Below are positions 1-64,000 of a stretch of 64,000 nt of DNA, one piece after another. Numbering within the stretch: position 1 is the stretch's first letter; every line of letters starts with the position of its first letter. The notes beneath the pieces are model-generated. The model did no database searches. It worked only from the letters and a program-made list of their open reading frames with translations, and was not told the DNA's origin. The stretch is from Haliotis rufescens (taxonomy: Eukaryota). The stretch spans positions 26,226,001-26,290,000 of the forward strand of contig NW_025963791.1 in assembly GCF_023055435.1 (NCBI RefSeq), written 5' to 3'. A program made the translations under genes and the position numbers.

Positions 1-54
1 GTCATTAACAGCATCTATCTATCTCCTGAAATTAAATCTTATATTTTTTTTCAG

Positions 55-1662
55 AACGAGTGCCGTGCCATGTACTGTCGCTCGGGGTACCGTCTGAAGG
101 GTGAAACATGTCAATTAACAGCTGTCGGACTCTCCAGAGTTGAGTACACAATTGCGGTCCTCTTTCGACCAACGGAAAACAACACATCCGACCCCAGGCT
201 GAAAGACTGGAATTTCACAGAGCTTTTGGTTGTCCGTAACATACCATCAGTTGCCGAGAAGTACAATATGGCCTATTACATGTTTTCTGTTGAAAAGCCT
301 GTGTACACTAACATTGCCAATAGTTCCAGATTTGTCCATGTGCCATCCTTTGGACTGACATTGACGTTCAGGACAAACCAAACCTGTTGTCGGGATACAT
401 TTGAAGAAACTATAGTGGCGTTATTGGAGGATAATTGGTCGATGGAGTATAATGGTTCGGAGTTTCAGTTTACGCCGTCTAAGGATAATTTTTATACTTA
501 TTCAAAGAGACAGTTATACAAGATGCATCCTCCCTACACCAATCCACAGAAAGCCGAGATGTTTGACATCCTTCCGTTGGAGTATGTTGAAACGCCCGAA
601 GATTATGTTTACTATCCCTCTGTTTTGCCACATTGTTCGTATGTGAACCTCTCTGTGAATGAATTTAACTGGAACACTGATGCGTCTATCACTCTTCAGT
701 ATGTGGGTATAACAATACAGTTCGATAAATTCATTAAAATGGACGAACAAAATATAATTATATGCGTGGACACGATGAAAGAGTTGTATTCAAACTACCA
801 AGATCCAGTCAAACTGGCTGAACATATTTTATCACTAGTCTTCTCCATTCTGTCCTTAATCTGTTTGGCCTTGACCTTCATCACCTACTGCACATTCCCT
901 TCCCTTCTCACTCTGCCCACGAAGAATACGATGTGTCTGGTCGGGTTTCTATTCTTGGCTCAGTTGCTGCTTCTGTTAAAGGATGTTGCCATCCGGAATG
1001 AAACTGCTTGCAAAATAATTGGAGTTTTCATACATTACTTGTGGCTCACAGTTATATTGTGGATGAACGTCTGTTCCTATCACATGTTCCACGTCTTCGT
1101 AGTCGATTCTGCAAAACCGATCGGTACCCAAAGTCATCGTAGTCGTCTTCTGAAATACTCCCTCTATGCCAATGGATTGTCTCTGATCATTGTTCTCATT
1201 ACCATATTTTCAAATCTCGGCGTTTCGTCGGGAAGCCATATCGGCTATGGTGTAACCACGTGCTACCTGAATACGTCACTTCTTGTTGGTGTTGCTCTTG
1301 TGGCTCCTCTAGGCGTCGTACTCATCTTGAACATCATTTTCTTCAGCGTCAGTGTGTGGACGATGGCCAAGATCAACAAAATGAGCGCAAGTATTGGGGC
1401 TGAGAAGAGTCAGGTACACATTTACATTAAATTATCCACACTGACAGGGATCTTTTGGATCCTGGCAATCCTCGGTGATGTTCTCCAGCAGCAAGTCCTC
1501 ATCTTCATCTCCATCGTCCTGAACGCCAGTCAAGGGACCTTCATCTTCATCTCCTATGTTGCAAATAAAAGGGTTCTTCAACTTTGGAGAGACAAAATTA
1601 ACAAATACATACCAACTGCCGACAGTCAATCTCCTGATCAAACCAGGAGTACTCATTTTTGA
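55..1662 (+). CDS. Methuselah-like/secretin-class (7tm_2) GPCR, tandem copy 1; last coding exon only (5' exon lies upstream of the window)
   Basis: Acceptor ttttttcag ends at 54; phase-0 exon reads NECRAMYC... to the stop at 1662. Seven hydrophobic segments with class-B motifs (SILSLICLALTFITY, CKIIGVFIHYLWL, GYGVTTCYL, LTGIFWIL, LNASQGTFIF). Paralogous to 12076-13689 and 18934-20532. Confidence 0.9.
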   Translation, partial: NECRAMYCRSGYRLKGETCQLTAVGLSRVEYTIAVLFRPTENNTSDPRLKDWNFTELLVVRNIPSVAEKYNMAYYMFSVEKPVYTNIANSSRFVHVPSFGLTLTFRTNQTCCRDTFEETIVALLEDNWSMEYNGSEFQFTPSKDNFYTYSKRQLYKMHPPYTNPQKAEMFDILPLEYVETPEDYVYYPSVLPHCSYVNLSVNEFNWNTDASITLQYVGITIQFDKFIKMDEQNIIICVDTMKELYSNYQDPVKLAEHILSLVFSILSLICLALTFITYCTFPSLLTLPTKNTMCLVGFLFLAQLLLLLKDVAIRNETACKIIGVFIHYLWLTVILWMNVCSYHMFHVFVVDSAKPIGTQSHRSRLLKYSLYANGLSLIIVLITIFSNLGVSSGSHIGYGVTTCYLNTSLLVGVALVAPLGVVLILNIIFFSVSVWTMAKINKMSASIGAEKSQVHIYIKLSTLTGIFWILAILGDVLQQQVLIFISIVLNASQGTFIFISYVANKRVLQLWRDKINKYIPTADSQSPDQTRSTHF

Positions 1663-1949
1663 ACAACAAGGCGAAATGTTCTTTATTGCAACTGATTGAG
1701 AATGTATGTATATATTACATTGTAGTGATGTGGTATTTCAAACTTTCTGGAATGAAGGAAAACCTGAAGAAGCATCCGAATAGAGATTAAATTAATTCAA
1801 GAGGACATGTTGAAACATGGTGTTACAATCCAAACTTGGCTAATGACATGAACAGAACCTTCTGAAACACGGGTATAGGAATTGAGTTCATAAAATACGT
1901 GGTTCGTTATACCCGATCTCGTATCGTGACATTGACATTCGTAGTGCAT

Positions 1950-4550
1950 ATCCTTGCGTCATCAGTTTTCGCTCGGATAAGACACATGTGCTCATAAAAT
2001 ACAAACGCATATTAGAACAGTTATAATATGGTACGTACCTGTTAATATGGTCAATGTTTTTATTCAAATGTTTAATGAGAAAGTACATGAAGCGAAAGTC
2101 CGTATCGATCGCTTCCGAAGTTCCGAGTGGGGACATGACACTTTGGAATGACGTCATATGTTTTCGCTCGCCTTATTGGATTGCTATTTACGTCCACTGA
2201 GCCTCACACAAGCTTGTCATATGTACAGTGAGGGAATCCCTATCACAAAACGACATCAATCAAGTTAATTCCGGGTGAAAAAAGTGTCCAAATTTAAATA
2301 ATTGGATGCATTACACAGTCACAAAATATTTACACAATTACAATGCACATCACTCCTCTGGCTCATCGTGACAGGGACACCAAAACTATGCATTTCGTCT
2401 CACACATCTGACAGTCGTGCAATAGATCAGATGCGTCCAATGTGAACATTCGGGTGGTGCATTGTGCCCATTTAGAAAATATGAGCGATGTACATTGTCG
2501 TACTTCTTCTGGTTGCCATTTTTTGCAGTTGCAGCAAAGTGCACTCACATCATTATATGATTCTTCTGTATCTATCAAGTCTGCATCAAGGACTGCCGTG
2601 CTAATGACACCAGAAGTTCCCGGAGTCGGTAGAGTGGGCGGGATATTCCTTCGAACAGTAGAAGTCGTAAACTTTCTGGACTTGTATGTACAGGTCACTG
2701 GTGTTGATTTAATATTTTGGCTTTCTCTCAATGTGCCACTATCTTGGCCAAGATATTGTCCTCCGTTATAGCTTTTCCTTCAACAACCGAACTCAGGACC
2801 TTTCTTTTTTGTGGGCTTAGGATCTGTTGTCAGAACGTGTTCAGCGTTTCTGAAGACACTGGTACACCTGGTGGTACTGACGTCGACGTTGTCACCTTAG
2901 GAAATCGTCGTTGTGGAAGGTGTACATGTAGTAGACGTCTCAACACTTGTCCTGAAAACAGTTGATGGAAGAATTGTGCTCTGTTTATCTACATCCCTGT
3001 TTAACGGGTATATGCCTGCAGACTGCAGATTCACTGGTGAGAGGGCAGCACAGTAAGCTGTAATGCGACTTCGTTTATTGAATATCTGTCAATCCCAGAC
3101 CTTACATGTTCCCTGATGAATTTGTGTCTGAGGCCGATGTAAATTCTCTCGAAAGGCCAAGCAGCCAACGTCCATAGGTTGGACTAGATGCGGTGTATGC
3201 GCTGGCAAGATGAAGAGAATTATGTGCTTTTCGCATGCCCACTCGATAAGTGACAGATACTAGTATACATGTGATTTATGGCCATCAGAAAGAACCAGGA
3301 ATGGATAATCTGCTGTAGCCTCAACACAGTACTTGCTGAAGAGATTCTCAGGATATTTCTGAAAGATCTCCGTGTTGGACCAACCTGTTTCACTGACGGT
3401 GCCTGAAGAACCGGGAGTACATCCTGTCAAAAGTTCATCCCTCATTCGCTGGCCCTCAAACACGAAGCAGGGGGGTACCGTCATTCAAAGTGTGCTTCCG
3501 AATCCTAATACAGTCGTTGTGTTGGACCTAGGTATTGTGACAGCAACCATGGCGTCGGAAACTACACGGGGAGTAGTGTGGCTCTGCACTATCCTTTTTT
3601 GTGTCAATGTTATAAATCGACTGAGGTCTGCCTCTTAGGTTGTACCAGGATCTGCTCCAATTCGTCGAAATAGGCGTTGACAGTCCTTTCCGATGTGGCC
3701 TTTGCTCTCATGATCTCCAAAGAGCGGGGCTTCTGCTCTCAATGCTCTGGCCATCTCTTAAGAAAACTGTAAAACCACAGAAGTGAAAAAGGGTTGTCAT
3801 CTTTTGGTTTCTTGCCTAAACAGACGGCAAGATCGGTGGCTAAAGCTGTAACTTCTGCCAGAGAGTTGCCATACTCAAAAGCAGATATCATCTCTACATC
3901 TCTTGGTATAATAACGCATTGGGTCCCGATCTCACACATTCAACAGACACTGTTCCACAAAGTCGATCGCGAAGAGACGAATAGGGCACCGAAAACTGTC
4001 GTCCTGCACTTTTGAGTCATTCCCCGCCTTCCCTTGACGGCCTGGTAAGCTTTGTCCATGCTTTCTGGTAGCTATTGCCGATAATTGCCCTTCCCTGATC
4101 TGATGGAGCCCTAAAAACTAAAACTAAAACTAAAACTATCATGACATTAACGTAAAACATGAATATATCCACAGAAAGTACGCATGATATAAGAGATGGT
4201 CCCACTGCCTTTCCATACATTTTATCACGTGATGGTTATGTGATTTCCTGATAGCCGATATCAGCACCAATCAGATCTATAACTTTGACAGGACTAAAAC
4301 CTTTCTAATACAGGTTTTCGTAGTGGTGAGTTAGTGATCTCTGTTTCAAACCAATGTATTTCTCAATTGTGTTCAATAACTTACGTTTTGTAGCTTGATT
4401 CTGAGCATTTTGTCACTGGGGCGGTAGCAGGACAGTGCTCGTTGACAAACAAGCTGCCGGTGAAGTCACATCTCGTAAAATATCAGAAAAAACGCGATTC
4501 AAAAGGGCCGAGCGGAAACATATGTCGAGCGAAAACACGTGACGGTACTG
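1950..4550 (-). mobile_element. Decayed pogo/Tigger-like DDE_1 DNA transposon
   Basis: Frameshifted fragments: CENP-B-like HTH (3739-3939, ...WFYSFLKRWPE), DDE_1 core (3260-3484, PPCFVFEG...GWSN...LVLSDGHKSH, then ILFILPAHT) and a Cys-rich C-terminus (2363-2731). Imperfect inverted motifs ttttcgctcg (~1965, ~2160) and cgagcgaaaac (~4526). The left end is uncertain. Confidence 0.8.
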
Positions 4551-5829
4551 CATACACCGACAAGCACATATGTTGTTTTTTTAAATTTCAGAATTAATTT
4601 CGAAAGATTTTCACTCGCTCGAATATTTGTAATAAAACAATTTTTTTTGTCGTCGTGTGAACTATGTAGAAACTAAGGAGAAACCAAATACGTGTCAGCT
4701 GTTGGCTCATGGTCCATGGAGTGTAAATGGTTCACTGCAAAAGAGAAGTTTATCTCGGACCATGTAAGAGTAGCCAAGTGATTAGGGCGTTTTCTCGTCA
4801 TCCTTTAAACTAGGTACGACTGCACTGTGCATTGTGTTGAGCCTATTCTTCGAATTCTCGCCTGGCCACATTCATATCGCATACACAAAGCTGCCCCCAC
4901 CCCCTCCCAACACACTCACCCTCCCCGCGCTCAAATGCGACTACAGTATGTTCACAGAAATCCTACTATTTGTTTATTGTTGAAAAATCGTCAATTTTTA
5001 TTACTGTATTAGTTTCACCGTCTAAATATTTTGCCGTGAACATGGTTCCTGGGTTATGTTATGCAATTACGTGTATGCTAATTAAACTTTCGTTGTGTTC
5101 ATTGTAATTCCTGCATTCTAATTAGGTGAACTGGTCAAGTGTTACTGTTTTCATTTCCCAATGAATGTAAAGAATTAGGCCACGCCCACCGAAGCGGACT
5201 ACGTTTATCACTACGGAATGTCTGGGAATCCCAATATTACAGCCGAGGGAATTCCATTTCTGCTAACGTGTATCGTCATGCACAGGGCATTTAACGAAAC
5301 TCATGCATATTCATTGTCCAAACTATTCTTTGAGACCGAAGGCCGAGATGGAATACTACAGCAACCGTGGAGGCTCGCTCGCCTGTTTTTTTCCTACTCG
5401 ACTGGGTTTAACAAATTTCATATCTTTCGGGTTTCATTTCTAACCCGCATTTTTCGAAGTGTGTCTTCCCTTACTCAGGGAACTAATGTTTCAATCTGGC
5501 GTTGACTAACCTTGTCATTTCAAACATCCGCCTTCTCCCGGACATATTTGTTCCGGTTCGTTACAGTCTGACTGTTGCAGTTCTTCTCGTGTCTTGCCTT
5601 GATTGACAGATCCTATGAACTTTGTTTTGATCCTACTCTCCGTTGATTGACCACTGACTTTCTTGGTTAAACTATTGTAGATAACACATGTCATCGTTGT
5701 CGAATTGTATTATAATCATGCAAACTTTCGTAAGAATCCGCTACGCGGATTCATACAGTTTGCACATCCGTGTTTCGTTTCATACCTTAATGAACCTAAA
5801 AAAATCCACAGTCAATCCTTAAATATATA

Positions 5830-7320
5830 CTGAACAACAAAAGTTCTTGTGACATTGAATAAGATTTAATGCAAAGTTATGTTTTTTACCAAATCTGAAA
5901 CAATTTCGGTTTGCAACAGATAAAAGACTCCTGTAAGTGTTTAAAAGGTTTAATTTGCCATACTGATTTCATAAAAAAAAACCATGAACATGCCAAAATG
6001 TCAATTTACAAATCAGTAGCGTGTGTGTCCACCTCTGGTTGCGATGCAAGCAACACATCTTCGTCTCATGGAATGGACCAGGCGTCGCACAAAGTCCTGT
6101 GGAATATGTGTTCATATCTGCTGGAGCATGTTTCGAAGTTCCTGGAGCGTCTGTGGAACACGTGGTTGACGTCGAATGCGCCGATCCATCTCATCCCACA
6201 TGTGCTCGATTGGTGAGAGATCAGGGGAGCGAGCCGGCCAGGGGATGACATTCACGTTGTTTTGTTGAAGAGAATCCTGAACAAGTCGAGCAATATGAGA
6301 CCGGGCGTTGTCATGTTGAAAGGTAATGCCTGGGCCTTGACGACGCAAAAACGGTAGAACAACAGGGCCGATGATCTCGTGGCGGTAGCGCTGTCAATTG
6401 AGATTTCCCTCTACCACTATCAAACGGGTCCTCTGTCTTGCTGTAATCCCACCCCATATCATAACGCTGCCGCCCCCGAACCGATCTTCTTCCATGACAC
6501 AATGATTGACGTAACGTTCACCTCGACGTCGGTACACTCGAATCCTGTGACTGTGACTGAGATGAAAACGAAAATCTCGTCAGTGAATAGAACTTGTCCC
6601 CACTGCATGGCCGTCCAGCGTAGACGCTGTCTGCACCACTGCAAACGTGCTCGACGGTGGTTTCCTGTCAAAATGGCACGTCTGGCGGGTCTCCTGGCGA
6701 CAATCCCTGCACATCTGAGGCGACGACGTACGGTTTGTGAAGATATTCGTCGAAGGCAAGGGATGCTTCTTGCAGTCACTGTTGCTGGCTGGAATCGATT
6801 TCGTATGTGTGTTGTTGGAATCCAGTTGTCTTGTCGATTATTGGTAACGCGTGGCCTGCCACTCCGAGGTTGGTCTCTGACTGTATTTGTCTGTTGCCAA
6901 TGTTGCCATAAACACCAAATGATGTTTCTGTGGACGTATAATTGTCTTGCAACATCACGGTGACTCGATCCTGCTTCAAGCATACCAATAGCTCGCAGAC
7001 GCCAATTTTCGGACAGGCGTGGCATTTCGTAATGTTGAATAATTGCGTAATTTTTTTGTTTTTCTGAGTGGTTGTTATCAGCACGATGCTAAGCAATGCA
7101 TGTGGAATCCCGTTAACGCACATGTTTTATACCCATTCTTGGGTAGTGAAATGCATGGGGCTTGCATAAAAGTCAACTTGTGCATGGAATGCATCCTTTT
7201 CTGTAGCAGTTGCATTTTTGTGACTTGATTCCATACATGTACAACAATATTGAAAACCAAACTTTACTTGCTTGAAAAATACACTTAAATATTGGTGTCA
7301 CGGGAACTTTTGTTGTTGAG
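5830..7320 (-). mobile_element. Tc1/mariner element with frameshifted DD34E transposase
   Basis: Terminal inverted repeats ctgaacaacaaaagttcttgtgaca and tgtcacgggaacttttgttgttgag, flanked by TA. Transposase starts at 7025 (MPRLSENWRLRAIGMLEAG HTH); VLFTDE, FQHDNARSH and WPARSPDLSPIEHMW lie in different frames. Confidence 0.92.
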
Positions 7321-8049
7321 TACATGTATATAATTAGATAATTAGTATCGTACCTTTATTATCTGTTATTGTACAGGATGTGACTTACATTCTTGTGCTT
7401 AGAATTGAATTTACCTCTGGATATTTGTAATAGGTTATGACTTGGCTTATGAAATATGCGCCTGGACTAAAATGCAAGGAAAGCTTCATTGTGAATTTCT
7501 TGACCATAATACATTGCATATTAAGATATCAACATTTAATTGTATTATGTTCTTGTAAATAAGCGATAATTCATCACCACGAACAGGCTCAAGGACAAGA
7601 GATAATTTTGATTCCTCAGTTATAACGTATCTAAAAAGATTTGGACTTTATCATGATATTTTCTCGTATATTCCAGAAGGAAAGTGATCTTAACTTCTTA
7701 AATTTGTCACTGTGTTTTAAGACAATAAAATATATAAAATTCGACTTGAGAGCTGTCTTTCGTCACCCAAGATCATACACTCATATCAGAATCAACTCCA
7801 AATTGATTTTACGTTATTAAAAATTATAAAGAGAGTTAAATATTTGACCGTATTTTATAGCCCTTACTGATTTTTTTATTTTAACAGACATAACCACCGT
7901 TACTGCCTTTGATTTTGAAAACAGCACAATCGTTTCAATCTGTATGTATGCGTGGATGGTTTTATACTATCAGTGTTCTATTAAATACGCCACGGCCCTC
8001 CTTATCCAACTAAAAAGGGGCATAAAAGAGATATATTTATCGTTAAAGT

Positions 8050-8206
8050 ACTGAGTGGCAATGTAAATGACCTTGCGACTGACATTATCACTGAGTGTTG
8101 ATGCGTTGTTGGCGTGATGAGGCAAGATATGAATAATTCAACTGTGTAACGGTCGAATTGGCAGGCTGCCGCAGGCGGGCAGAGGCGACAAGCGCAGCAG
8201 AATAAG
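8050..8206 (+). promoter_or_regulatory. Putative promoter / non-coding first exon of GPCR copy 2
   Basis: Non-coding block conserved with 15245-15396, ending in agaataag|gtaa (donor at 8207). An acceptor (tttag, 9306) precedes the ATG at 9323. Confidence 0.45.
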
Positions 8207-9322
8207 GTAAAAATGATTACAGTTTTGTTAAATGTTTTTGTTCATTTGACACTTTCATAGAGTATAATATTGTCAAAGACATCCATCTCATTTTGTTATA
8301 AAGGCGCCTAAACTAGGTCAACTATATACGTTGAGCAACACGTGTAACAGAAACTCGTAGTCACCCATGCGAAACGAACTACGTTATAACCATATTCTAT
8401 TTGCTCGGACTAGTACAAGTAATTTCAGTTAGAGAAATGTACATTTGCTAAATAAGCAACACGTTATACTGTATGTAATACCTACAGCCTTTCATAGGTT
8501 AGGAAAACCGTTATTTATTGTTAAAGATGATTATGAAAGAGGAAATATCAGTTCATAACATACCATCATTGGAATGTTCAATTATACTATGTCAATGTTT
8601 TCAATGCATCAGAATGAAAAATGATCACATGACTTCCAATTGGATGAGTCACGCGGCTATTGTATATAAACGTTTTGCTAAACTGTTGTAACATATTGAT
8701 GGCTATGTGGAAAAGGTGCATGTTGGAAAGCAATGTTAAACATGTCCCACAATCAATTTATTTAATTATGAAGTAAAACTGAGTAGGAGGTGATTCCAGT
8801 TATGGTTCACAACCTTACTCCACTTTCCTTTTTGCTAAACCATTCGTATATCTGCTGTTGTTCTTTTGAAACCCTGGATTGCAATGACAATATCCATAAA
8901 TGGAGTGAATGTGTGTATTTCAAACAGGAGATGTGTTTGATCCTTAACATGAGCATATTTGAAATATGAAACAAATAGAATGATAAAATTCGCGACAATG
9001 TAATAACAGAACACACTTTGCCAGTTGGAATTGCTGAAAGTATGAAAGAACCTATATTATGACTATATTATGAAAATCATATCTTTTAAAGTTCCAAATG
9101 AATAGTAGTAAAACCTTAATTTCCCTCAATTAAAATATAAGACATCGAGTCATTGATAATGCTGTGTTTCGTGCAATTATACACTGATAAACAGGAAAAG
9201 TATCACGTGTCATGTTCAGATTGTCAACACACACCGTTATTACGAATCCATAAACGATGGCTATTTTGATCTTTTCCTTGGCTTAATTAGATGTTTGTTG
9301 TTTTAGATCCCAGACAACAAGG

Positions 9323-12300
9323 ATGAAGTTTCATTTCTACATCGCCTTGTGTAATTTTGTCTTTACAAACACCCAAATGACAAGCAATGACTCATCTGAC
9401 GACGTGTTTGGGTTCTACCTCAACGACCTATTGACCTCTGTGAAAGATGTGTCCTTGAACGGAGTTCTTAATACGACTACAGGCATGCCCATACTCCACT
9501 GCAACGTATTCTGCAACGGTACAACAGTCACAAATGTCGTTGACCGTGGGTGCTCGTCAGCCAACCCAATCTGCAAAACATGTCACTGTGATGCTGACTG
9601 TAAAGAATATGGCGACTGTTGTCCAGACGAAAGGTTGAATGTGACGATGGAAAGGGAAAACAGGCATGTTTGTGTCAGTGGAACAAATAAAACATATTTC
9701 TTCACTGGTCCCCATACTGGATACTACATAATAACCACATGTCCGGAAGAGTTCAATCTCGAAATGCCGTCTGCTTCTCAAATATCAGCAGACGACCTCA
9801 CTCCAGTGACATCGATCACAACAAATATCACCTACTTGAATGAAGTGATCGCCGAATGTCATGACGATAACAGTATCATCAGATGGGTAAAGGAAAATGT
9901 ATGTCATAAGAAGAGAAACTCATCTCATTCAAACGGCAATGAAAGCTCAACAGATTGCATGGCTTCTATTCATCCTCCATCTGATATATTACCTAGACCG
10001 TGTGACACTGATTTCGCTGATCAACAGTACGTAGACTCGTGCAACAAGACAGGGTTATGGGATGGTTCTTTCTCTGACAAAGCCGAGGAACAATGTAGGC
10101 TTGGATTCTATTACCCAGTGGCTGGGGGAACGTACTTGTTCAAGAATATCTTCTGTTACATGTGCAATGGACTGTTACCATCTGTTTTTAAGTGCCTAAG
10201 AACATTACAGCGGGTGCAAAGTACAGGCTATTCTATAAGCACACTTGTTTGTACAAACTGTGATCGGCGAAAGTGTAAGGAAAATGAGTGGCATGACTGG
10301 ATCAAGGTGAGTGGGTTNNNNNNNNNNNNNNNNNNNNNNNNNNNNNNNNNNNNNNNNNNNNNNNNNNNNNNNNNNNNNNNNNNNNNNNNNNNNNNNNNNN
10401 NNNNNNNNNNNNNNNNNNNNNNNNNNNNNNNNNNNNNNNNNNNNNTTAATTAGAAAGAGGCCAAAAGCTTTAAAGGTTTTTAACGGACAGAGTTTTAAAC
10501 AGAGTTTGTTATGTTCGCTCTGTGTTGATGTCCAGTTTGCTCTGAAACATCAGGGGGGCACGGGTGGGCCAGTCGTCTAAGGCGCCGAGATTCGCTGTGC
10601 AGAGTTGCGTCCCTTGGGCAAGCCAGAAACCTATGATTGTGGGTTCGAATCCCGGTTCGCCCCGATTATGTTTCTAGGTTTGTCAGCACCATACCCGTGC
10701 TCGTGGGTTTCACCGAAGTGGTCAACGTCTGAGACCTGCATCACTTCCGGCTTTCCTCCCACATTAAGCTGACACGCTGTGATATAACTGGAATACTGTT
10801 AAAAGCAGCGTTAAACCCAACTCACTCACTCACTCACTCACTCTGAAACATCATGGTATGGTAGAACTTCATAGTGGTAGTTACAGTTATGTATATATGT
10901 TTGAGTTCGTATATCCTTTCTGTTTGACAAGGAATACACCTGATCGATGATGATGATATTTATCTTTTAGAATTTAATTTATCTTGGTCAATTGTTTTTC
11001 CCCCATAAAATCCGAGGACCCCCATTCCCACCCCCAACCCAATATCAAATTGTCGGTCCTTTAATGTTGATTCTGCCTTCTCCTGGGCATCTATTTATAG
11101 TCACTAACAATTAATTTGTTATTTGTCGGGATAAAGTTCCACATACAAATGTACAGCTAAATTTAAGTTAAATCATATGAATTGTAAAAATAATTTCAAA
11201 ATTTGAAGTAAAATGGTTGACGATGATCCTTTTCCCTTCCTAACATACGCTAGTTGTGGACTTCTGGCAGGATTTACAACATTAGCACAAGTTATATGAG
11301 CGAGACGCGCTTATGTTTCAAACATCAAGGGGTAGTGGTATGCCTAATCAAGCTTTGGACAATTCCGTGAACCATGATTAATTTTTAACAAGTGTTTGTA
11401 CTGTTCTTCTCTGCTTTACAAATTAGCTTTAGTCAAAGACTTGCACATGTTCAAGTATTAAAAAGTATTAAATCAGTATTGCTGACACATTTTAACTTAA
11501 CGTATACATTTAGTGTTGATAAACATGTGAAGGTTGAAGTCTACTGCTCATTCATTCCGATTTTATAAACCTTCTAATTCTGTTGGCCCCCATCAACCTC
11601 GGTTCTTTGTTGAAATTATGCATCACGACCATTCTGCTATGTGGTTGTCCAAAGGCGACCTGTTAAATGCTATTCAACATAGTTGTTTGTGAATCGTGAC
11701 CATCGCATTGATAATGTTCTATTTACGCAAAGTACTTTGTATTGACAGCGGCATTATTTCTTTATAGAATTTCTTCACTAGTATATGCGAGTAATGGCAT
11801 TTGTCTGGTAGAATGAAAATGTTACAGAAGCCATTCCTTTGATAATCGGCAACAATTGAATTCATTTGTAATCGGGTTCGAGTCACCAGCAAAGTTTGAA
11901 TAAGAATAATGGTATTATTCACTTTAGGGACTGAAATTGTGTGGTATAGGTTAATATACGCTATTTACAAATATGTTTCAGACTTTTCCAACCTTATGTC
12001 GATAAAGATTAAATGATGAAGAAATCACTTCTTCTCTAAAGTTCTTGACGTTGTGTTTTATCTTGACTTTTTCAGAACGAGTGCCGTGCCATGTACTGTC
12101 GCTCGGGGTACCGTCTAAAGGGTGAAACATGTCAATTAACAGTTGTCGGACTCTCCAGAGTTGAGTACACGATTGCGGTCCTCTTTCGGCCAACTGAAAA
12201 TAACACATCGGATCCCAGACTTCAGGACTGGAATTTCATAGAACAATTGGTTGTCCATAACATACCATTAGTTGCAGAGGAGTACAATATGACCTATTAT

Positions 12301-13689
12301 ATGTTTTCTGTTTATAAACTTGTGTACATTGGCACTGCAAATAGTTCGAGACTTCTCAATGAGCCATCCTTTGGATTGACATTGATGTTCCGAACAAACC
12401 AAACCTGTTGTCGGGATACATTTGAAGAAACTATGATGGTGTTGTTGGGGAATATTTGGTCGATGGGGTTTAAAGGTTCGGAATTTCAGTTTACACTGTC
12501 TGAGGATAATTTTTATACTTATGGCGTATCAAAGAGGCAGTTATACAAGATGCATCCCCCGTACACCAATCCACAGAAAATTGAGACATATGACAGCCTC
12601 CCTTCGGAGTATGTTGAAACGCCTGAAGATTATGTTTATTTGCCCACGGTTTTGCCAAAATGTTCATATGTGTATCTCTCCGTGAATGAATTCAGTTGGA
12701 ACACTGATGCATCTATTTCTCTTCAGTATGTGGATATAACAATACAGTTTGATAAATTCATTGAAATAGACGAAAAAAATATAATAATATGCGTGGACAC
12801 GATGAAAGAGTTGTATTCAAACTACCAAGATCCAGTCAAACTGGCTGAACATATTTTAACTCTAGTCTTCTCCATTTTGTCTATGATCTGTTTGGCCTTG
12901 ACCTTCATCACCTACTGCACATTCCCTTCCCTTCTCACCCTGCCCACGAAGAATACGATGTGTCTGGTCGGGTTTCTATTCTTGGCTCAGTTGCTGCTTC
13001 TGTTAAAGGATGTTGCCATCCGGAATGAAACTGCTTGCAAAACAATTGGAGTTTTCATACATTACTTGTGGCTTACAGTTATATTGTGGATGAACGTCTG
13101 TTCCTATCACATGTTCCACGTCTTCGTAGTCGATTCTGCAAAACCGATCGGTACCCAAAGTCATCGTAGTCGTCTTCTGAAATACTCCCTCTATGCCAAT
13201 GGATTGTCTCTGATCATTGTTCTCATTACCATATTTTCAAATCTCGGCGTTTCTTCAGGAAGCCATATCGGCTATGGTGTAACCACGTGCTACCTGAATA
13301 CGTCACTTCTTGTCGGTGTTGCTTTCGTGGCTCCTCTAGGTGTCGTTCTCCTCTTGAACATCATTTTCTTCAGCGTCAGTGTGTGGACGATGGCCAAGAT
13401 CAATAAAATGAGCGCAAGTATTGGGGCTGAGAAGAGTCAGGTGCACATCTACATTAAATTATCCACACTGACAGGGATCTTTTGGATCCTGGCAGTCCTC
13501 GGTGATGTTCTCCAGCAGCAAGTCCTCATCTTCATCTCCATCGTCCTGAACGCCGGTCAAGGGATCTTCATCTTCATCTCCTATGTTGCGAATAAAAGAG
13601 TTCTTCAACTGTGGAGAGGCAAAATGAACAAATACATACCTACTGCCAACAGTCAATCTCCTAATCAAACGATGAACACCCAGTTGTGA
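9323..13689 (+). CDS. SMB-domain Methuselah-like/secretin-class GPCR, tandem copy 2 (exons 9323-10306, 12076-13689; ~865 aa)
   Basis: Signal-peptide-like MKFHFYIALCNFVF; somatomedin-B-like CHCDADCKEYGDCCPD; FKNIFCYMCNG motif. Donor aag|gtgagt at 10307 and acceptor ttcag at 12075 join in phase 0 (WIK|NECRAMYC), followed by the 7TM region. Confidence 0.9.
10553..10840 (+). mobile_element. tRNA-derived SINE, family A
   Basis: A-box-like tggg/tggcccagtcg, B-box gggttcgaatccc, (CACT)n tail, 13-bp target-site duplication (TSD) ctctgaaacatca. Confidence 0.88.
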
Positions 13690-14668
13690 ATAACGAGGCG
13701 GAAAGTCCTTTATTGCCACACACGTTATTGTATACGGGTATATTACGTGTATTTCAAAATATCTGGGAAAAGTGAAACCTGGAGATATATCTGATTAAAT
13801 ATTAAAATAAGGGGTCGAAGAAACATGGTGGTACAATACGAAATTTGCTATCCACATGAAGAACAACTTGTTTAATCATCGCACAGAATTGAGTTCATAA
13901 TATCCGAGGTTTGTTATACACTAGATGTTGTTTTATTTTCCAGAAATAAACTCACTCTGCAACAGTATTGTGTGTCACGTTTAGGTTATCTGTACATAGC
14001 TATTCATATCATCATTGAATAACACATGGTTACCGAATATATTAGTGTATTTGCTGTCATTGATATCAGTTCTTGTTCCCTTATTATGTTAAGGATATCA
14101 CTAAGATAAGATCTTGTGCTTAGAAGCGACTTTACCTCTGTGTATTTGCGACATGTTATGACTTAGCTAATGAAATATGTGCCCAGGCTAATAGGCTAGG
14201 AGAGCATCACTGTGAATCACTTTACCATAATACATTGTATTTATTATTAAGATATTAACATTTGAGATTGTGATGTTCTTGTGAATGAGAGAAACTTTAT
14301 CACCAAGATAATGGTCAAGTAATCATGTTGAAGCCTCAGTTATTACGCATCTAAAATATGAAACGGTATGGCTTTAACATGATATCTCCACGTAAAATAT
14401 ATCAGGAGGTAGTCGCACTTAACGTTTGAATTTGTCATTTTCCAGACAATAAAATATGTGACATTCAACATTGGAGCTTTCTTTCATCACCCGAGATCAC
14501 ACACACATACTTGAATTAAGATACAGATAATATGATATTTGACTTTATAGCATATCAGTGAAATCACACTTTAACTGTCTAAACAACAGTTACAGTTTTT
14601 CAATATAAAAAAACCCAGCACGATTGTTTCAATCTGTATGTATGTATGGATGTTCTATACCATATTTG

Positions 14669-14881
14669 GGGGCGGTGGGGTAGCCTAGTGATGAAAGCGT
14701 TCGGTCGTCACGCCGAAGACCTGGGTTCGATTCCCGACATGGGTACAATGTGTGAAGCCCATTTCTTGTGTCCCCCGCCGTAATATTGCTGAAACATTGC
14801 TAAAAGCGGCGTGAAATCACACTCACTCACTCACTCACTCACTCACTCACTCACTCACTCACTCACTCACTCACTCACTCA
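14669..14881 (+). mobile_element. Short tRNA-derived SINE, family B
   Basis: gtagcctagtg A box, gggttcgattccc B box, shared 3' tail and a long (CACT)n run. Confidence 0.85.
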
Positions 14882-14921
14882 CATTTGGTTTCATTAGTGT
14901 TAAAACCTCATAGCTGCCTAA

Positions 14922-15186
14922 GGGGGCACGGGTCTAAGGCGCCGCGATTCGCTGTGCAGAGTTGCGTCACTTGGACACGCCAGAAACCTATGATTGTGGG
15001 TTCGAATCCCGGTTCGCCCAAATTATGTTTCTAGGTTTGTCAGCACCATACCCGTGCTCGTGGGTTTCAACGAAGTGGTAAACGTCTGAGACCTGCATCA
15101 CTTCGGCCTTTCCTCCCACATGAAGCTGACACGCCGTGATATAACTGGAATACTGTTAAAAGCGGCGTTAAACCCAACTCACTCAT
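14922..15186 (+). mobile_element. SINE family A
   Basis: Near-identical to 10553-10840 with a short 5' deletion; TSD atagctgcctaa. Confidence 0.88.
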
Positions 15187-15244
15187 ATAGCTGCCTAACC
15201 TTTTTGGAAATTGAAAGGGCATCACAGAGAGATATTAAGCATTC

Positions 15245-15396
15245 AAGTACTAAGTGGTAATGTAAATGATTGTGCGACTGACATTATCACTGAATGCTGA
15301 TACGTTGTTGGCGTGATAGTGTTCAGATATGAATAATTCAACTACCTAACGTTCGAACTGGCAAGCTGCAAGTCGGGCAGAGCGCAGTAGAATAAG
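15245..15396 (+). promoter_or_regulatory. Putative promoter / non-coding first exon of GPCR copy 3
   Basis: Paralogous to 8050-8206; ends agaataag|gtaag (donor at 15397). Confidence 0.45.
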
Positions 15397-16531
15397 GTAA
15401 GAAAGCTAAGAGTTTTGTATATAGAAGTTTTGGTTCATTTGAATTAACTTTCATAGAGTATAACATTGTCAAAGACACCCCTCTTGTTGTATTTTATGTT
15501 ATAATGATCAGCTTTGGGCGTCTACACGCGTTGAGCAATGACGACTAAAACACATGGCTGTTATTCCGATCGGTCGAATATATAGTTAAGAATGATAAAA
15601 GTTTGGTCTATCGATCAGAAGTGTATAGTCAATCATTTTCAGCGGATCAGCATCTGGATAATAAAAGTCTTAAAACAGAGCATTCCAATATTTTCAAGTA
15701 GGGGTTTAAGACAAAAAACGATAGTGTTTCGATGGCAGCACTGTTTTAAGTAATTAAGCTATTATATATACGTGCTTTGCTAAACTGTTGTAACATATTG
15801 ATGACTATGTGGAAAAGTTGCATGTTGGAAGGTAATTTTAAAACATGTCCCACAATCAATTTATTTAATTATGAAGTAAAACTGAGAAGGGGCTGATTCC
15901 AGTTATGGTTCACAACCTTCTCCACATTGCGTTTCTTAAATAATTGATAAATCTCTTGTTCTTTGGAACCCTGGATGGTGAGTGAATGTGTGCATTTCAT
16001 ACAGGACATGCTTTTGATCCCGAACATAAGCATAATGAAATGTAAACTAAATAGAATTATAAAATTCGCTGCTCTGTAATACCATAACACACTTTGACAC
16101 TTGCAATTGCAAAAAGTATTTTGAGAAATCAAACTCTCTACATTATGACTATTTTATGACAATCTGACCTTTCTAAGGTTAAATATAACGTAACAATCCT
16201 TTAGCTCAAATACATGCCATCGGATCATTGATAAAACAGTGTTTCGTTTGATTACATAATGGTCTACTGGAAAAGTGTCATGTGTCATGTCTTCTATCCA
16301 GAGTGGTACCAAACATCGTTATTAGGAACGTATAAATGATGGCTATTTTGATCTTGTCCTTGTCTGAATTGGTTGTTTTTTTAGATTCCATATTCATGAA
16401 CAGGAAAAGTGTCACGTGTGACGTTCAGATTGGCGACACACACCGTTATTAAGAATCCATAAACGATGGCCATTTTAATCTTTTCCTTGGCTTAATTGGA
16501 TGTTTGTTGTTTTAGATTCCAGACAACAAGG

Positions 16532-19500
16532 ATGAAGTTTCATTTCTACATCACCTTGTGTAGTTTTGTCTTTACAAACACCCAAATGACAAGCTATGAC
16601 TCATCTGACGACGTGTTTGGTTCCTACCTCAACGACCTATTGACCTCTGTGAAAGATGAGTCTTTGAACGGAGTTCTTAATACGACTACAGGCATGTCCA
16701 TTCTCCACTGCAACGTATTCTGCAACGGTACAACAGTCACAAATGTCGTTGACCGCGCGTGCTTTTCCTTCCCAATCTGCAAAACATGTCGCTGTGATGC
16801 TGACTGTAAAGAATATGGCGACTGTTGTCCAGACGAAAGGTTGAATGTGACGATGGAAAGGGAAAACAGGCATGTTTGTGTCAGTGGAACAAATAAAACA
16901 TATTTCTTCACTGGTCCCCATACTGGATACTACATAATAACCACATGTCCGGAAGAGTTCAATCTCCAAATGCCGTCTGTTTCTCAAATATCAGCAGATG
17001 ACCTCACTCCAGTGACATCGATCACAACAAATATCACCTACTTGAATGAAGTGATCGCCGAATGTCATGACGATAACATTACCATCAGATGGGTAAAGGA
17101 AAATGTATGTCATAAGAAGAGAAACTCATCTCATTCAAACGGCAATGAAAGCTCAACAGATTGTTTAGCATCTATTCATCCTCCATCTGATATTCTACCT
17201 AGACCGTGTGACACTGATTTCGCTGATCAACAGTACGTAGACTCGTGCAACAAGACAGGGTTATGGGATGGTTCTTTCTCTGACATAACCGAGGAACAAT
17301 GTAGGCTTGGATTCTATTACCCAGTGGCTGGGGGAACGTACTTGTTCAAGAATATCTTCTGTTATATGTGCAATGGACTGTCAACACCTATTGTAAACTG
17401 CGGAAGATCATACCTCAATTTTATTTCTATCAGCACACTTGTTTGTACAAACTGTGAACGGCGAAAGTGTAAGGCAAAAGAATGGCATGACTGGATCAAG
17501 GTAAGATATATAATTATCACGTACAAGCAACGTAGAGGCAATATCAAGGTTTTGAAATGATCACCATATCTAGGTGCTGATATGACTGGGTCACGATGAG
17601 TAATACAACTAACAACAAAGGTAGTGGTATCACCATATCTAGGTGCTGATATGACTGGGTCACGATGAGTAATACAACTTACAACAAAGGTAGTGGTATC
17701 ACCATATCTAGGTGCTGATATGACTGGGTCACGATGAGAAATGCAACTTACAACAAAGGTAGTGGTATGACCATATCTAGGTGCTGATATGACTGGGTCA
17801 CGATGAGTAATACAACTTACAACAAAGGTAGTATCACATTATCTTGGCGCTGCTGTGACTGGGTCTCGATGAGTGGTGTGGCCATATCTAGGTGCTGGTA
17901 TGATTTGATTATGATTGGTAGTACGACCATATCCAGGAGCTGGTATGACCTTCCAGTAGTTTGTATATCTTCCAGCTATGTTTATGGTATCAATAATGGT
18001 GGTTACAAGATCACGATGAGTGCTGTGGTGGCTGGGCAACAGTGGAAATTTCAAAATTTAAAGTAAAATGGTGGATGATTACCCTTTTTCCTTTCAATCA
18101 TATACAAGTTGTGGACTTCTTGCATGGTCTAAAACATAAGTACGAGCAATATGAGCGAAAAGGGCTAGTGCTTCAAACTTTCAAGAGATCGTAGTATGCC
18201 TAATCTACCTATGGACAAGTCCGTGCACTAAGACTACTTTTTAACATGTGTTTGTACTGTCCTGATGTACAATGACAATTAGCTTGAGTCAAAGATTTGC
18301 GCATTAAAACGGTCTCTCAAATCATCAGCATTTTTTACATATTTTAACTTAACGTATACATACATACTGTGTTGATAAACAAAGCGGTCATTAATAAACT
18401 TTTCTTATTCTGTGAGCCACACGTGCTCCTATCATCGTTGGTTCTTTGCTGAAATTATGCATCACTGCTAACATTCTGCTATGTAACTCTCCAAAGGCTA
18501 CTGGTTTAATATTATTCAAAATATATATTTCGGCTTGAGGCCATAGAATTGATATTATTCCAATTATTCAAAGGACTTTGTGTGGACAGAAGCATTACTC
18601 TCTTAAATATGCGAGTTATGACCCTCGGCTGGTAGTTACATGATAATGTTACAGAAGTCACTGAAGGTAGGAAACAATGATATTCCTTTGTAATCGAGTT
18701 CGTTTTATTATTTTTACTCTTGATTATCAATCATTGTCAGTGGCAAAGTTGGAATTAGAATAATATTATATTATTCACCTTAAGGACTAAAATTCTGTGG
18801 TGGTGTTTCACATACGCAATTTACAGTGTTTTGTTTTTCACACTAACCTATGTCTAATATTTGAAGCCAATGGATTAAATGTTGAAGAAATCGATAATAT
18901 TCTAAACATTGTGTTTTGTCTTGACTTTTCCAGAACGAGTGCCGTGCCATGTTCTGTCGCTCGGGGTACGATCTCAAGGGTGAAAAATGTCAATTAACAG
19001 CTGCCGGATTGTCCAGAGTTGAGTACCAGTTGGCACTCCAGTTTTGGCCAACTGAAAAAACCACATATGACCCAAGACTGCAGGACTGGAAATTCATAGA
19101 GTCATTGGTTGTCTATAACATACCATCAGTTGCAGAGGAGTACAATATGACCTATTATATGTTTTCTGTTGAAAAGCCTGTGTACACTGACATTGCCAAT
19201 AGTTCCAGATTTGTCCATGTGCCATCCTTTGGACTGACATTGACGTTCAGGACAAACCAAACCTGTTGTCGGGATACATATGAAGAAACTATACTGGCGT
19301 TATTGGAGGATAATTGGTCGATGGAGTATAATGGTTCGGAGTTTCAGTTCACGCCGTCTAAGGATGATCTTTATACTTTTTCAAAGAGACAGTTATACAC
19401 GATGCATCCCCCGTACACCAATCCACAGAAAGCCGAGATGTTCGACAGCCTTACGTCGGAGTATGTTGAAACGCCCGAAGATTATGTTTACTATCCTTCT

Positions 19501-20532
19501 GTTTTGCCACATTGTTCGTATGTGTACCTCTCCGTGAATGAATTTAACTGGAACACTGATGCGACTATCACTCTTCAGTATGTGGGTATAACAATTCAGT
19601 TCGATAAATTCATTAAAATGGACGAAGAAAATATAATTTTATGCGTGGACACAATGAAAGAGTTGTATTCAAACTACCAAGATCCAGTCAAACTGGCTGA
19701 ACATATTTTAACTCTAGTCTTCTCCATTTTATCTATGATCTGTTTGGCCTTGACCTTCATCACCTACTGCACATTCCCTTCCCTTCTCACCCTGCCCACG
19801 AAGAATACGATGTGTCTGGTCGGGTTTCTCTTCTTGGCTCAGTTGCTGCTTCTGTTTAAGCAACTGGCCATCCGGGATGAAACTGCTTGCAAAATAATTG
19901 GAATTCTCATACATTACTTGTGGCTCACAGTTATATTGTGGATGAACGTCTGTTCCTATCACATGTTCCATGTCTTCGTCGTCGATGCTGGAAAACCGAT
20001 GGGTACCCAAAGTCGTCTTCTGAAATACTCCCTCTATGCCAATGGATTGTCTCTGATCATTGTTCTCATTACCATATTTTCAAATCTCGGCGTTTCTTCA
20101 GGAAGCCATATCGGCTATGGTGTAACCACGTGCTACCTGAATTCGTCACTTCTTGTCGGTGTTGCTTTCGTGGCTCCTCTAGGTATCGTTCTCCTCTTGA
20201 ACATCATATTCTTCAGCGTCAGTGTGTGGACGATGGCCAAGATCAACAAAATGAGCGCAAGTATTGGGGCTGAGAAGAGTCAGGTGCACATCTACATTAA
20301 ATTATCCACACTGACAGGGATCTTTTGGATCCTGGCAATCCTCGGTGATGTTCTCCAGCAGCAAGTCCTCATCTTCATCTCCATCGTCCTGAACGCCGGT
20401 CAAGGGATTTTCATCTTCATCTCCTATGTTGCCAACAAAAGGGTTCTTCAACTGTGGAGAGGAAAAATTAACAAATACAAACCTACTGCTAACAGTCAAT
20501 CGTCTGATCAGACGATGACTACTCAGTTGTGA
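16532..20532 (+). CDS. SMB-domain Methuselah-like/secretin-class GPCR, tandem copy 3 (exons 16532-17500, 18934-20532; ~855 aa)
   Basis: Same architecture as copy 2. Donor aag|gtaaga at 17501, acceptor ttccag at 18933, phase 0, intact 7TM region. Confidence 0.9.
17558..17950. repeat. 69-bp tandem repeat (4 copies plus degenerate ones) in the intron of GPCR copy 3
   Basis: tcaccatatctaggtgctgatatgactgggtcacgatgag... recurs at 17561, 17630, 17699 and 17768. Confidence 0.9.
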
Positions 20533-20615
20533 ATAACGAGGGGAGATTCTCTGAGACCCGAGATGTATGTATCGGCACTAATTAGAGTTTGTGTAGTTTA
20601 CTGAAGTGAAGAAGA

Positions 20616-20830
20616 GGTGAGGTCAGGTGAGGTAAGGTGAGTTTAGGTGAGGTCATATGAAATGTGGTTTAACGTCGCGCCCAAGATTAATGCACTTATA
20701 TAGCGACGTGCATGCACGTGTGTGTGTGTGTGTGTGTGGGTGGGTGGGGTGGGGGGGGGGGGGGGGGGGGGGGGTGTTGGGGGTGGGTCAGCTTGTTTTA
20801 GTCCGGACTGATGCCGATTTATAGTGCTTC
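20616..20830 (-). mobile_element. 3' fragment of SINE family C, interrupted by (GT)n and poly-G
   Basis: Reverse complement of the tail seen at 41800-41929 (gaggtgagg...tttaacgtcgcg...gtccggactgatgccgatttatagtgc). Confidence 0.75.
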
Positions 20831-20869
20831 TTTTAATAGAAATTGGTATAGTCTACTTATGTAGACTTA

Positions 20870-21180
20870 TGTGTCCCCTGCCTTGTCGTTTGAGGTGTCC
20901 TCTGCCTTGTCGTTTGAGGTGTCCTCTGCCTTGTTGTTTGAGATGTCATCTGCCTTGTCGTTTGAGGTGATCTCTGCCTTGTCGTTTGAGGTGTCCTCTG
21001 CCTTGTCGTTTGAGGTGTCCTCTGCCTTGCCGTTTGAGGTGTTCTCTGCCTTGTCGTTTGAGGTGTCCTCTACTTTGTCGTTTGTAGTGTCCTCTGTCTT
21101 GTCGTTTGAGGTGTCCTCTGCCTTGTCATTTCAGGTGTCCTCTGTCTTGTCTTTTGAGGTGTCCCTGCCTTGTGGTTTGA
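20870..21180. repeat. 24-bp minisatellite (~13 copies)
   Basis: Unit gtgtcctctgccttgtcgtttgag. Confidence 0.92.
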
Positions 21181-23389
21181 GAATGTCTGACGTTAAAAAG
21201 AGGCGTTAAATCAATAATCAAAGTGTGTAAGAAGTCACGGAGACAAGAAAAGAAACTATCCAAACTATTGACTGTCACCCTGTTGGTAACCAGGGACGCT
21301 TCAATAGGGCCGTGGTGGGTCGCTAGGTGAGAGTGTCCCACAGATTTCCCCCTGTTATTATAAGGGTTTGATTGATTGTCGCGTTAACGCTCCCCGCACA
21401 AGGAACATAAATACGGGTGACGGTGAAGGGCGGATCGTTGTCAGTGTCAGGCAAAAGGTGACATTTTAGGATTCATGCTTCGTGTTGGGACGTTTGTAAA
21501 GCGGGTAAGTTGATATATTGCATGTATGTATAGACGAAATGTAAATGGATAAAATGTTCTCGTGTTTGCATTTTATATCAGTATATTAGGAAATCCTCAT
21601 GATTAAACTAATGGAATATATTTTAAATGAGGTTAACATATCCTGTATTAATATCCCATTTTACCTTACAACTGTTTCTCCAGCAAGAGTATGGTCTTGC
21701 AAAATGAATTGTTTGAACATATATTCCTGTGTACCATTTGATTTTATGTATGCATGAATGTATTTTGTAACATTTCAGGATTTGCTTTGACATAGTTGTA
21801 CATCTGATAGTGATGTTTGTGAATATTGTATATGTATGTGATAATGAAAACGTTGATTAGATAAGACTTTTTTTAATACTGAATAGTATAATCACCTCTC
21901 TCCGATGAAGAGAAGGATTTACTCGTAAATGTCATATATCACAGCTCGTGTTCCATATACTCGTAAATATATATTGTTATACGTTGTCTGCCTCTCATGT
22001 GATAAAGGTAATTATTTTACAAGTTCTTATTTACTTCATTTCCTATCTATGTTGTTCTCTTGATAATCCGTTGTTGACTCAGAAAAAATGGTATAAAGTC
22101 CACGTGATTATTTCGTGGACGATTTCTTGTAACTGGTGGTTAATTGCCAACAATGGATGACCACTAAGGAAAACCATATATATCAGTGTTCCAGCTGGGC
22201 GTGTGTCCTTATATCGCGTAGATGTACATGACAGACAGACATTCTTTATTTCCTCCAATAATTGAAGAGTACATATGACAGTAAGTTAGGTCAAATCATG
22301 GATGACCTGTAGTGAACAAAACGCAGATAACAAAATCGACCACAGGGTTGTCTTTACAGGAATGTCTATTATAGCATACATGCATCGTGGCAGAACAGAT
22401 ACTCCCTATTGTGGACCAGAGTATAAAACCGTAGTCACTCACTCACTTTAAGAGGGCTTTCTGATATTTGCGCATGTGCATTTAGCGCATCTGAATGCTG
22501 TTGACGACCTCACAAATTGATGACATCACGATTATACGAAAAATAGCGAGGGCGGATAAGTCTTAATTCCTCGCGCCTCGTTGGTATTTCTCTACTTACT
22601 TACTTACACACTTATTCACCCTGCGTAGAGGGAACATCGTCCACACCAGTTATAGAGGTGAAGCTAAACCCCAATGATGTCCCTTTCGCACACATACACA
22701 CACTCGCACTCATCCGACCAACCAATCACTCTCACTCACTCACTCCACTCACGCGACAGACTGACCACGCAACGAACCAAAAAAACGCACAACCAACCTC
22801 ATGATGTTCCTGTCCCGGGAAACCCAAACACGTCAGTCAACATGGGACTCAGGAGGGCTTAGCTTGCAGACAGGGAAGAAATGTCTAATTGAATCCGTCG
22901 GTGGTATGAAATACGAGGGGATTCAGTAATGTAATGTCCATGTACTTATCCAAACACTGTTTGTGTGGACATCCAGGCGCAATTATCACCTGTTACTCGG
23001 AATGATCTACACATTTGAGAAATTTAAGAAACCCAACATTTTCAGTGACACATGGATATTTGGGACAGCAGTCCGTGCATATGTGTCAATGTGTGCATGC
23101 GTGTATATGTCTGTCGAGCCCGTACATGGCCCAGGCTATACATTTATTCAGGTGTTAACCAATTACATTCCACAGACCAAGCTCCTACAGCTCGACACAA
23201 AACGTCCTCATTTCTACAGCAGTTCAAACGACAGATAATCCACAAAATTGAGCTATTAGTTTCTTGAAACTTTGCTGACAGCAAATACACGTATACAACC
23301 GGAATCATGAGTTATTCAATGATGGTATGAATAGCTAGGTACAGATAACCTCAATGCCACACACAATACTGTTGTAGAGTGAGCGACGC

Positions 23390-23447
<58 letters not shown>
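23390..23447. repeat. (CT)n microsatellite
   Basis: Read directly from the sequence. Confidence 0.9.
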
Positions 23448-23449
<2 letters not shown>

Positions 23450-24355
23450 AACGTCTGAGAATACGATATATGTAACAGGAATCGCTAACTGATTTGACAA
23501 TCTTTATTACTTTATTACTGTCAGCGACCTTACATATCTGATTGAATATTATAATGAGAACTTGTTGAAAGAATCAACATTACCAGAAACAGATGTTCTC
23601 TGTAATAAGTTAAGCTCTGTTAGTTAGGTTTTTCTAATGTAAAAAATAAGGATATGAGCCTTGTCTTAGCAATCGCCCCATAAAACTGCAACTTGAGAAG
23701 CAGACATACGTCGATTTCACTCAGGGACCAGATCGCGTGTGTACGTGCTAAGCAAACCTGTAGCTATCTCGCCAGAGAATAGTCAACCGTGGGTCTCTAG
23801 ATTGTTTAAGTAAACCTAGCTTATCGCTCGACAGATCGAAGAAGTGAGTTTCACAAAGATTTTCGATACACCTACAGAGGATCAATGTACTAATTACTGG
23901 ACAAGGCTGTTTGACAGCTATTGCTCTATGTAGAGCTTCTAAATTAGACTTGAAGGCGAAACCATGTGGTTTGAAATTTTACACTAGCATTTGGTTTCAT
24001 TTTGTAAGATAACTTTAGTTATGATAAGTACTGAATGAGCACAGTAAACTGTATTACACAACACTTGAAGTCCGTGTGTGAGAGAACTGGCGTTTACAGA
24101 ACAAGAATGGTGTATAACAATATACCGGGTATACACAATATCACAACGTACAGTAAACAAGTTATTTCAAGGTCCAGGTGACTCAAAGAAACATAATAAA
24201 AGCGCAAGGGGTGTGTTGGGACTGAAGTGAAATTAACAAGTAATTGAGTGAAATAAACGGGTTGAATATAAACAATAGCTTTCACTAAGCTCGTGGGTTG
24301 GAGATAAACAAAGGTTTTAGGTAAATGGAATGTGATAAACAATAGTTAGAAATGA

Positions 24356-24636
24356 GTGAGTGAGTGAGTTGGGTTTAACGCCGCTTTTAACAGTATTCCA
24401 GTTATATCGCGGCGTGTCAGCTTAATGTGGGAGGAAAGCCCGAAGTGATGCAGGTCTCAGACGTTTACCACTTCGGTGAAACCCACGAGCACGGGTATGG
24501 TGCTGACAAACCTAGCAACATAATCGGGGCGAACCGGGATTCGAACCCACAATCATAGGTTCCTGGCGTGCCCAGGTGACGCAACTCTGCACAGCGAATC
24601 ACGGCGCCTTAGACGACTGGGCCACCCGTGCCCCCC
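24356..24636 (-). mobile_element. SINE family A
   Basis: Reverse complement of family A; imperfect TSD tagtt(a/t)gaaatga. Confidence 0.88.
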
Positions 24637-25931
24637 TAGTTTGAAATGAAAAGGCATAAGATAAACAGGTTTGAGATACAGAATCTGTCTTTACAACAAC
24701 TAATAGCTCTGTGAATGTAACTGCTATAGACAATGCTGTATTCCATTACAATATTTTAGGGGGATACTCATCCATATAGACATAAGACGTCAACACCAGA
24801 GAAGAACCAGTCTCGATTATCCAACGAAGCAGATTCCATTGAGCATAAAAGGGAGTTCGCAAAAAGGGTCAGCATGTCCTGCCCATACCACCATTGTTCT
24901 ATTCAAGTATACTATGTTACTGTTTCATGCCATGACACTGACAAAACGCTATGAGGCGATCTTCAATCTGTTTTGTTGAACACCACGTTCAATGTTACAC
25001 ATAGGCGGTCGGGAGGTGTAACGTTAAGACTGATAGCAGTTGGCACAATATTATCAGGTCTTGTTCCACTGGCGTTAGTGGATGTAATATACGTTACACT
25101 AGCATAAATTAATTTGACTTGTCAAAAATCAATTAATAATGATATAAATGACACAACCCTACCACAATATTAGATGGCATTAAAAATTTCACATGTAAGT
25201 ATTTTCATCGGGCGAGTCCAGTGAGAATACATTTCACAACGCAATAAACATATAAAAAATATTAACTTGCCATGTCAACTTTGAATAAAAATGCGACACC
25301 ATATTAAACTCTCCTTCAGTAATATATATATTGGTAAATTTTCCCTCACGTCATTGTGACATTAGCTCAGCATACAATAGATACACACTGATGTATTCCG
25401 CTTGCGTTGTGCTTACAGGCAAAGGAATTCACCGCATGTAGTTTACTCACTGCACGAAATGTCCAACATGATGTATGGTAGGGTAGATAGTGAATAGGCA
25501 TAGCCTATCAAATGAAGGATCTAGTGGAACGGAACCAAGTGCTATGACAGTAGGTATTGTATATTTCTTTCTTATACTCCAGCTGTTGACATGAGTATTG
25601 TTTTCTGCCCCGTATCGAGTAAATACACACGCGAGATTTTAAATGCATGCTCAGATAATACCCCACAGAAGGTCAACTGGTCAGCGGATTCAATGCGGGT
25701 GTCGGATTTAGTGAGATAGATCTGTTTCAAAGTTTGTTATGGTTGACAAATTACTGCACGCTGCGATAGGAACATTGTTTTGTAGAACGAACAAATCATT
25801 GGGAACCACTTTGAAATGCATTTCTCTGCCTAACTGTAAGGTATAGACTAGACGTGTGTGTTGGGAGGACAGGGCGGATCGCCAGGTAGGTAATAGGATC
25901 ATTTAAAACGTAAGAACACCAGATGTATATA

Positions 25932-26291
25932 GAGAATCTCACCCGAGTGTCTTTTGATATCAACACGAGATTTTTCCCACTTTTATCAACGAGTGTTGAT
26001 ATATTTGATATCAATAGACACGAGGATGAGATTATATTTATCATCCAACATCATTCTTTTTCAGTTTGTAGACAGTAATAAGCAGTGTCTAAAGTGTAAA
26101 ATGTACTGCTAACATCTTTAGTAGTAGAGCCATTAGTGATGTCATTTGATTGTGACGTCATGGTAACAATGACGTCTCAATGGTCTGCAAAGCATTGTGA
26201 TGCAATTTCATTGCAGCGATATCTACAGTGTAGATATCGCTTGATCTCACCGAAGCGATATCTCCTGTGGGAGCGATGTTTTGGATAATAA
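25932..26291. mobile_element. Non-autonomous palindromic dispersed element, copy 1
   Basis: Highly similar to 30257-30622; internal inverted repeats (aatctcacc..gtgtcttttgatatc / gatatc..agacacgagg.tgagatt). Confidence 0.7.
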
Positions 26292-27139
26292 ACTACTTTT
26301 ACATATGCTGTACACCCTTGCCTGAAGTTAAGGCATATTGAACCTGAAACATAAATGGATTTAAAAACAGGAAAGGACAGAATAGCACTGTAAGAGACCA
26401 AATAGTGGTAAAATACGAGTGTATTCTTACTATGAATGACTGAAAAATGTTGTTATGCACTATATCAAGGAAACGCATAATATCACAGTACGAATGTATT
26501 TTAACTAATAATGAATTACAAAAGGATGCTACTATGCATTGTATCAAAAAACACATTATGGTAAAACACGAATGTATTTTAACAATGAGGACAGCATCAA
26601 CAAATGTTACATTTGTGCAATTTTATGAGTCAATATTTGTTTCGCGTTTGTATTGTGTTTGAAATTACTACAGATATGCTTCAGTTATATGACCATAGAA
26701 GTGAAATCGTGCAAGGCCCGTTGGTAACAGATGTCCTTGTGAAACAGACCCGATACGATCACATTAATAACGACTGGGCACCAGTTGAAGGCAAATCGAA
26801 TATCTATGGACAGTTCAAGGTCACTGGCATGATCCAACGACCCATGTTATCTGATGGTGACCTGCCTGTGTTTGATCAAAAGCCCACACTCTGTTCGCTG
26901 TATCAGCAATACATACTAGCCCTTTCATTGACACTGCAACTAAGCTATTTATCTTGCTTCGTATTCAAACTAATCGTGATTTAAGAAGCGGTAGTACACT
27001 CCTTCCTGAAAACAGGGTTTACACTACAAAGGGTTTTCTCCCTTGGTTGGTGAATAACGAGTCAACGATTAGGCCATTTTAAACTCAAACTAGGTACTTA
27101 TATTTAGAGGTAACTGTGTGACACTCTCCAAAGCATACT

Positions 27140-27768
27140 AAGACTCCCATATCAACCCGAGACTCCCATATCAACCCGAGACTCCCATCTCAACCCGAGA
27201 CTGTCATATCAACCCGAGACTCCCATATCAACCCGAGACTATCACATGATCCCGAGGCTGTCATATCAACCCGAGACTGTCATATCAACCCTAGACTCCC
27301 ATATCAACCCGAGACTCCAATATCAACCCGAGACTCCCATATCAACCCGAGACTATCACATGATCCCGAGACTGCCATATCAACTCGAGAATCCTATATC
27401 AACCCGAGACTATCACATGATCCCGAGACTGTCATATCAACCCGAGACTCCCATATCAACCCTAGACTCCCATATCAACCCGAGACTCCCATATCAACCC
27501 GAGACTCCCATATCAACCCGAGACTATCACATGATGCCGAGACTGCCATATCAACTCGACTCCCATATCAACCTGAGACTGTCATATCAACCCGAGACTC
27601 CCATATCAACCCGAGACTATCACATGATCCCGAGACTGCCATATCAACTCGGGACTCCCATATCAACCCGAGACTGTCATATCAACCCGAGACTCCCATA
27701 TCAACCCTAGACCATATCAACCTGAGACTCCCATATCAATCCGAGACTCCCATATCAACCCGAGACTC
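27140..27768. repeat. 19-bp minisatellite (~33 copies)
   Basis: Unit gagactcccatatcaaccc with a recurring variant gagactatcacatgatccc. Confidence 0.92.
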
Positions 27769-28088
27769 TTGTTTTCATGTTTTCATAATTAACATTGTTA
27801 CTGAGTCATTTTATAAATTGACTGAATTTAGAATTGTGACATATACATATTGTTTTATTTTCAGAAATGTTCTATCAGCAAACCGTACGTATACTTAATG
27901 TAATATAATGCAGTGATACTGAAATTAAGTACGTACGTCGGTTGCTTCTGAACATATACCGAGACAAACAGAAAGGTTCGAAATCGGCATCTGTGGTATT
28001 TGTAGCATCTGACAATTCACCCAATTCTTGGACTGAGATTTAACACACCAATAACACAAACACCCTGAACAGAGGGTCTGAGGGCGTT

Positions 28089-28589
28089 ATGGGTCTCGAT
28101 CTGACTTTGTTTGTTGGCACAATAGACCCGAACCTCATCTGCAGCATCTGCAGCCAAGTGTTCGTGAACCCCGTGTCAAACTCCTGTCATCACATCTTCT
28201 GTCAGTCGTGCATCAGGAGGCGCAGCAAGTCCAGGACGTCTCGATACTGTCCGGAATGCTCAACCAAGCTCCACGCAGAGTCCTCAGAGGTATCGGTGGA
28301 GCTAAAACTGAAGCTGTTGAGGTTGAGAATCAAGTGTAACCATGGGTGTGGCATTGTTTGCGAGCTAGCGGATCTTCCCGACCACGTGGCTGATGTGTGT
28401 CCTAACGCTCCTGTTTCTTGTCCTTACAAGAACGTTGGATGTTGTAAGACTGTGAAGAGGTGCGAGGCGAGTATTCATGCTGAGGAGTGCTATCACAGGT
28501 ACGTGTTTGAACCAATTGCATTAAACGTGTCCAGAAAAAAAAAAAAAATATATATATATATCTATATATATATATATATATATATATAG

Positions 28590-28622
<33 letters not shown>

Positions 28623-31600
28623 ATATATATATTTGAACGAAAAATATGTATATATATATATTTAAACGAAATGATATGGTTATAATGTTGTAACAATTTT
28701 CTTCAGGAAGTCACGCAAGTGCATTTTAGTCTGTGAGTGTGTGAGCGAGTGAGTGAGATTGGTTTAACGCTGCTTTGTCTAGAAATTCAGTTCATATACC
28801 GCATGTCAGCTTTTTGTGGGAGGAATAAACAAAGATGCTCAGTATGTACACGTTCACCATTTTGATGAAACCATCAACCACGGGTGTGATCAAGGGTCAT
28901 AAAAAGGGCGAACCTGGGAACACGACCCAACTTTCAAGCGAATCCTGAGAAGGGACATAACTCTGCACAACGAAATATGGAACTTTCTTGGGCCAAATAT
29001 CATGCCTCCTAGTTCTCCCCCAACTACTTAACCCAAAGATATAATGCTGGGTTATTGCTAAAGGCGGCGTAAAGCCATACTGCTCACTCACCCTACTACT
29101 AAACCACCGCCCGCCCATTCCTACCGGGTCTTAACTTCGTTGGTTGGTTGGTTGGTTTGTTGTTTAACGCCGCACTCAGCAATATTCCAGCTATATGACG
29201 GCGGTCTGTAAATAAATGAGTCTGGACCAGACAATCCAGTGATTGACATCATGAGCATCGATCCACGCAATTGGGATCGATGACATGCATCAACCAAGTC
29301 AGCGATCCTGACCACCCGATCCCGTCAGTCGCCTTTTACGACAAGCATAGTCACCTTTTACGGCAAGCATGGGTTGCTGTAAACTTCGAACACATTGCAT
29401 ATTCATTATGGGTTTAAAGAAACATACACACCAATGTGTGACATTAAATTGTTCAGTTCAGTGAATAAATCTCAACCACAGTTACCCTTCCTGCAGATTT
29501 GTGGACTGCGAGGCTTGTGGGTTCCGAATTCAGTACTGTGACCTCTTCACCCACCAAAGCAAGACGCGATGCCTGGAGAAGAAGCTGAGACAACAGGTTG
29601 CGCGGGCAGCGAAATCAACCAACCTGGAGGTCCGGCGTCACCGAGACTACGTTCTACGTCAACATTTTCAACTTGAACGACATCAACGACAAGCGGTCAT
29701 GAGCCATTTCAGATCCAAGCAACAAAGCTACTTGGACAGTGTACGTTCTAAACACAATGACGACACCAGCGATGACATGTTCTCCGACTCCTCTCCACGA
29801 CCAAAGGATTCAGTTGCAGAAAACCAGTCTCTAGTTCTTAGTTTTGGCAAATCTCCTAGGCCGTCACACGCAGGGCAGAATGTCTTCACGTGTAAAAATT
29901 GCAAGAAACCATTCAGAGAAGCGGGCAACCATAGTATGGCATGTACCTACCACGCAGGGGTGAGAGTCTTTACTAAACCTACCTTCATAATTTCTTTTAA
30001 TCCTCTCACCGCTTATGCAATGTGAGTGTAAAAAAATAATTATATCACAACATGAAATTTATTGATGACGCCTTTACCAGTTCCAGTAAAAACGTCCTGT
30101 AATAGGAATAATAACTTGTCATGTTTGTGAATATTTTATGGCTTCATTCTTATTGGTTAACTTAGATCTTGGTATTTCCCAAGTAATACACGATTTACGA
30201 AAGATATTTGACTTTACTCAAGTCACTTGTTTGTTCGTGTTTTATATTAATAAATAGAGAATCTCACCACGTGTCTTTTGATATCCAATATATCAACACG
30301 AGTTGAAAAAAGTGGAAAAGGTTTTTCCACTTTTATCAACGAGTGTTGATATGTTTGATATCCAAAGACACGAGGGTGAGATTTTATTTATCATCCAACA
30401 TCATTCTTCCAACTTTTCAGTTTTAAGTGTAAAGAGTACTGCTAACAGCTTCAGTAGCAGAGCCATTAGTGATGTCATTTGATTGTGACGCCATGAAACA
30501 ATGACGTCACAATGGCCTGCAAAGCATCGTGATGCAATTTCATTGCAGCGATATCTACAATGTAGATATCGCTTGATCTCGCCCAAGCGATATCTCCTGT
30601 GGGAGCCAGTTTTGGATGATAATATAAGTTTACAACTGCTTATATCTCATGCCCATAATTATTGTCATCCCCTAGATATATGCGCGTCAGCATAGGGGTG
30701 ACTATAATTATGAGCATGGGTATATTAGTGTGGTCATGTGAGATACATATCATCTGGATGTGGACCAGGTCATAAATGCATTTATAAAAGTGTGTGATTG
30801 CAAAAGTATTGAGTACTCATTAGTTCATTAACTAAATAAGTAAAAGTGACAGTTACCGTCACTGAGTATCTCTGTTGAATGGTATATATTATTAATTAAG
30901 TGTAACGACTTAAGTCTTAAACCTACCGATTCTGAAACATTCATTTAATTTTCAGGATACATTATGGTTTTACTTACCTATTTTTTCCCAAAGCGTTTGT
31001 TGTTTTATGCTAGACATGTGGAGGACATTTCCAGATTTGACGCATCAGTGACGAAATTGATGTCCGATGCAATTCTTTGTTTTGACTCGTACCCTAAGTT
31101 CCTATGTTTTTTTAGGTGAAACATTAACTTGCCTTTGCATGTGTTTGTCAAACTGACGGGTGCCTCTAGTGGGACAGGATACGCTAAACTGTTCCTGACC
31201 ACCTGGTATCATCACTATCTGATAGTGATTCATAAACACATGCTTTATGATATGCTAGTAGTCGGAAACATCGTACAATGGACTCTGCTTTTAGCATATT
31301 TCATATGAAAATGGAAAGTGTTTTTTGTCGCTTTTATTGTAACCCGTTCCAGTTGTGAAACGTAATCGCTTTAAACTCTCTATTTTTATTACATGTAACG
31401 CCAACAGCCAGTAAGTATACTCTTTCTATTTACATTAATATTTAACATGACTTTATAACACCTCTACGAAATAAACAGAATATTTGCTTTTCCACCGAAG
31501 AATCGTAAAATATTCATTTTTCAAATTCTACCCCAAAAGACTTGGGGGTTAACATTTTGATCACATCAGTCTCTATTCTGTATGTTCATAAAAAAGTTAT

Positions 31601-34600
31601 TTTTCTAACTAATAGCCTTTGTTTTTTCATTTGATCCGCAGATTGTAAGTATATGTGTAAGTGTGCTTCTTGTGTGATACAATGTGCACCCATGTGGAAG
31701 GAGATATTCGAGGGGACATACATTTTGTTTAGCTTGTGGAACTGGCTACATGAATAACCTCTTATATCTGTGTTCATTGTGGTAAACTGAGTGGTGGGTT
31801 AGCCTAATGATTATTACGATTGCATTTCAAAACGGATATGTATGTTGCCTTCCGCGCCATGAAATACTAGTATATATTCATCGTTTATGTTTTCATCTCA
31901 CGAGCTCGCTATGTGACACTGCATGTTTTGTGTGAAATTTAGAGATTGCGACTATGGTCTCCAGGAAAACCTGCCCTTTGGACAATAGTCCCCACCACAC
32001 ACCCCCTCTCCCCACCCATATATATATGTTGAGTTGTAGATGTAGATCTGAATTAAATACTCCTCCCCCCCCCCCCCCCCCCCCCCCCCACCCCCACCCC
32101 TACCTCAAGTATTACAGGGGCACGGGTGGCCCAGTCGTCTAAGGCGCCGAGATTCGCTATGCAGAGTTGCCTCCCTTGGGCACGCCAGAAACCTATGATT
32201 GTGGGTTCGAATCCCGGTTCGCCCCGATTATGTTTCTAGGTTTGTCAGCACCATACCCGTGCTCGTGGGTTTCACCGAAGTGGTTAACATCTGAGACCTG
32301 CATCACTTCGGGCTTCCTCCCACATTAAACTGACACGCCTTGATATAACTGGAATACTGTTAAAAGCGGCGTTAAACCCTACCCACTCACTCACACAAGT
32401 ATTACAGCAAGAATCACCATACGACCACAAATATATCCCAAATTATGATCCAAAGGGACTTATTTCACACAATTTACTCCTCCTATAACATGTTTCGTAT
32501 AAGACATAAACATTACATTACATGACGTAAATATATCTCTGTGGTCCTCGAACACCTCCTTTGAAACACGTACACCAGCTTCCTTCCTACTCGGTTATGC
32601 TCACTACTGCATATATCATCTACTGTACAGCCACTGACATGTATGTATGGCATCTGGCTTGCATGAAACGGATCTTAATATATAGGTAATGTCGACATCT
32701 ATATATTTGAGAATGTATTTTATTTAATGTCCGTGTGTGCATCGGGGTAGCCTAGTGGTTAAAACATTCGCTTGTCACTCCGAGCATCCAGGTTCGATTC
32801 TCCACTTGGGTACAAAAACACGCCTGTTTCGCGTCGGGGTGTAGCTAATCATTAAAGCTGCATACAATCTAATCAGTTATGTTTGTAAATTATTATTAAT
32901 GTCACACATGCCTTAGTCAAACCATTCTACAGTTCTGAAAATAAAGATATGTAAGTAGCGTTACCTCTGATATATGTTTCGCAGTGCCACTAATGGTTTT
33001 CCTGGTCAGTGTCTGTTTTATCATGTCTCAACAGAATCTTTTGAAACCTGGCGTATTTTAACATTATTTTTCATGTTTTGTATATAATTAGTATCACCAT
33101 CAAATGCGACCCCATAAGGTAATACTAATTGTGAACTATTGGTACCAATGTTTTCTAACATTCCGAGATATACGATGGAAATCGTTGAATGGTGTATATT
33201 TATGATATTCTTCTACCTACTTGGAAAGATAGATACAATAGACTATTTCACCTTAAACAATTAATTACATATGTTTAAGATGGATAAATTTAAATCTGTC
33301 ACTCCATTTATCGAAACTACATGTACATGCCTGCTCGTTTCCATGGTGATGTTGAGATGTACTTTCCTAACAGCATGAAGTGTACACAATCATGGTTGCC
33401 GTTGTCATGGTGATTATGTCTATAAACCACACTACTGCACATGTGTAAGTGCTCGTTTCCCTATGACAGACACTATTGCACAGATGAGAGTTACTTCATG
33501 TTATTGTAATGGTGAATGTCACATTCGTTCTGTAGTGGTGAATGTCACGTGTATGTAATTTATAAGGTATGCTGTGTTATAAGAAAAGAGCTTCCATTTC
33601 AGTTTTCATTTCAGTTAAAAACAACTGATTAATTGTAACATGATATTATTATCAAGTGTTAATGTGCTTAATAACACATGAAATCATCTTTAAATAATTA
33701 AATTAATTTTTTTTCGCTGATCATTCCTTTTCTGTTCACACATTACTATTTAATTGTACATGCACACAACTATTTACTAAATACGATCAACTTTATAAGA
33801 ATATATTTTTATTTAGTGAGTATATGTTATATTATATTTAATCTGTATATTAACGCCACATAAATATGTGTAACTAAACATATAGAATCATATTTAGACT
33901 AACAAATATTTGTTCTTCCTTTTTTTCATATGGATGGGACAGATCGACGTAAGTGTATACATTTCGAGAATTAATAAAATGGTTAACTACAAAGTTACAA
34001 GAGTTATAACATGTATAAAACCTTGATAAGAGATAACATGTACACAATCTCATTGTTAACGATCTTAATCTTGTGCACAATGAAGGTTGAAAGTTTGCAC
34101 AATTTTGACATGCACATGAGGTTGTATTATAGTTGACGCGTTCATGTACTTCTCTACTATCACACCAATTGACCGACTCCGTGGTCTAGTGGATAGAGCG
34201 TCTGCCCGGAGAGCGGAAGATCGGGTTTTCGATCCCCGACCGCGTTATACCAGTAGACGTTAAAGGATGGTACTTGTTGTTACCTTGCCTGGCGCTCAGC
34301 GTTAAAAGGATAAAACAAGGACTGGTCTGCTCGGAGCATACCGAGTGGGGTATTTATGTTAAACTGCGGCATTAGTCTGGACAAGCAGCCACACACACAC
34401 ACGTCGCTATATGAGTGCAATTTCACCTCACCTAATCAGCCTAATCAAATTAGAATAAGATGTATTTTTGTTTCTTTTTCATATTGATCGATCTTGATAG
34501 CTTTTTGTAAGTATAATTTCTTCTCTTCTTGGATGTGTGTGTAACTTGAGGTAACTTTTGGACATTTCCATTTAGGACAAGTTTAATTTTCGCCATTTCT

Positions 34601-35714
34601 TTCAACCAACGAACATTATTGCATTCAGGCGTCCAATTAATGTGTGTTTTTCGTGAAACGTTTAATTTGTATTTTTGGGTCATATTATTCATTTCTGGGG
34701 GAATATGGTCGGTTCCTTCACTTCGTGACATGTTTCATGGCAAATAATAATTGGTACTTGTTTGTATTTCATGCTCTACCTACAACTGTGTTCGACAGGG
34801 TGTAAGTATTGATTGATTATTATAATAATAAAAGTAAATTGTATTACGTACATTTATAGCTTTTTACGAGTCCTTGATAAGATAACAGTTCCCATATTTG
34901 TATCATTTCTATTAACGGACATTCATCGATACAGATAATACAGAACTTACAGCTTTATTGTTTCCAAATGGCAAAAGGAATGATGGCATGTCTTCATTTA
35001 TTTTCATGATCTCGACCACCTGCGGACAAATAGGGGGTAAGTAATATGTTTTGCTATCATAATCTTAACTTGTATTGTGATTCATTCTTTAACTTTTGGC
35101 GAATTTAAATTATGTGGTATGGATAGTTCGTTACTCTGGANNNNNNNNNNNNNNNNNNNNNNNNNNNNNNNNNNNNNNNNNNNNNNNNNNNNNNNNNNNN
35201 NNNNNNNNNNNNNNNNNNNNNNNNNNNNNNNNNNNNNNNNNNNNNNNNNNNNNNNNNNNNNNNNNNNNNNNNNNNNNNNNNNNNNNNNNNNNNNNNNNNN
35301 NNNNNNNNNNNNNNNNNNNNNNNNNNNNNNNNNNNNNNNNNNNNNNNNNNNNNNTTAACGCTTGAAACTGTATTCCAGTTATATCACGACGTGACCGCTT
35401 GATGTGAGAGGAAGACCCGAAGTGATGCATGTCTCAGACGTTTACTACTTTGGTGAAACCTAGAGCACGGGTATGGTGCTGACAAACCTAGAAACATTAT
35501 CGAGGCGAACTTGCATTCGAACCTACAATCATAGATTCCTGGCGTGCCGAAGGAACGCAACTCTGTATAGCGAATTGTGGTGTCTTAGGCGCCTGGGCCA
35601 CCCGTGCCTTAAGTATGCGCATTACACACACATGAATTGCCATTGCAGACATGCTACAACTGTGGAAGGATGGACTACCAACACGGGTGTAAGACTGGAA
35701 AACACGTGTCGTGA
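28089..35714 (+). CDS. RING-HC + TRAF-type zinc-finger protein (RNF151/NRDP1-like E3 ligase), ~320 aa. Exons 28089-28498, 29497-29959, six micro-exons, 35649-35714
   Basis: MGLDLTLFVGTIDPNLICSIC...CHHIFCQSC...CPEC RING, then CNHGC...H...C and CPYKNVGC...H...C TRAF-like fingers. Phase-2 intron 28499-29496. Exon 2 ends CKNC...CTYHAG|gtgaga (phase 0). The terminal exon after tgcag reads TCYNCGRMDYQHGCKTGKHVS*. AATAAA at 36226. Confidence 0.82.
28548..28660. repeat. (TA)n/(GA)n microsatellite
   Basis: Read directly from the sequence. Confidence 0.85.
29140..29379 (-). mobile_element. SINE family D (V-SINE-like core)
   Basis: Reverse complement of gcttgtcgtaa..ggcgact core and tail tatagctggaatattgctgagtgcggcgttaaac(aacc)n. 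Confidence 0.82.
30257..30622. mobile_element. Non-autonomous palindromic dispersed element, copy 2
   Basis: Same orientation as, and similar in sequence to, 25932-26291. Confidence 0.7.
31408..31410 (+). CDS. Micro-exon 1 of the RING gene (CCA, Pro)
   Basis: ccaacag|CCA|gtaagt. Confidence 0.7.
31642..31644 (+). CDS. Micro-exon 2 of the RING gene (ATT, Ile)
   Basis: ctaac..ttttttcatttgatccgcag|ATT|gtaagt. Confidence 0.75.
32117..32395 (+). mobile_element. SINE family A
   Basis: Family A sequence; TSD caagtattaca. Confidence 0.88.
33943..33948 (+). CDS. Micro-exon 3 of the RING gene (ATCGAC, Ile-Asp)
   Basis: actaac..ttcttcctttttttcatatggatgggacag|ATCGAC|gtaagt. Confidence 0.75.
34171..34432 (+). 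mobile_element. SINE family C (internally deleted)
   Basis: tRNA head gtggtctagtgg...ttcgatccc; ggactggtc core; ttcacctcacct tail. Confidence 0.8.
34501..34506 (+). CDS. Micro-exon 4 of the RING gene (CTTTTT, Leu-Phe)
   Basis: tttctttttcatattgatcgatcttgatag|CTTTTT|gtaagt. Confidence 0.72.
34799..34801 (+). CDS. Micro-exon 5 of the RING gene (GGT, Gly)
   Basis: tttcatg...ttcgacag|GGT|gtaagt. Confidence 0.72.
35034..35036 (+). CDS. Micro-exon 6 of the RING gene (GGG, Gly)
   Basis: ttttcatg...caaatag|GGG|gtaagt. Confidence 0.7.
35356..35608 (-). mobile_element. SINE family A (diverged; its 3' end runs into the N gap)
   Basis: Reverse complement of family A. Confidence 0.8.
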
Positions 35715-36384
35715 AACAGGAACATCGTATGTTATCCTGCCAGATGTCCCTCAACTACCTTGCAAAGCACAAGTCTCATAAAACCGGAAACCTCACATTC
35801 CGAACCACAGTCATGCCAACGTATTGAAAGTCTGACACAGTTGTATTTATTGAGGACATTCGTAAATATGGGTGTCCGCACTGCAGAGGTCCCACTATGA
35901 TATTCTGTATAATAGTCAAAGGATAATCTGGGCAAGTGGCATGCTGGTCACAGTCAGGACGCTTTCTACACGCATTGTTGGACAGGACATAACTGCATCG
36001 TGTTTACCTGACTAGGAATCAGGATTTTGTCAAATAATGGTCATTGATTTGACATTACGTGTGACGTTCATTCTTGATTTTGTTGATGAAAATACGAACT
36101 TTGTCAATCTTTTCTAACATAAAGAATATGTTTGTACTGCATTTTGTTATTGTGCACAGTGAATGCTGCGCTATACAAATGCATATATTATTATTATTGT
36201 ATATCGTACAGCGTATTTGGGCACTAATAAATGATAATTTATGTTATAGATATGGCATTTACTATAGCAAGTCTATTGTGATGGGATTAAGTGGATTGAA
36301 GAATCATTTCAGGCCACACCATATATATATTTTATGTATCATATCCGGGCACAATGTATGGGTACACCATCATTGAATTGATAC

Positions 36385-36905
36385 AGATACATCCACCGGA
36401 AACTGGAGACGGAAATAGATGTCCCCTTCGTTGAATACTTTGATACTTCCACTGGGACTAGAGACGGAAATAGATGTCCCCTCCGTTGAATACTTTGACA
36501 CATCCACTGGGACTAGAGACGGAAATAGATGTCCCCTCCGTTGAATACTTTGATGCATCCACTGGGACAAGAGACGGAAATAGATGTCCCCTCCGTTGAA
36601 TGGTCAGATACATTCACTGGGACAAGATACGGAAATAGGTGTCCCCTTCGTTGAATTGTTTGATACATTCACTGGGACAAGAGACGGAAATAGATGTCCC
36701 CTTCGTTGAATGGTTTGATACATTCACTGGGACTAGATACGGAAATAGATGTCCCCTCCGTTGAATACTTTGATGCATCCACTGGGACTAGAGACGGAAA
36801 TAGATGTCCCCTTCGTTGAATGGTTTGATGCATCCACTGAGACCAGAGACGGAAATAGATGTCCCCTTCGTTGAATGGTCAGATACATCCATCGGGAGCG
36901 AGAGA
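36385..36905. repeat. 55-bp minisatellite (~9 copies)
   Basis: gagacggaaatagatgtcccc.. at 36406, 36461, 36516 and onward. Confidence 0.92.
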
Positions 36906-36972
36906 TGGAGGGAGCTGTCCCTGTTATTAAATGTATAGATGCATCCATCGAGATCGATGCTCACCTCGGCGC

Positions 36973-37999
36973 TGGCGCTGCACTGACCCAGGCAATGACT
37001 GCACAATGGCGGTCTCCACTAGACGAACAAACATGGCGGACACGTCATGTATTTACTATAGAAAAACGCTAGAACGGGTGGTTAAACTTTTTTCTAAGCA
37101 TTTTCATAAATGCTCTTGCAATGTATACGTCACGAGAATAACGTCCATTGTTACTTTTAGTGAAGGAAACTTAAGCTGTTTTTAACAGTGATATGTGCGT
37201 TATAATTTCGTGTCAGCTCACTGTTGTTTCGAAATCGTATACATAATACATGGAATTAAACGACCACGTTAATGAAATACCGTTAGCAACTTTATTTTAC
37301 CAAATTTGATGACGCAAATGTCGCCGATTATGCCCTGTTTTCTCCTATTGTAAAATGGTGGGTTTAGCGGAATTATTGAATGCCCAGTATAATAACTAAA
37401 AAAAACCAAACACTTTTGATCCGTAATAATGGTATTTAATGACAGGGTCTCTCATTGGTTGCGATGTTTGGCTTCTGGATTGTATTCACATGAAAAGCGA
37501 TTTATTTGACATTTGTTTTCTTATTACACAATGAAATTAATCATAAATAGATGTAATAATTTTGGAAAAATAATTGATTAATTCCAATCTAGTGGTCCTG
37601 AATTATGTGTGTGCTTGTAAAAATGTCAGGGCTAAATGGCATAATAATAAAGAATATGTTCATAATTTTGAATTAATTTGGTACAGTGAGCTGACACGAA
37701 ATATTAACGCACATATCACTGTTGAAAATGGGGTGTGTGTCATTGTTCACATTTCACCGATGTGACGACCACTTTCGAGTCTCAAAACAGCTTAAATAAT
37801 GTTTTCCTTCACTAAAAGTAACAATGGACGCTATTCTCGTGACGTATACATTGCAAGAGCATTTATGAAAATGCTAAGGAAACTTTTTAACCACCCGTTC
37901 TAGCGTTTTCCTATGGTAAACACATGTCGTGTCCGCCATGTTTGTTTGTCTAATGGAGGCCGCCATTGTGCAGTCATTGCCAGGGTCAGTGCAGCGCCA
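36973..37999. mobile_element. Foldback/MITE-like element with ~250-bp inverted arms
   Basis: 36973-37223 is the reverse complement of 37684-37999, with an extra ~55 bp in the right arm. Confidence 0.85.
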
Positions 38000-38000
38000 T

Positions 38001-38143
38001 CTGAGCCGACCAGTCCTTGTTTTAGCCCCTTAATGTCGAGCGCCAGACAGAGTAACAACAAGTACCACCTTTTAACGTATTTTGGTATGATGCGATCGGG
38101 GATAGAACCCCGGATCTTCCGTTGTCCGGGTGGACGCTCTACC
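38001..38143 (-). mobile_element. SINE family C, 5' fragment
   Basis: Reverse complement of ggtagagcgtcc...ggactggtcggctc. Confidence 0.75.
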
Positions 38144-38721
38144 AAAGTAAAAGAGATACATTCGTTGATGAGGTGAATACACAGGTGTACACTCATCCTT
38201 TGAAATGCTTGAAATATGAGAAGGCGAATAGTATTCTTCAAAAATTGTCACGGCATGGATCTTGGCAATCCAGTGGTTGAAAGCATGAGTAACGACCCAT
38301 GCCGTCGGGGCACTATGACACACAGTCACCCAGTCACACATTGTTATCATCCCCATCAGGCGGCCCTTATGACAAATATATCCACAAAGGAGTTTGTGTC
38401 TTTTTGGTAAGGGTGATTATACTTTAACCAAATTGCAAAATTATAAACATGAATTACAAAATTGAAGATGATTGTATACTCAAACTATTCACGTCATGAA
38501 GGTTCAACTATAAGGTAATGCATAGGCGACAGGTTATGTATGAATTATTTGCACATTCATCGCATGTGAGTTGACGAGTATATACGAAGGGAAAACTCAC
38601 ATGAGGTAAATAAGTTAAACGTTATATATAATTATTCACTACACCCTCACTGCAATGTTATAGTCATGATTGATACTTGGAGACAGCGCATTGAAGACAT
38701 GTCACACATCGCGGCTTGAGA

Positions 38722-39110
38722 CGAGAGTGAGATAAAATTTTAACATCGGCATTATTTCAGCCATGTCGTGACTTGCAAAGGGTATACATAATCAATACAT
38801 TTAAACCAGAAAAGTCTAACACAGATTGAAATTTAAAACAACCATGGAACCAAAAAATTACATCACGATACATAACAATACATTATCAAAACGGGCTATA
38901 GATCGCCAGCAGCAGACAACCTTGTTAGGAACCGTGGTGACTTACGATACTTCTGCTACCTGCACGCTTCCCCAGTAGGATTTACACCATCCCTTCAGCC
39001 GCTGGCGATTGTATGCATTTTTAGACAACCGCTGGCGATTGTAAGCAATTTTAGACAAAACTTTAAATAACAAATATTCTACTTAAAGGAGTAGTAGACA
39101 TAAATATTCT
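38722..39110 (-). mobile_element. Probable LINE 3' end / retroposon fragment
   Basis: Minus strand ends gtcacgacatggctgaaataatgccgatgttaaaattttatctcactc, resembling the SINE tails; no tRNA head seen. Confidence 0.5.
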
Positions 39111-41101
39111 TTGAACGACATGGCCTTATGACATCCCAGATCTGAATTATAGAATGGTAAACCTTCTATTGGTGGCATGCGTCTTATTTTTTAAAACATG
39201 CACTGGGTCTACTTACAGTATGGTATATCAGTTGCACGAGGACAACGTGGCTACGACCTCGTCCTAGAGGATACAATGATATATACATGGACGGGATGTT
39301 GACACTACGACCGTACTAGCCATACAGCTGGAGGTATCTCGATGTGCAGATTTGTGTGGTGAAGACAAAGGGATCGAAGATTTCACATACAAAAGTCCAA
39401 ACGGATGTAGGGATCGTGCGATTGGATCAGGGCCAGTGTTTAGTAAGATATCTTTTAAACTTCACTCACGTACTGTATCATCTACCTGTGACGATAAAAA
39501 ATGTAAAGTTGATGAAACACGCGGTGGCAATGTTACTAACCATCAGATGTAATGAAATATGCTTGGAAGTACGATTTTGAGAATATTTTTCTATTGTCAG
39601 TTCAACTGATTCTTCATGGATGTCGTGTTTATTTTATTGTTTGATGTTAGTCAAGTTGTTAACATGTTCACGGATACATTGCTAAGGTCAGCTGCGTGCA
39701 TAAAGCGTATGTCCAGCTGCAGCTTACCTGATTGGTTTGATCACACTCGTCAATCTCTATAACAACAACGTTATTTTTTAAACCGGTAGCGAGCGCAGAA
39801 AGTCTCTCTCTGCATACATAACATCTGGAAATGCACTTAAATCAGGCTGCAGTGCTGCAGTGCTGTCAAACGTGACTTTCAGTTTAAGTCATTATCTGAT
39901 TTAAATGGGGTCATATTTGAATGATTTGAATGAGGCCTTTAAAAGAGTTTCTCATAAAGAAATATAGTGGCTGTGGGTAATGGGAATTAGAACATGATGT
40001 TCCACAGAAACTCAAAAATGTATTTGAGCAACAGATAATACATTTAATGCGTCAAATAGTAGATAACAAATACAAACTAGCAGCAAATAAAGTAAAAATA
40101 AAGTAAATTTAACAAAACTGAACATGAACTTAATATTGTCATAGTAAAAACCTTGAAGATGAATATCATGTCCTGCTTATATGTCGGTATAACAAAGAAC
40201 TACGGATGCGTTAACATTTTCCGAATGCCCATCAAAAACTATCTTTTTATCATCAACAAGAAACCATAATTTATTGCATAACTTAGCTTTGTTCATCAAT
40301 CATACATTGTGAAGTGAAAGCTTGTCTTTCAGCCCATGGCTTGAAGTGATGTAAGTATTGTGACCTACAGTTCAGAAATAAACAAACTATTATAAGCTTT
40401 GTAACGACTGTATACCAAGGTGTGTCATTTCAATCAAGGGATCCCGGATCTGGTTTACTGCAAACCCAAAGTCACTTAGGTTAATATAATTGCAGTTGTA
40501 ATCTACAAGAAGATGTATAGTATTTTGTATTTCTAGACAGACATATTGTTTTTCAAGTCTCACCTTAAATATATACACACAAAACGGGAAAATATGTTTC
40601 ACAACTGAGCCCCTCCGTAATGGAGCTACCAGAGATTTTTTCATTGGACAAATGTAAAATCTTGTACAAAGAAATATATAATATGTACATTCTACATAAA
40701 ATTAAATAAAAAGTGTAAAGATAAAATAAAATTATTAACTAATATGCATTATGTTGAATCATTTACCCAAGTTCAGTTTGCAAGTTTTGGCAGAAGGTTT
40801 TATACAATTCTGGACATGATAGAATGTGGCACTTTCTCTACATCCATAAGATGCATAAAATCACTGCGAGATTGCAAACATTTGTCAAGACAATATTCCG
40901 TCAAGTCATTATAGAAGTGGTCTATAATCTAGATGCATCAACATCCGAAACCATCCATAAAGTATTGACAAAAGTCGAACATCATCGCACTGCCTTGTTA
41001 TTCGCCGCGCATATTTATTACATAACAACACGCATAACAACATGCAACACTATCCAAACACCCTAACACTACCATGCAGTCAGCACAACACTGTCACATT
41101 A

Positions 41102-41276
41102 CAGTAAACTACGGTTATAACGAACTCAAAGGGACTACTAATTTGAGTTCGTTATAACCGTAATTCGTTATAAGCATATATACAGTATAACTACAGCAAA
41201 TAGTCGGGACTAAAAAGTTAGTTCGTTATATCCGTTAGTTCGTTATAAGCGTGTTCGTTATAACCGTAGTTTACTG
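41102..41276. mobile_element. 175-bp Tc1/pogo-type MITE
   Basis: TA|cagtaaactacggttataacgaac ... gttcgttataaccgtagtttactg|TA, with internal repeated ttcgttata motifs. Confidence 0.9.
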
Positions 41277-41578
41277 TATTTTCAAAACATAACACTGTCA
41301 CATTGGTTTCAAAATACAACACTGTCATATTGCACACATTCACTCACTAACAAAACATTAACACCCTGTACTCAAAACACAACACTGCAATTCTAAAGTC
41401 ACCACAAAACCTTTCACATTGTTTCCTTACACAACACTATGACATTGAAATACAAAGAACACACATTTTAATCATGTACTCCAAGCAACACAACACTGTC
41501 ATAGTTTACTCCAAGCAAAAGTACACAACAAACCAACACAACACACATATCCAATAAGCTAGGGTTCATAGGGAAACA

Positions 41579-41929
41579 CCGCCTCCGTGGTCTTGTGGTA
41601 GTGCGTCCGCCCGGAGAGCGGAAGGTCCAGGGTTCGATCCCTGGCCGCGTCATACAAAAAGACGTTAAAAGATTGTACTTGTTGTAACCCTGTCTGGCGC
41701 TCGGCATTAAGGGGCTAAAACAAGGACTGGTCGGCTCGGAGTCAGTATACTGTGTCTGAGTGGGGTATTCATGTTAAACTGCGGCATGGTATCTCAGTGA
41801 GCTAGCACTATAAATCGGCATCAGTCCGGACTAGTACAAGCAGCCACACACACACATACACGTGCATGCACGTCGCTATATAAGTGCAATAATCTTGGAC
41901 GCGACGTTAAACCCAATTTCACCTCACCT
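41579..41929 (+). mobile_element. SINE family C (Meta/MESC-core-like), full length
   Basis: tRNA head, core ggactggtcggctcggagtcagtatactgtgtctgagtgggg...cagtgagctagcactata, TSD catagggaaaca. Confidence 0.88.
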
Positions 41930-42032
41930 CATAGGGAAACAATACCAAGCTACATGAACCGTGCAGTAGATGACGCGTTGATTATATACAGACTCAACTT
42001 TGTATTCTGCGTCATTAGCCAGCTAAACAGCG

Positions 42033-45000
42033 ATGGTGTTTTGGTGTCTTGTTCTGGTGTTTGCTCTCTCCGCCCTTCCCCTTGCGGATGGGAGGAGATG
42101 TCCCTCCCCACCCCCGGGCATCAACAAGATGAGACGAGGGGTGGATGTAACAACCCTAGATCTTTTGCCGCTTGATCTGACGACTAGCAATCCTGATGGA
42201 TTCAAGAGACCGATTATTGACTTCACCTGTAATCTGAACCTTACCTGGACCGATCGTAAAAAGGTAAAACGATGCGATAAGCTAATAATTAGTGGATTAT
42301 TTAATTGAAGTGATGGATTTACCATAATGTACATCATTTACGATCGAAGTAGGCAGTGAAGTTGTCTACGAAAGGCTTAATATTAACTAACATCTTTCAA
42401 AGAGAGTGTGTGAGTAAATGATTGTGTTTTTTAAAAAGTATTTCAGCAATATCACGGCGAGGGGCTCCATAAATGGACTTGTTTGGAATCGAACCCGGTC
42501 ATTGTGCAAAATGAGCGAACGCTTTAAACAATAGTCTACCTACCCCATCGACCCTCTTTTAAAAGAACAAGCATTTAGACCAAGACATAGACAGAAATAA
42601 TTTCTCTTGCATACATTGAAATACAATCCTAAATGATCGATTTAGATTTACGATTGTTGACTCTGGTTGATTAAATTGGAGTTTGGGGTTTTAGAAGGAT
42701 GGGGATTCATAAGATCAGTACTTATGCATATTTAATTAAATGACGCAAAAGTGTGTTTCAAATCTATATGAGTGGAAATTGTGTTTACAAACAGATTAGC
42801 TATCCCTTTCCATTATAAAAATACTCGAACGTTTAAACACCTGTCAAAACGGCATATAGTATTTATCAAACTCCATATTCAATTACTATCTCAGACAAAC
42901 AATACTCTTTTCTTGAGCTTTTGTCATCAATCGGGCCGTTGCCTGTACTTTTGAAGTAACCAATTCCGAGGTAACCACAAAAATACAAAACAATTCTATA
43001 TTTTCCAGAACACATACGATCTCCCAGATCAAATATGGGACATACTCAGCGTGCCGGGAGGTTGGTCACATGCTAACGAAAAGATCTTTAAGAACTATAA
43101 CGAAGTGAAAAGGACAATGGCAGCAAGTGCTGGAATCAGCGTGAGTTTTATGTTTGGCATGTTTTCAGCCAGTGGGTCGTACACCAAGATGCAACACACT
43201 CTTACACGTACATCCCAGTATATTGAGGAAGTATCAGCTTACGACGCGGCCTTGAAGATTGACTTTCTACCAGCATTTGACTTGAAGACCAGTAGGTACT
43301 TCAAACACTTTATTGACAGGCTTTCAACAAACTTTACGAGTAATCCGTCATCTTATTTTAGATTTATTCGTTACTTTGGCACTCATTATTTTACGTCCGG
43401 TAACTTCGGTGGAGCCATAAAACTGCACATTGAAACCAAATCAAGCTACTACGATGGGAAGACTACCAGAGATGTACGAGCTCAAGCCAAGGCATCATTT
43501 CTCAGTCTGGTGAAAATTAGAGGCAGCGGTTCCAGTTCTAGCAGCCAGATTGACAGGAACTTCAAGAAATCTTCAACTGAATCTCTTAAGTAGGTTTCTT
43601 TAGAAATTTTATACATTTTTAAACTTATCCGATCTCACACTATGCACACCATTATGTGCCTACCCCCAAAACGAGCATGCTGTAGGACGAAAACGTCCAT
43701 AAAACGCTCATTAGGACGTCTCCTAACTCGATTCCTTCGGTCATTGAAGTCGAGAGTGAACCTCGATTCGTCCAAAAACATGACATCAGTCCAACATTGA
43801 TTACCCCAATACTGACGTTCTCTACACCACTGACGCCCCTGACTCAAATTACGTGCAGTAATTGTGGGGTGCCACGTGGACGTCGTGCACGCAGACGATT
43901 TCTCACCGTCTTGGGCATGTACTCTCATACCAGTTGCCAGTTGCGACCGGTCCCTTATCTGAGAAACAGTTTGCAACCAACTTCTTAATGTCATCGTTCC
44001 GACTAATCTGTCCTGGGCTGGAGTTTTCGCCCTTGGCTATCGACGTTATGTTTTTGTTGGTATTGGGCCCTCAATCTGCTGGTGACAGATTGAGAAACAT
44101 GCATTCTTTGGGCAACAATATTCTGACGTGTGTCCACCTGCAACAAGTCTGTGTCAGTAAACGTTCAGCACGTCGCATGAGCAATACTGTTGCTTTCTAA
44201 TTATTAAATGTGTTTGGTTCCAGGAAAACAATATGCGATTTCTCACAACTGAGTCTGAGTGACAATAGAAAATCTGGCATACCATACCTTGCACGTGCTG
44301 TCCGAGGTCACGTGCTTCATGACAGTCACAATGTTGTGTTTGGGAGCTTGATTTCTTCGGAAATGTTCTTGCCACATAAATCACTTACTTTCACTGCCAG
44401 ATAATCCTGTAACCGATCAGAATAACCAGTGCCACGATAGCGTGTTTCTTAATTGTGTTGCAAATGAAAATGATATGTTAATTTGAACTTTGCCAAATAT
44501 GGCATGCTTATTTTCAGCCCTATTTTGCCTTTTACGCTCAATTGAATCTGTTTTCGCCAATATCATCGAGACTGGTTGTGCTCCGGCGTTGACGTTTTGT
44601 ATACAATGTATTTTTGTAGTTGACTCTGCATAATTGATAAATGCTCCAGAGCGTAGGATGAAACTCGGGGACTCGGGGTCCTCCAGCAAAAGGTTAGTGA
44701 ATGAGTGGGTGAGTGAGTATGGTTTTAGCCGCTTTTAGCAATATTCCAGCAATATCACGGCGGGGGACACCAGAAATGGACTGCAAACATTATACCCATG
44801 TCGGGAATAGAACCCGGGTCTTCGGCGCGACGAGCGAACGCTTTAACCAGTAGGCCACCCGACCGTCCCCCAGCAAAAAGTCCCCAGTTGGAGTAAATAT
44901 AGAACGCTAACGCTGGGCAATAATCAGTCGTGATATCAGATTCCATCGGGCGTAAAAAATAAAATTGTGACTATGCATACAAATTTTCAGGAGGTTTAAA

Positions 45001-46151
45001 ACAGAACTCAGAATAAAATGGGGTAACAATTGAAAAACTACAGATAGAAGTCATGCATTATATAAGTATGAGATCGGTGGGGTAGCCTTGTGGTGGAAGT
45101 GTTGACCATGGTTCGATTCTTTACGTGGATACATGTTCGAAGCCCAGTTCTAATATCCTCAGCCGCGATATGGCTGGAACAAGCGGTGTACAAGTCTACC
45201 CCTTCGCCTATATGATAATAATTATATCCGACATCTAATACATTTTTAAGGTACTTCGGTGGTGATGTCAATCTGCTTTCAAAAGGTCTAACAACTTGGC
45301 AACCTACAGTCATAACAAACCCATGGCTCTTTTCGGGGGAAATAGCTCCTCTCAGTGACTTTGTTGAGGATGCGACCAAAAAGAAGTCCTTCGATCGTGC
45401 GGTAAGTAGCTATATCAACAAGGCCAACCTCCGGGAAATCGAGCGACTTTTGATTGCATCAGCATCATTCAGTGGCGTACAATCACTTCTCACACGAGTA
45501 AGAGCAGAACTGAAAAAGATTGAGCCAACCCAGAGCATTGTGGACCAGCTTGGCAAAGAAGTTGCACTGGATTTTCAAGTCCCTTCGTGGTTTACCGAGG
45601 ACCTACAGTTATGCTTCAAGTGGTATGCAGATGGAGATGCTGGTCAGTGTGGTGGAGGGGTTGGTAGACTCCTATGTGCACCACCTGGACGAATGACTCA
45701 AGTCTACAGAGATGACACTGACAGAAGGGCAGGAGGATGTAGAATGAGTTGGGGACTCATTCCGAAAAGTAAGACGCAGCCATTGTGGTTCCATTCAGTA
45801 AAACTCTGCTACAGATGGTATGCTGATGGAGATGCTGGCAGTTGTGGATACTCACGAGACACCTACTGCGCATCCTTTGGAACATATACTAGAATATACA
45901 TGGATGACACCGACAGGCGACCTGGTGGATGTCGAATGTCCTGGAAGCTGTCTGTTGCCAGCACATCCCCGAAGTGGCTGAAGAATGCCAAGCTGTGCTA
46001 CAGTTGGTATGCTGACGGTGACGGTGGTCAGTGCGGTGGAGGGGTGGCTCAAGATCTCTGCGCCAAGGCCAACCAGTGGACGACGTATTACCGGGACGAC
46101 ACTGATAGACGGCCTGGGGGATGTCGGATGAGCTGGGGCATCAAACTATGA
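42033..46151 (+). CDS. Secreted MACPF pore-forming protein, perivitellin-2 67 kDa/littoporin-like (exons 42033-42263, 43009-43589, 45251-46151; 570 aa)
   Basis: Signal peptide MVFWCLVLVFALSALPLADG; MACPF signature YFRFIRYFGTHYFTSGNFGG; later YFGG...W...NPW. Introns are GT-AG in phases 0 and 2. Three C-terminal repeats LCxxWYADGDxGxC...DDTDRRxGGCRMSW. AATAAA at 46206. Confidence 0.9.
43635..44420 (-). mobile_element. Decayed Tc1-like transposase fragment in MACPF intron 2
   Basis: VMFLDESRFTL..DRRNRVRRRPNERF...RFGG..IMV motif, frameshifted. Boundaries approximate. Confidence 0.8.
44692..44870 (-). mobile_element. SINE family B
   Basis: Reverse complement of family B, with cagcaaaa flanks. 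Confidence 0.85.
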
Positions 46152-46751
46152 TGACTCTAGTCCATTGGCTTCAAATTACAACGTGTTTGTTTTCACGCTC
46201 GTATTAATAAAGCCACAAGCTAACTTAAACATGGCGGCTTGTTATTTAGTGCATGTAAGCGAATTTAACACTTATAGATAGAAAAAGGTAAACGATTAAT
46301 TCATATGGCCAAAATGCCATAAGGGTCCCACAATTTAATACCCTGTATGTGTATGTGCGTGTTTGTGGTGGTGACGTGTGTGTGGGGAGGGGCAGGGTGT
46401 TGGGGTGGGTGGTGTTTGTGGTAGTGAGGGTGGCGTGTGTTTACAGACAGGCTATATTATTAGCCAGTGCTTTAAAAGACACGATGGTTTTCTAAAAGAG
46501 GAGGCAAAAGGGATTTGATGTCGAACGTACCATTATCTGATTGCCATACCTTGCCATGTGTTATTGTGTCACTATGAGTATCAGTTATATTTAATTTATT
46601 TAACTGGACTGAATATCAGTATTCATGTATTGTCCCTGAAGATGAGGGTTAACTTATATTTTTACTAAGTAAATACGGCCACAGTCATATTCATTCCATC
46701 ATACAGACGCAAAATTGGAATTGCATTTGGGTTCTGGGGGTCGGCGATGTA

Positions 46752-47295
46752 CATCTTCCCGAGGCAAGGGAGTTAACTGACTATAAAAATCCAGTTTCCT
46801 ACCTTGCCGAACTAGGCTCGAATTATTGAGCTATATTTTGGCTGGTCTAACGAGTCTATGCATAGTCCAATCAAAACCACGTTACGAAATGATCATCCGG
46901 TTCGTTAAGTGCCGTACAGATTTTGGTCGATTGCAGGATTTGCAAAGCATGTATACCGCCAACTCGGCCGCAACAGATATTTTCCAAATCTTTTCAGGTT
47001 TTTAATCACGTTGCTCACGTGATTTGAAGCACTTTGCGAAGTAAGAGCCGTTTTATTAAAAAATACATCTTGATTATCAATTAGATCGTCTTGACTTGGC
47101 GACGCCATTTTGTGTGAAGCAAATGCAAGTGATATGAGAAATGGAATTTGATTGGTCATTTGGAGGTATATAGAAGGGACATAACTCGTAATAGCCAATG
47201 GTGAGGCTACGATCGAGCCCAGAAGTTCCAGCCTAGTTCGGCAAGGGTGGCAACATGACTTTACAGTCAGTTAACTGCCTTGCCTCGGGAAGATG
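46752..47295. mobile_element. hAT-like MITE
   Basis: ~70-bp imperfect terminal inverted repeats catcttcccgaggcaagg... / ...ccttgcctcgggaagatg; 8-bp TSD gcgatgta/gcgacgta. Confidence 0.85.
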
Positions 47296-47559
47296 GCGAC
47301 GTACTCTTAGTGGTCAAAGCAGTGTCACCTCACCAGGAAGGGCCATTTTCGATGCCCCAAAATAGTGAGGCCCCTCCTCATAATGTCAATCACTATTTCG
47401 TCTGGTCTGGTTAAAAAGCCGCCGTGATGTAGCTTGAATATCGCTGACTGTAAACAATTGAACCTGAATCAGCAAAACCAGTGATTATCAACATAAGCAA
47501 CGATAACATGAGATACGACGACACATAATCAGCCAGGTTGCTCATATTCTTATAAATAG

Positions 47560-47760
47560 GACCCGTGAAGATCCGTCCAGAATAGGTCTTCAGCAACCCA
47601 TGCTTGCCGTAAAAGGAGACTATGCTTGTCGTCAGAGGAGACTAACGGGATCGGGTGGTCAGGTTCGCTGGGTTGTCTGGTTCAGACTCGATTATTTACA
47701 GACCGCCGTCACATAGCTGGAATATTGCTGAGTGCGGCGTTAAACAACAAACAAACAAAC
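47560..47760 (+). mobile_element. SINE family D (internally deleted)
   Basis: gacccgtgaagatcc...ggcgttaaacaacaaacaaac. Confidence 0.82.
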
Positions 47761-48459
47761 AGTCGTATAAATAACATGGGTTAATCAGAACCTATTCTAT
47801 TCAAGACTCCTCGTAGAATTCAAGATAATAGGAGTATTCACATTGGTGGCATGATATTGATAGACACAGGTGCTGTATAAAACTCGAGTTAAAACTTTGT
47901 TGTATTCTGGACAACGGAGGCATACCCTCGAAACCTGTTTAGCCCGTTCAACACAGTCAAGTGAGTAAATGCTTTCGAAACGATTTCGATTCCCAACATG
48001 TGTAAGCTTATTTCTTGTGTTCACCGTCGTAATAATGCTGGAATATTGCGCTGCGCGGTATGAGACCCACTCACTTTAGACCACTGCATGTCCTACATAT
48101 GAACTTCATATTACAATGTCAACGCTTATCGCTTCAAATCAATAGTTTGACTCTAGCTGCTGCAACATTTACATGTATATATGCAGCTGTCGCCGTGGTG
48201 GTTCCTATCACTGATACACTGGTGTTTTGTTTGACACTGCACCTTGGCTTCTCACCATTGCTCCATTATCAAAATATGCTCACTAAACGAACGTGTTTTT
48301 CCATACACACCTTTACAACGTTACGAAAGCTGGCACCTATAATGGTGGTTAAATCTCTATAACATACAGTAAAGCTAAAGTTTCTATCGATGTATAAGTT
48401 GAAGAAACATAACAGATGATGTATATGTCTCATGAAATTAGTAAAGCTGAGGTCAGCTG

Positions 48460-49508
48460 CTCTAGAGTCATTTGAGCCAAGGCTCAGGTGACTCCCCTTA
48501 GGCCGAAACGACTCCCCCGTCGAAGGCTCAGATAACTCACCAGGCTCCTCAAATGACTCCTCCATTTGTTTTGAACGTTACAAATGTTTTGACACTAATT
48601 GTGCAACAGTCTGTTGTGGATACCGTTGATCCTAATATCAAAGAATTGGATATAGAACAGGGGGTGTAGTTTGAGCCTCATATGAAAGAATCGGATATAG
48701 AACAGGGGGAGTAGTTTGAGCCTGATAGCAAAGAATTGGATATAGACCAGGGGGAGTAGTTTGAGTCTGATACTAAAGAATTGGATATAGAACAAGGGGA
48801 GTAGTTTGAGCCTGATATCAAAGAATTGGATATAGAACAGGGGGAGTAGTTTGAGCCTGATAGCAAAGAATTGGATATAGACCAGGGGGAGTAGTTTGAG
48901 TCTGATACTCAAGAATTGGATATAGAACAAGGGGAGTAGTTTGAGCCTGATATCAAAGAATTGGATATAGAATAGGGGGAGTAGTTTGAGCCTGATAGCA
49001 AAGAATTGGATATAGAACAGGGGGAGTAGTTTGAGTCTGATACTCAAGAATTGGATATAGAATAGGGGGAGTAGTTTGAGCCTGATACTCAAGAGTTGGA
49101 AATAGAACAAGGGGAGTAGTTTGAGCCTGATACTCAAGAAATGGATACAGGACACAGGGAGTATTCTAAAAATAAACAATAGATTAAGAAACGTATAGTG
49201 TTTTAGGAGAGGCACCTGTAGTTTTTTCCAAATAAAGTTAAATATAAAACTGTAATAAAATAACTGATACTTAAACATCTGACACACAATATTGGGGATT
49301 GTTCTTAACCTGACATTTCCGAATAGAAAATGAGGAAGAGGGTTTAAAACCTTTATTATACAAGATATATTTGATCTTTTCTGTCATCATTTTAATTCAA
49401 AACAAGGGGGGTCATTTGGGCCCAGTAGGGGAGTTAGATGGGCCTAGAGGGAGTGTTTTGAGCCAGGCTAGGGGAGTCACGTGAGCCTAGGTCCATATGA
49501 CTCTAGAG
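48460..49508. mobile_element. Inverted-repeat element containing a 45-bp minisatellite (48630-49160, ~11 copies)
   Basis: ctctagagtcatttgagccaaggctcaggtgactcccc is inverted relative to ggggagtcacgtgagcctaggtccatatgactctagag. Internal unit aagaattggatatagaacagggggagtagtttgagcctgatagca. Confidence 0.78.
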
Positions 49509-49584
49509 TCAAATTTAGGGGAAGTCGTTTGAGCCTACTGCACCGGTTCCAAAACATATAGATATACTTTTACAACGAAATGCC

Positions 49585-51015
49585 ATGCAGGAAATATACA
49601 ACACATGTGACAAGGTGCAGATAATACACAACACATGTGACAAGGTGCAGGAAATATACAACACATATGACAATATGCAGGTAATATACAAAACATGTGA
49701 CAAGTTGCAGATAATATACAACACAATGTGACAAGTTGCAGATAATACACAACGCATGTGACAAGGTGCAGATAATACACAACACATGTGACAAGGTGGA
49801 AGAAATACACACACATGTGACAAGGTGCAGATAATACTCAACACAATGTGACAAGGTGCAGATGATATAAACACAATGTGACAAGTCGCAGAATATACAC
49901 AACACATCTGAAAATATGCAGATAATACACAACACAATGTGACAAGGTGCAGATAATACACAACACAATGTGACAAGTTGCAGATAATACACAACACAAT
50001 GTGACAAGGTGCAGATAATACACAACACATGTGACAATATGCAGATAATACACAACACAATGTGACAAGGTGCAGATAATACACAACACAATGTGACAAG
50101 TTGCAGATAATACACAACACAATGTGACAAGGTGCAGATAATACACAACACAATGTGACAAGTTACAGATAATACACAACACAATGTGACAAGTTGCAGA
50201 TAATACACAACACAATGTGACAAGGTGCAGATAATACACAACACAATGTGACAAGTTGCAGATAATACACAACACAATGTGACAAGTCGCAGAATATACA
50301 CAACACATCTGAAAATATGCAGATAATACACAACACAATGTGACAAGGTGCAGATAATACACAACACAATGTGACAAGTTGCAGATAATACACAACACAA
50401 TGTGACAAGGTGCAGATAATACACAACACAATGTGACAAGTTGCAGATAATACACAACACAATGGGACAAGTTGCATATAATACACAATACATGTTACAA
50501 GGTGCAGATAATACACAACACAATGTGACAAGGTGCAGATAATACACAACACAATGTGACAAGGTGCAGATAATACACAAAACAATGTGACAAGTTTCAG
50601 ATAATACACAACACAATGTGACAAGTTGCAGATAATACACAACACAATGTGACAAGTTGCAGATAATATACAACACAATGTGACAAGTTGCAGATAATAC
50701 ACAACACATGTTACAAAGTGGAGGAAATATACACACACGTGACAAGGTGCAGATAATACACAACACAATATGACAAGGTGCAGATAATACACAACACAAT
50801 GTGACAAGGTGCAGATAATACACAACACAATGTGACAAGGTGCAGATAATATACAACACATGTTACAAGTTGCAGATAATACACAACACAATGTGACAAG
50901 GTGCAGATAATACACAACACAATGTGACAAGGTGCAGATAATACACAACACATGTGACAAGTTGTAGATAATACACAACACATGTGACATGGTGCAGGAA
51001 ATATACACACATGTG
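49585..51015. repeat. 30/31-bp satellite (~46 copies)
   Basis: Unit gtgacaaggtgcagataatacacaacacaat. Confidence 0.95.
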
Positions 51016-51234
51016 TCTGGTCAGACAAATTACCGAATATTATGTTGTTATTTTCAATAACATAACATTTACATCACTTTATGCAGGTTGTTTTTGCCAT
51101 TAGTATATGCCTGTAGTATTTCACGGCTATTACACGGCTGGAATAATGCATAGGTATAGGATCGTTGAAAGGTACGATGCATCCACCGGGAACTGGCGAT
51201 GGAAATAGATATCACATTCTTGAGATGGACAGGA

Positions 51235-54200
51235 TGAGGAGAGAGGTAGAGGGTGACAGAGGAGAGTGGTAGGGGTGACAGAGGAGAAAGGTAGAGGGTG
51301 TCAGAGGAGAAAGGTAGAGGGTGACAGAGGAGAATGGTAGAGGGTGACAGAGGAGAGAGGTAGGTGGTGACAGAGGAGAGAGGTAGAGGGTGACAGAGGA
51401 GAATGGTAGGTAGTGACAGAGGAGAGTGGTTGGGGGTGACAGAGGAGAGTGGTAGTTGGTGACAGATGAGAGAGGTAGGTAGTGACAGAGGAGAGAGGTT
51501 GCTGGTGACAGAGGAGAGTGGTTGGTGGTGACAGAGGAGAGATGTAGGGGGTGACAGAGGAGAGGGGTAGAGGGTGACAGAGGAGAGAGGTAGGTAGTGA
51601 CAGAGGAGAGAGGTAGAGGGTGACAGAGGAGAGAGGTTGGGGGTGACAGAGGAGAGTGGTAGTTGGTGACAGAGGAGAGGGGTAGGTGGTGACAGAGGGG
51701 AGTGGTAGGTGGTGACAGAGAAGAATGGTAGGTAGTGACAGAGGTGAGAGGTAGAGGGTGACAGAGGAGAGAGGTAGGTAGTGACAGAGGAGAGAGGTTG
51801 CTGGTGAAAGAGGAGAGTGGTTGGTGGTGACAGAGGAGAGATGTAGGGGGTGACAGAGGAGAGGGGTAGGTGGTGACAGAGGGGAGTGGTAGGTGGTGAC
51901 AGAGGAGAGAGGTAGAGGGTGACAGAGGAGAATGGTAGGTAGTGACAGAGGAGAGTGGTTGGGGGTGACAGAGGAGAGTGGTAGTTGGTGACAGATGAGA
52001 GAGGTAGGGGTGACAGAGGGGAGTGGTAGGTGGTGACAGAGGAGAGTGGTAGGGGTGACAGAGGGGAGTGGTTGGTGGTGACAGAGGGGAGTGGTAGGGG
52101 TGACAGAGGAGAGTGGTTGGTGGTGACAGAGGGGAGTGGTAGGGGTGACAGAGGAGAGTGGTAGGGGTGACAGAGGAGAGGGGTAGGTGGTGACAGAGGG
52201 GAGTGGTAGGTGGTGACAGAGGAGAATGGTAGGTAGTGACAGAGGTGAGAGGTAGAGGGTGACAGAGGAGAGAGGTAGGTAGTGACAGAGGAGAGAGGTT
52301 GCTGGTGAAAGAGGAGAGTGGTTGGTGGTGACAGAGGAGAGATGTAGGGGGTGACAGAGGAGAGGGGTAGGTGGTGACAGAGGGGAGTGGTAGGTGGTGA
52401 CAGAGGAGAGAGGTAGAGGGTGACAGAGGAGAATGGTAGGTAGTGACAGAGGAGAGTGGTTGGGGGTGACAGAGGAGAGTGGTAGTTGGTGACAGATGAG
52501 AGAGGTAGGTAGTGACAGAGGAGAGAGGTTGCTGGTGACAGAGGAGAGTGGTTGGTGGTGACAGAGGAGAGATGTAGGGGGTGACAGAGGAGAGGGGTAG
52601 GTGGTGACAGAGGGGAGTGGTAGGTGGTGACAGAGGAGAATGGTAGGTAGTGACAGAGGTGAGAGGTAGAGGGTGACAGAGGAGAGAGGTAGGTAGTGAC
52701 AGAGGAGAGAGGTTGCTGGTGAAAGAGGAGAGTGGTTGGTGGTGACAGAGGAGAGATGTAGGGGGTGACAGAGGAGAGGGGTAGGTGGTGACAGAGGGGA
52801 GTGGTAGGTGGTGACAGAGGAGAGAGGAAGAGGGTGACAGAGGAGAGTGGAAGGGGTGACAGAGGAGAGTGGTAGTTGGTGACAGATGAGAGTGGTTGGT
52901 GGTGACAGAGGAGAGAGGTAGAGGGTGACAGAGGAAAATGGTAGGTGGTGACAGAGGAGAGAAGTAGAGGGTGACAGACGAGAGAGGTAGAGATTGGTAG
53001 GTGTGGACAGAGGACAGTGGTAGGTGGTGGCAGGAGGTTGGTAGATGTGACAGAGGAGAGTGGTAGATGTTGTGGAGGAGAGTTGTAGGTGGTGACAGAG
53101 GAGAGTGGTAGGTGGTGACAGAGGAGAGAGGTATAGGGTGACAGAGGAGAGAATAAGAGGGTGACAGAGGAGAGAGGTTGGTGGTGACAGAGGAGAGTGG
53201 TAGGGGTGACAGATGAGAGTGGTTTGTGGTGACAGAGGAGAGTGGTAGGGGTGACAGAGGGGAGTGGTTGGTGGTGACAGAGGGGAGTGGTAGGGGTGAC
53301 AGAGGAGAGTGGTTGGTGGTGACAGAGGGGAGTGGTAGGGGTGACAGAGGAGAGTGGTAGGGGTGACAGATGAGAGTGGTTTGTGGTGACAGAGGAGAGT
53401 GGTAGGGGTGACAGAGGGGAGTGGTAGGTGGTGACAGAGGAGAGTGGTAGGGGTGACAGAGGGGAGTGGTTGGTGGTGACAGAGGGGAGTGGTAGGGGTG
53501 ACAGAGGAGAGTGGTTGGTGGTGACAGAGGGGAGTGGTAGGGGTGACAGAGGAGAGTGGTAGGGGTGACAGATGAGAGCGGTTTGTGGTGACAGAGGAGA
53601 GTGGTAGGGGTGACAGAGGGGAGTGGTAGGTGGTGACAGAGGGGAGTGGTAGGGGTGACAGAGGAGAGTGGTTTGTGGTGACAGAGGAGAGTGGTAGGGG
53701 TGACAGAGGAGAGTGGTAGGGGTGACAGAGGGGAGTGGTAGGTGGTGACAGAGGAGAGTGGTAGGTGGTGACAGATGTGAGTGGTAGGGGTGACAGAGGA
53801 GAGTGGTAGGTGGTGACAAAGGAGAGAGGTAGAGGGTGACAGAGGATAGTGGAAGGTGGTGACAGAGGAGAGTGGTAGGGATGACAGAGGAGAGTGGTAG
53901 GTGGTGACAGAGGAGAGTGGTAGGTAGTGACAGAGGATAGTGGTAGGTGGTGACAAAGGAGAGTGGTAGGGGTGACAGAGGAGAATGGAAGGTGGTGACA
54001 GTGGAGAGTGGTAGGGATGACAGAGGAGAGTGGTAGGTGGTGACAGAGGAGAGTGGTAGGTGGTGACAGAGGATAGTGGTAGGTGGTGACAGAGGATAGT
54101 GGTAGGTGGTGACAAAGGAGAGAGGTAGAGGGTGACAGAGGAGAGAGGTAGAGGGTGACAGAGGAGAGAGGTAGAGGGTGACAGAGGAGAATGGAAGGTG

Positions 54201-55368
54201 GTGACAGAGGAGAGTGGTAGGTGGTAGAGAGAGGTAGAGGGTGACAGAGGAGAATGGAAGGTGGTGACAGAGGAGAGAGGTAGAGGGTGACAGAGGAGAG
54301 AGGTAGAGGGTGACAGAGGAGAATGGAAGGTGGTGACAGAGGAGAGTGGTAGGTGGTGACAGAGGAGAGAGGTAGAGGGTGACAGAGGAGAATGGAAGGT
54401 GGTGATAGAGGAGATAGGTAGAGGGTGACAGAGGAGAGAGGTAGAGGGTGACAGAGGAGAGTGGTTGGTGGTGAGAGAGGAGAGTGGTAGATGGTGACAG
54501 AGGAGAGTGGAAGGTGGTGACAGAGGAGAGTGGAAGGTGGTGATAGAGGAGAGAGGTAGAGGGTGACAGAGGAGAGAGGTAGAGGGTGACAGAAGAGAGA
54601 GGTAGAGGGTGACAGAGGAGAATGGAAGTTGTTGATGGAGGAGAGTGGTAGGTGGTGACGGAGGAGAGAGGTAGAAGGTGACAGAGGAGAATGGAAGGTG
54701 GTGATAGAGGAGAGTAGTAGGTGGTGATAGAAGAGAGAGGTAGAGGGTGACAGATGAGAATGGAAGGTGGTGATAGAGGAGAGTGGTAGGTGGTGACAGA
54801 GGAGAGAGGTAGAGGGTGACAGAGGAGAGAGGTAGAGGGTGACAGAGGAGAATGGAAGGTGGTGATAGAGGAGAGTGGTAGGTGGTGACAGAGGAGAGAG
54901 GTAGAGGGTGACAGAGGAGAGAGGTAGAGGGTGACAGAGGAGAATGGAAAGTGGTGATAGAGGAGAATGGAAGGTGGTGACAGAGGAGAGAGGAAGGTAG
55001 TGACAGAGGAGAGTGGAAGGTGGTGACAGAGGAGAGTGGAAGGTGGTGACAGAGGAGATTGGAAGGTGGTGACAGAGGAGAGTGGTAGCTGGTGACAGAG
55101 GAGAGTGGTTTGTTGTGACAGAGGAGAGTGGAAGGTGGTGACAGAGGAGAGTGGAAGGTGGTGACAGAGGGGAGGATTAGGTGGTGACAGAGGAGAGTGG
55201 AAGGTGTCGACAGAGGGGAGGAGTAGGTGGTGACAGAGGAGAGTGGTAGTTGGTGACAGAGGAGAGTGGAAGGGGTGACAGAGGAGAGTGGTAGGTGGTG
55301 ACAGGAGGTTGGTAGATGTGACAGAGGAGAGTGGTAGATGTTGTGGAGGAGAGTTGTAGGTAGTGAGA
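51235..55368. repeat. Purine/G-rich 22-24-bp satellite, ~4.1 kb
   Basis: Unit ggtgacagaggagagtggtaggt and variants. Confidence 0.95.
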
Positions 55369-56070
55369 GTCGAAGATTTGACGGAGGAGTATTATAGATG
55401 AATGCGGTTTGTCGAATGAATGGAATAACTGACATGTATTGGACCAGCAATCGCTAGTTTCCACAGTTTATCAACGTTTGTCTGAAACTATGTATTAAAA
55501 TAATGACAGCCTGGCCAAATACCTTATCATTAGGATCATCTTTACATTTTTAAAACCTAACATTGGCTTTGGGGAGTATATATTTATGCCTCCAAACGTA
55601 TTCCGTCCCGTTATTAAGCTCCGAATTAGTAAAAAGTACCTGTGGAAACCGACCGATGGGTAAATATTATTTTCAACAATAGAATGTGTACTTTAGCCGA
55701 GGGTGCCAAGTACAGCTGCTGTCTCTCTCCATCCTGGTCAAGGTGGGGCAAATACATCACACAAGGCAGCTGTGCAAGACCAGTCATTACGTGCGACATG
55801 ATATGAATAAATAACCCTTCATGTTGCACTGCATCCGTCACACCGGGTACTGTTTATGAAAACGCAAATTGTGACTATGTTATCATGGAGTTCCCAGGAA
55901 ACCATTTCTATGTCGGATGTTCTAGAATATATTTTTTTAAGACAGATATTTGTACATCCATATGATATAATGCTACTGTTTCTTTTCTTATAAGCAGCAG
56001 AATCTCTGCACTTGTACACATCAGACGTAATTAGAAATATACATTTCGTGTTCAGCTTCAACAAAATCAG

Positions 56071-56233
56071 AGGGGCGGCCGGGTAGCCTAGTGGTTAAAG
56101 CGTTCGCTCGTCACGCCGAATACCCGGGTTCGATTCCCGACATAGGTACAATGTGTGAAGCCCATTTCTGGTGTCCCCCGTTGTGATATTGCTGGAATAT
56201 TGCTAAAACCGGCGTCAAACCATACTCACTAAC
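56071..56233 (+). mobile_element. SINE family B
   Basis: Family B sequence; TSD tcaacaaaatcag. Confidence 0.88.
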
Positions 56234-56622
56234 TCAACAAAATCAGTAAATGCGTTATCCTGTAACTGGATTTTCTGATCTATCACTTGATTGTCAGGCA
56301 ACAAACAAACACTTACCATTTTCTGCAAATTGTGTGAGTGGCAGGTGCTACCGGTAGGGCAGGAAATGTTTACCCTTTTGGGGAAAACCTAGTGTCATCA
56401 CTGATTTTCAGTGATCCATTCACTTAATTTCACTCCTATTTTGTGCATTTTACGCCCTGTTTCGGCGGATAATCGATACTGCTTGTTTTCTGGCGTTGAA
56501 GTTTTATACATAAATTAAAAAGTATGCAAACATTATCTCTTTCCGTCGATTAGCTTCCGTGCTACTAAGTAGTCGAGGCGTCTACACGACGTCTCACCAG
56601 CTACTCCAAGGCCAATCAAATT

Positions 56623-56846
56623 AAAGAAAACCAGCGGAGAGCTACCAAACTATGGAATATGTACATAAAGATCACAACCTGCACGGTTACATCTGCGTGA
56701 TCTACTGTGTTTCGTTCCGTTGAGAATGTGCCGGTTTCATTACGATGCAAACTGTATAGGGACTGTGTCTCTGTAACTTGTGTGGCTACTTCTATTTAAA
56801 GTATGTACATATTCCATAGTTAGGTAGCTCACTGCTGGTTTTCTTT
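56623..56846. mobile_element. Small inverted-repeat element (MITE-like)
   Basis: aaagaaaaccagc..gagctaccaaactatggaatatgtacata inverted against tatgtacatattccatagttaggtagctc..gctggttttcttt. Confidence 0.7.
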
Positions 56847-57305
56847 GGTATGTCTGGTCCCTTGAATTGTAATACCGGTCGTCACGGGATCAAGGAATTA
56901 AGGGGCAGACTGCACAACACAGCCCGTGAGTCACAAGTTTACTGCGTTAACACGGGTATTGCATCGACATAACTATGTACAACGCCTTTAAGAAGTTCAG
57001 TAGCCCAGGAACCTTGCAGGCAATACGAGAGATATTGCGGGATCAGCTAACGCCGGGGTTTTGCTCGACGAGCAGACGAGTCTACACGTGAACTGTCTGA
57101 CATATCTGAGTAGTTGGTTATTTTACTGACGCTTCACTCAGTATGTACACATCGTCCGGGCGTATATATATCTCGGAGCTGAAGCATTGTGCCCACTGAG
57201 TTTGGGATAATAGACCGGATACAGCCGATATCACATTGGTGATGAGTACAAGAAGCGTAAGAATCCCATGGAGGCTGCAGGTGAGATTATTACATATAGT
57301 TACCG

Positions 57306-57307
<2 letters not shown>

Positions 57308-57371
<64 letters not shown>
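57308..57371. repeat. (TA)n microsatellite
   Basis: Read directly from the sequence. Confidence 0.9.
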
Positions 57372-57374
<3 letters not shown>

Positions 57375-57611
57375 CGGCTTTCAACTCTGTACCGGCAGCA
57401 TCTAAATCAAAGAGTGTTAAATTAATACTGCTCCACAGAAAAACGTCGGTGCTTAAGAACTTTCGCACTGAGGATGAAAAATATCCCAATTAAATCCCGT
57501 GATCCCAATTACTGCTTCAGACCTCCTGCACGGGATCCGAGTGTCGTTTTATAAACAATTAACGACGGATCCCTATGGGCCACTAGCAGAAGCACCAGCT
57601 TCTTGCACAGT

Positions 57612-57765
57612 TAGTGAGTGAGTGAGTATGGTTTTACGCCGCTTTTAGCAACATTCGAGCAATATCACGGCGGTAGACACCAGAAATGGGCTGCACAGAT
57701 TGTACCCATGAAGGGAATCGAACCCGGGGCTTCAGTGTGACGAGCGAACGCTTTAACCACTAGGT
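57612..57765 (-). mobile_element. SINE family B
   Basis: Reverse complement of family B. Confidence 0.82.
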
Positions 57766-57869
57766 GACAACATTGCAACGTTTGTAAGGCAATGTAGGTA
57801 CGTTTGAAGATCTGTTTTCTCAGTTGCATGTAATATACAATCCCAGGCTCAATCTTAATTAATGACAAA

Positions 57870-58110
57870 TGTTTGTTTCTTTTTTTTCTTTTTTTAACGC
57901 CGAACTCAGCAATATTCCAGCAAAATGACGGAGGTCTGTAAATAATCGTGTCTGGACCAGACAATCCAGTGATTGACATCATGAGCATGCATGAACCAAG
58001 TCAGCGAGCCTGACCACCCGATCCCGTTAGTCGCCTCTTACGACAAGCATAGTCGTCTTTTACGGCAAGCATGGGTTGCTAAAGACCTATTCTACCCGGA
58101 TCTTCACGGG
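57870..58110 (-). mobile_element. SINE family D
   Basis: Reverse complement; starts cccgtgaagatccggg. Confidence 0.82.
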
Positions 58111-59412
58111 CCTAATGGCAAATGCGAAATAATTAGATATACATGTTATCTTTGGGGCTTTAGACTAAGGGAGATGAGGCCGTGACTAACGATAACTAAC
58201 AATGTAGGAAGTGAGGAGTGGCTGCTGTTAGAGATGTCAAAACGTTAGCGCATCATGGGCAAGCTTTGGATTCCCCACATAACTGCAATGTGTGGAAAAC
58301 ACCTTGATGGGAGTAGTCTCCCTCACTCCATTCTTGGCATAAGGGCGTACTATGTTTGGAAAAGTTGCAATTATCTGAGCATGAATAGGACCGTACGAAT
58401 AGAGGGTATCTCTGAAATGTAACCTGGGGCGACCATTAAACCAAACTGATAACATGAGAACAGCACCAATTATTTTTAATTCTACTTGACCATCAGCGTG
58501 ATTTGGAGAACTTGCTTTGCTGATATTGAACAAGAGGATCCTGCATATTCACACATTTCTACTTGTCCTCATGATACCTTAACTATTTGGCAGTGTGGCA
58601 AAGACCACAGGACTAGTGCCAATTTCTAAGGCTGGCAAAGTTTGTACAGTGCTCTACACTTGAAAAGACCTTTAAATTCAATAAACTACCTTGAAAAGGC
58701 CATGAACTTGGCAACCATCTTATACTGCTTTTCCAGTGTAAGAATGGCCCAATAAACCTGTTTGAAACCACACTTTGTTCATATTTGTACCTTTGAAAAG
58801 TGTGATCACTGCCATAAGTAAGGCCTCAAATTTGGTGGCTCAAATTTAGTGGGATCCATGTTTCATCTTGTCTACAACAATAAGATTGTGTTCCTTCACA
58901 CTGTACAGAGGTAGTGTGTGATGCCAGGCAGGCAGCAGTATTGTAAAATATATACCACTCAACATGTGATTTGGATACTTTCTATTTTTCTATGAAACAC
59001 CAAACTCATAACTTAATATGTAAGTAGTATGAAAATAGTTAAGAAACCTCATCACATGTTGATTATTATAGTATTGCATGATTCAAGAGTAGAAAGAATC
59101 TTCTTTAAAACAATATTGAGAGAGAAAGGATCTTGAATAAAATGTGAATCAAACTTCAAATCTGACGAAAATGATGCTGTTTCAATGATGATAGTGTAAA
59201 GTAGCACCTGTCCTTAAAGCTGAGGAAATTTTCTTTCATTTTGTCCTTATTCAAGAATTGGTGTGATCAAAAGTCATATCTCTATTATATTGAAATAGTT
59301 ACTAGTGCCGTGGAATTTTGGTGGGGCCTTATGTTGGTCTCCTTTTTTCATAAATTGCATAATAGAAAAAAATGAGTATTGGTCATTTAGGTTTTTAGCT
59401 TGAGGGCAACTG

Positions 59413-59653
59413 TCCCGTGAAGATTCCGGGTTAGAGAAGGTCTTCAGCAACCCATGCTTCTCATAAGAGGTGACTAATGGGATCGGGTGGTCAGACTCGA
59501 TGACATGGTTGATGCATGTCATTGTATCCCAATTGTGTAGATCGATGCTCATGATGTCAATCACTGGATTGTCTGGTTATTATTCTCGATTATTTAAAGA
59601 CAACCATCACATAGCAGGAATATTGCTGAGTGCGGCATTAAACAACAAACAAA
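59413..59653 (+). mobile_element. SINE family D
   Basis: cccgtgaagattccgggttag...ggcattaaacaacaaacaaac. Confidence 0.82.
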
Positions 59654-59746
59654 CTAGAGGGATATTGTCAACAAAATTGTGGTAGGCCAACAGTGTTGAT
59701 GATGCTATTTGTCTATTAACTACTAAGTTATATTTCCCTGATAACT

Positions 59747-59960
59747 AAGGTGAGATGAGGTGAAATGGTGTTTAACATCGCATTCAAGATTATTTCACTT
59801 TATACAGTGACATGAACACCTGTGTTTGTGTGGCTGCTTGTACTAGTCCAGACTTACGCCGGTTTTATAGTATTAGGCCACTGAGATACCATTCCATAGT
59901 TTTTCATGAATACCCCACTCAGACCTGTATACCGACTCCAAGTCAACCAGTCCCTGTTTT
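59747..59960 (-). mobile_element. SINE family C, diverged 3' part
   Basis: Reverse complement of the family C core and tail. Confidence 0.72.
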
Positions 59961-60776
59961 CTTCATGTTCTTCGCAAAATGCGTTGTAATTAGTTTTTTA
60001 ACTAAAAATAGCTGCGAGCATGTGTCTGCAGCTAGGTTTCCTCTTGAACCTACTCTGAATCATAATACGTAGTAAAGAAGTTTCCACCGATTTGAAGTAA
60101 ATATTCATATCGTATCACGACACCTATGTATCGTGATATGTATCATATCGTGACCTTCCTGTATCGTGTCACCCCTTCCTTATGCTGAGTGCCAGGCAGG
60201 GTAACATCACACCATCTGATCGTATGATGTGGCCACAGAACAAACCACCAACCTCCCGCTCTGTAGGCAGATGCCCTATCTACTACTCCCCTGAAAACTT
60301 TGATTTCAGTCAAGTTCATGTAAACAGACACTTACAACTCTTCAACTGTTATTGAATTTAAAACTATGAAGACACAACAACATGAACTTACAATTTTAAA
60401 ACTGTAGACGAAAACTGAAGGTGTAAATTAATCCAAAAGGAAAGCTCCGCTGGGACGCGTCCTTGATGTGGTATGCCAAGCAGTGATGTGAAGGTGACCT
60501 TAGGTGTCATCAAGGTCACAGGACAGCAGCGGTGGTCAGGAAAAGTGGGACTTCAGAACAACAACTGTTATTTCTTCACCCTGGACCATCGTTGTTGCGC
60601 TGTCCTTCTTGTTGTCGTAAGGTAAGCAGTGAATGAGTAATGCAAGATAAATAAAAAACATACAATTTTAATATCCATTGACGATGTAATGGCAAACTAA
60701 AAAGGCATTAAAATCCTTGGTACAATTTTTTAAATCTTCAGTCCACATATGCCAATGTAGAAAAAACACATTCCAT

Positions 60777-63700
60777 TCAGACATCCAATGATTGCACTTC
60801 TTTCAGGTCTTCCTTCAGTATAATGTCCATTCCTTCAAACAGGTAGTATCCGTTAAACTTAGCTTCCTTTAACATGAGGGGGAACCACTGCTTGTCATCA
60901 GGCCACATTATGTCGTACGGTATCGAGTCAATGTTGTACCACTGGGGACGCATTTCTGCGGGTAGAAAAAAAAAGCAGTCTTAAATCCAAAATCATTTCT
61001 TGGCTGACAGCAGGATAATCATGTGAATCAACATGTTAGATATCAGGATTGTTTTTGCAAACTAAACACTTAAATACATGTATATACATCCTGTGAACAC
61101 TGATGTATTGTGTATAGATGTATATAGTTGACATGATGTAGATGTCCATTGTCAATACTCCACCATTTTGTATACAAGAACTTCCTCCATCATAACGGTT
61201 ATATTGAAAATAGGAATCAAATTTAGATTGGGAACATGAATGCATTTTGAGAGAATTGAGAGCATGGTCAAAGTGCAAAGGAAAAATCAAAGTAACAAAA
61301 AAGAACAAATATGCCCACTTCCAACTGTACATAACCAGCTTTCATTACATTCTAAAAAAAGAAATAGCTGAGTGAGTGAATTTGGTTTTACACCGCTTTT
61401 AGCAATATTCCAGCAATATCACGGCGGGGGACACCAGAAATGGGCTTCACACATTGTACCCATGTGGGGAATCGAACCCAGGTCTTCGGCGTGACGAACG
61501 AACGCTTTAACCGCTAGGCTACCCGACCGCCAAAAGCAATGGGTGTGTAGTGGACACAAATAACGTGATATAATACGGCATGCCCAGTTTCAGTATCATC
61601 AGTGCACTGGTTTGGGAGATGTTTATGGTGCATGATGACGGACAAACAGACAATGACAGAAGCTCACTTTCAGTCAGGCGAGTAAAACTGAAAGCAACTG
61701 ACCTGAGGTCTCTGTGGGCTCTCCCGCGTAGTCCCGGGTGTGGAACACATGCACCTCCAGCCACTGTGGCTTGCCAACAAACTCAAACTTGAGGACACCG
61801 ATCTGCTCCAGACTGTGAGCTGTCAGTCCACTTTCTTCATTCAGCTCTCTGAAGTTTAACACAGCATCATAAGCATCAACCAGAATATTGTGGTTCTTTC
61901 ACAGAAAAAATGAAAAACACTGGGTTAACTAGATAACATGACCTAGAAGAAACCTATGACTGGTTCCTGCAGATAGTAGTGGTGGGACATCGGTGTATCA
62001 CAATATTTTACTTCACGATACAAGTATCTATCACAGTCACATACTAAATAAAAAATATTGATTCATACCTTAAATGTTTTGATCTGGGGTAGAATAGATC
62101 TTCAACAACCCATGCTTGCCGTAAAAGGCGACTATGCGGGATCTTGGTTGATGCATGTCATCGATCCCAATGCATGAGTGAGACGTTAAACAACAAACCA
62201 ACCAACCTTAAATGTTTACTTTAATGGCTATTACACAAAACAAAACAGCAGTATTTAGTAGTGAAAAAGTAATTATTTTCATCTATTGCGCCATTCTTGA
62301 CACTGCCAACTGTAAATCTGCTAAATCTTGACACTGCCAAATTTGACTATCCTGCCTATGAAAAAGATGGCTTACGCACCACAGACAACAGCATATACAA
62401 ATATCGTGATACGTATCTGAACGTGAAAAAATGCATGGTTATACGTATCGGATCACACAGTTGGTGTATCGTCCCATCCCTAGCAGATAGCCAGCCAAAT
62501 GTAAAGATGCTCTACCTTTCTTACCATATGACCTGTCGGATGCAATGATCAATTATTAGTGGTTTGCTTGTGAGAAAAGTATTATTCTGAGGCTCCTAAT
62601 CAGGACGAATCCCAGTACTATGGCCTACCTAAGGGACAAAACTCTGCAAACAACTGGGTCATCCAAGTCCCTACATGATAAAGACTATCCACAAGCTATT
62701 TACCTTCACTGATATGATGTAGTTTTTGACTGCACACAATAGACAAATAGCAGTTTTCCCAAAAGAATTAGAGGGTGCTCATTATACTCATGTGCTCACT
62801 ATACACAAGTCAATATGATATACTGTCCATTCTTACCCATAAGGGAAGCTGGATAGATGGTACTAAATATTCTGTAATGCTCATGGGAATTACAATTTTT
62901 TCTATAAATAACTCTGCTTTTCATTGGTCGCCGGTACTACTTTTTTATTTGTTCTTTCTTTCAATCTATCATCCACATGCAGATATGGAATCAGACGTCG
63001 CATTATTTTGGCTTCTGATTCCGAAAATACAACAGCGACTTGATAGATAGTCTCTATCATCCGCCCATCCAATATCCAGTGGTGGCATGCATGTCTGGCA
63101 TCAACTTGTTCATGTTCCAAAACCTTAAAATTGGCTTGATGAGCTGCTGTAATGTTACATTACCACAAGAGATACAAATATCCTACATGTGAATGGTTAT
63201 AGGGATCTATTATGCACAATATGATGTGTCGTGCCGCTTGTCTACTGTTGCGTAGGGATACATTAATTTTCGGTTACAGCTGCTAGAAATTCCGAATTTG
63301 GTTAGGGATTTTCAACACTTATGTATGGATTATTATAAATGTTCTACTGGACCAAGGAGGTGGGTAGCCTTGTTGTTAATGTGTTCCCTTGTCACGCCCA
63401 AGGCCCATGTTCGATTCTCCACATGGGTACAATGAGTAGAGCCCATTTCTGATTTTGCTGAATATTGCTGCAAGCTGGGTAAATGTAAAACCATACTCTC
63501 TAACAGTGCATAATTATTTTGTTGAAGATATTATTTTTCATTTCATGGTTTGTAATAAAATCCTGCATATCACTCTCTAATCCTATTCAGCAGAATATTT
63601 CCAACAGCTGATTCAAACAACATTGTTTTATTTACTCTATGCTAAAATATTGATTCATAATAACCTTTTGGCAGCTTCAAGAATTGTTTCCCCCTTTTCA

Positions 63701-63816
63701 ACTTTTCCTCCAAAGCCATTCCAGCGACCTTCACCAAACCCTCTCTTCTTCAACCCCAGTAGAATCTGAGCCTCCTTCCTCACAAACACCAGTGTGAGGA
63801 GCTTGTTGGCTACCAT
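60777..63816 (-). CDS. NUDT1: Oxidized purine nucleoside triphosphate hydrolase MTH1 (8-oxo-dGTPase); exons 63816-63665, 61848-61703, 60955-60777; 158 aa
   Basis: [10 protein letters not shown]...[33 protein letters not shown]|ELNEESG Nudix box; LKFEFVG...VHVF; EMRPQW...MWPDD..WFPL. GT-AG introns in phases 2 and 1. A 5'UTR intron acceptor lies at 63823-63824. Confidence 0.96.
61368..61530 (-). mobile_element. SINE family B in a NUDT1 intron
   Basis: Reverse complement of family B. Confidence 0.86.
61977..62482. mobile_element. hAT-like MITE with a nested family D SINE fragment (62086-62205)
   Basis: Termini tagtggtgggac... / ...gtcccatcccta; exact 8-bp TSD gcagatag. Confidence 0.78.
63358..63497 (+). 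mobile_element. Degenerate SINE family B
   Basis: gggtagcct...ttcgattctccacatgggtacaatg. Confidence 0.7.
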
Positions 63817-63925
63817 GACTTCCTGTGGAGAAAGAGAGCCTGTTCTCAATCACTTAAGTATCAGTAATATCAGTTACAAAGTGGACTTAGGTGCCTCTTT
63901 TTTGCATAGGAATAATGCATTGTAA

Positions 63926-64000
63926 GTTGGTTGGTTGTTTTGTTGTTTAACGCCGCACTCAGCAATATTCCAGCTATATATGGCAGTCTGTAAATAATCG
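63926..64000 (-). mobile_element. SINE family D 3' end (runs off the window)
   Basis: gttggttggttg..tttaacgccgcactcagcaatattccagctata. Confidence 0.8.

Follow-up and report, generated by a model that had tools for sequence, protein, structure and literature searches.

The window, a 64,000-nt stretch of the red abalone (Haliotis rufescens) genome, carries on its plus strand a gene whose first two exons are 100% identical to the RefSeq 'PDZRN3-like' isoforms X1 and X2. Exon 1 (28089..28498, coding part from the ATG) encodes a RING finger and a first TRAF-type zinc finger (Pfam zf-RING_UBOX, E = 3.7e-9; zf-TRAF, E = 2.7e-8); its translation equals residues 1-136 of isoform X2 (P0126) at 100% identity, and it ends in phase 2 before GTACGT. 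Exon 2 (29497..29959), matching residues 138-291 of P0126 at 100% identity and 37 homologues in a representative library search, encodes a second TRAF zinc finger, a coiled-coil linker and the first half of a C-terminal zinc module (C-x2-C ... C-x-Y-H-x-G). It closes at 29959 in phase 0 with ..ACTYHAG, followed by GTGAGA. The second half of the module lies in a terminal coding exon (plus strand, 35649-35714) that reads TCYNCGRMDYQHGCKTGKHVS and stops at a TGA (35712-35714).

An N-terminal RING followed by TRAF-type zinc fingers, with both Pfam families above cut-off, defines a TRAF-like RING E3 ligase, and a profile search additionally matched the RING-zinc finger structures of TRAF5 and TRAF6 (E = 1e-21 to 1e-17). 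No MATH/TRAF-C domain was matched at the C-terminus, where the small Cys/His module is found instead, and Pfam detected no PDZ domain, either in the exons of the window or in homologues of full length; the RefSeq name PDZRN3 mirrors N-terminal similarity only. We infer a single-copy gene with a true product of 320 amino acids, belonging to a family of intracellular-type RING/TRAF-zinc finger ligases that ranges from corals to amphioxus. The terminal exon, with the pattern T-C-x2-C-G-x2-D-x3-G-C-x2-G-x-H-V-S-stop, has all residues that the family alignment shows as invariant (C, C, G, D, G, C, G, H), correctly spaced, and occurs once in the 1.33-Gb genome, in the expected order and orientation.

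Between exon 2 and the terminal exon lie six candidate micro-exons, all on the plus strand and each directly preceding a GTAAGT donor, which when joined in order encode the peptide PIIDLFGG. Micro-exon 1 (ME1, 31408..31410, cag/CCA) supplies a proline corresponding to the invariant P of the family spacer, and its donor is GTAAGTAT. ME2 (31642..31644, cag/ATT, Ile; donor GTAAGTAT) is preceded by TTTCAT at 31625-31630 and by CTAAC at -37, and ME3 (33943..33948, cag/ATCGAC, Ile-Asp; donor GTAAGTGT) by TTTCAT at 33924-33929 and CTAAC at -44. ME4 (34501..34506, tag/CTTTTT; donor GTAAGTAT; TTTCAT at 34477-34482) encodes Leu-Phe, of which the Phe is invariant, while the two invariant glycines come from ME5 (34799..34801, cag/GGT; donor GTAAGTAT; TTTCAT at 34767-34772) and ME6 (35034..35036, tag/GGG; donor GTAAGTAA; TTTCAT at 35002-35007). 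All six acceptors are YAG and have a pyrimidine tract; over the preceding 27-45 nt no other AG competes with them. The sub-introns of the chain span 231 to 2298 nt. Of the gene's 963 coding nucleotides, the micro-exons hold 24.

A gap of Ns (35141..35354), adjoining an inverted SINE-like element, interrupts the last intron, which separates ME6 from the terminal exon. The continuity of the reading frame across it is therefore not in question, although the length of that intron is uncertain. The gap letters are unread, and we infer that they conceal no coding sequence, since the homologue spacer is always eight residues and the six micro-exons already give eight.

The pattern exceeds chance on three counts. 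Of the 17 plus-strand GTAAGT hexamers in the window, 9 fall in the 5.7-kb stretch, where about 1.1 would be expected (Poisson P = 3e-6), and an AG sits at -3 or -6 of the hexamer in 6 of these 9, compared with 6 of 25 in the rest of the window (P = 0.008). Enumeration of eight-residue chains from any AG-3k-GT site in the intron gave 54,099 chains, only four of which conform to the homologues' spacer pattern; each of these includes ME2, ME4, ME5 and ME6, and GTAAGT stands at every donor only in the PIIDLFGG chain. That chain fits every constrained position of the spacer, for which we estimate a random-codon chance of roughly 2e-8. When the pattern was loosened, weak sites could fill spacer positions 2-4. 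Protein-level support is weakest for ME3, because spacer positions 3-4 are the least constrained; its assignment is based on splice-signal quality only, ME3 being the sole candidate there that combines a consensus donor with a pyrimidine tract and a TTTCAT element.

This chain, and the identity of the gene as a RING/TRAF E3 ligase, had been put forward in a preliminary description made from sequence alone. Its coordinates for exon 2, the terminal exon and the six sites proved exact, its CTAAC sites were confirmed upstream of ME2 and ME3, and the ligase identity held in that the product is a RING and TRAF-zinc-finger protein; its count of eight plus-strand GTAAGT hexamers in the stretch did not hold, the number being nine.

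The TTCAT element recurs beyond abalone: across three species it precedes 11 of 13 micro-exons and none of three ordinary acceptors (P ~5e-10); the longer TTTCAT is present at five of the six abalone sites. By eye, a UGC near the acceptor was seen at only some of the 13.

Conservation of the connector and public gene models

All 44 full-length homologues, from molluscs, a brachiopod, amphioxus and corals (four phyla), carry exactly eight residues at this point, following the pattern P-[IVMF]-[VIML]-x-[VL]-F-G-G with P, F, G and G invariant. The eight residues are present in every full-length homologue derived from transcripts, and full-length oyster mRNA with PIVKVFGG was seen on 51 contigs. 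We consider it very likely that PIIDLFGG is a fixed-length, eight-residue connector joining the two parts of a C-terminal 6-Cys, 2-His module that has no annotation.

The split layout is conserved along with the peptide. An independent, gap-free, bivalve-like genomic contig (L005) encodes PMIQVFGG in exons of 3, 3, 12, 3 and 3 nt, the only pattern-fitting chain among 41 candidate sites; its ME6 equivalent, GGT followed by GTAAGTAT, lies 200 nt upstream of the terminal exon, with nothing more in the last intron. A further contig (L007) has the P and M micro-exons, and in two coral-like contigs (L012 and L013) the spacer is contiguous with the terminal exon. Intron positions in truncated models and transcripts fall at G/P in many species, after P in 11 models, after PI in 3, and at V/F and after F in Acropora. 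Sea urchin P0024 has an intron after F (QIVNLF, then VSIM..) and Crassostrea gigas P0029 one at G/G (PIVKVFG, then VSIL..), in both cases as in L005, and truncated oyster, scallop, nemertean, sea urchin and Acropora models have introns at identical codon boundaries. The exons of L005 and L007 satisfy conservation of the micro-exons themselves, as do the agreeing intron positions inferred from truncated models in at least 10 species. The chain is in all likelihood inherited rather than recent.

Public abalone models stop partway along this chain. The tail of RefSeq X1 (P0064), YHAG-P-VSILFLFTLIFNMTL, is 31408-31458 translated letter for letter, that is, ME1 followed by intron; that of X2 (P0126), YHAG-P-I-VSICVSVLLV, is ME1 and ME2 followed by intron (31642-31677 translated). 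The 'P then intron' tail recurs in H. rubra, H. cracherodii, oysters, Pecten, Solemya, Mercenaria and Tubulanus, and the 'P-I then intron' tail in H. rubra P0001 and oyster P0089. Of 139 models reaching the motif, 63 end in the intron just past H.G, 14 get no further than the first or second micro-exon, and the spacer is skipped in 2. The RefSeq placement of ME1 and ME2 presumably reflects RNA evidence, an inference about the pipeline. We found no abalone transcript protein, partial or full-length, and the sole abalone fragment in Logan retains intron 1, so that inclusion of ME3-ME6 in abalone mRNA is inferred; the full chain is known as protein from transcripts of other species. With that reservation, the last 29 codons of the gene very probably comprise six micro-exons (3, 3, 6, 6, 3 and 3 nt) and a 66-nt terminal exon.

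On these points the preliminary description was largely upheld: the eight-residue, PIIDLFGG-like spacer it predicted in orthologues is present in all 44, the failure of gene predictors it anticipated is borne out by the counts for the 139 models, and the same kind of chain is present in the genomic DNA of a second species (L005). A 24-nt exon hidden in the N gap, which it had named as a possible refutation, is not needed, the spacer being already complete with the six micro-exons. Its interpretation as a micro-exon chain is supported overall; its suggestion of 64 splice variants is not.

Alternative explanations

One alternative, which is not supported and which we regard as very unlikely, is a combinatorial device in which many combinations of skipping yield up to 64 in-frame loop variants. 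All six micro-exon lengths are multiples of 3, coral transcripts have PFGG in place of PFVDVFGG (P0061) or lack the residue after GG (P0060), and Acropora RefSeq X2 and X3 differ by a single P. Against this stand the eight residues of 44 of 44 full-length sequences in four phyla, with P, F, G and G invariant beside the zinc ligands; because both the length and these residues are invariant, most skipped forms should break the module. Skipped forms were not seen in molluscs, only a few coral transcripts show skipping, and these rare contigs are possibly splicing errors.

A second possibility is that the gene ends early, the RefSeq X1 and X2 isoforms being the true proteins and ME3-ME6 and the terminal exon unused relics. 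In its favour, every database model from abalone is truncated (H. rufescens X1/X2, H. rubra X1/X2, H. cracherodii and H. asinina) and a full-length abalone transcript protein was not found. Oyster models, however, are truncated identically and full-length oyster mRNA is nonetheless abundant, so the truncations are best read as artefacts of annotation or of splicing intermediates. Relics would moreover decay, whereas ME3-ME6 still have consensus donors, acceptors that are in frame and the correct codons, and the terminal exon retains all invariant Cys, His, Gly and Asp residues with its stop at the family position. We consider this reading very unlikely.

Also very unlikely is that the sites are recursive ratchet points, at which the intron is removed stepwise, the few bases are finally skipped and exon 2 is joined directly to the terminal exon. 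An AG near GTAAGT with a pyrimidine tract does resemble a recursive site, and the Sinanodonta P0002 and Nucella P0071 models join H.G straight to TC..CG; these two, however, are genome predictions without the spacer, while every transcript-derived full-length homologue has the eight residues. Ratchet points leave zero nucleotides and lie in very long introns, but here there are always 3 or 6 nt between AG and GT, spelling a conserved peptide, and the sub-introns do not exceed 2.3 kb.

Finally, a single ordinary 24-nt exon within the N gap, with the six sites coincidental, cannot be excluded by reading because the gap is unread, and L012 and L013 do have a contiguous spacer and terminal exon, but it too is very improbable given that ME1 and ME2 are already spliced in RefSeq X1 and X2, that six ordered strong sites have a tiny chance of spelling the family peptide, that gap-free L005 uses micro-exons with an otherwise empty last intron, and that the sequenced part of the window contains no contiguous spacer match.

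Discussion

The micro-exon chain shares features with several known systems and coincides with none of them. Bilaterian neural micro-exons (3-27 nt, SRRM4/eMIC) likewise preserve the reading frame, carry very strong 5′ splice sites and require stepwise recognition because the two splice-site complexes cannot occupy the exon together (PMC10250204); they are isolated, mostly alternative cassettes with UGC near the acceptor, whereas the abalone exons stand six in series, encode invariant zinc-module residues, look constitutive and have TTCAT as the element they share, UGC being seen near the acceptor at only some sites. Schistosome micro-exon genes (MEGs) also contain arrays, of 10-20 very short symmetric exons (mostly 15 bp, minimum 3-6) separated by long introns, and are difficult to annotate (PMC10526429), but their proteins are secreted, variable, disordered, lineage-specific and diversified by skipping, in contrast to the 3-6 nt exons, invariant peptide and multi-phylum gene and layout described here. 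A schistosome-type MEG was rejected on the grounds that only 24 of 963 coding nucleotides are micro-exonic and that the product is an intracellular-type ligase known from corals to amphioxus.

The 3′ end of human RPS24 has three consecutive micro-exons (3, 18 and 22 bp), one of them of 3 bp (PMC11162997); there are three rather than six, and they are alternative, altering only a C-terminal tail outside any conserved domain. Fast skeletal troponin T exons 4-8 are serial mini-exons, all multiples of 3 and combinatorially spliced, though these are ~12-18 nt, alternative, and encode a variable acidic tail. Recursive splicing, through zero-nucleotide exons in Drosophila or RS-exons in vertebrates, similarly pairs an acceptor with a near-immediate GTAAGT and removes introns stepwise (PMC6110457; PMC4674806), yet ratchet points leave nothing in the mRNA and lie in very long introns, compared with one or two codons per step and introns of 0.2-2.3 kb in abalone. 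Plant micro-exons (1-15 nt, including the 1-nt exon of Arabidopsis APC11) are likewise constitutive, have been retained since a large clade arose, are pervasively misannotated and lie between introns that are spliced slowly (PMC8831610; PMC4674806), but at most two conserved clusters have been described adjacent in a gene, and a series of six is unreported.

For the encoded module, the nearest Atlas clusters are CHORD (0.89) and BTK (0.87), both under the 0.9 lead threshold. By eye these share C-x2-C ... N-x4-C-x-[WY]-H-x-G ... G-C-x2-G-x-H with 6 Cys and 2 His, but have a W-[ST]-C-C core where the abalone family has T-C-x2-C. No Pfam match to CHORD (PF04968) or BTK was obtained at E up to 10 in four homologues, and both AlphaFold models were too uncertain in the C-terminal module for a fold search.

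Very short exons tend to have stronger flanking splice sites (PMC1431713), and steric exclusion with stepwise removal has been proposed for other tiny exons (PMC4674806; PMC10250204). In the mechanism we propose, a 3-6 nt exon would be too small to hold both splice-site complexes at once, from which we infer that the seven introns are removed in succession. Each micro-exon bears its own acceptor with a set-back pyrimidine tract, and the intron side of each donor is maximally complementary to U1 (GTAAGT, mostly GTAAGTAT), very probably compensating for exon bases fixed by coding. Each ligation would enlarge the exon that presents the next site, in a process like recursive splicing except that one or two codons would be left per step. 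In the intermediates from abalone, oyster and urchin, upstream introns are gone and a downstream one is retained, and the coral-like L012 and L013 contigs indicate either the opposite order or a fused exon; the intermediates thus do not settle the order, and sequential removal is inferred, not shown.

Single 3-nt exons were already known, as were runs of small exons in fast-evolving secreted proteins, but we found no equivalent, in the full-text literature searched, of six serial exons, each one or two codons long, that encode invariant residues within a structured domain, a series kept across molluscs and apparently across phyla. Micro-exons are frequently overlooked by aligners and annotators (PMC7821500), and the real C-terminal zinc module is absent from most public models of the family, including RefSeq abalone, oyster, scallop, sea urchin and corals; a chain search guided by the protein pattern recovers it.

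A bolder reading, whose parts taken jointly we hold slightly short of probable, is that this is an ancient constitutive array at least as old as the gastropod/bivalve split and probably pre-bilaterian, with seven phase-0 introns in 24 coding bases, and maintained by a dedicated cis-element, the T-rich TTCAT immediately ahead of every acceptor. If so, the route by which one-codon exons are recognized may differ from the known SRRM4/UGC system, and slow stepwise splicing could gate production of the complete ligase. The locus offers a compact natural substrate (~5.7 kb in abalone, 3 kb in the bivalve contig) for studying exon definition below the spliceosome footprint, the order of intron removal and the factor that binds TTCAT, and poses for intron evolution the question of why seven introns persist in 24 bases.

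The C-terminal zinc module and its spacer

The window comprises eukaryotic DNA (~40% G+C) whose plus strand carries exon 1, coding from the ATG (28089–28498), exon 2 (29497–29959), with a phase-0 end at ..ACTYHAG followed by GTGAGA, and a terminal exon (35649–35714) that reads TCYNCGRMDYQHGCKTGKHVS-stop. A preliminary description had placed the terminal exon 5.7 kb beyond a phase-0 end of exon 2, and this held. Exons 1 and 2 match the RefSeq isoforms X1 and X2 of Haliotis rufescens 'E3 ubiquitin-protein ligase PDZRN3-like' with 100% identity; a paralogue search found one copy of exon 2, and the terminal exon likewise occurs once in the 1.33-Gb assembly, in the expected order and orientation. 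The N-terminal part of the protein consists of a RING finger and TRAF-type zinc fingers (Pfam, above cut-off), the family profile matching the RING-zinc finger structures of TRAF5 and TRAF6 (E = 1e-21 to 1e-17), while neither a PDZ nor a MATH domain is present according to Pfam. Just 5′ of the gene, a 19-nt tandem repeat of 33 copies (27141–27768) is open in two frames and would encode a repetitive peptide; further upstream, open frames of 354 and 535 codons (16496–20529) belong to an unrelated gene with abundant Cys and N-glycosylation-like motifs.

The C-terminal Cys/His module has no match in Pfam. Its nearest Atlas clusters, CHORD (0.89) and BTK (0.87), offer only a lead; by eye it looks like these zinc modules, and the module in two AlphaFold runs (pLDDT below approximately 60) was too uncertain to use. 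A different abalone gene (L002, 916–1749, on contig C1 at ~22.439 Mb) ends in a related module, also without a Pfam match, that reads C-x2-C .. C-x-Y-H .. W-T-C-C .. G-C-x2-G-x-H in one uninterrupted exon with a connector of 21 residues.

Searching exon 2 against a representative library of 1.84 billion proteins returned 37 homologues, which two word-index searches and three cluster look-ups extended to 158 proteins, 139 of them reaching the motif C-x-[WY]-H-x-G. The module is complete in 44 of these 139, and all 44 carry exactly eight residues ahead of [TMVK]-C-x2-C-G, upholding the expectation that orthologues would share a PIIDLFGG-like spacer. The remainder end within the intron immediately past H.G (63), read P and then intron (11) or P-I and then intron (3), skip the spacer (2) or have other tails (16), several of which are out-of-frame readings of the terminal exon. 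The spacers include PIVKVFGG (oyster), PMIEVFGG, PMVQVFGG, PIVPLFGG, PIVNLFGG, PIMDVFGG, PMLELFGG (Lingula), PVVELFGG (three Branchiostoma species) and PVVDVFGG or PFVDVFGG (corals), and the family alignment shows no variation at P, F, G and G. Complete mRNA is common in oyster: within a 205-member cluster, 51 contigs encode the full-length protein. One candidate, P0010, was set aside as an unrelated protein whose 16 matching segments are C2H2 fingers.

Micro-exon sites in the abalone intron

Between exon 2 and the terminal exon, GTAAGT occurs nine times on the plus strand (not eight, as first counted by hand), against eight in the other 58 kb of the window (Poisson P = 3e-6 for the density). 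An AG lies exactly 3 or 6 nt 5′ of six of these nine; in the rest of the window the proportion is 6 of 25 (P = 0.008). A pyrimidine-rich stretch precedes each of the six AGs. The six sites were correctly identified in the preliminary description: ME1 (31408–31410), ME2 (31642–31644), ME3 (33943–33948), ME4 (34501–34506), ME5 (34799–34801) and ME6 (35034–35036). Joined in order they encode P-I-ID-LF-G-G, which fits the family at every constrained position.

To what extent this chain is unique can be judged from all AG|3k|GT sites in the intron, enumerated regardless of donor strength. These 38 sites form 54,099 eight-residue chains, of which four fit the family pattern; ME2, ME4, ME5 and ME6 are in all four, and the chain ME1–ME6 alone has consensus donors throughout. 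Relaxing the pattern and admitting GC donors gives 490,167 chains, of which 45 fit; ME5 and ME6 occur in every one of these, and ME4 is missing from just two. A contiguous 24-nt spacer exon, which had been named beforehand as a finding that would refute the chain, does not occur in the sequenced part of the window. None of the six micro-exons belongs to a repeat family, and no tRNA lies between exon 2 and the terminal exon. Genome-wide, the strict acceptor–donor pattern occurs 117 times versus 314 in a reversed control and is not enriched; the chain is therefore a property of the PDZRN3-like gene.

An 18-mer identical to the ME2 site, on contig C24, adjoins a satellite and was rejected as a paralogue. 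That locus (L003, 2474900–2484800) holds a satellite of 26/32-nt units, each with CCAGATGTAAGTAYAC, and an 86-nt satellite, which together present dozens of acceptor–donor look-alikes that are repeats rather than exons. A second GTAAGT (31657–31662) lies 12 nt past the ME2 donor; its use would add V-S-I-C in frame, and we saw no evidence of such use.

Same-species annotation lends support. The C-termini of the truncated models are YHAG-P-VSILFLFTLIFNMTL (X1) and YHAG-P-I-VSICVSVLLV (X2), the former corresponding letter for letter to ME1 plus translated intron from 31411 and the latter to ME1, ME2 and translated intron from 31645. The first two 3-nt exons are therefore already publicly annotated, if only in truncated models; we infer that RefSeq placed them from RNA alignments, without having checked the pipeline.

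Homologous introns in other animals

Scanning metagenome contigs with the family alignment recovered genomic contigs of other animals. The bivalve-like L005 (6,987 nt; nearest named relative Ruditapes, 64%) reads ..CRWHIG|GTGAGT at 2392, with a terminal exon at 5409. Exactly one fitting chain emerges from its 41 candidate intron sites, giving PMIQVFGG through exons of 3, 3, 12, 3 and 3 nt: P (CCG, 3066–3068, donor GTAAGTAC), M (ATG, 3451–3453, GTAAGCAT), the 12-nt IQVF (3951–3962, GTGAGTAT), G (GGG, 4457–4459, GTAGGTAA) and G (GGT, 5206–5208, GTAAGTAT). The sole difference in layout is one extra abalone intron, between D and L. A second bivalve-like contig, L007, extends just far enough to include the P and M micro-exons.

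Intron positions elsewhere, read from truncated models and partly spliced transcripts, fall at the same codon boundaries: after P in H. rubra, H. cracherodii, Magallana, Saccostrea, Pecten, Solemya, Mercenaria and the nemertean Tubulanus; after P-I in H. rubra and Magallana; after F in Strongylocentrotus; between the two G in Crassostrea gigas; and after the fifth residue and after F in Acropora, whose RefSeq isoforms X2 and X3 differ by the single P. In the coral-like contigs L012 and L013, the spacer runs uninterrupted into the terminal exon and is preceded by intron-like sequence, and the same sample series yielded fully spliced, cDNA-like contigs of this gene (L006, L010 and L011). L012 and L013 could represent either a fused coral exon or pre-mRNA that retains only the first intron, the downstream introns having been removed first.

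Splice signals and the surrounding intron

All six abalone micro-exons use GTAAGT donors, five lack exon-side complementarity to U1, and four have the extended donor GTAAGTAT. By established base-pairing rules, GTAAGTAT lengthens the pairing to the 5′ end of U1. Such strong intron-side donors are the compensation to be expected where coding constrains the exon bases, in line with the splice-site trend around very short exons (PMC1431713). On the acceptor side, TTTCAT lies 5′ of five of the six, at −17 to −32 (P = 5e-8). In a set of 13 micro-exons from three species, TTCAT is found ahead of 11, whereas three ordinary acceptors in these genes all lack it (P = 5e-10). TTCAT matches the loose branch-site consensus yUnAy, but several copies lie just 13–16 nt from the exon, a short distance for a branch point; a bound factor is therefore an equally open reading.

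A run of N (35141–35354) falls between ME6 and the terminal exon, inside the intron, so continuity of the reading frame across it is not at issue. Although the gap letters are unread, it very likely conceals no unaccounted coding sequence and leaves only the length of the last intron uncertain. Adjoining the gap, a SINE-like element (35359–35608) is an inverted copy of one in the ME2–ME3 intron (32119–32368), the two being 81–89% complementary over ~250 nt; the pair brackets ME3–ME6 and could base-pair in the pre-mRNA. Other repeats include a MITE-like hairpin in the first sub-intron (30267–30375; near-perfect 53-nt palindrome arms, 3 nt apart), tandem arrays of 45-nt (48626–49163) and 55-nt units (36386–36891), and two large satellites at 49586–55366 (a 31-nt unit ×47 and a G-rich 23-nt unit ×181, the latter with GC skew up to 0.84).

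Splicing order and comparison with known micro-exons

The anatomy of the micro-exons, their conservation and their match to the protein family are shown; the route by which they are spliced is inferred. One exon of 3–6 nt would be unable to accommodate the acceptor and donor complexes simultaneously, so its flanking introns would be removed singly, and every ligation would build up the exon displaying the next site. A stepwise loss of introns has been put forward for other tiny exons (PMC4674806; PMC10250204). Intermediates from abalone, oyster and urchin have lost the upstream introns and kept one downstream intron, and L012 and L013 may show the reverse order. Open reading frames cannot decide the order because each reveals only the first retained intron.

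A rival explanation, raised in the preliminary description, is that combinatorial skipping generates up to 64 loop variants. In its favour are only rare coral transcripts lacking four codons or one codon; against it, the length of the spacer and four of its residues are invariant beside the zinc ligands. Skipping as a function of the chain is not supported.

Single 3-nt exons are known, and plant micro-exons can be as small as 1 nt (PMC8831610; PMC4674806). RPS24 has three consecutive micro-exons of 3, 18 and 22 bp (PMC11162997), compared with six in abalone, and schistosome MEG arrays are built of exons mostly of 15 bp (PMC10526429) rather than 3–6 nt. The full-text literature that we searched for micro-exon arrays, series and clusters contained nothing similar to a series of six one- or two-codon exons in a conserved domain.
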